A stretch of 64,000 nt of DNA from the NCBI RefSeq assembly GCF_004010195.1, contig NC_057751.1:13664267-13728266 (forward strand), in the 5' to 3' direction. The notes beneath the pieces were generated by a model. It was not told where the DNA came from, searched no databases, and saw only the letters and a list, made by a program, of their open reading frames with translations. Each line of letters opens with the position of its first letter. The first letter of the stretch is position 1. Positions 1 to 64,000 of this stretch are shown here, piece by piece. Source of the DNA: Chiloscyllium plagiosum. Taxonomy: Eukaryota. A program made the translations under genes and the position numbers.

Positions 1-68
1 ATTCACGCGATGGTTAAGTCTCCTGCAAATAATTTTATATTTTTCAATTTTCTTTGCGGAGCCCCTAC

Positions 69-354
69 CGATATTGCCCTCGACTGAAATCCTGGTAACT
101 GCCTGACTTTTACTGTGAATCTCAACAGGCTCCGTTCTGGAGCAAACGCGTTTCCGAGCAGCTTCAGTTCCCATCATCAGCTCAACCCGATCGCCCGGTT
201 TCCAGTGGGAGCTCACGGTGGACAGCAAGCTCCGTCCTCGGGTTCGCAAAGCGTACTGTGGGTCGGGGAATAAACACGCCACTCTGTGTAGCATCCGGCT
301 CTGCGTGAATTTCACGCTTGTCCTTATCAGGAGAGCTCTGAAGGACAAAGCCAT
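69..354 (-). CDS. DGUOK: First coding exon of a deoxynucleoside kinase, most likely mitochondrial deoxyguanosine kinase; the gene continues left of the window
   Basis: Manual translation: MALSFRALLIRTSVKFTQSRMLHRVACLFPDPQYALRTRGRSLLSTVSSHWKPGDRVELMMGTEAARKRVCSRTEPVEIHSKSQAVTRISVEGNI+G, followed by donor GTAGGG. ISVEGNI is the start of the dNK P-loop (SIEGNIAxGKST), and the phase-1 intron after EGNI matches exon 1 of DGUOK/DCK. The Arg/Leu/Ser-rich leader favours DGUOK over DCK. Region is CpG-rich; ATG context GAAATGG. Confidence 0.8.
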
Positions 355-860
355 TTCAATAGTTCTGTGCTCAGAACCCCCGCACACATCATGCTGCAGT
401 TCACGTTTCCTGTCTCAGCTCCTCAGCTTCTCCTGTCTCTCGTTCCATCACCTCGCTTCCTCTCTGCTGAAACCAACCTCCTCACATTTTGGTGAAACAG
501 TTCCGGGTTAATGCAATTGAACAACGTTGTTTTCCAGCAGCCCTTTTCCATCAAGAAGGAGGTTGGGTTATTTGCATCTCAAGAGGATTCCAGATATCCG
601 GCTGCGGATGATCTACGCGAAAACAAAACAAAATCGAATTTGATGCACAATTTATGTTTCAATTTATCGCTTCGCATCCATCTTCTTCTGCACCATCTTT
701 GAGCATTTGGTACAACCCCTCTGTGTCATCCCCAAGCGGTTTCCTGTCCTGCCCTTCGCCTTAGCCACCGTCTCTTGCTTTTCAATCCCTACTGCTAAAA
801 TGGCCTGACAGCTTGCATCAGGTTATGTTCAAGGAACGTCGGCTAATTCAGTGTCTTGAC
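355..860 (-). promoter_or_regulatory. CpG-rich 5' UTR/promoter region of the DGUOK-like gene
   Basis: Elevated CpG content relative to flanking DNA, YY1-like GCCATTTT motif (+ strand AAAATGGC at ~797-804), position immediately upstream of the ATG. Confidence 0.45.
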
Positions 861-1150
861 ATAGACTAAAGCGGGTCAGTTTTGTGCACTTAATCATTGA
901 ACGTAAGAATATGAAAAGTATCTTGCCTTGTGTGGTTGGACGCCACACCGAGTTTGGGTTCTTTTCAGACTGGTGAAGAAATTAAAGTCGTTTTCAGGTT
1001 TAGCTTTCAAAGTAACATTGTTTATTAAATATTAATACTAAACACTGCTGCCGGTGATCATCACTGGTCTGTCAGGCTCTGACTTACCATAACAATCAGT
1101 AAGAACTGATCTAACTTAATATGCTCTCAGTTCGACTCCCAGTACGCAGA

Positions 1151-1213
1151 GTTCGACTATTACCTGAAATAATGTTTTTCTCCAGTGTTCGACTATTACC
1201 TGAAATAATGTTC
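1151..1213. repeat. 36-bp tandem duplication (GTTCGACTATTACCTGAAATAATGTT...)
   Basis: Two near-identical adjacent copies starting at 1151 and 1187. Confidence 0.8.
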
Positions 1214-1457
1214 TTCTGATCCAATCGCTCTGTGATCTTAAAACTTATTGAGATGCAACTCTGTGACATCAGAAGATTGCTCCTGGGTTCCCAATCCTTA
1301 TACAAATTAAAGTATAAGATAATTCACAGGGAAGAGAAGCACTGAGCATAGTCCTCGACTTGCTGTCCTGGCCAGAAAGTGTGTTAACTGAAAGTCTGAG
1401 TTTCATATTGTGCAAGAGGCCTTCTTTCCTGGTTAACTGCATGGATCTTTGATTTCT

Positions 1458-1790
1458 TAGTTAAAAATCACACCACACCAGGTTATAGTCTAACAGGTTT
1501 ATTTGGAGGTACAAGCTTTGGGAGCGTTGCTCCTTCATCAGGTAGCTAGTGGGGCAGGATCATAAGACACAGAATTTATACTAAAAGGTCATAGTTTCAT
1601 ACATCTGATGCAATGTATTGATTGCTGTTAAGTCTTTAATCGCTTAGAATGGGGATGCAGGTTTTGATTGATAATATGTAAATTTCAGAAGTTCTTTCAA
1701 GCCACAGTTCTGAGATATCAAGATTTTTTTTAAAAAAAAGTAATATCTCAGCTCAGAAAATGCATTAAAGATGTGGGGTTAGAATCTATT
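1458..1790 (-). mobile_element. Penelope-type 3'/pLTR fragment (family C)
   Basis: Shares AAAAATCACAC...CCAGGTTATAGTC.AACAGG...GCTCCTTCATCAG with copies at ~7650, ~34070 and ~41725; contains a hammerhead-like CTGATGA-AGGAGC motif on the minus strand. Confidence 0.6.
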
Positions 1791-2409
1791 ATTTTTTTAA
1801 AAAAGTGACATTTCCACTTCAATTTCTTAGGCATGTTGTATTTAAATAACGAGCAATGCAGTAACAGGGTGGGGTGGGGAGAGAGGGTGCAGCATTGTTT
1901 GTTTATTCATTGAATATGAACATTTCTGACCTATTCCGGATTGCCAGGAGAAAAGTGGTGCTCTTGAACTGCTGGATTCTGTGTGATGAAGGAACACCCA
2001 CATTGCATTACTTATCTCACAGCTCTGATTTGGACTAAGCTGTAACAGTAATACTGGACAAGTCAGATCCCAGAGTGACCTCTGAATCGCAGCAGCATAA
2101 ATTTTATTTTTGTAATTGATTTATTGGGGTGGTCAGTCACGGAATATGTTCAAAACAGGTTGCAATGTACATTTAACAAAATAAAATCAAACATTTTGAG
2201 CATTCAAGGGGAAAAACAAAAATGTTACAAATTGTAAGAACTGTTTGAAAGGGTTTTATGACAAATATCATAAATAAAGTCAGCACAGTCTTATAAATAC
2301 TCAAACTTCAATGAAGGGTCACCCTATTTCCATAGTTTTTTGTTCAGTTCACAAAGCTGTACTTGGTTTTCTTTTGGCAACTTCTGCATGCCTTGATGTC
2401 ATTGAAATA

Positions 2410-2610
2410 ATTCTGCAGAGACCAGAAACCCATTGCCAAGTCACCCTTCATTTACACCTGGAAAGTCCCTGACAATGAGCCAGCTCCCTCAGAGACAGCT
2501 CTCAGACTAAACAGCACCTCTGACACTCCTGTTTCTGCCAGTCAGACAGACCCAATCAGGAACTCCAATTCTATGATGTCCACCTGGCTGACATCATTCC
2601 AATCACTGTC
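2410..2610 (+). mobile_element. Short (~200 bp) interspersed repeat, possibly a small solo LTR
   Basis: Similar to 14283-14498 (CCAAGTCACCCTTCATT.ACAC...CCAATCAGG.AACTC). Confidence 0.5.
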
Positions 2611-4346
2611 CCTAAGACCCTTAAACTGATAATACAGATCACTTACTCCATAACATGTATTCTATAAATGCATTTAACAGTCTTGCATGATGTCTTACTC
2701 TCAGACACTTTAAAAGTCTTTGTTTCTGGAGCTTTAATCTCCTAAACCATGAAACTTTTGCTGACTTGATTGTTTTGGAGACTGATAGGCCTTTTTCTCT
2801 GATTTAATCACTTCTCGCAGACCTGTAAACAACCCTACAAATCACATTTTATGCACACTTATTAAAAAGTGCTACTCTTAATTCACAATCCTCACCACTT
2901 TTTCCATGCTTCATTCTGTGCTGAAATCAAGTATCTTTGTATATTCACGTCCTAGCTTTGATACTTTGCATTCAATTCTGTCAGATTATATATTTATAGC
3001 TCATTGATTAGACAATCTGTCCATTTTGTCACAATACTATGTTTCGGTACAGAGCCTTTAGTTCTGATTTTTACTCAGCTTGTAATTTCTGATCTTGCTT
3101 GCTGACTGACAGACCCTTAAGTTTGAATGTTCAGTCCCTTTTGCTGCACTCTGTTGATTAACCATGTTGTAACCCTCTACTACTGCCTTGTCCTTTCCAT
3201 TTAAATTTATCACTTCTCCCCTCACATGACACCAAACTGCTAAACTTCAAAGCCTCTCCACTGCCCAAATTATACAATTCAGCGCAACACTTGTGCCAGT
3301 GAAATTCAAGTGAAGACCAAACCATAGGTACTGCTGCCACTTTCTGCAAGTATGGTAGTAGTATCCCATAAACTGAAAGATTTCTCCCACACCAATCTCT
3401 GAATGATACATTTAACTCTCTGATCTTATTTGCCCTTCACCAATTTGTGGTGATGTAAAAAAACAAAAGAAGCAGAAGGAAGACCAAGAGCATTTGGTTT
3501 CTGATGTTAGTTATAATTTGGAATGTGCAAGTTTCCAGAGGCAAAGTGAATATGCCTTTAAGGTTTTGTAAGAGAAAGAAATGTGTAAAGGAACTAGCAA
3601 GTAGAATTAAATCTAGGACACGTGTCTAAGTTATGGTATCAATAATGAAACAGTTACTCATGTTAGCAAAGTGACATCGTGAGACAGTTGTTTTGGCTGA
3701 TTTCTTCCCTAACAGGACGATAATATTGATCTTTCAAAGTGTTATGTCCATGCAAGGACAACACAAAAAAAGTTAGTATTGAAATAAGAGAACAGAAAAA
3801 ATAGACAATAGTTTATTTGCCAAGGAAATTGTATGTCACTGCAAGAGGACAGAAGATGTGGAAGGATGTTTCATCATGGTACGTGAACAAGGTATATTAC
3901 TGTAGAATGAGAAAATTGAATTTAGAGTGAGATGTGTGTCTAACTGCCATATTTGTAATGGTATTGAACATGGAACCACAGAATGGGCATTTTTGAAGTG
4001 TACTGGGTAATGACAGTGCTGAATATATGAAAAGAATACAATGAGTAGCAACTGATGTACAACCACTGAAATTATACTCAAAAGGTCGACACGAGTATTG
4101 CACTTCTCTTACCTATCAAATAACCATTGCACTTAGAAGTATATGAAACAGGTTGCAGATGGAGAAGAGTACATTCAAGGCCAATGGTGGGACATGATAT
4201 GTTAGCATTTCAGTGAAAAAAAATCTCAATTTTAGGCCAATAAAAGAATGTGGTGTAAAATTAAGTGCTGTCTTTCAACAATCCAGTTGTGATTCATCTA
4301 GTACATTTTGGGCTCATCCACTGTTTGTCTAAAAACACTGCGCAAA

Positions 4347-5007
4347 GTTTGAGAAGATTTGTAGCTCGGGTACTCATTGTTGTGGTTCTGTTCGCCGAGC
4401 TGGGAATTTGTGTTGCAGACGTTTTGTCCCCTGTCTAGGTGACATCCTCAGTGCTTGGGAGCCTCCTGTGAAGCGCTTCTGTGATCTTTCCTCCACCATT
4501 TATAGTGGTTTGAATCTGCCGCTTCCGGTGGTCAGTTCCAGCTGTCCGTTGCAGTGGTCGGTATATTGGGTCCAGGTCCATGTGCTTATTGATAGAATCT
4601 GTGGATGAATGCCATGTCTCTAGGAATTCTCTGGCTGTTCTCTGTTTGGCTTGTCCTATAATAGTAGTGTTGTCCCAGTCGAATTTGACAAGCAACATGA
4701 ATTCGACTGGGACAACACTACTATTATAGGACAAGCCAAACAGAGAACAGCCAGGGAATTCCGAGAGGCATGGCACTCATCCACAGATTCAATCAATAAG
4801 CACATCGACCTGGACCCAATATACCGACCACTGCAACGGACAGCTGTAACTGACAACCGGAAGCGGCAGATTCAAACCACTACAAATGCCGGAGGAAAGA
4901 TCACAGAAGCGCTTCACAGGAGGCTCCCAAGCACTGAGGATGTCACCTAGACAGTGGACGAAACGTCTGCAACACAAATTCTCAGCTCGGCAAACAGAAC
5001 CACAACA
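4347..5007. mobile_element. Inverted (palindromic) pair of Penelope 3' ends, Poseidon-like GIY-YIG tail plus pLTR
   Basis: About 310-bp inverted arms (4378-4685 and 4699-5007). Both translate to FDWDNTTIIGQAKQRTAREFxExWHS...DLDPIY, the C-terminus of a PLE GIY-YIG endonuclease. Hammerhead motif in each arm. Confidence 0.9.
4931..4970 (+). ncRNA. Minimal type I hammerhead ribozyme motif (Penelope pLTR)
   Basis: GCA-CTGAGGA-T-GTCACCT AGAC AGTGGAC-GAAAC-GTC-TGC: core CUGANGA/GAAA, stem II GTC..GAC, stem I GCA/TGC, GUC cleavage triplet. Confidence 0.7.
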
Positions 5008-5059
5008 TTCTATGAGCTTAAAGAAAAGGACTTCAAGTGACAACACATTATGCAGATAT

Positions 5060-7044
5060 CGGTTACAATAATGTTTTACTTTATTTAATGCTAAAGAATA
5101 CACACCTCAAGCAAAATGATCAGATTCTTACAGAATCATACTCAGGAATAACATTAACCAACAGGAAATTGCACCAATACTCATTCCGTTAAATATTTCC
5201 AAATACTTAAAAGAAAATAAATTAAAACATATACAAGACATGACCCAAATCTGCCAAAAGGATGTAATGAGGTAACAGTTTCAGGTAATCTTGGTGTTTG
5301 TTACACACGAACCTGTGTCACATCTTTAAATGACTGGATCGACTTGATTTTATTTGGGTGTCAACATGGTTAAATGAACCAAATACAGGAAGTTCAGTCT
5401 TCATGAGATGACAAAAAAAGTACATGTCTATTTTGCTTTGTTTTGTTTTCTGTATATACTCTCTCACTTTCTTATCAAATTCAGTTAATAGTGTTCAGTG
5501 TTGAATTCAATTATTTTCATCAACAAAAGGTTTACTATCTCCAGTTTTGCACGTCAAAATGGTGGTGGAACAAAAATAAAGTAAACAAGAATAAAAAAGT
5601 TATTGGGAGAACTGCAAGATCTATTTACTTTAGCAACAGCTTTTGAAGTTTAATAATTCCACAAAGAATTGGGTGGGGAAAAATAATCCAGGGCAAGAGA
5701 GCAGGTGAAGATGACAATTTGTGCTGTGAATTCACAAAGCTGACTATTAGTACATCATCTTATTCACCAAAATTGTAATGTCATCGTAGTTGAAGATTGT
5801 TGACAAATAATACTTCGAAATGAAGATGTTTCCTGCTTAATTCACTGCCCCTCAAATTAAGAGGGCCAACCAACATGAAAATCAGGAAAATGCATATTTC
5901 TCTATGAGACATTCTTCCACATCTGATCTGAAAATCAGGAAAGACGAAAGGATGTCAAACAGATGTCTAAACATATACTTTCAAGTTAAGTTTTTGTTAC
6001 AAACATTCACCATATCTTGCTTCATTTCTAAGATTATTTTGTATGGTCCTTTCTAATAGGATACCCATTCCGATACTCAAATGCTCCAGTCACAGAATAT
6101 ATAAATCGTTGAATAATTTCAGTGACTTCACAAATCATTCCCACATCGACATTAGGGACACACAATAGTTGACAATTCACTTTTTAAAACTATAACGTAC
6201 GGGTATGGTCTGGAAAATAAACCAAGATAACAGATTGAAAGATCTGGTCCAAAAAAATAGCCTTGCAGCAGTCCACTGCACTGCAGAAAATACAACGCAT
6301 CTTTCAAAGAAAATGTCAAGAGAGAATTCTGTACTGCACATAATTGTTGTTATGCAAGGACACCAGCCAACATGGTTCAGAAATGTAGCCTTTATGGCAT
6401 TTGTGCACCACTAACTATGCTGCCTCAAGATTGGAATATCAGTTTTCCTTTAGGGAGAACAACAAGATCACGTGAAAACCACATATCCTCATGATGGGGA
6501 GTAACATAAAATTAAATCCTCACCTTCGGAAATCAGAATCCTAAGTTACTGACATAATGACAACATTAAAAAAAAGGACAATGGTTTTTTGAGAGTTTGG
6601 TTGAAGGTGCTACACAGTATCACTGCACTCCATAACACTGCGTTTTCTATTCCGTATGCCAACCCTGCAATGCAAAATTAACACCACTTTGCAATTTTTC
6701 AGCTTTTATCTTGCCCCATAAACTATGTTTCCAGTTAGAATTTAATAGATTTAAATCATTTTCTTTGAGAATAAGGTAGTTGATGATAATAAACAGCATT
6801 TCTTAAAAGTCAGGAAGGCGTAAATAAATTTCACAGCAGGGCACATCAAGTATAAACCTTTGGCTCACGTCAAGAACACTGCAAGTTAACTTGGAGTTCA
6901 ACTCAAAAGCCCCTCAAGTACGGTTAACGATGTCATTTGGTTGTACTAATAACAACTTAACACACAAGGAAAAGGGAAGATTCAATTGGTAAGCAAACGG
7001 GGAGGCAAAGAGTCTTGCTGCTGCAGCAGTTGCCTTCAGAAGAG
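5060..7044 (-). other. AP3M2: Probable ~2-kb 3' UTR of AP3M2, with candidate AATAAA poly(A) signals at 5349-5354 and 5080-5085
   Basis: AT-rich stretch with no recognisable repeats directly after the stop codon; TTTATT hexamers on the + strand. Confidence 0.5.
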
Positions 7045-7145
7045 TTATGTTCGAACTTGAAATTTTCCAGCTTTTGTCATGTACTTGATGCCTTTAAATG
7101 GTTTATATTTCTCACCATACATGTCCAGTCGATTTACCTTCAAAC
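7045..7145 (-). CDS. AP3M2: AP3M2 coding exon 8 (last): LKVNRLDMYGEKYKPFKGIKYMTKAGKFQVRT*
   Basis: Acceptor TCTTGTCTCAG, TAA at 7047-7045, canonical mu3 C-terminus. Confidence 0.97.
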
Positions 7146-7614
7146 CTGAGACAAGATGGAACACAATATCAGTTAGAGGGTTTATTCCATTCAGAAGTCA
7201 ATGCCAATAAGGTATAGTCCATAGAACTAAAATTGCATTTTGTGGATCACAGTACGCAAAAATGAAAAGGGTTGCAAGAAATGAAGGGACAATCCAAAGA
7301 CTCTGGCAGTTGTAAAGTCAAGATGATCATCTGTATCTAGTTCCATATTCCAGCAGAAAACATATTTGCAGTTGCATTGTAGTCATATTGATAACGGATC
7401 AAAAATCAAAATGTCACACAGCTGTCAAATGAAATGCTGTTCTGAGATTGGTACAGCATCACACTGTACCTAGGTACCTTTGTACTTAAGGTGGCACTGC
7501 AATTGGTGACTTGGTAAACTTGCAATGCACTTGTGTGAATACATGTGACAATAAACCTAATTATAATCAAAGTGCACTTCGTTTTTCTAACCCCTCAAAC
7601 TTAAAACAGAATGA

Positions 7615-7845
7615 TGTGGAGGAGCTAGTGTTGGACTGGGGTGGACAAAGTTAAAAAATCACAACACCAGGTTATAGTCCAACAGATTTATTTGAAAGCA
7701 CTAGCTTTCAAAGCATTGCTCCTTTACCAGTGAACTGTAGAGCAGTTCTGGACAGCTGTGCCTTATGATCCTGCTTCACAGCTACCTGAAGGTGGAGCAC
7801 TCTGAAAGCTCATGTGTGAAACCTGATGTGTGAATTTCAACTTTT
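7615..7845. mobile_element. Degenerate palindromic Penelope pLTR (family C)
   Basis: GTTGGACTGGGGTGGACAAAGTTAAAAAATCACA... left arm, with a decayed inverted right arm ending GTGAATTTCAACTTT. Confidence 0.55.
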
Positions 7846-8120
7846 AAACAGAATGATTAATGCTGAAACTCACTACATGATGCCTAAAAATAGTCAACTC
7901 CCATTTTGTATCCTTGATTTGCTTCAAGACAAAACATTAGCTGCCTAAAGATACTGCACAAGTCCAAGTATTTCTTATTTATTTCTATAATACCTAACAG
8001 AGACTAAACGCAATCAAATAATTCTTTTCAGTCCATTTAAAGTTCTTGTCAAGATCCATTAAAGGTGTTTTTGGCTCTTTCCACACTCCATTGCACTCAA
8101 TTTTATCATCAGTACATACA

Positions 8121-8325
8121 CTGGAAATGTGTTGCTGGAAAAGCGCAGCAGGTCAGGCAGCATCCAGGGAACAGGAGAATCGACGTTTCGGGCATAAGCC
8201 CTGAAGGAGGGCTTATGCCCGAAAAGTCGATTCTCCTGTTCCCTGGATGCTGCCTGACCTGCTGCGCTTTTCCAGCAACACATTTCCAGCCCTGATCTCC
8301 AGCATCTGCAGACCTCACTTTCTCC
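8121..8325. mobile_element. Palindromic Penelope pLTR mini-element (family B) with 15-bp TSD
   Basis: 82-bp inverted arms (8121-8202 and 8208-8289) with 1 mismatch; flanking repeats TCATCAGTACATACA (8106-8120) and TCATCAGTATGTACA (8326-8340). Confidence 0.9.
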
Positions 8326-8344
8326 TCATCAGTATGTACAACCC

Positions 8345-8810
8345 ATTTCATGAGGTCTACTTGGATATATCACTATCTGGTATGGCAACTGTACCCATTC
8401 AAGATCGGAGACAGTTACAGAGAGTGGTGAACTTGGCCCAGACAATCACAAAAGGCCAACCTCCCATCTATAGAATCCATCTACTAGGCCTGATGTCAAG
8501 GAAAGGCCGCCAGCATTCTCAAAGATCCATCCCACCTTGGCAATGTTTTTCTACAACCTCTACCATCGGGGAGAAGGTACAGAAGCCTGAACACACACAC
8601 CAGCCAGTTTTGTAACAGTTACTACCCTGCTATTGTTAGAATATTGAATGGACACAAACTCTTAACATTCACCTGTACCTGTGTTTTTTTGTTTTTGCCG
8701 CTGTTTACCTATTACTTATCTATGCTACTTAACTCTGATCTGCCCATATTGTTCGCAAGACAAAGCTTTTCACTGTGCCTCAGGACACATGACAATCAAT
8801 TCAATTCACT
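8345..8810 (+). mobile_element. Rex1/Babar-like LINE 3' end
   Basis: Degenerate translation WYGNC..QDRRQLQRVV...KDPSH.G..LPSGRRYRS is typical of the Rex1/Babar C-terminus; TTCAA-type tail. Confidence 0.7.
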
Positions 8811-9427
8811 CATGTGAAGAAAAAGAGCATAATAATAAAATATTTCACAGTACTGTAAGCAGCAAAATTCAACAAAGCTAAAAACAATATTTTTCTTGCA
8901 AATTTTGAACAGCTGATTCTTTGCATGACTTTCTTTGGTATTCTAGTTCTACACTTGTACCTATTTCACTCAAAAAATTTAAATGTGCTTAAAGGTCAGG
9001 AAGAAGTGGGTACAATGTTCTGGGCTTTACTTTTAAGAAGCAGAATTGTCCTCTTTGGAATTCAAAATATCAGAACAATAGAGACAAATGTGCAGGTTGA
9101 AGCAGTGTATGGGAGTGTTATTTCTCCCCAGTTATGCCTCTGTTACCTCAGTGAAATGCCTGCCCATTTCCACATACAATGACTTCATTTACAATAAGCA
9201 GGGCAAAAATTCAGAAATAATGAAAATGAGAAAGCAAAACATGGTAACCACAGTCATCAAAATAAAGCACACATGGAATCAGACAGTCCTGCTCTGTAAA
9301 CAGCAGGAAAACCTCCAAGCTTACGAAAATATGCAGGTGCACAAGGGCACCCTTTACTTCCAGAGTCCATAAGTAACCACCCCAAAAGCAAGCTAAAAAT
9401 CAAGGTAATTTTTTTTGCCTTTCTTAC

Positions 9428-9572
9428 CTGAAATTGCAAGTTGCTGGATTTTGAACTGGATGTTAATATTGGGGTTCTCATCAGGCTTGGGTGTACCTGC
9501 CTGGAGACTCATGGAACCTTTCAAGCTGGGCAGCTTCTGTGGGTTAATCTTCCCGATATCCCATGACAGTAT
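9428..9572 (-). CDS. AP3M2: AP3M2 coding exon 7: ILSWDIGKINPQKLPSLKGSMSLQAGTPKPDENPNINIQFKIQQLAISG
   Basis: TTTTGCAG acceptor, GTAAG donor, 145 nt. Confidence 0.97.
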
Positions 9573-10300
9573 CTGCAAAAACGTTGACAACAAATTATTG
9601 TATTATTACAGCTTTAAAAGTACTCAAATCACAAAATTTGTCATATTGAAAACAAAACATTCACTGCATTAATGCAGAAACCAAATCTGTAAATATTTCC
9701 GAAAATGTTCCAAGTTCCCCAAAAAGCCAAGCATAGTTGGTCTGCACAGAAGGAAACAGAATGGTTACATATTTGGAAAGGTTAATGAGGAAAGGCAAGG
9801 TGAGTACAATTTTAAAGCAGGTGCAGGAACAGAGATAACCTGGGTGTAGACAAAACTTTCAAGTCGCAAGGTCATCTTGAAAATACTGGCATAAAATACC
9901 AAAATAAGGAAGCTCTGCAAAACTTTGGTAAAGCTGATTCAAACTCGTCTGGGGTTCACCATTTGCGATTCTTCCCATTATAAAGCGTTCTGTATCCATT
10001 CAGAGTAAGGCTTGGACAAGTAAGTGCCAAGTAATATTCGCACCACATAAGTGCCAGGCAACATCCATCTCCAATGAGATAATCTAACCCTTGATTTTCA
10101 GTCATTCCCATTCCTGAATCCACCATCACAACATGCTGGGGGTCACCACTGCCCAGAAACTACTGAATTAGCCACAGAAATATTGTGACTACCATAGCAC
10201 ATCACAGGCTAGGATTTCATTGGTGATTAATTGACTTCCTGCCTCCCAAAGCCGGTGCACCATCTACAAGGCATAAACCAGGATTGTAATGGAATACTGA

Positions 10301-10617
10301 TGTTATGGAGCAGGCCAGACCCTCAAAATATTTCAAGGTAGCCCAGACCTGAACTTTTCTAGCTGTTTTGAGCAGGTGTACAGTGCATATTCCAGGAGTG
10401 ATGCAGCTGGTCAAAACCCCTGGGTTTTAATCGAAACAGAATTTATGTACAGACTACTGAATAAAACAAAACAGAAGTTAACAGAATACAGAATAACTTA
10501 ACCTGTCTCGAAACCCAACAGATTATCCCAACTTCACGATGCTGTTGCAAATACTTGCAACAATCCCCGTACAGACCCCATGGCACAAAGGGTACAATCA
10601 AACACAGGGACTTACAG

Positions 10618-10650
<33 letters not shown>

Positions 10651-10840
10651 GACAGATTCAACATGGAACTCCTTCCATGTAATGGTTTCTTTTAGATTCC
10701 CAACTCACAACTGACCAGTAACTCTGAACAGCCAGGCTGCTAAAAACCAAAACCAAACCAAACCAAACCAGAGAAAAGCTGAGCTGGGAGAATTGGCCAC
10801 TCCCCTTTCATTGTAAAAGTTTTTTTTGAAAACTTCACAA
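10301..10840 (-). mobile_element. Solo LTR-like element containing (GA)n and (CCAAA)n microsatellites
   Basis: Begins TGTTATGG; reverse-complement similarity to 55870-56450 and 58103-58747. Confidence 0.65.
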
Positions 10841-11262
10841 GGACAACTTCACCTTGTTCAACGAGCAGCATCGTCACACTGTCCACTTGCCTGGATGGGT
10901 GCAGCTCGAAGAACACTCAAGAAGCTTGACACCACTTGGCAATGCAGCCAACATCATTGGGAACTCCAACATTCACCTCCTTCACCACCAAATGCACAAT
11001 GGCAGCAATATATACCACCTACAAGATGCACTGCATTAATTCACAGAGGCTCCATCAACAGCACTTTCCAAACCCCAAACTAATGCCATGTGGAAGGTGA
11101 TCCATGGGAACACCACTGGTTGCCAATTTCTTTCCAAGCAACACAATATCCTGCCAAAGATCCTGATGGGGTTTGAAAGTAGTCATACCAGACTTGAAAC
11201 ATTTAACTCTATTTCTTTCTTCACAGATGTTGACAGACCTGCTGAGTTTCTCCAGTACTCTT

Positions 11263-11595
11263 GAGGTGGCACGGCGGCTCAGTGGTTAGTGCTGCTGCCT
11301 CATTGCACCAGGACCCAGATTCGATTCCAGCCTTGGGCGACCGTCTGTGTGGACTTTGCACATTCTCCTTATGTCTGTGTGGGTTTCCTCCCACAGTCTG
11401 ATGATGTGCAGCTGAGGTGAATTGACCATGCTAAATTGCCCACTGTGTTGAGGGATGTAAAGGCTAGATGCATTAGTCAGGAGAAATGTAGAGTAATAGG
11501 GTAGGGGAATGGGTCTAGGTGGGTTACTCTGAGGGTCGGTGTGGACTTGTTGGGCCAAATGGCCTGTTTCAACACTGTAGGGATTCTAAGATTCT
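11263..11595 (+). mobile_element. HE1-type (V-SINE) tRNA-derived SINE
   Basis: A box GGCTCAGTGGTTAG, B box GATTCGATTCC, V-domain TGTGTGGA.TTTGCACATTCTCC, CR1-derived 3' end GGCCTGTTTC. Confidence 0.9.
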
Positions 11596-12049
11596 CTCTA
11601 TGTTTCAGGTTTCCAGCATCTGCAATATTTTACTTGAAAGTCACTCACTGTCTTGAGTAGGAAATATATACCCGTTCCTTCACTGTCACGGAGTCAAAAC
11701 CCTGAAACTCCCTGCCTAATCCTTTAGAGATGCACATACATCAAATGGATTGGAGTAATTCAAGAAAGCAGTGCATCATCACCTTTTCTTGGTGAATTCG
11801 GGAGGCACAATAAATGCTAATCTGGTCTAATGCTCACAAAGAAAATTACAGCACAGGTACAGAACCAAAGTCCTACACAACTGTCACATGTCCCGCCATC
11901 TCTTGTACTCAATACTCAATGAAGGCAAGTATTCCATATGCCTTCTTGACCACTCTTAATGACCTGCATTGCCACCTTCAGGGTACAATGGACCTGACCA
12001 CCCAGACCTCTTTACATCAATTTTCCCTAGGGCTTTTCCATTTACTGGA

Positions 12050-12540
12050 GGGAGATGACCGCAGGGGACACCTGCACTGCCTTCCTGCTCGTTCTCTGCT
12101 TTTTGGTCACCCATGCCCTTCCTCCCTCAGCAATTCTAATCTGCGGTGTGACCAATTCGCTAAACGTGCTAAATCACGACATCCTCAGCATCACGGATGC
12201 TCCAAAGTGAATCCATCCGCAGCTCCAGGGCCGTTATGTGGTATAACAAGAGCTGCACGGGACACACTTCCTGCATGTGAAGTAGTCAGGGACATCAGCC
12301 ATATCTCTGCACTCCCACACGGAGCAAGAGGAGCATAATGCAGGTCTGAGATCTCCTGCCTTTTTTTAATCTTTAGCTGAACTTAATTCAACTATAATAT
12401 CAAATAATAGATAAATGGAATTAAATTTTTTTTTGCAATCACAGTACTTACCAGCACGCTATAAAAAAAGAAAAAGAAAAACCTTGCCTTAATCAACACA
12501 CCGCAGAGTCTTTTGTTTGTTTAGAGGAGGAACAAAGAAT
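12050..12540 (-). mobile_element. CR1-type LINE 5'/ORF1 fragment
   Basis: Minus-strand CxxC ... DYFTCRKC zinc-knuckle-like remnant resembling the ORF1 start at ~47270. Confidence 0.5.
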
Positions 12541-14282
12541 TCCCAAAAAGTATTTTGAAAAGGTCTTGTGTTCCTTTCTGGGATCGATACATTAGCAAGA
12601 ATATCATGGTCTTGAAGAGGGTACAGAGAAGATAGACTGGAACGGTATCATGGTGAAAAAACTTCAACTGGATGAAAACAGTGGAAAGCGGTGGGGGTTG
12701 TTCTCCAAAGAACAAACAGTTTGACAGAAATCCTCAAAACCACAAATTATTTTGACAGATTAAAATGAGAAAAAACTCAGTTCCACATCAGAAGTGTCAA
12801 GGGTTAAGAAGCAATATCTCTGATTGAGCAAGAACCAAAGGATGATCATAAGGAGAATATTTTTATGCAGCAAGCTATGGTTGGAAATAGACTTGTCTAA
12901 AAAAGGTGGTGGATGCAGATTCCTGAGTAACATAAAAAAGTAACTTGGACAAATAATGCAGAGGAAAAGAAACAGAGGTACAGAATAAGAGAAAGGAATG
13001 GGATTAATTAGCCACTCTGCCAAAAGCTGGCATGATGATGATGATAATGGCCTCCAGTGCTACATCATTCTTTTATCCATTCCAAATATCACAAATGAGA
13101 CCTAATCCTGATTTACTTTTTATGTTGTATCAAGGTTTCAACTTCAAAACTGATATTTTCCACATCATTTCTTGTGGTAATTTGTAGGAATAGCAATGGC
13201 CAATTCTTGACATCAAGCCTGTAAGTATACTTCACTGCTACCACTTATTGGCTCCAAACGCTAAATAACCAATTCACAACCATTAATTGTTGGTTCTTAT
13301 AAATGTTATTTCCCATGCATAACTTGTTCAATGGTACAGCTCCATCCAATTCCATTATTTCATTGAATGTTTCCATGTCATGGTGTCCAGTATCCTCAAA
13401 TAGTTAAAACAGTATTGATTCTCAATACTTAGGCCAATTACCTCAAGCTACTGAAAACCATTCTAAGGAATGAAATTATTACTGGCCACACTTTTAAGGT
13501 GTGATGATCGTCAAAGAGAATCATTCTACCCATTTTGCAGATTTCTTAAAATCCAAACTACTTGTTGTTTCCCATTGTTTGGATGAATATAGGACAGTAT
13601 GACCTAAAATATTGTTCTGGATGAAAGCATAATATTTAACAAGAGAATACAATTTCAACCACATAACATTTCCCACTTAGCTGCTTTTCAATACTCATCC
13701 CACTCTCTGTTCAATTATTACACATCCAGATGAAACATTTTCAAAATCTGTTGAATTCCATTCACATTTGTGAGTTTAATTGGATTAACAACAAATTAAG
13801 AGGTGACGATCAGTGTTTACAAGGTTAGTTAGGCCTCATTTAGAGCAGTATGTGTTGTTTTTGGAGAGAAAAACAAACTGTTGTATTGTATTATTCAGCA
13901 AATACAAGACTGAGAGGATCCAATTACTATGAAAACCTGGAGAAAATAAACCTGTCCTCACAGGTTTATTGGATAAAAACTTGGGGTGGCACAAGGAGAG
14001 CTTTGAATAGAAAGTTTCAAAGCTTGGAGAAATTGAGAAAATTAATTTCTACCAGTTTGATAATCAATAATGAAGGAACGAAAATTAAATATCAGTCCAG
14101 AATTTATAAAAGGACAAGATGAGGAAGTAATATTTTTCATACAACTGGTCAAAAGAATTTGGAATGCATTTTAATAAAATAATTTTAAAAACATTAATTA
14201 TACACGACCGATGGGCATTGTTTGAGGTGGTACTGGGATCATTGATGAAGGGAGTCAGCTGCAAAATAGAGTGAAATAACTC

Positions 14283-14498
14283 TATTGAAGCCAGTATCCA
14301 GTCACCAAGTCACCCTTCATTCACACACAGAGTCCTTGACACTGATTCAGCTTCCTCAGAGCCAACTCAGTGAACAGAACCACCAACATTGCTGTTTATA
14401 TTTGTCAGCCAGGATTCCTCGATTAGATCAGATTAATCCCAATCAGGGAACTCATATTCTAGGAAGTCCTCTTGGCTGACCTCGTTACAATCACGACA
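14283..14498 (+). mobile_element. Short interspersed repeat, same family as 2410-2610
   Basis: Direct similarity to 2410-2610. Confidence 0.5.
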
Positions 14499-15207
14499 GA
14501 GAGTCATCAGGGGTACCGGGATAGTTGTCAGCATGCAAGGTTGCATCCTGTGATTAAACCTACTTTTAATGAAAAGGAATTGTGTTTTGTTCCAGACTTA
14601 ATCATCTAGCTTGGATCCATTTTGCATGTATCATAAGACTGGTAAACGTGGAAGGAAGCGACCTTTCAAGGTATGTGATTTGCCATTGTTTTATGATTAG
14701 CCTTGCAAAAACAAAAACAACTAGCTTTCAACCTTCCCACAGCTGCACAAAGTCACTGCGCTATCACATTAATCTTGAATGTACTTGGTCATTGAGAATT
14801 TGGACTGGTAATTAACAGCTTCAAAACATTTTCATCAGAATTCAGGGAGTAGCAAGCTATGGACCAAGTGTATATAAATGAGATTAGTGGTGTTTGTTGG
14901 TCCACATAGACACGGTGGGCTAAAAGGCCTCTTTCTATTCTATGAGACTGTATGACAAAAACCAAAATGTATTTTGAAACAAAAACATTCAATAGATGAG
15001 GAAAGTGAACTCTGATGCTGAAAACATGTTTATCTGAGAGTGTGTACAACAATTTTTTTTCTTATGTTTAGATTAAGTTAGAAATCTCGGGTTTCATATG
15101 CTTGGTGAGAAACAATATATTTGTACATGAATAATTTTGTAATCTGGAGTTTATTTTTGAATCGTTACGTGCTCATTGATGTGCCATCAGCCATCATTTC
15201 CAATTAC

Positions 15208-15415
15208 CTTGGTGACTGGGTCAAAGGTGTAGTTCCCTTGAGTGGAGGCGAGATTCATGTTCAGAACCACCTTTGGCAGCTGGCTGGTCACTACTGTACC
15301 TTCGACCATCTTTCCCATTGTTTGTTTGGGGCCAACGGTAATTTCAAACCGTCCCATGGAGCTGCCATCCCGGAAGGTGATGTTGTGCTTTACGTAGACA
15401 GGAATGGCAACCAAA
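15208..15415 (-). CDS. AP3M2: AP3M2 coding exon 6: LVAIPVYVKHNITFRDGSSMGRFEITVGPKQTMGK...GNYTFDPVTK
   Basis: CCTTACAG acceptor, GTAAT donor, 208 nt. Confidence 0.97.
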
Positions 15416-15917
15416 CTGTAAGGCAATAAATACAGACAGGCAAAGTGTTTGTATCTATTCAGATTGGCTAGATATATTGCAAGAGGGAAAAGCCATTAGT
15501 ATTGTCAGCATTTCATTTTTGTTATTTCTTCCACTCCCCCATCCTTGAAGAAACCTGCAATGAAATGGCAGATGGATGCTTTACCTAGTGGCGATTATTT
15601 TAGCATGAGCTTCAGATCTTGAACGGAAAGGCCCCAAATTTGGATGCCATGCAGCTAGAAGGCCATCTGACCAGAGACAGCATCACAGCCAAATCCAATT
15701 ATGTTAGAAAGTCAGCTGTTACTCAGATCCAAGCAAAAAGGTTCTTGAATATTCAGGTCATGAGCATTACATGCAAAGCAAAACACATTTAACATTTCAG
15801 ATCTATTCTTTAAATACATAAAAAAAACAAGAGGGGCCAAAGTAAGCATAGACCCCTGGAGAGAATGAGGCTGGGAATGGGGAACCAGAAAATGGCAGAA
15901 GAGTTGAACAGTCTTGG

Positions 15918-16045
15918 ATTCCTGATGAAGGGCTCCAGCCCGAAACGTCGATTGTTTGCTCCTCGGATGCTGCCTGACCTACTGTGATTTTCCAGCAATA
16001 CACACTCAACTCTGATCTCTAGCATCTGCAGACCTCACTGTCTCC
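15918..16045 (+). mobile_element. Solo Penelope pLTR (family B) with intact hammerhead motif and 9-bp TSD, inserted in an old CR1
   Basis: CTGATGA-A-GGGCTCCAGCCC-GAAACGTC at 15922-15949; TSD CAGTCTTGG at 15909-15917 and 16046-16054. Confidence 0.85.
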
Positions 16046-16618
16046 CAGTCTTGGCATCAACCAATAGCAATTATAAAACCATGAAGGGACAAAGAGAAGA
16101 GAGGAAATAAATACAAAGAACATCACTTCAGGAAAGGTGCAAGGGAAACCAGAGACCTGCATTCTAAAATATGAGAGGAAGTCGCAACAGAGATACCATA
16201 TGTTCTTTTCTTATGGTCTACAGGTCATCATCTTCCAAGAATTCTTAGATTCTAGAGAGGTCCCAGAGGATTAGAAAACTGCTATTGTAACATCTTTTCT
16301 CTAACAAGAGAAGGAAGAACAGAGGAGCTGAAGATTATTGAAATGGACAAAGTCAGCAGAAAGCTACAGCACAAAGGAGTTTGGCAATCCTCAAATCTGA
16401 AAAGGCTAGCCTCCAAATTCTGCAGGTAATACAGAAGGGACATGGAATGCCAGAGTTTACGTCAAAGGGAATAAAGTAAAAATGGAATAGTCTTGCTTAA
16501 AGTGTACAAGGCACTATTCAAACCACAGCTGGAATTCTGGGAACAGTTCTGGATCACAAATCTAAAGATAGATATGTTTGCATTTGAGGCAGTCCAGAGA
16601 AGGTTCACTAGACTGACA

Positions 16619-16942
16619 CAGGTGCACAATCCTTTATCTGAAATGCTTGGGACCAGCTGGTATTTGGAATTCAGATTTTTTCGAATTTCAGACTAAGTGG
16701 CCATTTAATGGTGAAATTTAAAAAAAAGTCTTTCCAAAGAATAAACTTACGTGAGTAAAACGGTCTTGAAACAAAATTGAGGCCTGCCAGTGCTGGGCCA
16801 GACCCCCACACAGCGCATCGAGTGGGTGTGGACTTGGGTCAACTGTTTACACGCCAAACAATCTTGTTAATGAGAAAAAAATTCACAGAAAACCTATGGA
16901 CTTCGGAGCTTTTCGGATTTCGGGTAAAGGGTTGTCTACCTG
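16619..16942. mobile_element. Tc1/mariner-superfamily (Tigger-like) MITE
   Basis: TIRs CAGGTGCACAATCCTTTA / TAAAGGGTTGTCTACCTG, TA on the right flank, splits a CR1 RT remnant (QRRFTRL|.P), related copy at 62953-63381. Confidence 0.8.
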
Positions 16943-18345
16943 TACCATGTGGAAAAACTGTCTTATAACGAGAAGTTGAGTAGTTGGGGCCTGTACTCAG
17001 TGGAATTCCTAAGAATGATAAATTACCTAATTAAAATATGTAAGACTTTTACAGGGCTTGACAGGGAGATGTGGAAAGGTTGTTTGCCCTTGTGGGAGAG
17101 TCGAGGGCTGGGGGCATAATCTGAGAAGGAGTGATTGCCAATTTATGATGGAGAGGAGGAGTAAATTCTTCTGAGGTGAATGAATTTGTGGATTTCTTTG
17201 CTGTTCAGGCTGAGTTATTCATTTGCAACAACTCCACAAACATGAACTCTCATTATCCATAAGTATTGTTAACCTGCTCAGTATTTGCAACCTCTTTTGG
17301 TTTCAGATTTCGAACATTTGCAATATTTTGCTTCAGCTGGCTGTTGGTTTTAGTTTCACAAGTGCTACACAACAGCTGGGTTTTGTGTTTTGAACAATTC
17401 ACTTGACAGGAATGGCTAAACATTGGTTAAAAAGGAAATGTTAATTTTTCTACGCATTTGTTGGACATGGACATAGCAGGCTGGGCATCATTTATTGCCT
17501 GTCCCGAGGTGCCTTCGAGAAGGCGGTGGTGAGTTGCCATTTTGAACCATTGTAGCCCGTGCATTCTCCTTTCCCTGGAGATACAATGTAATTATCCTGA
17601 AAATTCACATTCTGCATCAAAAGTAATATTACTAGCTTTAACCACTCAACTTTGGAGTTGGTGCGAATTTCACATTTCACTTTTGGAGTTACTTAACATT
17701 GGAACATCAACAGGACAACATTTCCTAAATATGCAAGCAGTTAGGTTTCCTTTCAACAATTCCAGTTGTGTTCATAGGCATCAGACTGCTCTGATGAGCA
17801 GGAATGAAAGAAAGTCGATAGGCATGAGGGAATAGTGTGCTACAAAACCAATAATTCCACTTTCCCATTTCATTAGGCAGTACAGACTGCAAAGATGTTG
17901 AACACCCCAAACATTAACCCAAAATATAGTAAATGTTGACAGTCTAACTTACTTACATGAATGGCAGGAAGTAGCAACAATTCTGCGAACATATCCAAAA
18001 AAGTATTAAGATGCTAAATTCGACCTGCCAGCTTTATTCAGCACTGTCTAACTCCCGAACCATCTAAATTGCCAATATAATTCAGCAAACACAGGTATTG
18101 CTCCATTGCAAGACTATCTGCAGTTGAAAGATGTTCATACTGTATTATCAATGTCATCTTTGAATAATAATTTTACTTGGATATTTCAAACATTTAAGAT
18201 GATCAAAGAACTGGTCCTTGTGCAAGGATGAAGAAAATTTACAAGAGGTCTGCTACTTAACCTCTTCAATTACATCCTCAGTCTTGAAAAATGTGCTTGT
18301 ATCATTTGTACATATTTTAAAATAACCGAGTAAGACTGACTAGTT

Positions 18346-18550
18346 CAGGTCATTTTGCTATAACACAAGTTTCGTCAACACAAATGCGCTATAACGCGAT
18401 TGAGAAATTGGGGACACTTTCTAAAGCATGAACATTTCCAACATGTTGGCTACATCGCCAACTCTTTAAGAACGGTTACTGAAGCACAATTTTTCTACAA
18501 TACCAGGGTTGCACAAGAATACAACCGTCGCATCATAAAATAACTACCTA
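18346..18550. mobile_element. Degenerate Tigger-like MITE
   Basis: Imperfect TIRs CAGGTCATTTTGCTATAAC / CATCATAAAATAACTACCTA and internal CTATAAC repeats. Confidence 0.5.
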
Positions 18551-18664
18551 TATGCTAGTTTTCAATTCTTACTCCTTCTAGTCACAATCGTAAAAGAGAA
18601 AACCAGCATGCAGATAGGGAAAAATTATGATCAAATATCCTTGACCCTGGATTTAAAGTGGGAG

Positions 18665-18848
18665 CAAGAGAGGACTGCAGATGCTGGAGGTCAGAGTTGA
18701 GAGTGTGGTGCTGGATAAAGCACAAGTCAGGCAGCATCCAGGAGCAGGAGAATCTAATGATGGGCTTATGCCCGAAACATTGATTCTCCTGCTCCTCGGA
18801 TGCTGCCTGACCTTCTGTGCTTTTTCCAGCACCACATTCTCAACCCTA
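18665..18848. mobile_element. Degenerate palindromic Penelope pLTR (family B)
   Basis: Inverted arms GTTGAGAGTGTGGTGCTGG... / ...CCAGCACCACATTCTCAAC around a decayed hammerhead centre. Confidence 0.75.
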
Positions 18849-19145
18849 GAGTTACAATACCAAAGACTAGTACTGAAATGGAATGTGTTTTCACTTATTG
18901 AATAAATCCAGTAGTCAATACGTTGTGATCTGTAGTTAAAACAGAATACAAGATTAAACAGGATCCATGTTTGAATTTAACAACCAGAAATTTGAAGTTA
19001 GCCATGGGTACAAAGTGGAGTGTGTAGTTCCTTGGCTTAATGATACATTTGTTTTCTTTACTATCACACTACAGTTTTGTTTGCAACTGAAGGATAAAGG
19101 TATGGTCTACTTTATATTGCTTTGATAGCCTCTTTATAATTGGAC

Positions 19146-19533
19146 TGAGGGGGTGACGTTATCGAGGTTTATAAAATCATGAGGGGCATGGATAGGGTAA
19201 ATAGACAAAGTCTTTTCCCTGGGGTGGGGGAGTCCAGAATTAGAGGGTATAGGTTTAGGGTGAGAGGGGAAAGATTTAAAAGGGAACTGAGGAGCAACGT
19301 TTTCATGCAAAGGGTGGTACATGAATGGAATGAGCTGCCAAAGGAAGTGGAGGAAGCTGGTACAATTAGAACATTTAAAAGGCATCTGGATGGGTACATG
19401 AATAGGAAGGGTTTGGAGGAATATGGGCCAGGTCGTGGCAAATGGGACTAGATTGGGTTAGGATGTCAGGTCGGCATGGACAAGTTGGACAGAAGGGTGT
19501 GTTTCTGTGTTGTACATCTCTATGACTCTGTGA
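19146..19533 (+). mobile_element. CR1 (HER1-type) LINE 3' end
   Basis: LRG...EVYKIMRGMDRVN..LFP..GESR.RG.RFRVRGERFK...F.QRVV..WNELP; CTATGACT-type tail. Confidence 0.9.
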
Positions 19534-20504
19534 CAAGATCCTTTGACCTAAATGTATTCAAATTACTGGCACATTGAAAGAAAATGAATATTTGACTTGT
19601 AGACTCTAATCCAACATTAAAAATAATTTAAGGTCAAATGAGAAAAACAAATGAATCAGCAAATGACCACATAATCTCCAATACACCAGAGAATGGTCAT
19701 GCACTGATACATAGGGGACACATGAAGTGGAATAGTAGTATGGTAGTACACAGTCAAAGGGAAAGAGATTACAAGTTCTTTCTTCTATCAAGTTTTAACT
19801 TCAAAAGATCAGGAATCAATGTTAGGGCCACGACTATTTATAATCCATATTAATGAATTGGAAATGGAGAAAATCTGTATTGTAGCAAAATTTGCAAATT
19901 ATACTTGGATAACTAGGAAAGCAAACTGTAGGAGGATACAAAGAGCTTGCAAAGGAGTATAGACAGGTGAATGGATGAGGTAGAAAAAAAATGGTGGTAG
20001 AATATAGTGTGGGAAAATCTGACAAAAATTCATTCAGCAGGAAAAATAAAGCATGAGAAACAGAATACAACTAACCAGAGAAACAATAGGTACACGATTC
20101 ACCAAACAGCAAGTGTGCAGGTGCAGCAAGTGATTTGGAAGGCAATTAAATATTGGCCTTTATTGCAAGTGGAAAAAGAATATTAAAGCAGCAAATTGTT
20201 TTTACTACTACAAGGCATTTAAATGACAGCTACAGCAAAATACATCCAAGTAACAAAATAAAAACTGCATTAGTTACAAAACTACACATCCATTTGGCAT
20301 GTAAATCTTTCAGTGCAAAATTAAAAATGAAATAGAGATCTGAAAATTAAGGTCTGAATATCCGTTCACCTACAGGTGAATACTAGACTTGTTCGGCTAT
20401 TCACAGCTGAGACATTGGTCTCCAAATGAAAGAAAAATCTCGAAAGGGAATTAAATATTCATAATTCTTCCAAATACTCTTTGACCCAAAGAAGTGTTAC
20501 TTAC

Positions 20505-20638
20505 TTTTGGGAACTGACGTGATAAGATAGGAGACGAAAATTGCCATCAGGTGGTATGAAGGAAAGAATTCGTTCTGACTCCCAACGCTTGAAACGTACA
20601 CAAGGATGGAAGCTGACATCATCCAAGAGTCGAGGATT
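20505..20638 (-). CDS. AP3M2: AP3M2 coding exon 5: NPRLLDDVSFHPCVRFKRWESERILSFIPPDGNFRLLSYHVSSQN
   Basis: TTTGCAG acceptor, GTAAGT donor, 134 nt, adaptor mu-chain signature FHPCV...SFIPPDG. Confidence 0.97.
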
Positions 20639-22610
20639 CTGCAAACATTGCAAGAGATAATATGATTTCTCACAGATCTTTTAAGAACATTACATCAATG
20701 ATCAGCCCCAATTTGTTAGGAGCACAGCGCCTCTTTTGTCAGGAGCCCAAACTCATCAACAGTTTAATTCCACAACCCTTCCTCTTAGTTTACAGAGCAA
20801 ACCTTGACTGAAAGTCACTCATTTCTATGGTCACACTAGTCTCGAAGCACTTCATCATTTACCTCAATTGTCCATTTCAATAGTGAATTCCAGACAATAG
20901 AAACTGTCTCTGTGTATGAGCACCCACCTGGATTCATGGCATTATATAAAACGGAGGCAAGGAACCACTTGCTGATTTCTTTCTCCTGGCCTAAGTCATT
21001 GATGACTCAGCAGAAAAATCTGGACAATATCCAGGTTTCGGGAAACATTTGCACCACACAAGTGCTCAGCAATGATTATCATCTTTTGACATTCGATGGG
21101 AGCGCCATCCATGACCAACATGGCAGGGATTGGGGGAGAGCATTGGCCAGAAATTGAACTGAACTCACTATTTAAATAACATGATTACAGGAGCAGGTCA
21201 AAGGTGAGAACTTCTACAGCAAGTAACTCACCTCCCCAAAGCCTGTCCACCATCAACAAGGCACAAGTCGAATAGTGCAAGGTCACGTCCCCCGTATGCC
21301 CGGATGAATGAAGCTCCAACACCACTCAAGGAGCTTGACACCGAAGCAGGCCACTTGATTGGTATCACCTCCACAAACATCCACTCCCTCCACCATCGGC
21401 ACTCAGTACGTACAAAATGCACAGCAGAAATTCTCCCAAGATCCTTAGACACCATCTTCTAAATCCATAATTACTACCATCTACAAGGGTGACGACAGCA
21501 GATCTATTATGGCAACACCATCATTTGTAATTTCCTCCTCCAAGACCTCAAAGTATGTCTGTATTCCATCACTGTCATTGGTTTAAATCCTGGGACTCCC
21601 TCCCTATTATGTGAGTATTTACACCAAATGAATCACAATAGTTCAAAATGGCAACACCCCATCACCTTTGAAAGGTCAATTATGGATGTGCAACAAATAG
21701 TGACCAGGCCACATTCCCTGAATGATTAAAGGAACATTGTGTTAAACAGCACACAGAATTTTATTTAGGTCGGTACTTCAATGTCAATCCCCAATAGCAG
21801 CTCAGTAGGACTGCTACTGAGTGAGCTGGCAGAATCCAGTATAGACTTGTAGTAGATGACTAAAGAACCCACAGCAGAAAAACCTACCTGGCCTCAACTT
21901 TGCCAATCTGCCTTTCAAAGTTCTGTGGTAATATCAAGAGTAGTGACCACTACAAAGTGTGAAAACAATTCACACAAACTGTGTTAAGTTCTTCATTGTT
22001 TTGCGTGGCATGAACACTATTCTAAATGGGATTGTTGGAGAACCCGAATCGAGCACCTCAAAAACTAGGCATCCATGAGGCGATAAAGACCATTTCAGCA
22101 ACTCGGTGTTCCACGAAGATTTGTAACATCGTTCTCCTAACCCCCATTCCATCATGGTCACCAAGTCAAGTGACCAACCCTGATTTCATGAAAAAATGTG
22201 GAAGAGCATGTTAGCATAAGGGGTACCTGAAATGACGAGCAAGCCAATGAAGCAACACTACTGTACTCCATGCATGCTAACAGAGGAAAGCTCTTTGGTC
22301 CTGTCACTTCCTGTCATGAATGGTGACAGCCAACTAAACGACTCTATGAACATCACATCCTAAATAATGGCAGAGTCAAAACGAATCAATGAAGAAGTCT
22401 GAAGAAAGTCTTAACAACCATCTTCAGTCAAAAGTGCTGACAGGATCACCAATCCTAGCCACCTCCAGAAGTCCCCATCATCTTAGATGTTAGCTTTCAG
22501 CTGACCAATTCACCCACAGACTAAAAAAAATGGCCTTGTATAATCATTTTGTAGAAAATGGTTTCTCAGTGATATTTGAAATTGCTCAAGCACTACGCAG
22601 CAAATCTTAC

Positions 22611-22696
22611 CGTGAAGGAGAGGGTGAGATCCGGCATTCCAGTCAGTTTCACACAAGCATCAATGACACCCTGTATTTCAGCAAATACTGTTGAAC
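22611..22696 (-). CDS. AP3M2: AP3M2 coding exon 4: STVFAEIQGVIDACVKLTGMPDLTLSFT
   Basis: CTGTAG acceptor, GTAAG donor, 86 nt. Confidence 0.96.
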
Positions 22697-24914
22697 CTAC
22701 AGCAAGTGTAACATCAGCATTAATAACCATTCAGACAAAAAAAAATGCAATCAGAACTACATGCATGAACAATTACATATTTGCTTAGAATTCAAATAAT
22801 TTCAGAGAAATCTGAACCATCCAATGGAGGTATTTTTATTTTAATCAAAAAAAGATATGATTTGTCAGAAACCGCACCTTTGATTCTGGAGCACATATGG
22901 ACCAAATGCCTTATCTGAACACTTCTCCAATTAGCCTTGCACTTCTGAGGGGGTATGAGCAATGGGTATCAAGTGTGTCAGAGGTTTACCACTACAAAGT
23001 TTACAAACACAGCATAACACAACAGCTGATTTTCTGAATACTATTGCACAGCTAACTGTAGATAGTGATACATAATGGGCGATATTCAACTCTAATTCTC
23101 AAGCAGAAAGGGTGATGTCATTAGATTCAAAACTAACTTTCGAAAGGGAAAATATTTATAAAGTAAATATTTCAGGGCCCTGGTGCAAAAGCAGAGAAGT
23201 GGGTTAACTTGAATAGTTCTTTCAATGAACCAGCCTAAGGATAGATGGTGCATCGTGCTGATTCTATCAATGTAGCAAGAGCTCAAGGAAAAAAAATAGT
23301 ATGTTTCTACACTTCTGACCTTAGTAACAGCAGAAGCAATATATCCTCTATTAATCAAAAGTTACTTTGAAGTCAGCTGACTGGATGAGAGTCTGAAATC
23401 AATCTCATGTCTGCACCATAGTTACAATTCACAGGCTGCATGCAATAATGGGCCTCAGTAACTTGTTTGGAAAGAGGTGAGGCTGCATACACTTTCTGTC
23501 CAGTCTAGCACAGCAGTCAAGTAGTCAACATTAACATTCAGGTCAAGTGGCTAATAATATTTACCAACAAATATGGGGATGAGGTTACAAATAAAGCAAA
23601 CAGTCAAGACAAGAACTACTAAAATAGGAGCATTAACAGAGGTTAAGCAATCACATTTAACTATATCAAACAATGATGGGCAGCTTGCAACATTTAACAG
23701 GACTACGAATGAATCAAGGTGTGCCTAAGCTTAATCAGCTCATCGGTATTATATGAGCATTAAGATTGAATTACAGCTCCATTACATACTTCCTGGGGGC
23801 AGTTTTAGTGATAGCAATGGTAGTTTTAGGTAAAACAGGATAGGTCCGTGTCTATTTATACTACATTTGGATGGACATTTCAAACATAGATGCTGAGCTC
23901 ACAAGTCAGCCAGGATAGAAAATTATGGTTTACATTCAATGTCAACTATGTTAAGTTCTCAGGCAACAAAGACACAATGGGTCTTATGAGAACCCTCGCT
24001 GATTTTTCATTATTTTTGTTATTATTCTTGTATCAATTTTGAAGTGCAAGCCAGAAATGAACCACTTTCAGATAGCTTGTGGTAACAGAAAAAGAAAAGA
24101 CCAAACAAATTTTGTTTTTTCAGGAGGCCAGGCCTGGTGGCTAACTGCAGTCTGATTCTTAGTTAAAGAGATTCCAATGCATGTAGGGACCCTGGGAATC
24201 AGTTCCAGCAAGTCTGGAAGGGATCCTGTGTTCAAGCAGATGGCAGCTGTTGAATGGTAATTAAGGCCCCGGGAAGAGTCCATCAGGGCGGAACCAGAAT
24301 TAAAGGTTTGTTTTAAACTATGCTTTCTCAGAAATGATTTTTGGCTGCTTCTGGGATAGCATGAAGCTTTGACACCTCTCCACTAGCTTCCAGAAACCCA
24401 AAAAGAGTGGAGAGATGAGTTACGTATTGTTGTCTTTGCCAGAGTGAATGGACCACATGTTAGGAAAAGCAGTCAAGGAGTCCACATTTATGCCTGTGAC
24501 CAATGCAGCATGAAAGTCATTTACATAGTTAGTTTGTGATTTTATTTTATCTATCCCTGAACTGTGTTTGCCTGTCCTTGGTGTAAGTGGGGACCGAAAA
24601 CACATGTTTTAAGTACAGACAATAATCAGCTTAGTGTTTTTAAGTTTGCTCTCAACTATTTATTAAATGCACAATAATCTTAGTAAAGTCTTTTGTTTAA
24701 GATCCAAAACTGGGAGTTTTAAATTTACTTATTCAAAATCTGGACTTTATTATCACAAAGTCTGGCTTGGAACCATCGGATTGCCAGTTGGGAATCTTTG
24801 ATGGTTTAGTTTTATGTAGTATGAAGACAGATCTAGAGAATTTGGTTTGGTTGAGCTGTTCCGTATCGTAACAATGTTCATCAATAACAAAGAATGCTAC
24901 AACGTCATGTGTAC

Positions 24915-25052
24915 CTGATTTGTCAATGATAGCATCAATCTCTTCCACCACATCAAAGTAGGCTTCATTGTTAGCATATCTCACTCCTGTACGGCGCCAG
25001 GGTACCACAGACAGCTGTCCTGTGGGGAGATGGTCCCCAACATTGGTACTAC
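24915..25052 (-). CDS. AP3M2: AP3M2 coding exon 3: STNVGDHLPTGQLSVVPWRRTGVRYANNEAYFDVVEEIDAIIDKSG
   Basis: TTTGTAG acceptor, GTACA donor, 138 nt, mu-chain signature PWR..G..Y.NNEAYFDV.E. Confidence 0.97.
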
Positions 25053-25869
25053 CTACAAATAGCACAAACATGAAGAATGCAAGTACAAAATGAAAAAGCT
25101 ACATCTCTCAGGAAAATTCATGAGTCAAGACAAATTAAAAATTGAAAAGCTACTGCTCAATAAAATATTCAATTAAACATTTTGAATTGAATGTTATGAT
25201 TCAAAGAGTATCTCAACAAAAACTGCCAGAGAAAATTACATTCAAAAAAGATTCAGCAAATCCTAAAATTCAATGCATGTTTTAATATTTTTACATGATC
25301 AAAAGCTGCCAGCTGTGAACATTTTACTCAGGAATTCTTTCAAAATACTTCATGAGTACTCCTTACAAACCTACATCTTCCTGTGAATGCAATATTTTGC
25401 TTGCAAGCGATTAATGTCCTTCTGCCAAGACATAGCACATGGATTGAGCTGCACCTTGGCAGACAACTGCAATACTGGAAATCCAGCATAAAGCATCTAC
25501 TCTACAGAGTATCATGAAACAGCACCAACTGTACCTATTGCTAATGTAAAATATCATTGGTCATGCAATCAGAAGCAGCAATATTTTAAAATGTGTTGCC
25601 AAATAAGTAGTGCAGCTTAATCATGCAAATGGACAAATGAAATATTGTGGAAGTATCAAGAATAAGCCATGATGCCTCTGTATTTCACTGCTACTATACA
25701 TAAAAGGGAAGGTGCCTCACTGCAGTGATACTGAAGCAGTATAACATATCAAGTAGATCTTCAATATCCAACTTACATTTCATGCCTGCAGGCAATCAGG
25801 ACAAGGAAACCTGGTCAACATGAATGTGTTGGGCCGAAGGGCCTGTTTCCATGCTGTATAACACTGACG

Positions 25870-27180
25870 ATATAAGTGATTGGACTTTTTGATTCAATGT
25901 TTTGAAGAGGTGACCAGGTGTGTGGATGAGAGTGATGCTTTTGATGTCATCAATTTGGAATTCAGCAAGGTTTTTGATCAGGTCCTGCATAAGGGACTTA
26001 TAGCAAGAGTCGATGGGATCCAAGGAAATCTGGCTTATTGGATCGACAATCTAATTTGTGGCAGGAAGCTCATGGTGATGATAGAGGGGAGTAATGGAAG
26101 TAATGTCCAGCAGGGTTCGGTGTTGGGGCACTTGCTATTTGAGTTGTAAATAAATGAATGTTGGAAGGTTGGTCAGTGAGTTGGCAGATGATACAAAAAT
26201 TGGTGGGAAGCAAATAGTGAGCAGGATAGCCTCAGATTACAAGAGGCTAGAGTCAGGCTATTCAATGTGCTGATTGGAAACAAACAGAAGTCAATCTGAA
26301 TAAATGTGAGGTGATGCAGGACAAACCAAGACAAGGGAATACATGATGAATGACTGGAATCTGGGAAGCACTAAGGATCAGAAGAACCTTGGCATGCAAG
26401 TGTACCAGTCCCTGTAGAGATCAGGATAGGTTGATGCAGTGGCTACAAAAGCATATGATATACTTTCTTTTATTAGCCAAGATTTATACTAAAACCACAT
26501 AAAACATTAGTTAGACCATGGCTGGAGCAGTGAATGCAGTTCTGCGATTCACACTGTAGGAGGAATAGCACTGGAGAGGGTCCAGAGGAGATTAACCAGG
26601 ATGTTACCTGGGCTGGTGAGTTTTAGTTCTGAAGACAGATCAGACAAACTGGGGTGTTTGTTCCCCTTGGAGCAGATCAGAGTGAGAAAGGACACAATTG
26701 AGTCAAAGAGCTGTGCAGCTTGGAAACAAACCCTTCGGTCCAAATCATTCATGCTGACCAAATTTCCTAAATTAATCTAGACTCATTGGTCAGCATTTGC
26801 CCCATAGCCTTCTAAACCCTTCCTATTCGTGTACCAATCCAGATGCCTTTAAAATGTTGATATATAAAATTATGAGGGATATAGATAGGGTGGATAGGAA
26901 AACACTTTTCTCCTCGATGGAGGGATCATTGATCAATAGCCTGAAGGTTGAGAGGGGATGGTGAAAAAGTTTTTTCACCCAGAGCGTGTTGGGAATTTGG
27001 AATTCCCTGCCTGTCGGGATGGTAGGAGTAGAAGCCCTCACAACATTTCAGAAAGATTGAGACGTGCACCTGTGATGTCAAGCCCAAATGTTGGAAAATG
27101 TTAGAATAGGTTCTTGTTTTATGCTAGTGCAGACATGATGGGCTGAACGGCCTCTTTCTGTACTGTAGATCTCTATGACA
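25870..27180 (+). mobile_element. Degenerate CR1 RT/3' region with an inverted CR1 3'-tail insert at ~26700-26860
   Basis: FEEVTRCVDE..AFDVINLEFSKVFDQVLH, VQQGSVLG.LLF motifs. Confidence 0.8.
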
Positions 27181-27345
27181 CGTATTTGAGAGAAATGGAC
27201 CTTATCAGCTTTAAAGGAGTAGAAATTAGATGGCTGGTTTCTCCTCATTTGTAAGTTGTGCCTAGGGTACATGAAGACTCTCTCATAAACATGATAAATT
27301 CCTATTATTTTTGTAGTTTCTCTTGCTATGTGCCACAATACATAC

Positions 27346-27517
27346 CAGTAATGGTATTCACAACAGTACGGAGAATGGTAGGGGGTCTGATCAGCTCCTT
27401 TAAAATATTAGACTCAGTTGCCAATGGGAAGCCATTGTCCAACATCTCTTCCAACACCTCATATACAACCACAACATTGTCTTTGATTGCCACCTCTGAA
27501 CAGGTTCCAAAATAATC
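27346..27517 (-). CDS. AP3M2: AP3M2 coding exon 2: DYFGTCSEVAIKDNVVVVYEVLEEMLDNGFPLATESNILKELIRPPTILRTVVNTITG
   Basis: TTTCTATCTAG acceptor, GTATGT donor, 172 nt. Confidence 0.97.
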
Positions 27518-29499
27518 CTAGATAGAAAGCAGATCAACAAACATCATCAATATTGGCAATAGTTAAGACATGTGAGATTTCATAAAATATTCCAACAATT
27601 CATTACGAATTACTTTTAGCTCTGATCTAAATCAGAGGCAGGGAAATTAATGAAAATGGACCGAGTTTTAATAATTTTAAAACTAATGATTGGAGATAAC
27701 TTAATAGTTACCTCATCTTCAATTGTTTATTTTTTTCAAATATTGGGTTTAATAATGCTGTGGACACCATTCATTGACCATTGAATTTAATACATTGAAA
27801 TAGCCAATAAAAAAAATGCTCCAGCATTCTCAGATTGATACACCTTGTCAAACTTGGCTTTCTGAATTGTGGGATATGATCGCCTAAGGCGTATTCTATA
27901 TCTTTTTGTGATTCACTGTCTTCAATGCAGCCAAGACCCTAGAATTCTGGGAATTTATAATAGGTCCATGTTCATGTGTCTCAACATATTTGTTAAGATC
28001 CCATATTTCATTTATATTGAATGGCCTCTCTCAAACATTAAGGAAGGACCATCTGTGTGGAATGAGCAAGGGAGCACTCGAAGTGATAATTTTGCATCCT
28101 TATCTGTATGCCATTATTCACAACAGTTAATCAAACAATGCCTTATCATGCCATAAGTCCACAAGCTAACAGCCAAGAACCATGGAATCAAATAGTACAG
28201 AAGAGACCCTTTGGCCCAACGAGTCTATCCTGCGAAAAATAACCAACCACCTGCATTAGTCCCATTTCCATGGACGAGGTCCACAGCTTTGGATGTTATG
28301 ACACTTGAAGTGCTCATCTACATAATTTCTATAAGGTAGAGAGGTTATCTGTTTCGACAATCTTTCCAAAAAGGGTACTCCAAACCCTCCCCAGCCTGTG
28401 AGCAAAAAAAGAAAGATCTTTCCTCAAATCCCCTCCCGCTTAACATTCAAGATAGAGAATTCCAAAGATTAACAACCCAGAGGAAACAAAAATCCTCATC
28501 TACTTAAAATGGGGGGACCCCTCACATTGAAATGGTCACCCTCTGCCATAAGGAGACATCTTCCCAGCACCTACACTGTCAAGTCCCCTTAGAGCCTCGT
28601 GCCAAAAGTATCAGCTGCATTCTTCTAAACTCCGAAATTCTAAACCTATCCCAAGAATCAACCTGCTCAACCTTGTCTAAACTGCCTCCAATGCACATAC
28701 AGTAGCGCCACTGTTATAATTTACTCAGCAAGTTGAAACCGCTGTGAAACACGCACTCTCTCCGGCAGAAGTGATTGAGAACAAAATATTGAATGTTTTC
28801 AAGGTGGAAGGACACATACTTTTTAGGGCTAAAGGAATCAAAGGGTACAGAGGGAAAGCAAGAACAAGGTTCCAAGTTGGAAGATCAGCCACGGTAGAGT
28901 TCAGCAAGGGCTGAATAGACTACTCCTGCTTTCTATGTTCTGAGGTTTTCCTTGAATGATCACGGATTCAATTTTCTTTCCATCTGACCAAGAGTCTCTC
29001 CTGCTTTCATGCCCTGCCATTGGTTTATGCTCGAAAGATTTGCAAGTTAATATTCAACGAGTTTAGCTGCATAATGTATGCACTTTGTGGCCACCAAGTC
29101 CTCAGGTGAGACAAGACTCTGGCTTGGAAACAGGGATGTAACCCACTGTGTCACAAGGCCAGCACACTGTCATGAGACAGACTGCAAAACCTAATGCAGG
29201 TGGTGTTACCAATGCCCTCTATAGTGATACAAGACTTCCCTAATTTTATGCTGATGCAACATTACATTTACCTTACTAATTACTTGCTGGAACTCTATGC
29301 TAACTTTAATTCAAATACAAGGACACTCAGATCCCACGTACCGCAAATTATTTTTCTCTTTTGTTCTTCCTTCCAAAGTGGACAGCTTCACATTTCCCCT
29401 ATGTTTTACTGTATATGCTAAATTTTGACGAGTCACTTAACCTCTTTATATTCATTTGCAGACACAATCCATCCTCCATGCAATTTGCATTCCGAACTA

Positions 29500-29880
29500 C
29501 AGTCATACAGCACAGAAACAGACCCTTCGGTCCAACCAGTCCGTGCTGAACATAATCCCAAACTAAATTAGTCCTACGTGCTGGCGCTTAGCCCATATCC
29601 CTCTGAACATTTCTTGTTCATGTATTCATGCACATGTCTTTTAAACGCTGTAATTGTACACACATCCACCACTTCTTCTGGAAGTTCATTTCAGATATGA
29701 ACATTCCCTGTATTAAAAAAAGTCTCATGTCTTCTTGAAGTTTTTCTCCTCTTACCTTAAAAATATGCCCCCTTGTTTTAAAACTGCCCATCCTCAGGAA
29801 AGAACACCTGCTATTCACATTATCTATGCTCATGGTTTTATAAACCTTTGTAAAGCCACCCCTCAACCAGTGAAAAAATT
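29500..29880 (-). mobile_element. CR1 LINE 3' end
   Basis: Reverse-complement similarity to 19146-19533. Confidence 0.8.
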
Positions 29881-32124
29881 CCCAGTCTCTCCTAAAAAGT
29901 CAAAGTCAAAGCTCCATTTTGTATTGTTAGCAAATTTGTTAGCACACTTAGTCTTTTCATTTAAATCATGAATAAAAGACAAGAAATAGTTCAGGGCCCA
30001 CCTCCAGGGTCACCCCATTTGTTTCAGATTACCAAATCTTGAAATGACTTTTTTATCCTGACTGTTTTCTGCCACTGAAACAATCCTATGCCATGGTAAT
30101 ATATTTCTCCCAACAATGAACTCTGTTGCGCAGCATAAGGCATGTGATCAAATATTTTAAAGGAAATCCAAAAGCATTACATTTGCACTTCTTCAGTCTT
30201 CAAGGACCTACACACAATTTAAAAAACTTTAGAAGGTGACAACCAAGCCGTCCACAGTCTGTACTCCCTCCTTTTTTTTTTAAAAAAAAAAGTGCAAGGA
30301 TGCGAGTCATCAGATCCAAGGGACTGGTCTTCCAGTACTTTTTCTCCATTGATGGTGACTATTTTAAGTTCCTCTGTCATGTTTGCCCCTTAATTTTCTG
30401 CAATTCTTGGGAGACTTTTCATGTGGTCTAGAGTGTAAGATAGTCCAAAAGGTGCTCAAAGAATCTTCTTGCTGCCCGCAACTAATTCGACATGTTTAAC
30501 ATTTCAGACACTCTTACTAGAGTACTCTATCCTTTTTTTAGATATCAATAGGCAAGTTCATTAGTCTATAAAGGCAGAACACCAGGACCATATTTTCAGT
30601 TCCAAAGTGTTTTGAAACTACTGGGCTTGTATGCACTCTGTTTCCATCCCTTAAGATGGCTGGCAACCACAGTATCAAGGTCACTTTTTCTTACCTTTGA
30701 TGATTTTGAAGGAGCATATGACACAAGTAGGGCTAACCAACAAGCATAAGCCGATAGTTATGCAATTTGCTACCTGAGGGCAGTATCAGACCTACCACAT
30801 GACTTGACAGGTGATCATGGGATCTGACAAAGATTCTGCTGTGCTTTCTTAAGAATTTGATTTCATGTGCTCTGTTTATCAATGGATCTTTTCTCTTGTC
30901 CATTTGTGACAAGGAGTGCTCAATAGTTATCTTGGGAACTGTACACTGTCTCTGTATGGTCACCGTTCATCACAAGTGCAGAAAACTACACAGTTAGTTT
31001 TGTGCCTCATCATATTGATTTATGAACACAGCTAGCTGCTGAGCTGGATAATCTTGTCAAATAATATGGTTCAGTAGTTGGCGAGGTCCAAACAAAAACA
31101 GACAACAGATATTACACAAAGTCAGTCATTCATTCATTCTGAACAGGGATCAACCATTGCAAATCTCGATCCATTCGTAACGATCTACTCTTACAAAAAA
31201 AAGAAGCATTTCATGGTCAAATCAACTGATTACAGCCAACTGCAATTGGACAGAATAATAATTATTTCTTGCAAAGCAACACAAACTGTTGCAAGGATCA
31301 CCTACAACATGAGCTATGCAGCATCTGTTAACATGAATATTTAAATGATGGAGGATCACGTTCACTGTCCAGATCAGGTTTTATTCTGTCTTAGTTAAGG
31401 TGGTAGGATACATCTCAGTAGAACTGGTAGTCTGTACACTGGAATGAACAAATTGCAAGGCTACAGGGAAAGGGCAGGGGAGATGGGGGAGCTGTATTTT
31501 TCAGGATGGTATGAAGTGAGGTTTTCCAGGGATTTGTTTGTGGCTGACTCTATTTTGACTAAAAATAATGATCTCAACTCAATTATAAGAGCACAATTTC
31601 AGAATGTGAAGAAGCCAAAAAATGTAGAAGGTGAACAGTGATACTCTTAAAGAGAACCTGGATAGGGTAATGCATAGAAGTAGACACATGGAAGGTGCAA
31701 TTTACTATTGAGAAGTGTGAAGTGATAAATGTGAAGAGCCTCCAACTGAATTGGTAATGGACAGGGAAAGTGTACTTTGGGCCCCTTCGTGCAGGGAGTG
31801 GTGTCCTCGGTCGACTGGGAAGGGATTGGGTCGATTGGGCAAGAGAAAAAGCAAAAGAGCAGAAAGCCAGGATTTACAAGCAGGAAGCCTCAGATGGCTC
31901 GAGAACCAGGAAAGGGTATTGCAACAGAGATGAAACTGATAAATACTAAGAAGCCTCAGAGAGAAGGGAGGTGGAGGGAGAAAGAAGAGTGGAGGGAGGG
32001 AGGGAGAAAGGAGGAGAGAAGGAGAAAGACGAGTGAGGGAGCAAAGAGAAGAATGAGAGAGAGAAGACTGAGAAAGAAAGAAGAAACAAAAAAAAAGGTA
32101 AAGACATTGTTATCCTACCTGCAC

Positions 32125-33865
32125 ACAAAGGACACCTGACAGTCATTCAAATCGAAGAGATGACGTTGAAAAAGCAAACACACTACTTACAGATACCAAC
32201 ACTTACCCACAAGTGGCAATAGCTCAGACCCACAACTTGAGGACCAAATCACAGCCTTACTCAAAAAAACTTCAGAAATCTGGAGAAATAAATAAGACTA
32301 ACTTCCAAAAAATGAAACCAGATGAAGCCAACACACCACACTTCCACTGACTACCCAAAATTCACAAACCAGGAGCCCCCCTCAGACCCATAGTCGCACT
32401 ACCTGGAACCTCCAGATTAGCCAAAGAGCTACACCAAAGACTAAAACACTTAGTAGAAGACTCACGCCACTCCACCCAAGAATTTCTGAATACTAAAGAC
32501 ACTAAGACAGAAGAGGATGAAATAATGGTCTCCTTTGATGTAACAGCCCTGTTTACATCAATCAACATTAGCCTGGACAAGAAAATACTGACTACACTAT
32601 TAGAAGACCCAAAGACACATGCACCAAACACCACTAACTTCATCAGCAAGGACAGTAATGTCAAGCTAGTGGACCTATACCTTACCACACACTTCACCTT
32701 CAACAACAAACCTACGGAATACCCACGGGATCCCTGATATCAGGATTCTTAGCAGAGGTAGTAATGCAGAGACTCGAACAAACCGCTCTGCCAACCACCC
32801 AACTCAAGCTTTGGGTCTGCCATGTGGATGACACCTTTGTCATCACAAAACGAAGCAAATTAGAGGAAACCTTCAAGACCGTTAATAATAATACCCTTAC
32901 TGGCATAAAATTCACTAAAAGGAGGAAGACGACAACTAACTGCCATTCCCAAATATCACAGTAGAGCGAACAGCCAATGGTCAACTTCAAACCTGCGTCT
33001 ACAGGAAAACAACACATACAGAGCAAATATTGAACTACAGATGCCATCATCCCCAACACCCACCATCGAAGCTGCATCAGAACATCATTTCAACGAGCCA
33101 ACACACACTGCAGCACAGGAACTACGCACAGCAGAGGAAAATCATCTATACCGGGTATTCAAAAATAATGGATACCCAATGAACATAGTCCACCAATTTC
33201 ACAGCAACAAACCCAAACAAGTAGACAAAACTTGTCCAGAAACCCTAGCCATTCTCCCCTACAAAGACATGTCAGAAATGACTGCCAGACTACTCAGACC
33301 TCTTGGCATCATGGTAGCCCACAAACCCACCAACACACTAAAACAGCAGCTAATGAACTTGAAAGACCCTTTAGACAACAAGCAAAACTAATGTCATTTA
33401 CAAAATACTGTGCAAGGACTGTAACAAACACTACATTGGACAAACAGGCAGAAAACTAGCCACCAGGTTACATGAACACCAACTAGCCACAAAATGACAT
33501 GACCCTCTCTCACTAGTATCCTTACATATAGATAAAGAAGGGCACCACTTCGACTGGGACAACACATCTATCCTAGGACAAGCCAAACAGAGACACGCAC
33601 GGGAATTCCTAGAAGCATGGCATTCTAACCGGAACTCTAGCACCAAACACATCAAGTTCGATCCCATCCACCACCCCCTAAGAAAAGGAGCAGGAAATAA
33701 TGTCACCACAGGAAATGACATCACTAACCCAAAGAAACCCAAACTTATAAATAGAAAGCAGGAATCATGTACAGTGCTTCGCCTGGAGGCCCACTGAAGA
33801 TGTTACCCAGTAGGGTGGTGAAACGTCTAGAAATGAACCTTCCAGCTCAGCGAGCAAACCCACCT
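32125..33865 (+). mobile_element. Decayed Penelope-like element (Poseidon-like): RT, GIY-YIG endonuclease and pLTR
   Basis: LPKIHKPGAPLRPIV, MVSFDVTALFTSI, WVCHVDDTF, VYRK, VIYKI.CKDC.KHYIGQTGR.L..RLHEH, FDWDNTSILG; frameshifts and stops; hammerhead-like CTGAAGA...GAAACGTC at ~33794-33827; embedded in a purine-rich tract. Confidence 0.92.
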
Positions 33866-34502
33866 CCAAAAAGGAAGAACAATAGAAAGAGAAATGAAGT
33901 AAAGAAAGAAATGAGAGAGAGCAAAATTAGAGAAAAGAGGAGAGAGGGGAGATGGAAAGAAGCTGGGAGTTGGAATCAAGTTCAAGGGTGATGGCTTATT
34001 ATATCTGGGAGGTGTCAAGATAACAGAGGAGGTGGAAGTGCCAGTGTTGCACTGCAGTGGACACAGTCAAAAATCACACAAAACCACCTTATAGGCCAAC
34101 AGGATTAGTTGAAACCACAAGCTTTCAAAGTCCCCCTCCTTCCTCAGATGGCTAGTGAGTGAGAATACATCAGACGCAGAATTTATAGTAAAAGATCAAA
34201 GGATCATACAACTGATGCAAATGTATTGAACAAACCTATATGGCCATCAATCAGTTAGAACAGAGGTGCAGGTTTTGATGGATTAGTACGTAAATCCCAG
34301 AATTTCTTTCAATTTACTGCCCCAAGATAACATCAGGTTTTATCAGAATAAACTGTGACACCTCAGGTCAAACAATGCATTTTAGGTCTGAGGCCTTGTT
34401 TTGAGGTAAAAACAATGACTGCAGATGCTGGAAACCAGATTGTGGATTAGTGGTGCTGGAAGAGCACAGCAATTCAGGCAGCATCCGAGGACAGGCAAAA
34501 TC

Positions 34503-34530
34503 GACGTTTCGGGCAAAAGCCCTTCATCAG
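34503..34530 (-). ncRNA. Minimal hammerhead ribozyme motif, copy 1 (sense to AP3M2)
   Basis: CTGATGA-A-GGGC TTTT GCCC-GAAAC-GTC. Confidence 0.65.
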
Positions 34531-34782
34531 GAATAAAGGCAGAGAGCCTGAAGCATGGAGAGATAAGCTAGAGGAGGGTGGGGGTGGGGAGAGAGTAGCA
34601 TAGAGTTCTTGTAGAGAGAAGAGGAAAACTTCTTCAAGGCAGGCATCCTTGCAAGAGGATTCGCAGTAGGGTTAAAATCAACGAGGTAAAAACAATGACT
34701 GCAGATGCTGGAAACCAGATTCTGGATCAGTGGTGCTGGAAGAGCACAGCAATTCAGGCAGCATCCGAGGACAGGCAAAATC

Positions 34783-34810
34783 GACGTTTCGGGCAAAAGC
34801 CCTTCATCAG
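34783..34810 (-). ncRNA. Minimal hammerhead ribozyme motif, copy 2 (identical, sense to AP3M2)
   Basis: CTGATGA-A-GGGC TTTT GCCC-GAAAC-GTC. Confidence 0.65.
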
Positions 34811-34813
34811 GAA

Positions 34814-34947
34814 GTGTCAGGGAGTTCTGCATTATTGGAGGTGCCAGGCAGTACTGCATTATTGGCGGTGTCAGGGAGTGCGACATTATTGGACATGTCA
34901 GGGAATGCTGCATTATTGAAGGTGTCAGGGAGTGCTGCATTATTGGA
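34814..34947. repeat. 27-bp minisatellite, ~5 copies (GTGTCAGGGAGTGCTGCATTATTGGAG)
   Basis: Directly visible tandem units. Confidence 0.9.
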
Positions 34948-37903
34948 TTCCTGCGGTGGCAGGGGAAAGTGCCAGGATGGGAGGGTGGGTCGTGGACCTG
35001 ACCAGGTAGTCACGGAGGGGACGGTCTTTGCGGAAGGCGGAGAGGGGTGGGAGGGAAATATATCCCTGGTGGTGGGGTCTGTTTGGAGGTGGCGGAAATG
35101 TCGGCGGATGATTTGGTTTATGCGAAGGTTGGTAGGGTGGAAGGTGAGCACCAGGGGCGTTCTGTCCTTGTTGCGGTTGGAGGGGTTGGGTCTGAGGGCG
35201 GAGGTGCGGGATGTGGATGAGATGCGTTGGAGGGCATCTTTAACCACGTGGGAAGGGAAATTGCGGTCTCTAAAGAAGGAGGCCATCTGGTGTGTTCTAT
35301 GGTGGAACCGCTCCTCCTGGGAGCAGATACGGCGGAGGCGGAGGAATTGAGAATACGGGATGGCATTTTTGCAAGGGTGATGGTTTATTATATCTGGGAG
35401 GTGTCATGATAACAGAGGAGGTGGAAGTGCCAGTGTTGCACTGCAGTGGACACAGTCAAAAATCACACAAAACCAGGTAGAGGTAGGGTGGGAAGAGGTG
35501 TAATCCTTGTTTTGAGTCTGTTTGTGTCTCAACCTGGCGTCAGACTGGCTTTATTTCCAAAGTAGGAATTGATGAAAAGCCACATGGACTGACTGCCTAC
35601 AGACCGTGTGTTTTTTGAACAAAATAGAATGTATCTGCAAATGCAAATTCACCCCATAGATTTATATACGTGTGCTTGTGTCAGGTAGTGTGTGTGCGCG
35701 CACGTGCGCGTGTCAGGTAGTGTGTGAGAAAGGGAGCATGAGTGTGTCTGAACTTGTTAACTGACTGGTTATAAATCAGGAGTGAAGCTCTCCAACAATA
35801 TTCTCATAAATCTGCAGCATCAGGCTAATGTGCATAGTCAACATTTTATTCCTGTTAGTTACCCTAATCCATCAAAGTTCATAAAGATCAATTGCCAAGG
35901 GAATAAGGAATCCCTCTTTTATAATCTTCATGCAATTTCAATTGCTTGATATATTCAGAAGAACAAAGAGAGTAGTTATGAAAAAATTGCAATTCTTAGG
36001 AGAGTTCAGGAACAGAGAAGCCAAGTGTGATGGGTGCACAGAATTGGTGAAGGTAACAGAAAAGATATAAAAAGTAATTTCGAAAGGTGGGATTCTGAGT
36101 TTCCCCATGTACAGAAGCAGACTACAGGAGTCAGGAAGTTAGGATGAACCTTTATGAAACACTGATTTGGCCTCAATGGAAGGATTGTGTCCAATTCTAA
36201 ACACTGCATTTTAAAAAGAATGCAGAAAAGATTTAAAGTAGAGGATCCAGGGATTAGGAATTTTGTGGGTAGACTGGAGAAGCTGAGGTTATCATCTTTG
36301 GAAATTTTGAAAGATGTTCAAAATCATGACAGGGTCTACAGGAAGCCACCAAAGAAGAACTGATCCTTTTAGTGGAAGGATCAATTGCCTGGTGACAGAA
36401 ATATCAATCTAACTGACAAAGTACCAACAGCAAGCTGAGAAAAGATGTTTCACTTACCTATTAAAAAAAGACAGTGACTGATTAGTACTTGAAATGCACT
36501 GCCTAAGCATATGGTAGAGATATATTCAATTGTGGTTGTGAAAAGGGCAATGAGTCACCAGAGTAGAAACAATTTTTATGGCTATGTGGAAAAGGCAGGA
36601 GTGTGACTGAGCTGAGCTGTTTTTGTAGATAGCAGAACAAGGACCATCTCGATATCTCTTGAAGAAGAACTATCACTATCTCACCATGCCATAAAAATTT
36701 GTTCATTCCTCAAATTTGGAGTTTGAGATTTAGTCAGGGGAATAGCAACAGGTGGGATAAATAACTTACAATTATCTTGGGGCAGGAATGGGGCAATGAT
36801 CTGATGACAGTCTCTTCCCCAAATAGATTTGGTGAATGGACATGTGCATATACAGTGGTTAGAAAACACAAGCTGTGAAAATGCAGACTCAAATAATTGA
36901 CTCTACTTCAAACCGATGAAATTCCAACGGGAACTCCATTAACATGGCCACAGTAGAGCTGGAGCACTCTGACAACTGTCTTCTTTCGAACTCTGGTAGC
37001 AGTACAAAACCGATACCAGCCATTAACATTGTTCCATTCCACTCAATGCATCACTTTGTTTTTCAACCTGGCCATCAAACTGCAAAAGGTATTGTCCACG
37101 TAAATTCTATTTGCGGCTCGTTAACAACAGAGTTTCTTCAGTAAAGTACTGTTATTATTTCAGCTGACGTATGCTATAATTACTGGATAAGTTCAGACTT
37201 TTGACTGGACTCTTGCTTGACTGATCATATTTGTCTGTTTTGGTTTTCACAAAGTAGTCTTTCACTGAACATAAGCAAGCAATGTTGTGGATTTGCTGTG
37301 TTAAGAAAGTTTCAGTGCGGTAAGATACTTCACACAGTTGTTTTAAAATGTGAGGTAATGAGAAAGAAGGAGAGAAATCAACTCCTAAATTTAGCTTCCC
37401 TACTTCATCTGGAAGCATGAATTGTAGCACATGATCGTGTACGTGTTTGCAGAAGTCAACACATGATGAACCAGATCATAGCAGGACACAATGACTCTTA
37501 TGTTAACCCACTGAAGCAACTCAGGCCTGTGTGTCACAGACTGGGTCATGCACTTGACAATAATTAAAGATGTCAAGATTCCTATTTGTGCCGTAGCTGT
37601 GAGATCTATAGTGAAATAGAATCAGCCATTGTCTTGAACTTAACAAGACAGATGGTTTTGTACTCTACTCCTTAATCATTCGGGGAGCATTTGAGACCAT
37701 AATGTGCTTCTATAGATTTTTCTTTTGCCTCTTCTGATATAAGAAAAACCAGGAACTTGCAGTGACTGTAGCATTCTGTCAACTTGTTTGCAGCGTTCTC
37801 TTTTGCCAATTGAAGGGATTGGAATCAAGTTGACCTCGTCAACGGCAAAGTGTTTGATTGGGGCTGTTAACCTGGACCAATCAAGAAATCCTTGGCTGAC
37901 CAG

Positions 37904-38320
37904 TATAACCAGGAGACACCTGTACACACACAATATGGGGGGGAGGGGGGTTAGAAAATATGCAGGAGATTTTAAAAAGGGGAAAAAAATAACCAAACAA
38001 ATAATAAAATAAACAGGAGGTTTAGAATCTCCTCAGTTTAGGGCACTGACTCTGTGCTGGCTGGTGCTACAGTCAGTGTGTTCCTGCTGTTGAAGAGGGG
38101 GAGAGTCTCTTTGTCTTTTTGCTCCCCCACCCCCTTTGTTTAGGGAAGATATTTGTTTTTTTGGGAGTTTCTGTGTTGTTTGTTTGTATTTTTTAAAGAA
38201 AAGATATATAACCAGGAGAGGAAAAAAATATAAAACAGGAGATTTAGAATCTCCTCAGAGAAAAAAAAATAACCAGGAGATGAGAATCTCCTTAGGTGAG
38301 GACTGACTCTGGGCTAGTGC
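37904..38320 (+). repeat. Cluster of A-tract + ACCAGGAGATTTAGAATCTCCTCAG hairpin motifs (unclassified)
   Basis: Complete or partial copies at ~37904, 37961, 38010, 38208, 38231 and 38270, plus an outlier at ~38745. Confidence 0.75.
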
Positions 38321-40777
38321 AGAAAAACAAAGGAAAAACAAAGAAAACAGCATCCAGATAAGGCAACATACATATTAATTGGGTGACTGTTACAATCAGC
38401 GAATGTTAATAGTAGAGATTAAGCCTTCTCCTGTAATATAATCAATGTTCTTAACCTTGTTAACTGGCTTCACATAATGATACCTTTCCCCTTGTTAAAC
38501 TGACCTTACATACTGTATGCTTCCAATATTATGAAATGGCAATACATAATGACTGCTTTTCCACATTGTTAACTCATTATCCTTGCCTCCAGCACCCCAC
38601 AGTTAATTGTATGTTCTTATCTGTTCTGAGTCATGCTCAGCTGAACCTCATTTCACAAAACTCTTTCCGACCTGCTCATACCCAATACACATTCTCAAAA
38701 CCAGAAGATTTTTTTTACTGAAGAGATTCTAAAGAAAAGAAATGTATAACCAGGAAATGTACAATCCCCTCAGTTGACAATTGTCTTGAAAAGTACTTTG
38801 TCCTCATCTGAGTTTTGAAACTACCTCATCTCACTCTATATCTGTGACCTCTTGTTTGAGACTGTCCCACAAGGGGGAAACATCTGTTCAATGTCCACTT
38901 TATCAAACTGTTTAGCATTTTACAAACCTCGGTCAGATCCCTTCTCATTCTTTCTGAACTCCAATGAGTAGAAGCCCAAGCCAAACTGCACCTCCTACAA
39001 TAGCCCTTTCACCCCTGGAATTAATCAGATGAACCTCCTCTGAACTGTCCCGCATGCAACCACATCCTTTCAAAATGGACACAAAACTCCAGATGTGGTC
39101 TCACCAACAGCTTACATAATTATAACAACACTACTTTACTTTTATAATCTAGTCCTTTTGCAATAAATGCCAAGGAGTTCATTTGTCTTTCTTGTTATAT
39201 GTCCTAACCGCATTGCCACTTTGTGATTCACGCTCAAAACTATCCAGGTCGAACTGCACCAATGCACTTGGAATCTGCTTCCCATTTAAATCACAATTTA
39301 CCCTCGTATTTTTGAGCAATACGGACATTTTCACACAGAGTGGGTTGTATGTGGAATGAATTGCCAGAGGAAGTGCTGGATGCAGGTACAGTTACAACCT
39401 GTAAAAGACATTTGGGCAGATAGGGAAGGTTTAGAGAGAAATTAGACAAACAGACAATGGGTTGAGTTTAGTGTGGGAAACCTGGTCAGCACAGATGAGT
39501 TGAACTGAAGAGCTTGTTTCCATGCTATCTGACTCAATGACTCTGACAACCTCACCCTTATTCACATCAAACTCCATCTGTCAGATGCTGGCCCATTCTC
39601 CTCACCTATGAATATCCAGCTGTAATTTTCTATCCTCAACGCAGTCTGCTTACCCACTTAATTTAAGGGGAAGTTTAAAATGAGATGTGAGAACCACATT
39701 TTCCACAAAAAGGGTGGGGAGTGCCTGAAACACACCAGAGTTGGTGGTAGAAGCAGATACAACAGCAGTATTCTAAAAGCACCTGGACTAATACGTGAAT
39801 AGGGAGGGATACGGATCCTGTAAGAGAAGATAGTTTTCGTACGAAAGGGCAAAATAAGGCAGCACGGACCTGGAGCCAGAGGGACTGTTCCTGTGCTGTA
39901 ATGTTCTTTGTTGTATTATCCACTAATTTTGCTCTGTTACACTCTGTCCTTGTTTGCAAAGCTAACCTTCTGGGTCAGACTTCTATACCACAGCTGATTC
40001 AAGAGTGTCATCCAATTGTACCTCTCATAGAAAAGTCAATATGTGAAGATTTATAGCCATAAATGGGAGAAATAATCTTGTATAGGGACCTCAGACAAAT
40101 TATTTTTCCCAGCACTTATTCACTGAATAACTCATACACAAATTCAACAGTAAAATTGGTCCAATAAAATCTTAAGTGTTGTTCTTCAGCAGATTGAAAG
40201 AGCTGCAACAGTAATCAAAATGCTGCAAGCAAACAATCATTTTGACACAGCTTGAATGGGATATTTTCTCATGGACAGGTCACCAATTGAAATCAGAAGT
40301 TGAAACTTCTGTACATGTTCATAAGATTCACAGGAACACGAAAAAACAAAAAGCCAATGCCTTTCATAATTGTATGAAAAAGGGAATAAATAGGCTTTAT
40401 TTTGGGAGCTTATGGTTAATATCACAATGCAAGCTAATTGTATGATGGGCTTAGTCTGATATCTCTCGTCCCTGGGGGATTGAAGAAACTCATGAACAGG
40501 CCCACGTTAAGAGTCGTAAGAATGAACCAATGAACCAGAACTTCACGTTGCTGCATACAGGATTTTGGTCAGCTTTGGCCAGCAATACTAAAGTCAGAAA
40601 AGTAAAAGGTAAGAAGGAGTTCAGGAGCACCACATAGCTGTTTTGTGATTTTTACAATGAAATGCCAGCTTCTCGTTTAGAATCTGATTAGAAATTGATT
40701 TTTATGGTGAATGATTTGCCTCACACTTGATATGCACTCATGATCTTTGGTTGAATACCTCCCAGTTGTTAGGATCA

Positions 40778-41112
40778 TAGAGTCACAGATGTACAACACG
40801 GAAACAGTCCCTTCGGTCCAACCCGTCCTTGCCGACCAGATATCCCAACCCAATCTAGTCCCAACTGCCAGCACCCGGCCCATATCCCTTCAACCCTTCC
40901 TATTCATATACCCATCCAGATGCCTTTTAAATGTTGCAATTGTAGCAGCCTCCACCACTTCCTCAGGCAGCTCATTCCATACACGTACCACCCTCTGCGT
41001 GAAAAAGTTGTCCCTTAGGTCTCTTTTATATCTTTCCCCTCTCACCCTCAACCTATACCCTCTAGTTCTGGACCCACCCAAAGGAAAAGACCTTGTCTAT
41101 TTAACCCATGCA
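40778..41112 (-). mobile_element. CR1 LINE 3' end ~50 bp from the AP3M2 exon 1 donor
   Basis: GYRLRVRGERYKRDLRDNFFTQRVVRVWNELPEEVVEA. Confidence 0.9.
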
Positions 41113-41164
41113 TGCCGCTCGTGTTCCCCGAAAGAAGGACATGGTTTAATAACTTCCCACTGAC

Positions 41165-41437
41165 CTGAAACGTGTCAACCACCCGATGGAGAAACTCGAT
41201 GACAAACAGCGGCGGCACCTCACTCTGGATCACAGCCACGAAGAAGATGCGATCCCGGTAGACGCTGATTAAGAAATGATGCGGAGTCGGGATGACGGGG
41301 GGCACATTCTCCGACTCGCTCGCCTTCTCTTGCGCCTCGAAGAAGTAATCGCAAACCGACCGGCTCACCACACTCTTCCAGTGCTTCTCCAGGAAGATGT
41401 CCCCAGAGGAGTTGATGAGGAACAAGCTGTGGATCAT
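41165..41437 (-). CDS. AP3M2: AP3M2 coding exon 1: MIHSLFLINSSGDIFLEKHWKSVVSRSVCDYFFEAQ...FVIEFLHRVVDTFQ
   Basis: ATG at 41437-41435, GTCAGT donor at 41164, 273 nt, CpG-rich. Confidence 0.97.
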
Positions 41438-41499
41438 AATTCCGGCCGAGGTTACCCGGTGCGAGTGGTGCAGTTCAGTCTGCAGCCAGCTCTGCACCG

Positions 41500-41650
41500 C
41501 TGAGTCCCCAACTTCCGCCTCTCCAATCGCTTCCGGGATCTCCTGCCGTCTCATTGGCCAATCCCCCACTAACACCGCCCCTTTCTTCAACTCGACGGCC
41601 AGTGATTGGAGGATGACGAGTGCACTCTCACTTGTCAGCGATTGGACAAG
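41500..41650 (-). promoter_or_regulatory. AP3M2 CpG-island promoter with CCAAT boxes, a GC box and ETS-like sites
   Basis: CCAAT 41523-27; ATTGGCCAAT palindrome 41553-62; ATTGG 41605-09 and 41641-45; CCGCCC 41575-80; ACTTCCG 41511 and CTTCCGG 41530. Confidence 0.7.
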
Positions 41651-41696
41651 CTTCTGTGCTCCCATTCAATGGTCAGTGGTCACACGAGGGGATTGC

Positions 41697-42052
41697 TGTG
41701 GAGGAGCCGGTGTTGGACTGGGGTGGACCAAGTTAAAAATCACACAACATCAGGTTATAGTCCAACAGGTTCATTTGGGAGCACTAAGCTTTTTTCGGAG
41801 CGCTGCTCCTTTATCAGATGGCTGTGGAATACAAGATCCTGTTTTGATTAGATTCCCTACAGGATGGAAACAGGCCCTTCGGTCCAACAAGTCCACACTG
41901 ACCCTCCGAAGAGTAACCCACCCAGACCCATTCCCCTGTATTTACTCCTGACGAATGCACCGAACACTACTTGATGAAGGAGCAGCGCTCCGAAAGCGAG
42001 TTCTTTCAATTAAATCTGTTGGACTATTACCTGGTGTTGTGTGATTTTTAAC
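41697..42052. mobile_element. Palindromic Penelope pLTR (family C) with a SINE 3' fragment in its centre, abutting the AP3M2 promoter
   Basis: Inverted arms GTTAAAAATCACACAAC...GGAGCGCTGCTCCTT / TGATGAAGGAGCAGCGCTCCGAAAGC...GTGTGATTTTTAAC; HE1 3' end at ~41845-41970 (-). Confidence 0.75.
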
Positions 42053-42069
42053 AATGGGCAATTTAGCAG

Positions 42070-43235
42070 GTTTAGATTAGAGTGGTGCTGGAAAAGCACA
42101 GCACATCAGGCAGCATCCAAGAAGCAGGAAAATCAACATTTCGGGGAAAAGCCTTTCATCAGGAATAGAGGCAGGGAGAGATAATTTGGGGCGGGTGGGG
42201 CTGCGGAGAAGGTAGCAAAGAGTACAATAGGTGAATGAGGGTGGGGATGGAGGTGATAGGTCAGACGAGAGGGTGGAGCGGACAGGTGGGAAGGGAGATT
42301 GGCAGGTAGGACAGGTCATGAGGACGGTGCTGAGCTGGAAGGTTGGAACTGAGGTAAGGTGGGGGGGAGGGGAAATGAGGAAACTGGTGAAGTCCACATT
42401 GATGCCAAGGGGTTGAAGTGTTCCGAGGCGGAAAATGGGGTGTTCTTCCTCCAGGCGCGGGTGGTGAGGGAGCAGCAGTGGAGGAGGCCCAGAGCCTGCA
42501 TGTCCTCGGCAGAGTGGGAGGGGGAGTTAAAATGTTGGGCCGCTGGGCAATGTGGTTGATTGGTGCGAGTGTCCCGGAGATGTTCCCAAAAGCGCTCTGC
42601 GAGGAGGCATCCAGTCTCCCCAATGTAGAGGAGACCGCATCGGGAGCAACGGATACAATAAATGACATTGGTGGATGTGCAAGTGAAACTTTGATGCATG
42701 TGGAAGGCTCCTTTGGGGCCTTGGATGGAGGTGAGGGAGGAGGTGATGGTGCAGGTTTTGCAATTCCTGCAGTGGCAGAGGAGGGTGTCAGGATGGGAGG
42801 TTGTTAGGGGGCGTGGACCTGACCAGGTCGTCATGGAGGGAACGTGGAACGTGGAAAGGGGTGGGGAGGGAAATACATCTCTAGTGGTGGGGTCCGTTTG
42901 GAAGTGGCAGAATTGTCAGCAGATGATGCAGTTTATGCGAAGGTTGGTAGGTTGGAAAGTGACGACCGGGGGAGTCCTGTCCTTGTTATGGTTGGAGGGG
43001 GGGGTTTGAGGTGCGGGATGTGGATGAGATGTGTTGGAAGGCACCTTCAATCACGTGGGAAGGGAAGTTGCAGTCTCGAAAGAAGGAGGCCGTCTAGTGT
43101 GTTCTGTGGTGGAACTGGTCCTCCTGGGAGCAGATACAGCGAAAGCGAAGGAATTGGGAATATGGGATGGCATTTTTGCAGGAGGTGGGTGGGAAGAGGT
43201 GTAATCTAGGTAGCTGTGGGAGTCGGTGGGATTGT
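42070..43235 (-). mobile_element. Penelope-like element (family B, Neptune-like) 3' half with GIY-YIG and pLTR
   Basis: CHCRNCKTC...FTCTSTNVIYCIRCSRCGLLYIGETG..LAERF.EHL (Cys-rich linker followed by GIY-YIG). Confidence 0.9.
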
Positions 43236-43239
43236 AAAA

Positions 43240-43410
43240 TTGGCAATTTAGCACGACCAATTCACCTGGCCTATACATGTTTGGACTGTGGGAGGAAACC
43301 TACGCAGACATGGGGAGAATGTGCAAACTCCATACAGACAGTCACCTGAGGCAGGAATCAAACCCAGATCCTCTGCACTGTGGGATAGCAGTACTAACCA
43401 CTGAGCCACC
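43240..43410 (-). mobile_element. HE1-type SINE fragment followed by an inverted pLTR piece (43437-43550)
   Basis: Reverse-complement tRNA head (ACCACTGAGCCACC) and V-domain. Confidence 0.8.
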
Positions 43411-43943
43411 TGAGAACAGCCTTCCTGAGAACCACTGGCTTTTGCCCGAAATGTCAATTTTCCTGCTCCTTGGATCCTGCCTGCACCTGCTGTGCTTTTC
43501 CAGTGCCCAAACTCTCGACTCTAATCTCTGCAGTCCTCACTTTCTCCTTCCTGAGAACCACCACCCATCCACGATGAAGCCGTTACTCTAGCACCTTTCC
43601 CTATTTCATTCAATGTAATGAAACAATGGGAGATGCGTTCACAATCCAAGACTGGTCGTACCAAGATAGAAAATAAACACAACACACAATTTTTTCCACG
43701 TTCTCCAGTGACTTGGTAACCAGGTAAAGAGGACGTGCTTTGCTTCCCTTACCAATGTGCACCCCCCCACACACACACATCCCCCAATGCTGTAAAATGA
43801 AGTGGTTGGAATTTCTTTCTTTTTTGCAAATCAATTTCCTCTGTCACTCATGTCAACTTGTTCCGCCCCCTGAAAAGGACCAGTTGTGTCGTGACTTGTC
43901 TTGTCACAGAAAACCTCCAAACTTGACAGCACCAAAGCTAATT

Positions 43944-44260
43944 GGGATGGCATGGTGGCTCAGTGGTTAGTACTGCTGCCTCACAGCACCCAGGACCTGG
44001 GTTTGATTCCCACATCGGGTGACTGTGTGGAGTTTGCACATTCTCCCCGTGTCTGCATGGGTTTGCTCCGGTTTCCTCCCACAGTCCAAAGATGTGCAGG
44101 TCAGGTGAATTGGCCATGTTAAATTGCCCATAGTGTTAGGTGCATTAGTCAGGGGTAAATGTAGGGGAATGAGTCCAAGTGGGTTTTCTTTGAAGGATTG
44201 GTGTGGACCTGTTGGGCCAAAGGGCCTGTTTCCATACTGTAGGGAATCTAATCCAATCAA
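43944..44260 (+). mobile_element. HE1-type SINE, full length
   Basis: A and B boxes, V-domain, CR1-like tail with AATCT repeats. Confidence 0.9.
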
Positions 44261-45139
44261 TGCTGAAAATCTGAAAGGTAAGCAAAACATGGCAGGGAGG
44301 ATCCAACAATCCAGGCAGCATCTGCGAAGGGAAACAAATTTAAAGGTTGAGATTTCCTCTCAGCTGATTTCTCCAGTTCTCATTGAGCGTCATGTTCACA
44401 TAGAACGTGAACTCTTTGGAGAGATATCAACTGGCCTGCCAAGTCTTTCCAGCAGTTTTCCTGACCTCAAAGTTCCAGAGAATGGAAAAATAGGCTTTCC
44501 TCTTGTTGATCACACAGCCCGCAACGATTTCGACTGCTCGGCAAAAAGAAACATTATTCAGGATTGGTACGGCTGAAACAAATTAATTGTTCACTCTTTA
44601 AAAGGAATATACTCAATCCAGAACTATTTGAAATGGGCAGAGGGTCTTGCAGTACAGAATGTCGGGATTTCTCTGAACAGATTGATTAAAAATTCCTGTT
44701 TGATCGAAAGCTTTACTGCCTCCTGGCAGTGTACACCTTTGAGATCAAGGAAGAGGCACCATTGTTTGTTATAGTCATCATTCCATCGGAAATGCAACAA
44801 CCAGACACTGCCACAGCCAAAGACCCTTGCCAACCCAGAATGTTCATGCACTGGTGTGTGAAGTGGGCATAGTAGGTGCAACTATCCAGCAAATCTCTAA
44901 CGGGGGTAAGGGTTGCAGGACATTGATTCTGGTGCTCACCTTCCAGCTGGTACACCTGCCAAAGTACAGTAATGGCTGGAACTGGGCAGTTGTTCAGGCA
45001 TCAGTAAAACATAAAGTATCATTTGGATTTGATAGTCAAACTCCACAGACTCCCTTGCAAATTGACTATGAAATTTTATACAAGTAAGCCTGCTCAAGCT
45101 TCAGACCTGCCAGGTTAGTGGGTGTCTCACTGCGTCATG

Positions 45140-47070
45140 GAGTCATAAGCATGAAAACAGACCCTTTGGTCCAACTAGTTCACACTGACCATGTTTCCAA
45201 ACTAAATTAGTCCCACCTGCCTGCTCCTGGCCCATATCCCTCTAATCGTTTCCTAATCATACACTTATCCAAATGTCTTTTAAATGTTGTAACGATACGC
45301 TCATCCACTACATCCTCTGGAGGTTCATTCCACACACCCACCACTCTGTGTCAAAATGTTGCCCCTCTTGTCCTTTTTAAACGTTTCTCCTCTCACCTTA
45401 AAAAGTGGTCCCCTAGTTTTGAACTCCTGCACCTTAGGGAAAAGACATTTGCTATTCACCTTACCATGCCCTCATGATTTTATAAACCTCGATAAGATCA
45501 TCGCTCAACCTCCTATGCTTCAATTAACAGATTCCCAGCCTATTTTTATAACTCAAACCCTCCATTCCTGGCAATATCCTGGTAAACCTTTTCTGAACCG
45601 CTCCAGTTCAGTAATATCCCTCCCGAAACAGGGCGGCCAGAACGGACACAGTACTCCACAGAGGCCTCATCAAGTCCTACATAACCTCAGCATGACATCC
45701 TAACTCATATACTCAAAGGTCTGAACAGTGAGGCCAATCATCATTACCATAGAATCCCTTCAGTGTGGAAACAGGCTCTTTGCCCCGACAGGTCCACATT
45801 GACCCTCCGAAGAGTAACCCACCCAGACCCATTCCCTGTATTTACCCCTGATTAATGCACCTAATCTACACATACCTGAGCACTATGGATAATTTAGCAC
45901 AGCCAATTCACCTAAGCTGCACATTTTTGGATTGGATTGTGGGAAGAAAGCGGAGCACCCGGAGGAAACCCTCACAGACACGGGGAGAATGTGCAAACTC
46001 CACACATCAGTTGCCTGAGGCTGGAATCGAACCTGCGACCCTGGTGCTGAGAGGCAGCGGTGCTAACCACTGAGCCACTGTGCAGTCCCCAGTGTACTAA
46101 ACAACTTCATAACCATTCTGTCTACCTGTGATGCATATTTCAAAGAATCATGTATCTGAACCCCATGGTCTCTCTGTTCTATAACACTAGCCAGGGGCCT
46201 ACCAACAATCATTTAAGTCCTGCCCTTGTTTGTTTTATCAAAATGCAATATTTCACATACATGCAAATTAAACACCATCTGTCACTCCTCGGCCCTTTGA
46301 CCCAATTGATCAAGATCTCTGTTATCTTAGATAACCTTCTTTGCTGTCCACTTTACCAGCAATTTTGGTGTCATTCACAAATTTACTAATCATGGTTCCC
46401 ATATTCTCATCCGAATCATTTATATAAAAGACCAACAAAAGTGGACCCATACTACTGATTCGTATGGAACATCGCTGATCACTGGCATCCAGTCCAAAAA
46501 ACACCCCTCCACCACCACCCTTTGTCTCCGACCGTAAAATTAATTTTGTAATTGGCAAGCTCACCCTCAATCCCATGTGATCTAATTTTACGAATTAGTC
46601 TACCATGCGGAATCTTACCAAAGGCTTTACAAAAGTCCAAGTAAACAGCATCTACTGCTCTGACCTCATCAATCTTTGTGGTTAATTCTTCAAAAAAAAA
46701 CAAACAAGTTTGTGAGACATGGTTTCCCTCATATGAAACAATACTGACTATTCCTAATCGTTCTTTGCCTCTCCAAATGCATGTAAATCCTATCTTTCAG
46801 GATCACATCCAACAACACACCCACTAGCGATGTCAGACTCACAGGCCTACAGTTCCCAGCTCTCCTTATTAGTTTGCTTCAATAAAGGCACAACATTAGC
46901 CACCTTTCATTCCTCCGTGGTTATAGATAATACAAATGTATCTGCTCTGGGCCCTGAGTTTCCACAACATCCTAAAATACACTTGGTCAGGTCCTAGAGA
47001 TTTATCCACCTTAATGTTTTCTAAGACTGCCAGCAATTCCTCTTCTGTTATGTAAACTATTTTCAAAACA
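45140..47070 (-). mobile_element. CR1 LINE ORF2 3' portion interrupted by an HE1 SINE (~45750-46085, minus strand)
   Basis: FFEELT.KIDE.RAVDAVYLDFCKAFGKIPH, FYIND.D...ISKFVNDTKI. Confidence 0.88.
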
Positions 47071-47099
47071 TCAATAACTGTCTTTTTTAAGAGTAAGTA

Positions 47100-50000
47100 G
47101 AGTGGGTTCGTTTTGGTTATATGTTATATTGAGATCTGTCTCTTCAATAAAATTTAAAAATATAAAGCACAGGTAGTAAGTTAGCCTGGAGCAATGTTTT
47201 TTAGAGCAGTAAGATTGTACTGTTTTTAAGATTGTTAAGGTGCAAAGATGGCCTTTAAGAGAGTAGTGCACTATTCCTGTCAGATATGAGAGATGACGGA
47301 GAATTTTTACGTTACTGATGATTATGTCTGCAGTAAGTGTTTGGTTGCGAATCCAATCAGATCACATGGATTAGTTGGAGCGGCAAGTAGAAGAAATGAG
47401 GAATTTACAGGAATTAGAGGGTGTGATGCATGGCAGTAAAACAAAGGGAGAAAAAACGCAGATTAAGTCAGGTAGATGGATTACCACCAGGAAAGATAGG
47501 AGATGGAGATAGATAGTGCAGGAGTCTGCTGTGGCTATCCCCACCTCAAACAAGTATGCTGTTTTGGAAAATGTAGGGGGTGATGGACTCTCACAGGAAT
47601 GTAGCACGATCAGCCAAGTTTCTGGTTCTGAGACTGGCTCTAATGTAGTCAGGTAACGTCAGGTTCAAGACAATCAATTGTGATAGGGGACTTTCTAGTC
47701 AGAGACACAGACATTTCTGCAGCTGACAATATGAAATCATAATTGTGTGTTGCCTCTCTACTGCCAGGATCAAGGATGTCTTGGAGAGAGTTCAGAATAT
47801 TCTCAAAGGGGAGTGGGACCAGCAGGAGATCGTTGTACACATTGGAACTAATCTCATAGGAAGGGAAAAGGATGAGATAATGAAGGGGGAATATGGGAAG
47901 TTAGGTAGTAATTTAAATGAGGTCCTTCCTTGATTACTCCTGGTGCCACGAGGTAGTAAGGGTAGGAATAGGAAGATAGAGCAGATGAACACGTGGCTGA
48001 GGAGCTCATGCAGGGGAGAAGAGTCCATATTTTGGCATCATTGGAATCTCTTCTGGAGTAAAAATGACCTGTATAAGAAAGATGGATTGTACCTGAATTG
48101 GAAAGGGCCGAATATATTGGCAGGGAGATTTCCGAGAGCTGCTCGGGAGGATTTAAACTAGTTTAGGTGGGGGGACGGGACTCAGGGACATAGTGAGGAC
48201 AGAGATCAGTCTGAGACTGGTACATTTGGGAAAAGGAGCAAGTCAAACAGTCAGGGCAGGCAGGGACAAAGCAGAGAACGAGGTAGGATTGATCAATTAA
48301 ACTGCATTTATTTCAATGCAAGAAGCCAAACAGGGAAGGCAGATGAACTCAGGGTATGGCTCGGAACATGGGACTGGGATATCATAGCAAGTACAGAAAC
48401 ATGACTCAGGGATGGACAAGACTGGCAACTTAATGTTCCAGGATACACATGTGACCGGCAAGGATAGAAGGGGGAACAAGACAGCAGGGAGTGTGGCATT
48501 TTTGATAAAGGATAACATTACAGCTGTACTGAGGGAGAATATTCCTGGGATTTTGTCCAGGGAAGTTATTTGGGTGGAACTGAGAAATAAGAAAGGGATT
48601 GTTGAGATTGTACGATACTGTGCAGTTGTCAGCGGGAAATTGAGAAACAAATTTGTAAGGAGATCTAAGTTATCTGTAAGAATAATAGGGTGGTTATCAT
48701 AGGGGATTTTAACTTGCCTGACATAGACTGGGACTACCATAGTGTTAAGGGAGACGAATTTGCTAAGTGTGTATATGAATATCTTCTGATTCAGTATGTG
48801 GACGTACCTAATAGAGAAGGTGCAAAACTTGACCTACTCTTGGGAAATAAGGCAGGGCAAGTGACTGAGGTGTCAGTGGGGGAGCACTTTGGGGCCAGTG
48901 ACCATAGTTCTATTAGTTTTAAAATAGTGATGGAAAAGGATAGACCAGATCTAAGAGTTATAGTTCTAAATTGAATGAAGGCCAACTTTGACTGTATTAG
49001 GCAAGAACTTACAAAAGTTGATTAGGTGCATATGTTCACAGGTAAAGGGATGGCTGGAAAATGGGAAGCCTTCAAAAGTGAGATATCGAGAATCCAGAGA
49101 CAGTATGCTCCTGTTAGGGTGAAAGGTAAGGCTAGTAGGTGTACGGCACATTGAATGACTAGAGAAATTGAGGTTGTGGTCAAGAAAAAGAAGGAAGCAC
49201 ATGTCAGGTATAGACAGGATAGATTGAGTAAATCCTTGGAAGAGTATAAAGGCAGTAGGAGTATACTTAAGAGGAAATTTGGGAGAGCAAAAAGGGGACA
49301 TGAGATACCTTTGACAAATAGAGTTAAGGAGAATCCAAAGGGATTTTATAAATACATTAAGGACAAAAAGGTAACTAGGGAGAGAATAGGACCCCTCAAA
49401 GATCAGCAAGGCAGCCTTTGTGAGGAACTGCAGGAGATGGGGGATATATTAAATGAGTATTTTGCAAAAGTGTTTACTGTGGAGAAGGATGCAGGAGATA
49501 TAGACTGTAGGGAAATAGATGGTGATATATTGAAAAATATCCATATTACAGAGGAGGAAGTGCTGGATGTCTTGAAATGCATAAAAGTGGATAAATCCCC
49601 AGAACCTGATCAGGTGTACTCTAGAACTCCATGGGAAGGTAGCGAAGTGGTTGCTGGACCCCTCACTGAAATATTTGTAACTTCGATAGTCACGGGTAAG
49701 GTGCTGGAAGACTGGAGGTTGGTTAACTTGGTGCCACTATTTAAGAAAGGCGGTAAGGAAAAGCCAGGGAACTATAGACCGGTGAGCCTGACATCGGTGG
49801 TGGGCAAGTTGTTGGAGAGAATCCCAAGGGCGGTGTGGACTTGTTGGGCCGAAGGGCCTGTTTCCACACTGTAAGTAATCTAATCTAACTTGATTGAGTT
49901 TTTGAAGAAGTAACAAAGAGGATTGATGAGGGCAGAGCTGTGGACATGATCGACATGGACTTCAGTAAGGCATTCGACAAGATTCCTCATGTGACACTGT

Positions 50001-51510
50001 TTAGCAAGGTTAATTCACATGAAATACAGGGAGAACTAGCCATTTGGATACTGAACTGGCTCAAAGATGGAAGACAGAGAGTAGTGGTGAAGGATTGGTT
50101 TTCAGACTGGAGGCCTGTGACCAGTGGTGTGCCACAAGGATTGGTGCTGGGTCCACTGCATTTCATCATTTCTATATCATATATACTTGAGTAATAGTTG
50201 CATTTTTTGACTACTTTTTAAGGTTAAATTTCTGGGGTCAACTATTACATGGATACTATTTTTGAGGGGCTGAAATTCATGCCTGTCAGAATTCATACCG
50301 TATCATTAGCAGAAGCCCAACTGATCTCTAAATGATTAAAGGAAAATAAAAATTATGGTAATTCTGAAAACCCAGATCAGAACACAACAGCTAGTGAACT
50401 GCAAGAGTGAAACAACCGGCAGACTGGAAAGCTGGAGTGGGACGTGACGGCAGGCACACTGACTCATAAATGTTGATCTGTTATCTGTGAAGAACGAGGG
50501 TCGACGTTTACACAAGATATGTGGAAAACTCCAGATTATTTGGCCAAAAATAGGGGGTCAACTTGCACATGAGATCGACTGTTATTCAAGTATATACGGT
50601 AAATGAGTTGGATTTGAACAAAGGAGATATAGTTCATAAGTTTGCAGATGACACCAAAATTGGAGGTGTAGTGGACAGCGAAGAAGGTTACCTCAGAGTA
50701 CAATGGGATCTTAATCAGCTGGGCCAATGGGCTGAGGAGTGGCAGATGGAGTTTAGTTTAGATAAATGTGAGGTGCTGCATTTTGGAAAGGCAAATCAGA
50801 GCAGGACTTATTCACTTAATGGTAAGGTCCTGGGGAGTGTTGCTGAACAAAGAGACCTTGGAGTGCAGGTAGATAGGATAGTGAAGAAGACATCTGGGAT
50901 GCTTTCCTTTATTGGTCAGAGCATTGAGTATAGGAGTTGGGAGGTCATGTTGCGGCTGCACTGGACATTATTTAGGCTACTTTTGGAATATTGTATGCGA
51001 TTCTGGTCTTCCTCCTATAGGAAGGATATTATGAAATTTGAAAAGATTCAGGAAAGATTTACAAGGATGTTGCCAGAGTTGGAGGGTTTGAGCTAAAGGG
51101 AAAGGATGAATACGGTGGAGCTGTATTCCTTGGAGAATCAGAGATTGAGGGGTGACTTTATCGAGGTTTATAAAATCATGAGGGGCATGGATTGGTTAAA
51201 TAGACAAAGTCTTTTCCCTGGGGTGGTAGAGTCCAGAACTAAGATGGGAAAGATTTAAAAGGGACGCAAAGGGCAACTTTTTCATGTAAAGGGCGGTGCA
51301 TGTATGGGACAAGCTGCCAGAGGAAGTGACGAAGGCTGGTACAATTACAACATTTAAAAGGCATCTGGATGGGTATATGAATAGGAAGGGTTTAGAGGGG
51401 TAGGGGTCAAGTGCTGGTAAATGTAACGAGATTAATTCAGGGTATTTGGTCGGCATGGACCAAAGGATCTATTTCCATGCTGCACAACTCTGTAACTCTA
51501 TGACTCTATT
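47100..51510 (+). mobile_element. Near full-length decayed CR1 LINE: ORF1 zinc finger plus SGNH esterase, ORF2 APE endonuclease plus RT
   Basis: IVIGDFLVRDTD, IVVHIGTN, DLYKKDGLYLN (esterase); IIGDFNLPDIDW, LDLLL, SDHSSISF (endonuclease); PGNYRPVSLTS, MDFSKAFDKIPH, SGVPQG, KFADDTKI (RT); CTATGACT tail; many stops. Confidence 0.93.
50177..50599. mobile_element. Tc1/mariner-superfamily (Tc2/pogo-like) MITE inserted in the CR1 RT
   Basis: TIRs TCATATATACTTGAGT / ATTCAAGTATATACGG with TA duplicated at both ends; removal restores FIISI|NELD. Confidence 0.85.
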
Positions 51511-52689
51511 TATTTCCCTGAGTTTTCTAGCCTTCATTTCTTTCTCCACAGTAAAAACTGACGCGAAATATTCATTTAATATCTCTCCCACATCCTGACG
51601 TTCCACACAAAGACGACCTTGTTGAGTTTGAAGGGGTCCTACTCTCTCTAGTTTCTCTTTTTCTTTCTGTCATCCCTGAGTTCCCACTGTGCCAACTATC
51701 CCTCAATAACTTACCCAGCACTCCTCCCCCTATTCCTCTGTATCCCACAGCACTCTCCTGGAAATCTCAGTGCTGCCATTTACCCCACTGTCGTCTCCAA
51801 ACCATTTGTCTGTGTTTCACTCATCTCATGTCCGATTGCTCCCCACCCTTCCCTCCACAACACATGATCTTTACACATCCTTTGTTCTTTATGCCTCTCT
51901 GTCCCTTTGCCTTCCGAGGGACTCTGTGCATGTTTCAGCTGTTTTCCTTAATTTACTAACTTAAGCCACTATCCCGTGGAGAGAACTTGCATGACCCTGC
52001 ATAAAATTTAAAATTCAAACAGTAAATAATATGTTCAATATTAAATGTGAAATACAAACAAAATTAGGTTCTCAGAGTTCGGTTAAGAACTCCTTTACTT
52101 GCCAACTGTTTTCAGAATCACACTCACACAATACCGCGAGATCTGGAGACAGCAATCTTGTCCAATCTCCAAGCCTGATCCTTTTCAAATTCAGCAATAC
52201 AGAAAAACAACCTCCTCACAATGTGAAGACTATTGCATGGCAAGTAAAGAGCCCACCTTTTTCAGAGAATCCTGCAATAATGCTACTTTATATAATTTTG
52301 GCTGTTGTTTTACCAAGACGGCAGTTTTGGAGTGAAACCCTCATTGATCTCAGGCCTGCACTGTGTGTTTTTAATAGCAAGCCAATTACACAATTGACAA
52401 AGTATAACTGGTAAAGCAGCTCTGATGAAGAGTCATGCGGAATCGAACGTTAATTTGCTCTCTCTCCATGGATGCTTCCTCCGATTTCTAGCACTTTTTG
52501 TTTTCAGCACGAGTGACGTACTAGATTTGAGCATAAACATGGGAACAAATCATCGTCTTTAATCAAACTCACAAAAAGCTTGCTGATGTGTTTCAAAGTG
52601 TCCACAAACTCAAGGGTTAAAAACACACTGCTTCATTTCAAAATATACATACTGATTACAAAATGTTCACCTCATCTAGGATCAACTGT

Positions 52690-54970
52690 TTGCTGGTGTG
52701 AATGTTAAATACCACCTTGATGGACATCTCGTTAACCTCAATCACTTCTGTGTCAAAATTAAAGTGACAACCCTCATTATTCATGATCTACCAGCCCGTA
52801 GATAGTCTGTGTTGTTGCCACTCTGAAGCAGATTTGCAAACCAACTTTGATCTCTGTGAAGTTCTGTGAACTAGAGACTGAACCAATCCTTCGTATTGCA
52901 AAAAAAAGTGACAGATCAGTCCACACCTTCTCTACCAAATACTCCACTTCCTATGTATGAGAGAATATATGTTGAGCGCAACAAGGAGAAAAGTGAGGAC
53001 TGCTGGAGATCAGAGTCAAGAGCGTGGGGCTGGAAAAGCACAGCAGGTGAAACAGCATCCTGTCGGAGAGGAGGGTGGAGCGGATAGATGGGAAAGATGA
53101 TGGACAGATCGAGAGGGCAGTGCCAAGTTGGAGGCTTGGGACGAGGGTAAGGTGGGAGGAGGGGAAATGAGGAAACTGGTGAAATCCACACTAATACCAT
53201 GTGTTTGCAGGGTCCCAAGGCAGAATATGAGGTGTTCTTCCTTCAGGCATCAGGTAGTTTGGGTTTGGCGATGGAGGAGGCCCAGGACCTGCATGTCCTT
53301 GGTGGTGTGGGAGGGGGAGTTGAAGTGATCAGCCACGGGGTGATGGGGTTGGTTGGTGCGGGTATCCCAGAGATGTTCTCTGAAATGACCCACAAGTAGG
53401 CATCCTGTCTCCCCAATGTAGAGGAGACCACATCGGGTGCAATGGATGCAGAAGATAACGTTTATGGAGGTACAGGTAAATTTCTGTCGGATGTGGAAGG
53501 ATTCTTGGAGCCTTGGATGGAGGTGAGGGGGGATTGTGAGTGCAGGTTTTGCATTTTCTGCGGTGGCAGGGGAAGGTGCTAGGAGTGGCACGAGGGCTGG
53601 TGGGGAGGCTTGGATCTGAGAAGGGACTCGCGGAGGGAATGGTCTCTCCAAAACACTGATAGAGGTGTGGAGGGAAATATATCCCTGGTGGTGGGGTCTG
53701 TTTGTAGGTGGCAGAAGTGATGGAGGATGATGCCACATATACGGAGGTTGGTGGGGTGGAAGGTGAGGACCAGGAGGGTTCTGTCCTTGTTGCGTTGGGA
53801 GGGGTAGGGTTCTAGAGCGGAGATGCGGGAAATGAGGAGATGTGCTGGAGGGCATCATTGACTGTGTGGGAGGGGCAATTGTGATCTTTGAAGAAGGAGG
53901 CCGTCTGGGATTTTCTATGGTACAATTGGTCATGCTCGGTACAGATGAGGAGGAGGTTGAGGAATTGGGAATAAGGGATAACGTGTTTACTGGAGGCAGG
54001 GTGGGAGAAGGTGTTGTCCAGGTAGCTGTGGAAATAAGTGGTTTTGTAGTAGATGTCCGTGGTTAATTGGTCACCAGTGATGGAGATGGAGAGGTCCAGG
54101 AAGGGAGGGAGGTGTCCGAGATGGTCCAGTTGAATTTGAGGTCAGGGTGAAAGGTGTTAGTGAAGTTGCTGAACTGTTTAACCTCCTCGTGAGAGCATGA
54201 GATGATGCCGATACAGTCATCGGTGTAGCAGAGAAAAAGGTGGGTGATGGTGCAGGTGTAGCTGCGGAAGATGGACTGTTACTTGTACTCAATGAAGAGG
54301 CAGGCATAGCTGGGGCCCATGTGGGTGCCCATGGCTACCCATTTGGTTTGGAGGAAATGGGAGGATTGGGTTAAGGGTGAGGACCAGTTCAACCAGGCGA
54401 ATGAGAGAGTCAGTGGAAGGGTACTGGTTAGGACGGCGGGAGAGGGAGAAATGGAGGGCTTGGAGCCTTCGTCGTGGCAGATAGATATAGTACAGAGACT
54501 GGATATTCATATCGCAAATAAGGCATAGGGGGTCGAAGAAACAAAAGTCTTGGAGGAGGTGAAGGGCGTGGGTGGTGTCCCAAACGTAGGTGGGGAGTTC
54601 CTCGATGAAGGGGAACAGGACAGTGTCAAGATATGCAGAGATGAGTTCAGTGGAACAGGAGCAGGCTGAGACAATGGGTCAGCTGGTGAAGAGTATGTTG
54701 AGCATTTATCATTGCTTGGCAACTCCATTGATGAGAAGATCCAAGAAAGAGTCAGCTATTCCAGTTGAACCTTGACTCAACTACGGCAGAGGATGTTTGA
54801 TAACAAAGACCTCAATAAGTCAATAAAAGTCACACAATTGTCATGACTCCACTCCTGTGCTTCAGGAAGACCTGGACAGTGTATTAGCAACAAGTAAGAG
54901 TGCAACTGAAATTCCTTTCGCAATACCTCTCCCTCATCCTTTGGATTCAGTTGGAATACTGTCAAACACT
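52690..54970 (+). mobile_element. Ancient RTE-clade LINE RT fragment split by a Penelope insertion
   Basis: Left piece VNVKYHLDGHLVNL..HSEADLQ..KKVTDQ; right piece (54685-54970) IDEKIQER..LRQRMFDNKD..PLL..KTWTVY; matches the RTE motif pattern IRYRxDGxLFNL/HSExDLQ/ETWTVY. Confidence 0.65.
52985..54680 (-). mobile_element. Penelope-like element (family B): RT C-terminal half, GIY-YIG and pLTR, decayed
   Basis: GVAMGT.MGPSYACLF, FFSA(Y)TDDC-like RT motif, FTCTSINVIFCIHCTRCGLLYIGETG. Confidence 0.88.
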
Positions 54971-55154
54971 TTTTCTTGAAGCATGTATTTAGGTAAAATC
55001 CTGGTGAAATCAATTTCAATGACCTGAACTCTGTGTCCATGTAGTTGAATATGTCTCCACCACCAAGTTTCTTTAACCTAACTTTCAAATGGCCAGTGTT
55101 TCTAGAGGAGGAGCAAAAACACCTTCACAGGTACTTTGAACCTTTCCTTGAAGC

Positions 55155-55745
55155 ACAGCATGAATGACAGGAAACAACAGAGAACATCTCCGGGATACTC
55201 GCACTAACCAACCCCACCGCTCTGTGGCCGAACATTTCAACTCTCGTTCCCACTCTGCCGAGGACATGCAGGTCCTGGGCCTCCTCCATCGCCACTCCCT
55301 TACCATCCGATGCCTGGAGGAAGAACGCCTCATCTTCCGCCTCGGGACCCTTCAACCCCAGGGCATGAATGTGGACTTCACCAGTTTCCTCATTTCCCCT
55401 CCCCCCACCTTACCCCAGATCCAACCTTTCAGTGCAGCACCATCCTCATGACCTGTCCCATTTGTCAATCTTCCTTCCCACCTGTCCGCTCTACCCTCCT
55501 CTCTGACCTATCACTTTCACCCCCAACTCCATCCACCTATTGCACTTTCAGCTGCCTTTCCCCCAGCCCCACCCCCTCCTATTTATGTCTCCACCCCCAA
55601 GGTTCCCAGCCTCATTCCTGATGAAGGGCTTTTGCCTGAAACGTCGATTTTCCTGCTCCTCGGATGCTGCCTGACCTGCTGTGCTTTTCCAGCACCACTC
55701 TAATCTGGACTCGAATCTCCAGCAGTTGCAATACCTACTTTTGCT
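55155..55745 (+). mobile_element. Penelope family B 3' end with hammerhead motif (55618-55645)
   Basis: REHLRDTRTNQPH..VAEHFNS..RLIFRLGTLQP.GMN; CTGATGA-A-GGGCTTTTGCCT-GAAACGTC. Confidence 0.88.
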
Positions 55746-55869
55746 TAGGGAGCAACTTGCTAGTAACTATACAAATTAGCGACATCCTGTCCATCAAGCA
55801 ACATTGCACTTTTGAGTCCAAATGCCTGAACGTCAAGGCAGATCAGTGACTGCTCTGATAATGTGACTC

Positions 55870-56450
55870 CTTTAACAAGGCAATGTTGTCCTTTTTTTTC
55901 AGGGGGCTTGTAAAGGCAGAGGTTCTGATATGTCTAGAAATATCTATTTGAAAAAGCTTTTAAGTGTTTCTTTAAAACACTTGTACAATGAAAAGGAAGT
56001 GGCCAGTTCTCCCAGTTCAGTTTGGTTTGGTTTGGTTTTAGCAAGTTACTTTGATTGCAGCTGCTGGTCAAGTTTTAGCTGGGAACCCAGATTCCATGCA
56101 GATCTCTCTCTGTGACATCTCTCCTGTAATAAGCTGGGTTTAATTTATACCTTTTTTTTCCAAAGGGGTGTTTTTGGGGATGTGGCAAGTGTTTGGAACA
56201 GCATCATTAAGTTGCGATAGAGTCAATTGCATTTTCAGATGGTTCCAAATTATTATTCCAAATTTGGTTCTCTTTTGTTCGAGTTTCATTCAATAGTCTG
56301 TAAATAAATTCGGTTTTGTTTAAAACCAAGTGGTTGGGGCACCTGCATTGCTCCTGGGATATCCACTGTACACCTGCTTAAAACAACTCGCAAAGTTAGG
56401 ACTTGGGCTACCTGGAAATGTTTTGAGGGGGTCTGGCCTGGTCCATAACA
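55870..56450 (+). mobile_element. Solo LTR-like element
   Basis: Ends GGTCTGGCCTGGTCCATAACA; similar to 10301-10840 and 58103-58747; internal AATAAA. Confidence 0.6.
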
Positions 56451-58102
56451 CAGCAGAGGAAAGAAAAGGAAGAACCCCTGTACCCTGAAACCCTCTGCCT
56501 CATGGGACATTCGGCCGCATGTGTTCAGAGATCTGTGGGGTGAGAATTGGCCTGTTCAGTCTCACAATCAATGGCAGACTCTCTAGACTGTGAGAAGATT
56601 TCGCCTTCAAATCGAGGGACAGCCAATAATCAGACATCGCTTCCATAAGACCATAAGACGTAGGAACAAGAGTAGGCCCTTTGGCTCCTTGAATCTGCTC
56701 CACCATTCAATTGGACCACAGCTGATCTGACATTGTACATGTCCACATTCCTACGCTTTCACCATAACCTTTGATTTCCCTACTTATCAAGAATATATCT
56801 ACCTTAGCCTTAAATATACGCACACTTGCAGATAATGAGAACTGCAGGTGCTGGAGAGTCAGAGTGGATAAAGAGTTGAGCTGGAGAGAGCACACCAAGT
56901 CAAGCAACATCAGAGGAGAGGGGGAGTCGATGTTTCAGGTCGGAACCTTTCATCAGGACTGAATGAGAGGTCCCAACCTGAAATGTCGACTCCCTTAAAT
57001 ATACACACATCTGTATTGCAAAGCATTCCTTACACTCACAACCCTCAGAGAGAAGACATTCCTCCTCGCCTCGGTTTTAAATTGGTGCCACTTAATTCTG
57101 AGACTACGTTCTCTGGTCTGAGACCCTTCCATGAGGGGAAACATCCTCTCAGCATTTACTCTGTCCAGCACTTGAAAAATCTTATATGTTTCAATGTGAT
57201 CACCACTCATTCTTCAAGCTTCAAATGAGTAGAATCCCAACCTGTTTAGCCTTTGCTCATCTGACAGTCCTTCCATACCAGGGGTATTCTGAGTGAATCT
57301 TCTCTGAATTGTCTCAAATGAAAAAATATCTTTCTTTAAATAAAAGGACCAAATCTGCTTACAGTGCTACACATATACTCTCACCCAGCCATTGTCCAGT
57401 GGCAGTTACACTTCCCTACTCTTCTGCTCCAACTCCCTTGAAATCAGGGCCAATATTCCATTAGCCGTCCAGATTACCTGCCCACACCTGTGTGCCAGCT
57501 GTCTGTGTTTCATGCACAAACATCCCCAAGTCTTTTTGTATTGCAGCTTTCTGCGTTTTTTTCTTTATTTCACCATTCTTGTTCTCCCTTACAAAATGTA
57601 CAAGTCCACATTTTTCCACATTCTGCTCCATTTACCAACTCACATCACCTATCAACATCACACTGTAAATTGTTTGTATCCCTTTCACAACCTGCCTTTC
57701 TATCTTGGCTCTAGCATATTCACTTACTTCCTCTGAGTCATTGAAATATATTATAATCAGTTGCGGTCCCAGCACTGATCCCTGTGGAAGTCCATTGGTT
57801 ACAAATCACCAACCTGAAAAAGAACTCTTTATCCCCATTTGCTATTTCCTGCACATGAGCCAATTTTCTATCTGTGTCAATGCATTACCTTCAACACCAT
57901 GAGCTCTTATTGACTTAACCTTTGTGAGGTACCTTCTCACAAAGTCAAATACAACACATCTACTGGTTCCCCTCTCTCCATTCTGGTTGAGATTTCCTTG
58001 AAAAACTCTAATAAAGTAGTCAAATACCATTTCCCTCTCATGAGGCCATGCTGACTCTGTTTGAATAGAGTATGATTTTCCAAATGTTCTGCTATTACTT
58101 CC

Positions 58103-58747
58103 TATCTCAAAGTGGGTCCATTTTCTCTAAAAGTTGTTCCTTTTCTCAAGGATACTGTGTCCTTGTGTTTTTTCAGAGGGGTCATAAACAGGCCAGGCTC
58201 CGAAAAAGCTGGGTTTGGTCCAGAGATGAAAGGCCTTTTTGTTCATACATAAACAGATGAGACTTTAGGCCAAAGCTTTTATGTTTAGAAGTGACCTGTA
58301 CAATGAAAGGAGAGTGGCCAGTCCTGGAAACTGAAGTTAAGCTCAGCAGTTCAGTCTAGGACTAGTGAGGGAGTTCAGCTCTGGGCTGTGTGGAAACAGG
58401 CTGCGAGACTCTCTCTCCTACTGCCCTTCTGACTTTGACCTGTAAGACTTGGTTTCATTTTTACTGTGTTTAAGGGGATTTGTTTATTGGGACTGTTATG
58501 TAGATTTGGAACAGTATAATTAAGTCTAGTTTGGATGGACTGAGTTCTGTAGGGGTTCTTTATTCTGTTCTTTGTGTTCATTATGTAATTTTGTGAATAC
58601 ATTTTTGTCTGTTTTAAAACCTGGTAGTCAATCCAGCTAACTTTCTCTGGGGAATTTTCACTGTACACTTACCAAAATAAATTGCAAAGTTATGGTCTTG
58701 GCTGCCTGCTTAAGAATGTTTTGAGTGGTCTGGCCTAGCCCATAACA
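58103..58747 (+). mobile_element. Solo LTR with 5-bp TSD
   Basis: TSD CTTCC at 58098-58102 and 58748-58752; ends ...CCATAACA. Confidence 0.75.
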
Positions 58748-59489
58748 CTTCCTCCATAGTTGATTCCAATATTTTTTCCAAAAAGAGCTGTTTAGCTAAT
58801 TGGCCTACAGTAACTCATTTTTTGCCTCCATCTCATTTTAAACAGTGATATCAAATTAATAGTTTTCCAATCCTTTGGTATTTCTCCAGAATCTAGCGAT
58901 TTTTGGAAAATTCTAGCCAATACATCCAATATCTGTCTATTTTAGGATCTGTGAAGGCAAGCCAGTATGGCCGGGAACTTATCAGCCTTTAGCCCCATTA
59001 GTTTGTCTATTTCTAATCCTTGAGTGATGGTAATAATACTAAATCCATCCCCCATTTTCTTTCACTGTAAAGACTGACGCAAAATATCTATTTAACTCTT
59101 CTGCCATTTTCTTGTTCCCAAAACCATCCCTCCAAATGCATTTTCTCAGGGGCCAGTCGTCCTTTTGACCTCTTGCTTCCCTTTTACATGTTTACATGTC
59201 AATTTTTATCTTCCTCATTTCATTTGCCTTTGTAGTTTATTTTCTCTGACTTTATTTCCTTTTTAGTCTTCCTTTTATGGATTCTGATTTTATTTTCGTC
59301 TTTGAAGCTATCACTGACATTGGCCTCCCTATATGCTTTTTCTTACAACTTAATACTTTCCAAATCTCTTTGGTTTGCCATGTTTGGTTTAGCCCTCTCT
59401 TAGAATGTTTCCTCCTTATTGGGATGTCTTTTTTGCTGAGAGGTATGAATTACCTCCTTCAGTGCCTGCTATTGCTTGCTTCCTGTCAT

Positions 59490-60680
59490 TACACTGGCAC
59501 CATTTTTCCCACCTTTTCCTTCGCTACATCAATAACTGTATTAGCACCACCTCGTGCTCCCATGAGAAGGCTGAACAGTTCATCAACTTCATGAAAACCT
59601 TCCACCTTGAACTTAAGTTTACCTGGATCATCTCGGATACCTCCCTCCTTTATATGGACCGCTCTGTCTCCATCTCTGGTGACTGACTCAACACAGATAT
59701 CTATTCCAAACCCACCGACTCCCACAGCTACCTGGACTACAGCTCCTCCCAACCCCGCCCCCCCCCGTGAAAATGCGATACCTTACTCTCAATTACTCTG
59801 CCTCCGCTGTATCTACACCCAGGAGGACCAATTCCAATCCCAGATGGTCTCGAGTTTCAGGGACTACAGTCTCCCACATGATCAACAATACCCTCCAGTG
59901 CATGTCCTCCACTTCCCGCACCTCTGCATTTGAACCCCACCCCTCCAACCGCAACAGGGGTCAAACCCTCCCTCCCCCACCTTCGGTCTTCAACTTCCAT
60001 CCTACTAATCTCTGGATACAGCGCATTATCTTCTGCCATTTCTGCAACCTACAACCAGACGCCACCACCAGCGTTCCACAGACACCATTCCCTCCATGAG
60101 TCCCTCGTTAGGTTCATGCCCCCTCCCCCACCAACCCACCCTCCACTCCCAGCACCTTCCCTTGCCAATGCAAGAGGTGTAAAACCTGTGCCCTCAACTC
60201 CCCTCCACCTCCATCCAAGGCCACAAAGAATTTTTTTCACATCTTGCAGAGACTTTTCAGCACAATCAAACACCTCATCTGCTGTGTCCATTGCTTGTGG
60301 TTTCCTCTATATTGGGGAGACAGAATGCCAACTCACAGAACTTTTTAGGGAACATCTCTGGGACACATGCACCAAACAACCCCACCACCCTGTGGCCGAC
60401 CACTCCAACTCCCCCTCCCACTCTGCCAAGGACATGCAAGTCCTGGGCTTCCTCCGCCACCAAATCCATGCCACCCGACGCCTGGAGGAAGAACGCCTCA
60501 TCTTCCGCCTTGGAACACTTCAAACACGTGGCATCAACATTGACTTTACCAGTTTCCTTATTCCCCCTCCCCCACCTCATCCTAAATCCAACTCTCCAAC
60601 TTGTCACCACCCTTTTGAACTGTCCTACATGATGCTGCCTGACCTGCTGTGGTTTTCCAGCGCCACACTTTTCAACTACT
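59490..60680 (+). mobile_element. Penelope family B fragment (RT end plus GIY-YIG), decayed
   Basis: FLRYINNC, LKFTW, KPTDSHSYLDY, GFLYIGET..LFREHL, RLIFRLGTLQ. Confidence 0.85.
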
Positions 60681-62434
60681 GTCATTCCTGGTAATCTATC
60701 TGCCCAATTCACTTTAGCTAAATCTATTATTGTAATTCCCTTTATTAAAGTTAAACACAGTCATTTCTGACCCAAGTTTCTCATTCTTGAATTGAATAAT
60801 AAATTTGATCATGTTATGATCACTACTTCCTTGGGAATCATTTACACTGATGTCATTCATTAAACCGCCTTATTGCCATTACCAGATTCAAGGTTGCTTG
60901 CTCCCTAGTTGTCTCCATGACATATTGCTTCAGAAACTATCCCGAATGCAATCTATGAATTCTTTGTCATCACTACATCCAATCAACACAAAGATTTAAT
61001 TCACCCATGATTCCCCCACCTGGGGAGGTGATGCCCTAGTATTATCACTGGACTGTTAATCCAGAGACCCAGGTAATATTCTGGGGATCTGAGTTAGAAT
61101 CCCATCATGGCAGGTGGTGGACTTTAAATTCTATTAAAATAATCTGGAGTCTGATCATGACCATGAAACTTGTGTCGATTATTGGGAAAAACCCAATTGG
61201 TTCATCGATGTCCTTTTGGGAAGGAAATTGCCACCCTTATCTGGTCTGGACAACATGTCACTCAAGACCCTTGACAATGTGGTTGACTCTTAACTGCCCT
61301 CCAGGCAATTGGGTATGGCTAATAAATGGTGGCTAAGCCAGTAATGCCCTCATCGCTTTGTGGTCTGAGTTACGAACACTGTGACACATCAAGGAAGGAG
61401 GAAATGTACCTGGACAGTGTGTTTCAGGAGGCAGTCACACCCCTTAGATTAACTACCTCAAATTCAGTCAGTGGTCAGAGACAGGAGTGTATGACTATGC
61501 CTCAAACCTCCCAATTATTTGCAAATTCCTGCCATAAGTTCGCCTTATATTTTTATTTTTGCTGATGCAGTGCAATTGGAGTAAATTAAATTCAGATTAC
61601 CCTAACTTTTGCTTGTGTTGAAATTTTCACCTATTCCTGCTGGAAAAGTAGCAAATCCAATGGAACAATGCTTGTGGACAGCCACATTTCCACACTAGTA
61701 ACTGCAGATGAGTTGAACTCATGCTTCCAAATGGGCATTTTACTCGATGCAGCAATGATTATGTTAGTTCCCATAACATAAATAAACTGAGCATGGATAT
61801 TGTGGTCTTGAAGTATCTATCAGACATTTATTAAGGCTAATTATTGTGTATAGACCATACATTCCTGAGAAACATAAGTATTTGGGAAAATATTAAGTCA
61901 TTGAGCTTTCTAGGTGTCCAATCACAGTGGGGAAATTAGCTTGGGTAAGCACCTCATTGGATTGAAGTATTCAAAGAGACAAGAAAACAGGAAATAAAAT
62001 AAACTGAACTTCTCACTGATGATGAGAGCAAAATGAATGATTTGGACTGGGATTCATGTACAAGCCAAATATCATATTACAAAGTAAAGAAAAAATATTA
62101 GATTCCAAAAGATGTGTGGACTTTTTCCATGATGATACAATTAGTCTGTTACTGACAATAAGGCTGTTTTGCCAAAACTCCAGCAAAAAAACGAGTTAAT
62201 CTCACGCAATCAGGTCTGGCCTTTTCACAGATTCTTAAAATAAAACTAATGGCATGAAAAGAAAATAATTCACAGTGATTTGGTCGTGGAAAAGCCATTC
62301 AGTTGTATACAAGAGTACTTCTGGATGTGAAGATAAAAAAGGAACACGATTTCATGGTTTGGTCATGTCCATTTGCATCTGGGGGTCTGTTTTGATGTAT
62401 CCTGTAGGGAAGCATTGACTGCAGCTTTCTGGAT

Positions 62435-62634
62435 GTTTAGATCAGAGTGGTGCTGGAAAAGCACAGCAGGTCAGGCAGCATCCAAGGAGCAGGAAAATCG
62501 ACGTTTCGGGCAATAGCTTTTGCCAGAAACGTTGATTTTCCTGCTCCTCGGATGCTGCCAGACCTGCTGTGCTTTTCCAGCATCGCTCTGATCTAAACTC
62601 TGGTTTCCAGCATCCGCAGTCCTCACTTTTGCCT
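62435..62634. mobile_element. Palindromic Penelope pLTR mini-element (family B) with ~14-bp TSD
   Basis: Inverted arms centred at ~62516; flanking repeats TGCAGCTTTCTGGAT (62420-34) and TGCAGCTTCTGGAT (62635-48). Confidence 0.88.
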
Positions 62635-62702
62635 TGCAGCTTCTGGATTTCCATGCTTCTGCTGATTCAAAAGTTCCTGTCAGTTTCAGAAAGGTAATGA
62701 CA

Positions 62703-62931
62703 GCACACACGCACACAGACACACACATGCACATGCACACACACACACACATACACACACACATGGGTGTGCACACACACATACACAGACACACACACGT
62801 GAGCACACACACATAGACATACACACACAGGCGCACACATAGACACAGATACACACACGCACAGACACACATACATGCATGCACACATAAACACACACAT
62901 ATACATGCGCGCACACACACACACACACACA
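62703..62931. repeat. Imperfect (CA)n microsatellite
   Basis: Directly visible. Confidence 0.95.
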
Positions 62932-62952
62932 GAGTTTCAGCATCATACTATA

Positions 62953-63381
62953 CAGGTACAAGATCCTTTATCCGACCATCCAAAAACATCCAAAAAGCTC
63001 CAAAATCGGAAGGATTTTTTTTGTGAAGTTTTTTTCTCATTAACAAAGTTGTTTGGCGAGCAAACAGTTAACCCAAGTCGACACCCACTCCATGTATGTC
63101 AGTCAGATGTGACATGGCGGGGGGTGTGGCCAAGCACCAACAGGCCTGGGCTTTCTCTGTGAACACCCCAAATCAACATCCATTCGGTGTGTATCATTCA
63201 GATGCAACATGTTGGGGGGGGGGGGGTGGTTGGCCAAGCACATTCTTAGTTAGAAGTCAGCTTCTCTGGTAAGATTTTTTGAAAATTTCACCATGAAACT
63301 ATCACATTCTGAAAACCAAAAAATTCAGAATTCCGAAAAACAGTTGGTCCCGAGCATTTTGGATAAAGGATTTTGTACCTG
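62953..63381. mobile_element. Tigger-like MITE, same family as 16619-16942, opposite orientation
   Basis: TA-CAGGTACAAGATCCTTTATCC ... GGATAAAGGATTTTGTACCTG-TA. Confidence 0.85.
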
Positions 63382-64000
63382 TACTACAATCTAGATTGAA
63401 GTATTTCAATGTCCTTTCGTACCTGTATCAATAAGGTGAGTATGTTGCTCACAGATTATAAAAGACACAAGCAGGACTGGAATTGAGATGTTTGTCTGAT
63501 AACCATCAATAAGCGCATTTGATGGCGAAGATAATAGTTAACTTTCTGGAGCTCGTTGAAGCTGCTCTTCCCTGCATTGCAATGAAGTTAGAAGAGATCC
63601 ACACAGCAACACTAATTTGTACTTACAAGCTGATGATCAAAGACAGGAGAGTAGGCTGAAGCAGAAAAATTGGCATATGACAGATTATTAATTCATATGA
63701 CATGGAAAGTAGAGAGGCAAAGTGAAAACTGAACTAAGGGCAAAAAATTAATGTGTAATAACTAAAAAAATCCTGAAGACTTCTTTATGCTTATAAATAC
63801 ATAATTGGGAGGATCAAGGATGCAAATTGCAGAGGTACTGGCCATTATCTCCCAATGCTTTTTAATGGGCACTGGGTAATCCCAAAAGACTACAGAATTG
63901 TAAACATAAAAGCTGTAAGAATAAATCATTCAACCACAAACCAGTCAGTTTAACCTTGGTTGTGGCAAAGATTTTACAAACATTGACAGTCCCTGAAAAG

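Follow-up and report, generated by a model that had tools for sequence, protein, structure and literature searches.

Short palindromic insertions in a shark intron are probably one-off products of a Penelope-like element

We analyzed a window of 64,000 nucleotides from Chiloscyllium plagiosum, made of vertebrate-type intronic DNA. Its minus strand encodes the mu subunit of an adaptor complex (Pfam Adap_comp_sub match at 24733-25098), presumably AP3M, the AP-3 mu subunit. This mu-3-like gene spans 7050-41440, and its introns hold most of the elements described here.

41437, 24945, 22679, 20611, 15405, 9563 and 7131, minus strand: exon motifs of the mu-subunit gene

The element under study, at 8106-8340 (8.1k below), lies in the last intron of this gene, between the exons at about 9563 and about 7131. 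It adjoins the edge of another abundant repeat (8341-8700), probably a LINE remnant, over which contig depth is high from about 8359. Its parts are the following, where positions with a sign are counted from C3 of the hammerhead, taken as +1.

8106..8120, plus strand: left TSD, 15 nt, with 2 mismatches to the right copy
8121..8202, minus strand: inverted tail-less arm, the 3' end of a family-A Penelope-like element (PLE), covering +8 to +89 from the hammerhead C3 and lacking the CUGANGA box
8200..8289, plus strand: direct arm, beginning 1 base upstream of the hammerhead C3 (8201)
8207, 8209-8220 and 8228: features of the direct arm, namely A9 changed to G, stem II, and the base after which the cut is predicted
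8200-8202: 3-nt overlap of the direct and inverted arms
8290..8325, plus strand: one-sided PLE tail, 36 nt, between the right arm and the right TSD
8326..8340, plus strand: right TSD, 15 nt

An earlier note on this DNA had described 82-bp arms with one mismatch around a 5-nt loop, flanked by a 15-bp TSD, and this description is borne out. The arms (8121-8202 and 8208-8289, one of the 13 inverted pairs listed in the window) are 82 nt each and complementary at 81/82 positions (99%) around a 5-nt spacer, and the TSD is a 15-nt direct repeat whose 2 mismatches set CA against TG; an equal score was reached by 1 of 150 random position pairs. The RNA fold of 8106-8340 has a predicted energy of -184.6 kcal/mol (z -23.9), and none of 200 shuffles was equally stable. 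The 36-nt one-sided tail was absent from the earlier description. The element derives from the 3' end (pLTR) of an abundant PLE, the end that bears the hammerhead, and consists of a 5'-truncated tailed copy and an inverted tail-less copy.

The parent element can be recognized within the window. The arm sequence forms the end of long copies at 42069-43237, 52978-54693, 55178-55744 and 59491-60678, three of which are especially telling.

42069..43237, minus strand: long family-A copy with a GIY-YIG ORF remnant, hammerhead, tail-less 3' end and 16-nt TSD, which ties the arms to a PLE
52978..54693, minus strand: long family-A copy with tail, RT-like remnant and 10-nt TSD, its hammerhead region deleted
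59491..60678, plus strand: long family-A copy with tail-less end and 8-nt TSD, its hammerhead region deleted

Since the arms end copies that bear GIY-YIG remnants and a minimal hammerhead, we take them for PLE pLTR ends and the 36 nt for the PLE tail. The proposed origin from Penelope pLTRs with a minimal hammerhead thereby stands, as the arms continue into ORF-bearing copies. The GIY-YIG assignment has a weak Pfam match in one of the four such frames scanned (E 0.0038, below the cut-off) and an Atlas score of 0.96 to clusters in which 12-15% of the members are GIY-YIG. The RT-like remnant (54289-54675) has no Pfam match, and its Atlas score of 0.90 to a cluster with 19% RVT_1 is a lead only. 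In the alignment, intact copies have CUGANGA followed by a single extra base, a stem II of 4 bp and GAAAC, which is the minimal hammerhead; the form with the extra base before stem II is found in family copies at 15922, 34507, 34787, 42139, 55618 and 56933. A loose hammerhead pattern matched the window 16 times against 5.1 expected, and a search of Rfam gave no match to a hammerhead family. The one-sided tail measures 36, 36 and 37 nt in the elements at 8.1k, 62.4k and 4.3k. A search for a 20-mer of the arm found nothing in viral contigs, and its 17 loci in metagenome contigs were all chance matches of 21-27 nt in unrelated DNA. The 8.1k junction pattern had 0 loci in prokaryotic genomes.

Two observations concern the hammerhead region of related copies. 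The two long copies that lack it (breakpoints 53060/53062 and 60625/60631) both resume at about +45/+46 and have different upstream breakpoints, at about -110 and at -159 or nearer; these losses could reflect an RT that jumped over the ribozyme or deletions at microhomologies. An older, more distant hammerhead-type repeat end at 11180-11258 is apparently also truncated at the core.

The window contains further inverted arrangements of such ends, belonging to family A and to two other families, B and E.

62435..62634, plus strand: family-A fold-back without spacer, its two arms ending at about +11, with a 36-nt tail on the right side
62420-62434 and 62635-62648: TSD of the preceding element, about 15 nt with one gap
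18661..18846, minus strand: family-A fold-back; tail arm from +28/+29 (the predicted cut site), tail-less arm reaching +1
56825..56992, minus strand: divergent family-A fold-back, whose tail arm starts at about -1 and whose second arm (33 nt) runs from +1 to about +35; 17-nt TSD
7616..7845, minus strand: decayed family-B fold-back; axis at about -35, i.e. about 35 nt upstream of the hammerhead core; TSD of 12-15 nt
4341..5007, minus strand: family-E fold-back; 308-nt arms, 37-nt one-sided tail on the left
41697..42052, no strand assigned: two family-B arms with the 5' half of a SINE-like repeat lying between them; no TSD

The architecture of 8.1k had been said to recur at several of these places. 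This is right for 62435-62634, TSD included, and for the fold-back placed at about 56920-56995, which extends over 56825-56992 and has a short second arm. At 18665-18848 the fold-back is present (as 18661-18846) and a convincing TSD is not, the best candidate being 12 nt with 2 mismatches, 5 nt off the end. The second family holds for 7615-7845 and fails for 41697-42052, where positions 17-145 of the SINE-like repeat lie to the left of the right arm and positions 145-322 to its right; this is probably the result of two priming events rather than one hairpin. The fold-back at 4341-5007, around which we looked for a TSD and found none, was missing from the earlier list. Its hammerhead motif is at 4934, and the axis lies within the end of the ORF about 240 nt further upstream, which contradicts the statement that the axis falls at or next to the hammerhead wherever it can be read. 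The 14-nt spacer between its arms belongs, in frame, to the ORF of the tail-less arm. A clear TSD is thus lacking in 2 of the 5 contiguous fold-backs of families A and E. The region 41836-43561 is a nested hot spot: a single SINE-like repeat holds both a family-B arm and a long family-A copy, inserted at nearly one point (about 145), and 25 nt past the end of the repeat lies a single-arm family-A insertion.

To count family-A ends, we built a profile from 15 arms, which gave 17 matches at E<0.01 (the training arms match by construction) and none below E 8 in the reversed window. The matches comprise 16 arms in 12 units plus a distant relative at 11196, excluded from the counts. In this small sample of one 64-kb window, the 5' start falls between -3 and +29 in 7 of the 12 units (8.1k, 15.9k, 18.7k, 34.7k, 43.4k, 56.9k and 62.4k) and further upstream in the other 5 (-73, -439 and three beyond 1 kb). 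No unit starts at +30 to +65, an interval where leave-one-out implants were recovered in 9/9 cases when at least 60 nt long and in 5/9 at 40 nt. Under a flat model the probability of the clustering is (33/69)^7, about 0.006; leaving out 34.7k, which nearly duplicates 34.4k, raises it to 0.012, and the bin itself was set with the data already in view. The clustering of 5' ends near the hammerhead is real. Three of the seven clustered units are single-arm insertions, and two of these have a TSD of their own (9 and 16 nt).

15918..16045, plus strand: single-arm family-A insertion starting at -3, with tail and 9-nt TSD
43436..43545, plus strand: single-arm family-A insertion starting at about +9, with tail and 16-nt perfect TSD

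As single-arm insertions share the place of truncation, the clustering is a property of the template and not of the hairpin, and the axis is centred on the hammerhead because short copies of every kind end there. Cleavage by the ribozyme was rejected as the main source of the 5' ends, since just 1 of the 7 short tail arms begins at the cut site (+29). TSD lengths range from 8 to 17 nt in 9 units; we looked for a TSD and found none at 18.7k, 4.3k, 34.7k, 55.2k, 1.5k and 41.7k. The inverted pair 42069/43545 was considered as a single 1.5-kb unit and set aside, because its members have separate TSDs and represent two insertions. The region 33983-35475 is a young rearranged block in which 34683-34813 copies 34403-34533 (98%), followed by about five 27-nt tandem units (34810-34946) and a piece of family-A ORF; its end, 35372-35475, is a 98% copy of 33983-34086, 1.4 kb away. 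It looks like local template capture during insertion.

The four family-A fold-backs are joined at different places. The junction is 0/+8 with a 3-nt overlap at 8.1k, +11/+11 with an overlap of about 2 nt and zero spacer at 62.4k, +28/+1 with an overlap of about 1 nt at 18.7k, and -1/+1 with no overlap at 56.9k; none of the 6 possible pairs shares a junction. Comparing shared with unique junctions had been suggested as a check; within the window all four are unique, and 5' ends are enriched at the ribozyme (7/12). A fold-back at the ribozyme stem had also been put forward as the source of the palindromes. The junction expected from a snap-back at stem II has 0 matches in the window and fits 0 of the 4 family-A fold-backs, so that we reject it, whereas the proposed strand switching at insertion is supported. 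The core position A9 is G at 8207 and A in 98% of the aligned contig depth, and the predicted pairing probability of stem II is 0.0 inside the full 8.1k hairpin versus 0.78-0.98 in the lone arm. By these models the ribozyme of this copy is dead: its core is mutated and stem II cannot fold in the hairpin.

We then compared the locus with public sequencing data. Four of 24 listed public runs were aligned to 7900-8700 at 85% likeness, with 71,974 aligned contigs in organism A, 57,839 in organism B and 84,412 in organism C. These numbers show that the PLE end family is very abundant, with the caveat that contig depth is not copy number. In all 4 runs loose ends accumulate where the tail ends (8325/8326), and they also gather near the tail-less end (8128). 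Beyond 8202 the contig consensus weakens within about 14 nt, which agrees with a start shortly upstream of the core in many copies. The contigs contain 15 listed joints and 397 further ones, some joints being uncounted; among those listed, none exceeds 9 contigs per run. In organism A a contig joins the unique flank to the left arm (7900-8146), and even there no contig spans the 8.1k palindrome. Assembly breaks at young palindromes, and a subfamily with a shared junction therefore remains compatible with the contig data. The orthologous contig of organism B (6 differences and 1 gap in 217 nt) ceases to follow the reference at 8116, a position within the left TSD, and its remaining 47 letters are unaligned; the site is probably empty in this organism. 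The flank contig of organism C stops earlier and is uninformative on the site. The letters of 8.1k at 8167, 8243 and 8286 account for about a third of the depth in A versus 2-6% in B and C. This suggests that the 8.1k subfamily expanded in the lineage of organism A, and that the insertion is young and lineage-specific. A raw RNA run, of which about 2% was read, showed no accumulation of molecule starts or ends at any place, and the unique left flank had no reads; as the library is polyA single-cell and unsuited to mapping 5' ends, we weigh this result neither for nor against.

The two TSD copies had been described as differing by reciprocal CpG decay. The CA versus TG difference is there; decay is one possible reading of its cause only. 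None of the 8 arm CpGs is deaminated at 8.1k, and two CpG decays in the TSD beside 0/8 in the arms have a best single-rate likelihood of 0.007, computed after the fact. Deamination of single-stranded target overhangs was discarded by reasoning only, as it would give TG on the left and CA on the right, the reverse of what is observed. The TSD 8-mers at 8112-8119 and 8332-8339 are exact reverse complements, which pair in the fold and extend the hairpin across the tail bulge. Micro-inversions templated by hairpins are a known mutational mechanism. Because the 8-mers pair in this way, a single event of this type could explain both changes, and this is one possible reading of the CA/TG difference, with which the CA of organism B, whose contig follows the reference through 8116, would fit.

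Taken together, the data make it very likely that the hairpins are independent PLE insertions. Our reading in full, that they are one-off, dead-on-arrival insertions of the 3' end (pLTR) of an endonuclease-bearing PLE made by two-strand priming, is probable, while the priming step taken by itself is evenly balanced. We favor, tentatively and at slightly less than even confidence, a version in which one ribonucleoprotein primes both nicked strands at two RT start sites, the RNA has a usable 5' end at the upstream edge of the hammerhead, and the cDNAs are joined head-to-head. The element protein would nick both target strands about 8-17 nt apart, and each nick would prime reverse transcription, one at the tail start site and the other at the tail-less start site. 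Both cDNAs would usually stop at the hammerhead region, at the RNA 5' end or through a stall at the protein-bound ribozyme rather than at the cut site. Their 3' ends would then join head-to-head via an overlap of 0-3 nt, and repair would leave the order TSD, inverted arm, direct arm, tail, TSD.

Several features argue for two priming events. Of the 6 tail-less arms, 5 have their 3' ends within about 4 alignment columns of one another, two single insertions flanked by TSDs among them; since single insertions also use it, the tail-less end appears to be a primary RT start and not a mere stop of copying. Every contiguous fold-back consists of one tail arm and one tail-less arm, and in 2 of the 5 readable ones (18.7k and 4.3k) the tail-less arm holds element sequence missing from the tail arm. 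These longer tail-less arms and the zero spacer at 62.4k do not follow from one cDNA copying itself, and we infer that each nick primed a cDNA of its own. Palindromes often lose central sequence after insertion, however, and such deletions could have produced the asymmetries of 18.7k and 4.3k. The sample is also small, the lack of a clear TSD in 2 of the 5 contiguous fold-backs of families A and E weighs against the reading, and the RT remnant of the presumed parent is, as said, a lead.

The strongest rival is that the second arm arose by snap-back, the 3' end of the first cDNA pairing with itself across a few bases and a polymerase copying back. We regard it as unlikely overall, even though it accounts well for some units. 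The minus strand of 8121-8325 reads as a tail-primed cDNA with a 3-bp stem and 5-nt loop followed by a copy of itself, and the 8.1k arms are 81/82 identical to each other versus at most 85% to other copies, so that this unit is equally compatible with both explanations. At 56.9k the second arm ends at an arbitrary point (about +35) rather than at the tail-less start site, which fits snap-back better. Against it stand the zero-spacer junction at 62.4k, the excess of the tail-less arm over the tail arm at the junctions of 18.7k and 4.3k, and the fixed tail-less end that single insertions use as well. A self-priming idea close to this rival is found in the available text of PMC3846280.

The earlier note proposed a stereotyped, ribozyme-centred palindromic mini-element, MITE-like and possibly mobile in its own right; in this version a non-autonomous element would itself be transcribed and re-inserted. 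The recurrence of family-A sizes at about 170-210 nt, the clustering of 5' ends at the hammerhead and the occurrence of fold-backs in 4/7 short versus 0/5 long family-A units (one-sided Fisher p 0.07) speak for such a class. Yet the four junctions all differ, the ends are asymmetric, TSDs vary between 8 and 17 nt, and the axis of the family-E fold-back at 4.3k is far from the ribozyme, none of which suits a stereotype. Mobility of its own is opposed by the unique junctions, by a ribozyme with mutated A9 and, in the predicted fold, no stem II, and by single-arm insertions with the same truncation. Public contigs hold hundreds of different joints, none dominant among those listed, and RNA reads at the centre mostly depart from the reference, with 279/277 loose ends at 8200/8202 and a depth of about 420 at 8207. 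We consider this explanation very improbable. A shade more improbable still is a hairpin kept for host function, as small-RNA precursor or intronic dsRNA of the AP-3 mu-subunit gene: the near-perfect 82-bp stem in the last intron and the intact arm CpGs would suit it, but Rfam miRNA matches reach 33.8-40.8 bits against gathering scores of 60-104, and the organism B contig that departs inside the left TSD, with an arm subfamily common in A and rare in B and C, explains the perfect stem by youth.

If the two-strand reading is true, a single mechanism, with a step that has yet to be demonstrated for PLEs, accounts at once for the one-sided tail, for the axis at the hammerhead and for the inverted copy of the pLTR. 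In the available text, the formation of inverted pLTRs is still called undefined (PMC8557442), and the later steps were left open in vitro (PMC11167929). Our search of the open-access literature, which did not extend to subscription papers, Repbase or Dfam, turned up no description of mini fold-backs in sharks and no paper that explains inverted pLTRs by two-strand priming. The genome offers a test set in its tens of thousands of short copies, where junction position, overlap, spacer and arm identity can be counted and would separate two-strand priming from snap-back. Repeat annotators can mislabel such hairpins as MITEs or miRNA precursors.

The closest biochemical counterpart is the Poseidon PLE of the lizard Anolis. 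According to the accessible part of that study (PMC11167929), its protein nicks and extends both target strands in vitro, reverse transcription starts at two sites bounding the tail, hammerhead cleavage is not needed, and no RNA ends lie at the cut site. The two starts match the tailed and tail-less ends found here; in the same part of the study "inverted" occurs once, in a methods sense, and inverted genomic copies are not described, so that the link is drawn by us. At the genomic level, passages of PMC3846280, PMC8557442, PMC2377424 and PMC8969392 describe complex PLE insertions with an inverted 5'-truncated pLTR and a one-sided tail of 30-40 bp, and the head-to-head architecture is already published in PMC3846280, PMC8557442 and PMC4209133. 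Those insertions share with ours the head-to-head inverted copy, the palindromic or overlapping junction, the one-sided tail, TSDs of about 8-17 nt and the variability from copy to copy. They differ in that the direct part is often about 125 nt here, the whole insertion being a hairpin of 170-210 nt, and in that 5' ends cluster at the hammerhead, a point unquantified in the passages of those papers.

As for the ribozyme, metazoan pLTRs carry a minimal type I hammerhead that combines CUGANGA and GAAA with one additional unpaired base ahead of stem II and a helix III that is minimal and palindromic; motifs are found in pairs on opposite strands at distances of 100-700 bp, and many others stand singly, left by truncated PLEs (available sections of PMC4209133). 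The 8.1k core differs from these in being present in one arm only, mutated and buried in a long stem. In Drosophila Penelope, the end of an intron borders on the hammerhead, and the accessible text places the start 46 nt ahead of that intron (PMC2377424, PMC4209133), near the motif and not at it.

Three other systems deserve comparison. According to the available passages of bioRxiv 10.64898/2026.07.22.740005, non-LTR retrozymes (see also PMC7229834) are likewise non-coding and PLE-derived with a type I hammerhead; however, they are head-to-tail tandem units, each with a complete ribozyme, whereas the hairpins here are head-to-head with a ribozyme predicted to be dead. The sole direct pair of units in the window (34403/34683) lies in the rearranged block. 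In twin priming of L1, the second target strand primes a second cDNA, the inverted segment is joined by microhomology and the TSD is kept. There the two segments are adjacent and not duplicated, whereas both arms here cover the same sequence. With MITEs, as defined in the accessible text of PMC8969392, the hairpins have in common that they are short and non-coding with inverted repeats and TSDs. Unlike MITEs, they have no symmetric termini (the 36-nt tail is on one side), no fixed TSD length (15, about 15, 17 and 12-15 nt among the fold-backs) and no internal structure common to copies (4/4 family-A junctions unique within the window), and their parent is an RT/GIY-YIG retroelement. The contrast is given by a conventional MITE-like element at 62951-63383, with 23-nt terminal inverted repeats (96%), about 430 nt in length and TA-rich ends. 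Hence, the hairpins are neither MITEs nor retrozymes nor active ribozymes: they are the known anatomy of PLE insertions at its shortest.

What the first reader, a model, noticed from the sequence alone, without database searches (positions are those of the whole stretch)
34403..34813. Two identical, intact, sense-strand hammerheads 280 nt apart in AP3M2 intron 1: candidate dimeric self-cleaving module in a host pre-mRNA
Seen in sequence: tandem pLTRs each carry CUGAUGA-A-GGGC-UUUU-GCCC-GAAAC-GUC on the minus (AP3M2 sense) strand, with a self-complementary ACGU at stem III. Established: minimal Penelope-associated type I hammerheads cleave poorly as monomers but can cleave as dimers through this palindromic stem III. 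Inference: this tandem arrangement could form an intramolecular dimer, cut the AP3M2 pre-mRNA after GUC (near 34503 and 34783) and release a ~280-nt RNA that could circularise. Most other hammerhead copies in AP3M2 introns are antisense or degenerate. Stem I pairing looks weak, so activity is uncertain.
Basis: partly seen in the sequence, partly recalled or inferred. Interest (0 to 1): 0.75.

Follow-up and report, generated by a model that had tools for sequence, protein, structure and literature searches.

The report
Young Penelope insertion with tandem hammerheads
The two identical hammerhead motifs are real and lie on the gene's sense strand, but they are end-repeats of one young copy of a very abundant jumping gene (about 18,000 identical motifs in this genome) and likely neither release a circle nor affect the host gene, although sister copies likely record the ribozyme cutting the element's own RNA.

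Summary
Observation confirmed: identical minimal hammerhead cores at 34810-34783 and 34530-34503 (minus, sense to an AP-3 mu gene), 280 nt apart. They end a 1.1-kb mosaic Neptune-type Penelope insertion with a 12-bp target duplication. The exact core occurs 18,175 times genome-wide; 44 of 82 sampled junction copies have a short tandem unit, though two intact cores are uncommon (1 of 66 unmasked). Release of the 280-nt RNA is unlikely: the 5' hammerhead lost part of stem I to a captured satellite, the dimer fold is predicted about 13 kcal/mol uphill with no help from the spacer, and 8 of 9 Xenopus dimers of this kind did not cleave in a 2026 preprint. A slow intronic cut would probably not stop splicing. 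RNA data gave no test. Side result: copy 5' breaks pile up exactly at the scissile bond (465, versus 3-13 at five neighbouring positions and 124 at +6), suggesting the family's RNA is cut in vivo. The scan noted such pairs, and this hint, earlier on other DNA. Verdict: new member of a known kind, interest 0.2.

The parts
34783..34810 (-). hammerhead core A (5' copy); predicted cut after 34783; upstream stem I strand partly replaced by satellite
34503..34530 (-). hammerhead core B (3' copy); predicted cut after 34503; native upstream strand
34683..34813 (-). pLTR copy A, starting 3 nt before the core
34607..34682 (-). 5' start of the element (first codons of the Penelope ORF, MPALKKFSSSLYK)
   Evidence: maps to the ORF start of near-full-length copy L114
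34534..34606 (-). 3' end of the element, joined to the ORF start at about 34606 (internal deletion of about 2.7 kb)
34403..34533 (-). pLTR copy B, 3' end of the insertion
34503..34782 (-). 280-nt unit between the two predicted cut sites
34814..34947 (-). five units of a 27-bp satellite whose long arrays lie on small unplaced contigs
34948..35375 (-). Penelope ORF fragment, from the end of the RT region to the start of the Cys-rich linker
   Evidence: 95-99% to the 39 other scored places; sister copies carry RVT_1 and GIY-YIG
35372..35475 (-). 104-bp copy (98%) of target-flank DNA at 33983-34086, inserted into the ORF fragment
   Evidence: other copies skip about 105 nt here (table 5)
35480..35504 (-). 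short 5'-most ORF fragment
35505..35516 (-). target-site duplication, upstream copy (12 bp)
34394..34405 (-). target-site duplication, downstream copy (12 bp, first 3 nt shared with the element end)
41165..41437 (-). host gene: first coding exon of AP-3 mu (likely AP3M2)
27346..27517 (-). host gene: next coding exon (3' boundary approximate)

Best explanation
The pair is the 3' end of one young, broken Penelope-like (Neptune-type) retroelement insertion, likely built by several template switches of the element's reverse transcriptase, and in the host pre-mRNA it likely stays mostly uncut and is likely removed with the intron. Shown: a 12-bp target duplication brackets a mosaic of ORF piece, captured flank, ORF piece, satellite, pLTR A, ORF start, element 3' end and pLTR B. 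Inferred: cDNA began at the element's 3' end, jumped after about 200 nt to the 5' start of another element RNA (making the 280-nt unit and the second hammerhead), read through that uncut hammerhead into satellite RNA, then jumped again. Inferred: the ribozyme's role is to trim the 5' end of the element's own RNA in the germline, probably with help from the element's protein. Predicted: at this locus at most a slow cut at 34783, after which the 5' piece is held by only about 6 base pairs, so the second cut and a 280-nt circle would be rare.
For: 18,175 exact cores; 4,555 exact copies across the cut site of this subfamily; 597 exact pLTR-to-ORF-start junctions, of which 44 of 82 sampled have another core within 450 nt and 1 of 82 a 3-kb unit. 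Units of 246-384 nt with varied junctions at unlinked loci. RT and GIY-YIG in sister copies with a Cys-rich linker (Neptune trait per PMC3846280 passage). Stem I: native C-G, U-A, U.U, A-U; copy A only C-G, U-A (duplex -0.9 versus +0.7 kcal/mol). Dimer stem III probability about 1e-5, cleavable folds 12-14 kcal/mol uphill in three of four contexts and 10-12 in the shortest; 13.1 versus median 13.2 for 30 spacer shuffles. A second insertion (G000:C1:21853243, own target duplication) was copied through the same uncut satellite-hammerhead junction. Literature: min-HHR dimers cleave poorly (PMC4209133); the anole PLE hammerhead needs the protein (PMC11167929); 8 of 9 Xenopus dimers did not cleave at 6 mM Mg (bioRxiv 10.64898/2026.07.22.740005); hammerhead-cut introns still splice (PMC2995048 passages, citing Dye 2006 and Fong 2009).
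Against: Two intact cores in tandem are uncommon: 1 of 66 unmasked sampled junctions (16 of 82 masked), 8 distinct places among 29 best-hit loci. The folding penalty here is among the lowest of 8 sister tandems (12.6-43.7), and the model lacks tertiary contacts and any positive control. The family's ribozyme appears to cut in vivo, and the unit includes the ORF start, which in the anole element binds the protein. One of nine Xenopus dimers cleaved strongly.
Confidence: 0.85

Rival explanations
1. Active intronic retrozyme: the two cores dimerise in the pre-mRNA or excised intron, helped by Penelope protein in the germline, releasing a 280-nt RNA that circularises and can be re-inserted. Little or no effect on the mRNA.
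For: Both cores exact; the dimer is nested; penalty lowest-tier among sisters; 5'-break peak at the scissile bond; repeated identical units in some arrays (248,248 and 274,274); meets the 'active retrozyme' sequence definition of the 2026 preprint.
Against: The cut at 34503 relies on a 2-bp stem I; this unit's junction was not seen in any other of the 35 distinct units listed, so no amplification of this exact unit is evident; the C1 sister has a different junction and an uncut copy A.
Confidence: 0.1
2. Host-relevant module: cutting lowers or regulates AP3M2 expression.
For: Sense orientation; retrozyme-like repeats are mildly depleted from introns in Xenopus.
Against: Young mosaic insertion; about 43% of such repeats are intronic in Xenopus anyway; slow hammerhead cuts do not block splicing; one contig of a related species stops matching exactly at the target duplication (suggestive only).
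Confidence: 0.03
3. Family level: the 5'-break peak at the cut site reflects a transcription start, an RT pause or one inherited duplication rather than ribozyme cleavage.
For: 69 of the first 100 hits are one 17-nt duplication type, which slippage between two GAT words or inheritance could give; another G-start position (+6) is also raised (124); no RNA ends were found at the site in the anole element (PMC11167929).
Against: Without the duplication and its CpG-decay form, 20 of 100 hits remain (about 330 after scaling, versus 17-72 at -8, -4, -2, -1, +2); partners at the break are varied (flank, inversions); duplication carriers span at least three haplotypes.
Confidence: 0.35

Closest known systems
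Minimal hammerheads (min-HHR) in pLTRs of metazoan Penelope-like elements (Cervera and De la Pena 2014, PMC4209133; parts 1-2 of 4 read)
   Same: Type I core, extra base between 9 and 10.1, G10.1-C11.1 pair, palindromic 15.2-16.2 with no stem III of its own, location in the pLTR, thousands of copies.
   Different: Stem II 4 bp (7-8 in their Schistosoma families); stem I only 3 pairs plus U.U (4-5 bp there), and 2 pairs for copy A.
Non-LTR retrozymes as non-autonomous PLE derivatives (Li, Clavereau, Pollet, bioRxiv 10.64898/2026.07.22.740005; parts 1-3 of 5 read, supplements not seen)
   Same: Short tandem unit with a hammerhead in each repeat, derived from a pLTR; reported in one cartilaginous fish (mean 363 bp); about 43% intronic in Xenopus.
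   Different: Only 1.5 units here, embedded in a mosaic insertion; the unit is an internally deleted element (5' start joined to 3' end), with evidence for template switching rather than local expansion.
Metazoan non-LTR retrozymes expressed as circRNA (Cervera and De la Pena 2020, PMC7229834; parts 2-4 of 6 read)
   Same: Size class 170-400 nt, type I hammerheads, dimer model (axolotl).
   Different: Those carry canonical hammerheads with loop-loop contacts and shown circles; here the motif is minimal and no circle is shown.
Poseidon element of Anolis (Frangieh et al. 2024, PMC11167929; parts 1-2 of 4 read)
   Same: pLTR hammerhead near the ORF start; uncut RNA used as template.
   Different: Different clade; they found no RNA ends at the cut site, whereas genomic copies here break there preferentially.

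Membership tests
min-HHR of PLE pLTRs | CUGANGA and GAAA boxes around a stem II closed by G10.1-C11.1, NUH cut triplet | tested here: met
   stem II probability 0.89-0.99
min-HHR of PLE pLTRs | palindrome allowing a dimeric stem III | tested here: met
   ACGU/ACGU duplex -1.7 kcal/mol
min-HHR of PLE pLTRs | stem I of 4-5 bp | tested here: inconclusive
   3 pairs plus U.U for the cut at 34783; 2 pairs for the cut at 34503
min-HHR of PLE pLTRs | self-cleavage | not testable with these tools
   indirect, family level only: 5'-break peak at the bond
Penelope-like element, Neptune group | RT followed by GIY-YIG in one ORF | tested here: met
   sister copies: RVT_1 E 7.8e-9 and 2e-6, GIY-YIG E 4e-5; this copy holds only a fragment with no Pfam hit of its own
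Penelope-like element, Neptune group | Cys-rich domain between RT and endonuclease | tested here: met
   no phylogeny built
Penelope-like element, Neptune group | pLTRs in partial tandem, target-site duplication | tested here: met
Non-LTR retrozyme | tandem unit of 150-450 nt with a type I hammerhead in consecutive repeats | tested here: met
   280-nt unit, two cores
Non-LTR retrozyme | this unit spreads as its own family | tested here: inconclusive
   its junction is unique among 35 listed units, while 281-, 274- and 248-nt types recur at unlinked loci (best hits only)
Non-LTR retrozyme | expressed as monomeric linear and circular RNA | not testable with these tools
   available RNA runs gave no locus-specific cover
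Domesticated intronic ribozyme | conserved at the orthologous position across species | tested here: inconclusive
   one contig of organism B leaves the match at the target duplication edge; the 10 other letters were not shown

The most novel reading that the evidence does not exclude
This intron holds a working, protein-assisted mini-retrozyme: Penelope protein bound at the ORF start folds the two minimal hammerheads, cuts a 280-nt RNA out of the AP3M2 intron, and intron RNA from this locus serves as template for new insertions (the C1 copy sharing the satellite junction would be a daughter). A weaker, family-level version, that these minimal hammerheads cut the element RNA in vivo as recorded by copy 5' ends, is about 0.6 likely and would deserve about 0.4.
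Probability: 0.08. Interest if true: 0.55.

Novelty: new member of a known kind. Interest (0 to 1): 0.2.

Why it matters
As a locus it is one of probably tens of intact short tandem pairs from this subfamily and matters little. If it did cut, it would be a natural case of a retroelement ribozyme excising a small RNA from a housekeeping gene's intron. The family-level pile of 5' breaks at the scissile bond matters more: the 2014 paper says in vivo evidence was lacking and the 2024 anole paper found no RNA ends there, so genomic junction counts would offer a way to test whether minimal PLE hammerheads cut in vivo. Two full-text searches listed no paper whose title or abstract start reports this for sharks; those papers were not read in full for it.

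Tried and rejected
Rfam: no hit, expected for minimal motifs. RNA: no RNA holder listed. Laying two poly(A) single-cell runs and two guessed-RNA contig sets was no test: X21 523 reads from about 2% of the run, 98% running on into other loci, no depth over the locus-specific satellite, one end pile at 34810 and none at 34783 or 34503; X22 nothing laid. Presence in other individuals: contigs of X3 and X4 match the satellite-hammerhead junction but with only 26 letters on one side, and the X1 contig has under 31 on one side, so they are hints only. My first 5'-end mapping was confounded by subfamily variants and masked stretches and was replaced by whole-genome pattern counts. The idea that the TCG class was a one-base insertion at a ligation junction was rejected: it is a 17-nt duplication. 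The idea that the C1 copy is a plain daughter was weakened: its internal junction differs, so a third, unassembled source in a satellite array is at least as likely. Orientation bias of tandem pairs in introns could not be measured (no annotation). No genome-wide count of tandem pairs was obtained; estimates come from samples. No known active dimer was folded as a positive control. A search for Neptune linker papers found none; a sequence look-up of earlier findings found none.

Full report
Observation. A descriptor scan of the window finds four candidates: these two, an antisense variant at 15922 and a weak 3-bp-stem match at 4934. The host gene is an AP-3 mu subunit on the minus strand; the pair lies mid-way in the 13.6-kb intron after the first coding exon. 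The AP3M2 label is recalled, not tested. The genome is 3.56 Gb and its repeats look shark-like (recalled).

Anatomy. From 5' to 3' it holds a 25-nt ORF piece, a 104-bp copy of DNA lying about 320 bp downstream of the site (98%), a 428-nt ORF piece, five units of a 27-bp satellite (arrays on unplaced contigs), pLTR A, about 75 nt of the ORF start, about 70 nt of the element's 3' end, and pLTR B. Mapping on a near-full-length 2,981-nt unit (L114) shows that the 280-nt unit is an element with almost all of its ORF missing. Sister copies carry RT and GIY-YIG domains with a Cys-rich linker, a Neptune trait (PMC3846280 passage). I infer repeated template switching during one insertion.

Base rates. 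The exact core occurs 18,175 times and the subfamily sequence across the cut site 4,555 times. The 411-nt module gave 1,536 candidates, of which 40 were scored, many matching end to end at 87-99%, with arrays of 2-5 cores. The pLTR-to-ORF-start junction occurs 597 times. I fetched 80 regions around 82 of the first 100 listed hits (the three C1 hits already held and the last 15 of the list were left out). 44 of 82 have another core within 450 nt. Both cores are intact in only 1 of 66 unmasked cases, 16 being masked upstream; 9 of the 13 with a recognisable upstream core and an intact downstream core carry A9G upstream. Among 29 best-hit loci, 8 distinct places have two or more intact cores in tandem. 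So intact pairs number in the tens for this subfamily: uncommon, not unique.

Could this pair cut? In a dimer each active site uses the core and upstream stem I strand of one copy and the cut site of the other. The cut at 34783 uses copy B's native strand (C-G, U-A, U.U, A-U). The cut at 34503 uses copy A's strand, where satellite DNA leaves two pairs. Releasing 280 nt needs both. Folding gives stem II readily but dimer stem III at about 1e-5 and cleavable folds 10-14 kcal/mol uphill; the real spacer does no better than 30 shuffles (13.1; 12 shuffles lower). Against my reading: eight sister tandems score 12.6-43.7, so this pair is among the least disfavoured, and the model has no tertiary or protein term. 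Published assays point to weak activity: low cleavage of min-HHR dimers and trimers (PMC4209133), none without protein for the anole element (PMC11167929), 1 of 9 Xenopus dimers active (bioRxiv 10.64898/2026.07.22.740005; supplements not seen). Introns cut by a hammerhead still spliced in vivo, unlike those cut by a fast HDV ribozyme (PMC2995048 passages reporting earlier work).

A sister insertion. The satellite-hammerhead junction occurs exactly twice in the assembly. The other copy (C1, L008) has its own target duplication and a 5' inversion, and reads through core A into 27 nt of satellite, so an RNA with this junction was copied uncut. Its internal junction differs from ours; either both drew on a third, unassembled source in a satellite array or C1 is a recombinant daughter of this intron. 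Not resolved.

Does the family ribozyme work? Following a lead from an earlier scan note (e1-8850334), I counted copies whose three upstream bases are all non-native at set positions relative to the scissile bond: -8: 13, -4: 7 (39), -2: 3 (44), -1: 13 (66), 0: 465 (38), +2: 12 (65), +6: 124 (40; 45 of the first 100 are palindromic fold-backs, hand count). At 0, 69 of the first 100 are the TCG class, a 17-nt duplication in most of the 30 inspected, and 11 are TCA; the other 20 are flank or inversion junctions where inspected. Scaled for pattern stringency this gives about 330 at 0 against 17-72 at five neighbours and about 190 at +6 (rough). The simplest reading is that many templates end at the cut, and the duplication is RT reaching that end and re-priming 17 nt downstream on an uncut RNA. 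A start site or RT pause is not excluded. This concerns the element's own RNA, not the host intron.

Reads. DNA contigs of a related species stop matching at 34405, the target duplication edge, and resume at 35517, which hints at an empty site; the intervening letters were not shown. RNA runs gave no locus-specific test.

Verdict. A new member of a known kind: min-HHR pLTRs of a Neptune-type element in a retrozyme-like short tandem, a class described in 2014, 2020 and 2026, including intronic copies and a cartilaginous fish. The scan recorded several such intronic pairs earlier in this and other genomes. Interest 0.2.

Noticed in passing
G000 genome-wide; L157-L186: Copy 5' breaks peak exactly at the hammerhead scissile bond; roughly 320 copies carry a 17-nt duplication starting there, in several haplotypes.
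   Followed up: partly
L007, L011, L016, L017, L019, L025, L028, L030: Recurrent internally deleted units of 281, 274 and 248 nt at unlinked loci, and many different junctions that all give 280-282 nt, as if native 3' ends switch in register onto a 281-nt mini-element RNA.
   Followed up: partly
L088, L110, L111, L116, L131, L141, L145, L149, L150: The upstream hammerhead of tandem units often has A9G; either a founder effect or selection for templates that cannot be cut.
   Followed up: no
window 35372-35475 and 33983-34086: The insertion captured 104 bp of target DNA from about 320 bp downstream of its own site, in the same orientation.
   Followed up: partly
window 34534 (loose ends): Many copies begin 1-4 nt before the core, at the start of the short stem I strand, suggesting a second preferred RNA 5' end there.
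   Followed up: no
G000:C1:21853243 (L008): Second insertion sharing the satellite-hammerhead junction, with 5' inversion and a target duplication of about 13-16 bp.
   Followed up: partly
window 37679-38032 (-): 118-codon open frame inside the same intron with no Pfam hit; nature unknown.
   Followed up: partly
window 1510-1541 (-), 34123-34147 (-), 41970-42002 (+): Degenerate copies of a second hammerhead-like repeat family with an AGCU palindrome; the young insertion landed inside older repeat DNA.
   Followed up: no
window 4378-5007 and 8121-8289: Long near-perfect inverted repeats (308 nt and 82 nt arms) from head-to-head Penelope ends.
   Followed up: no
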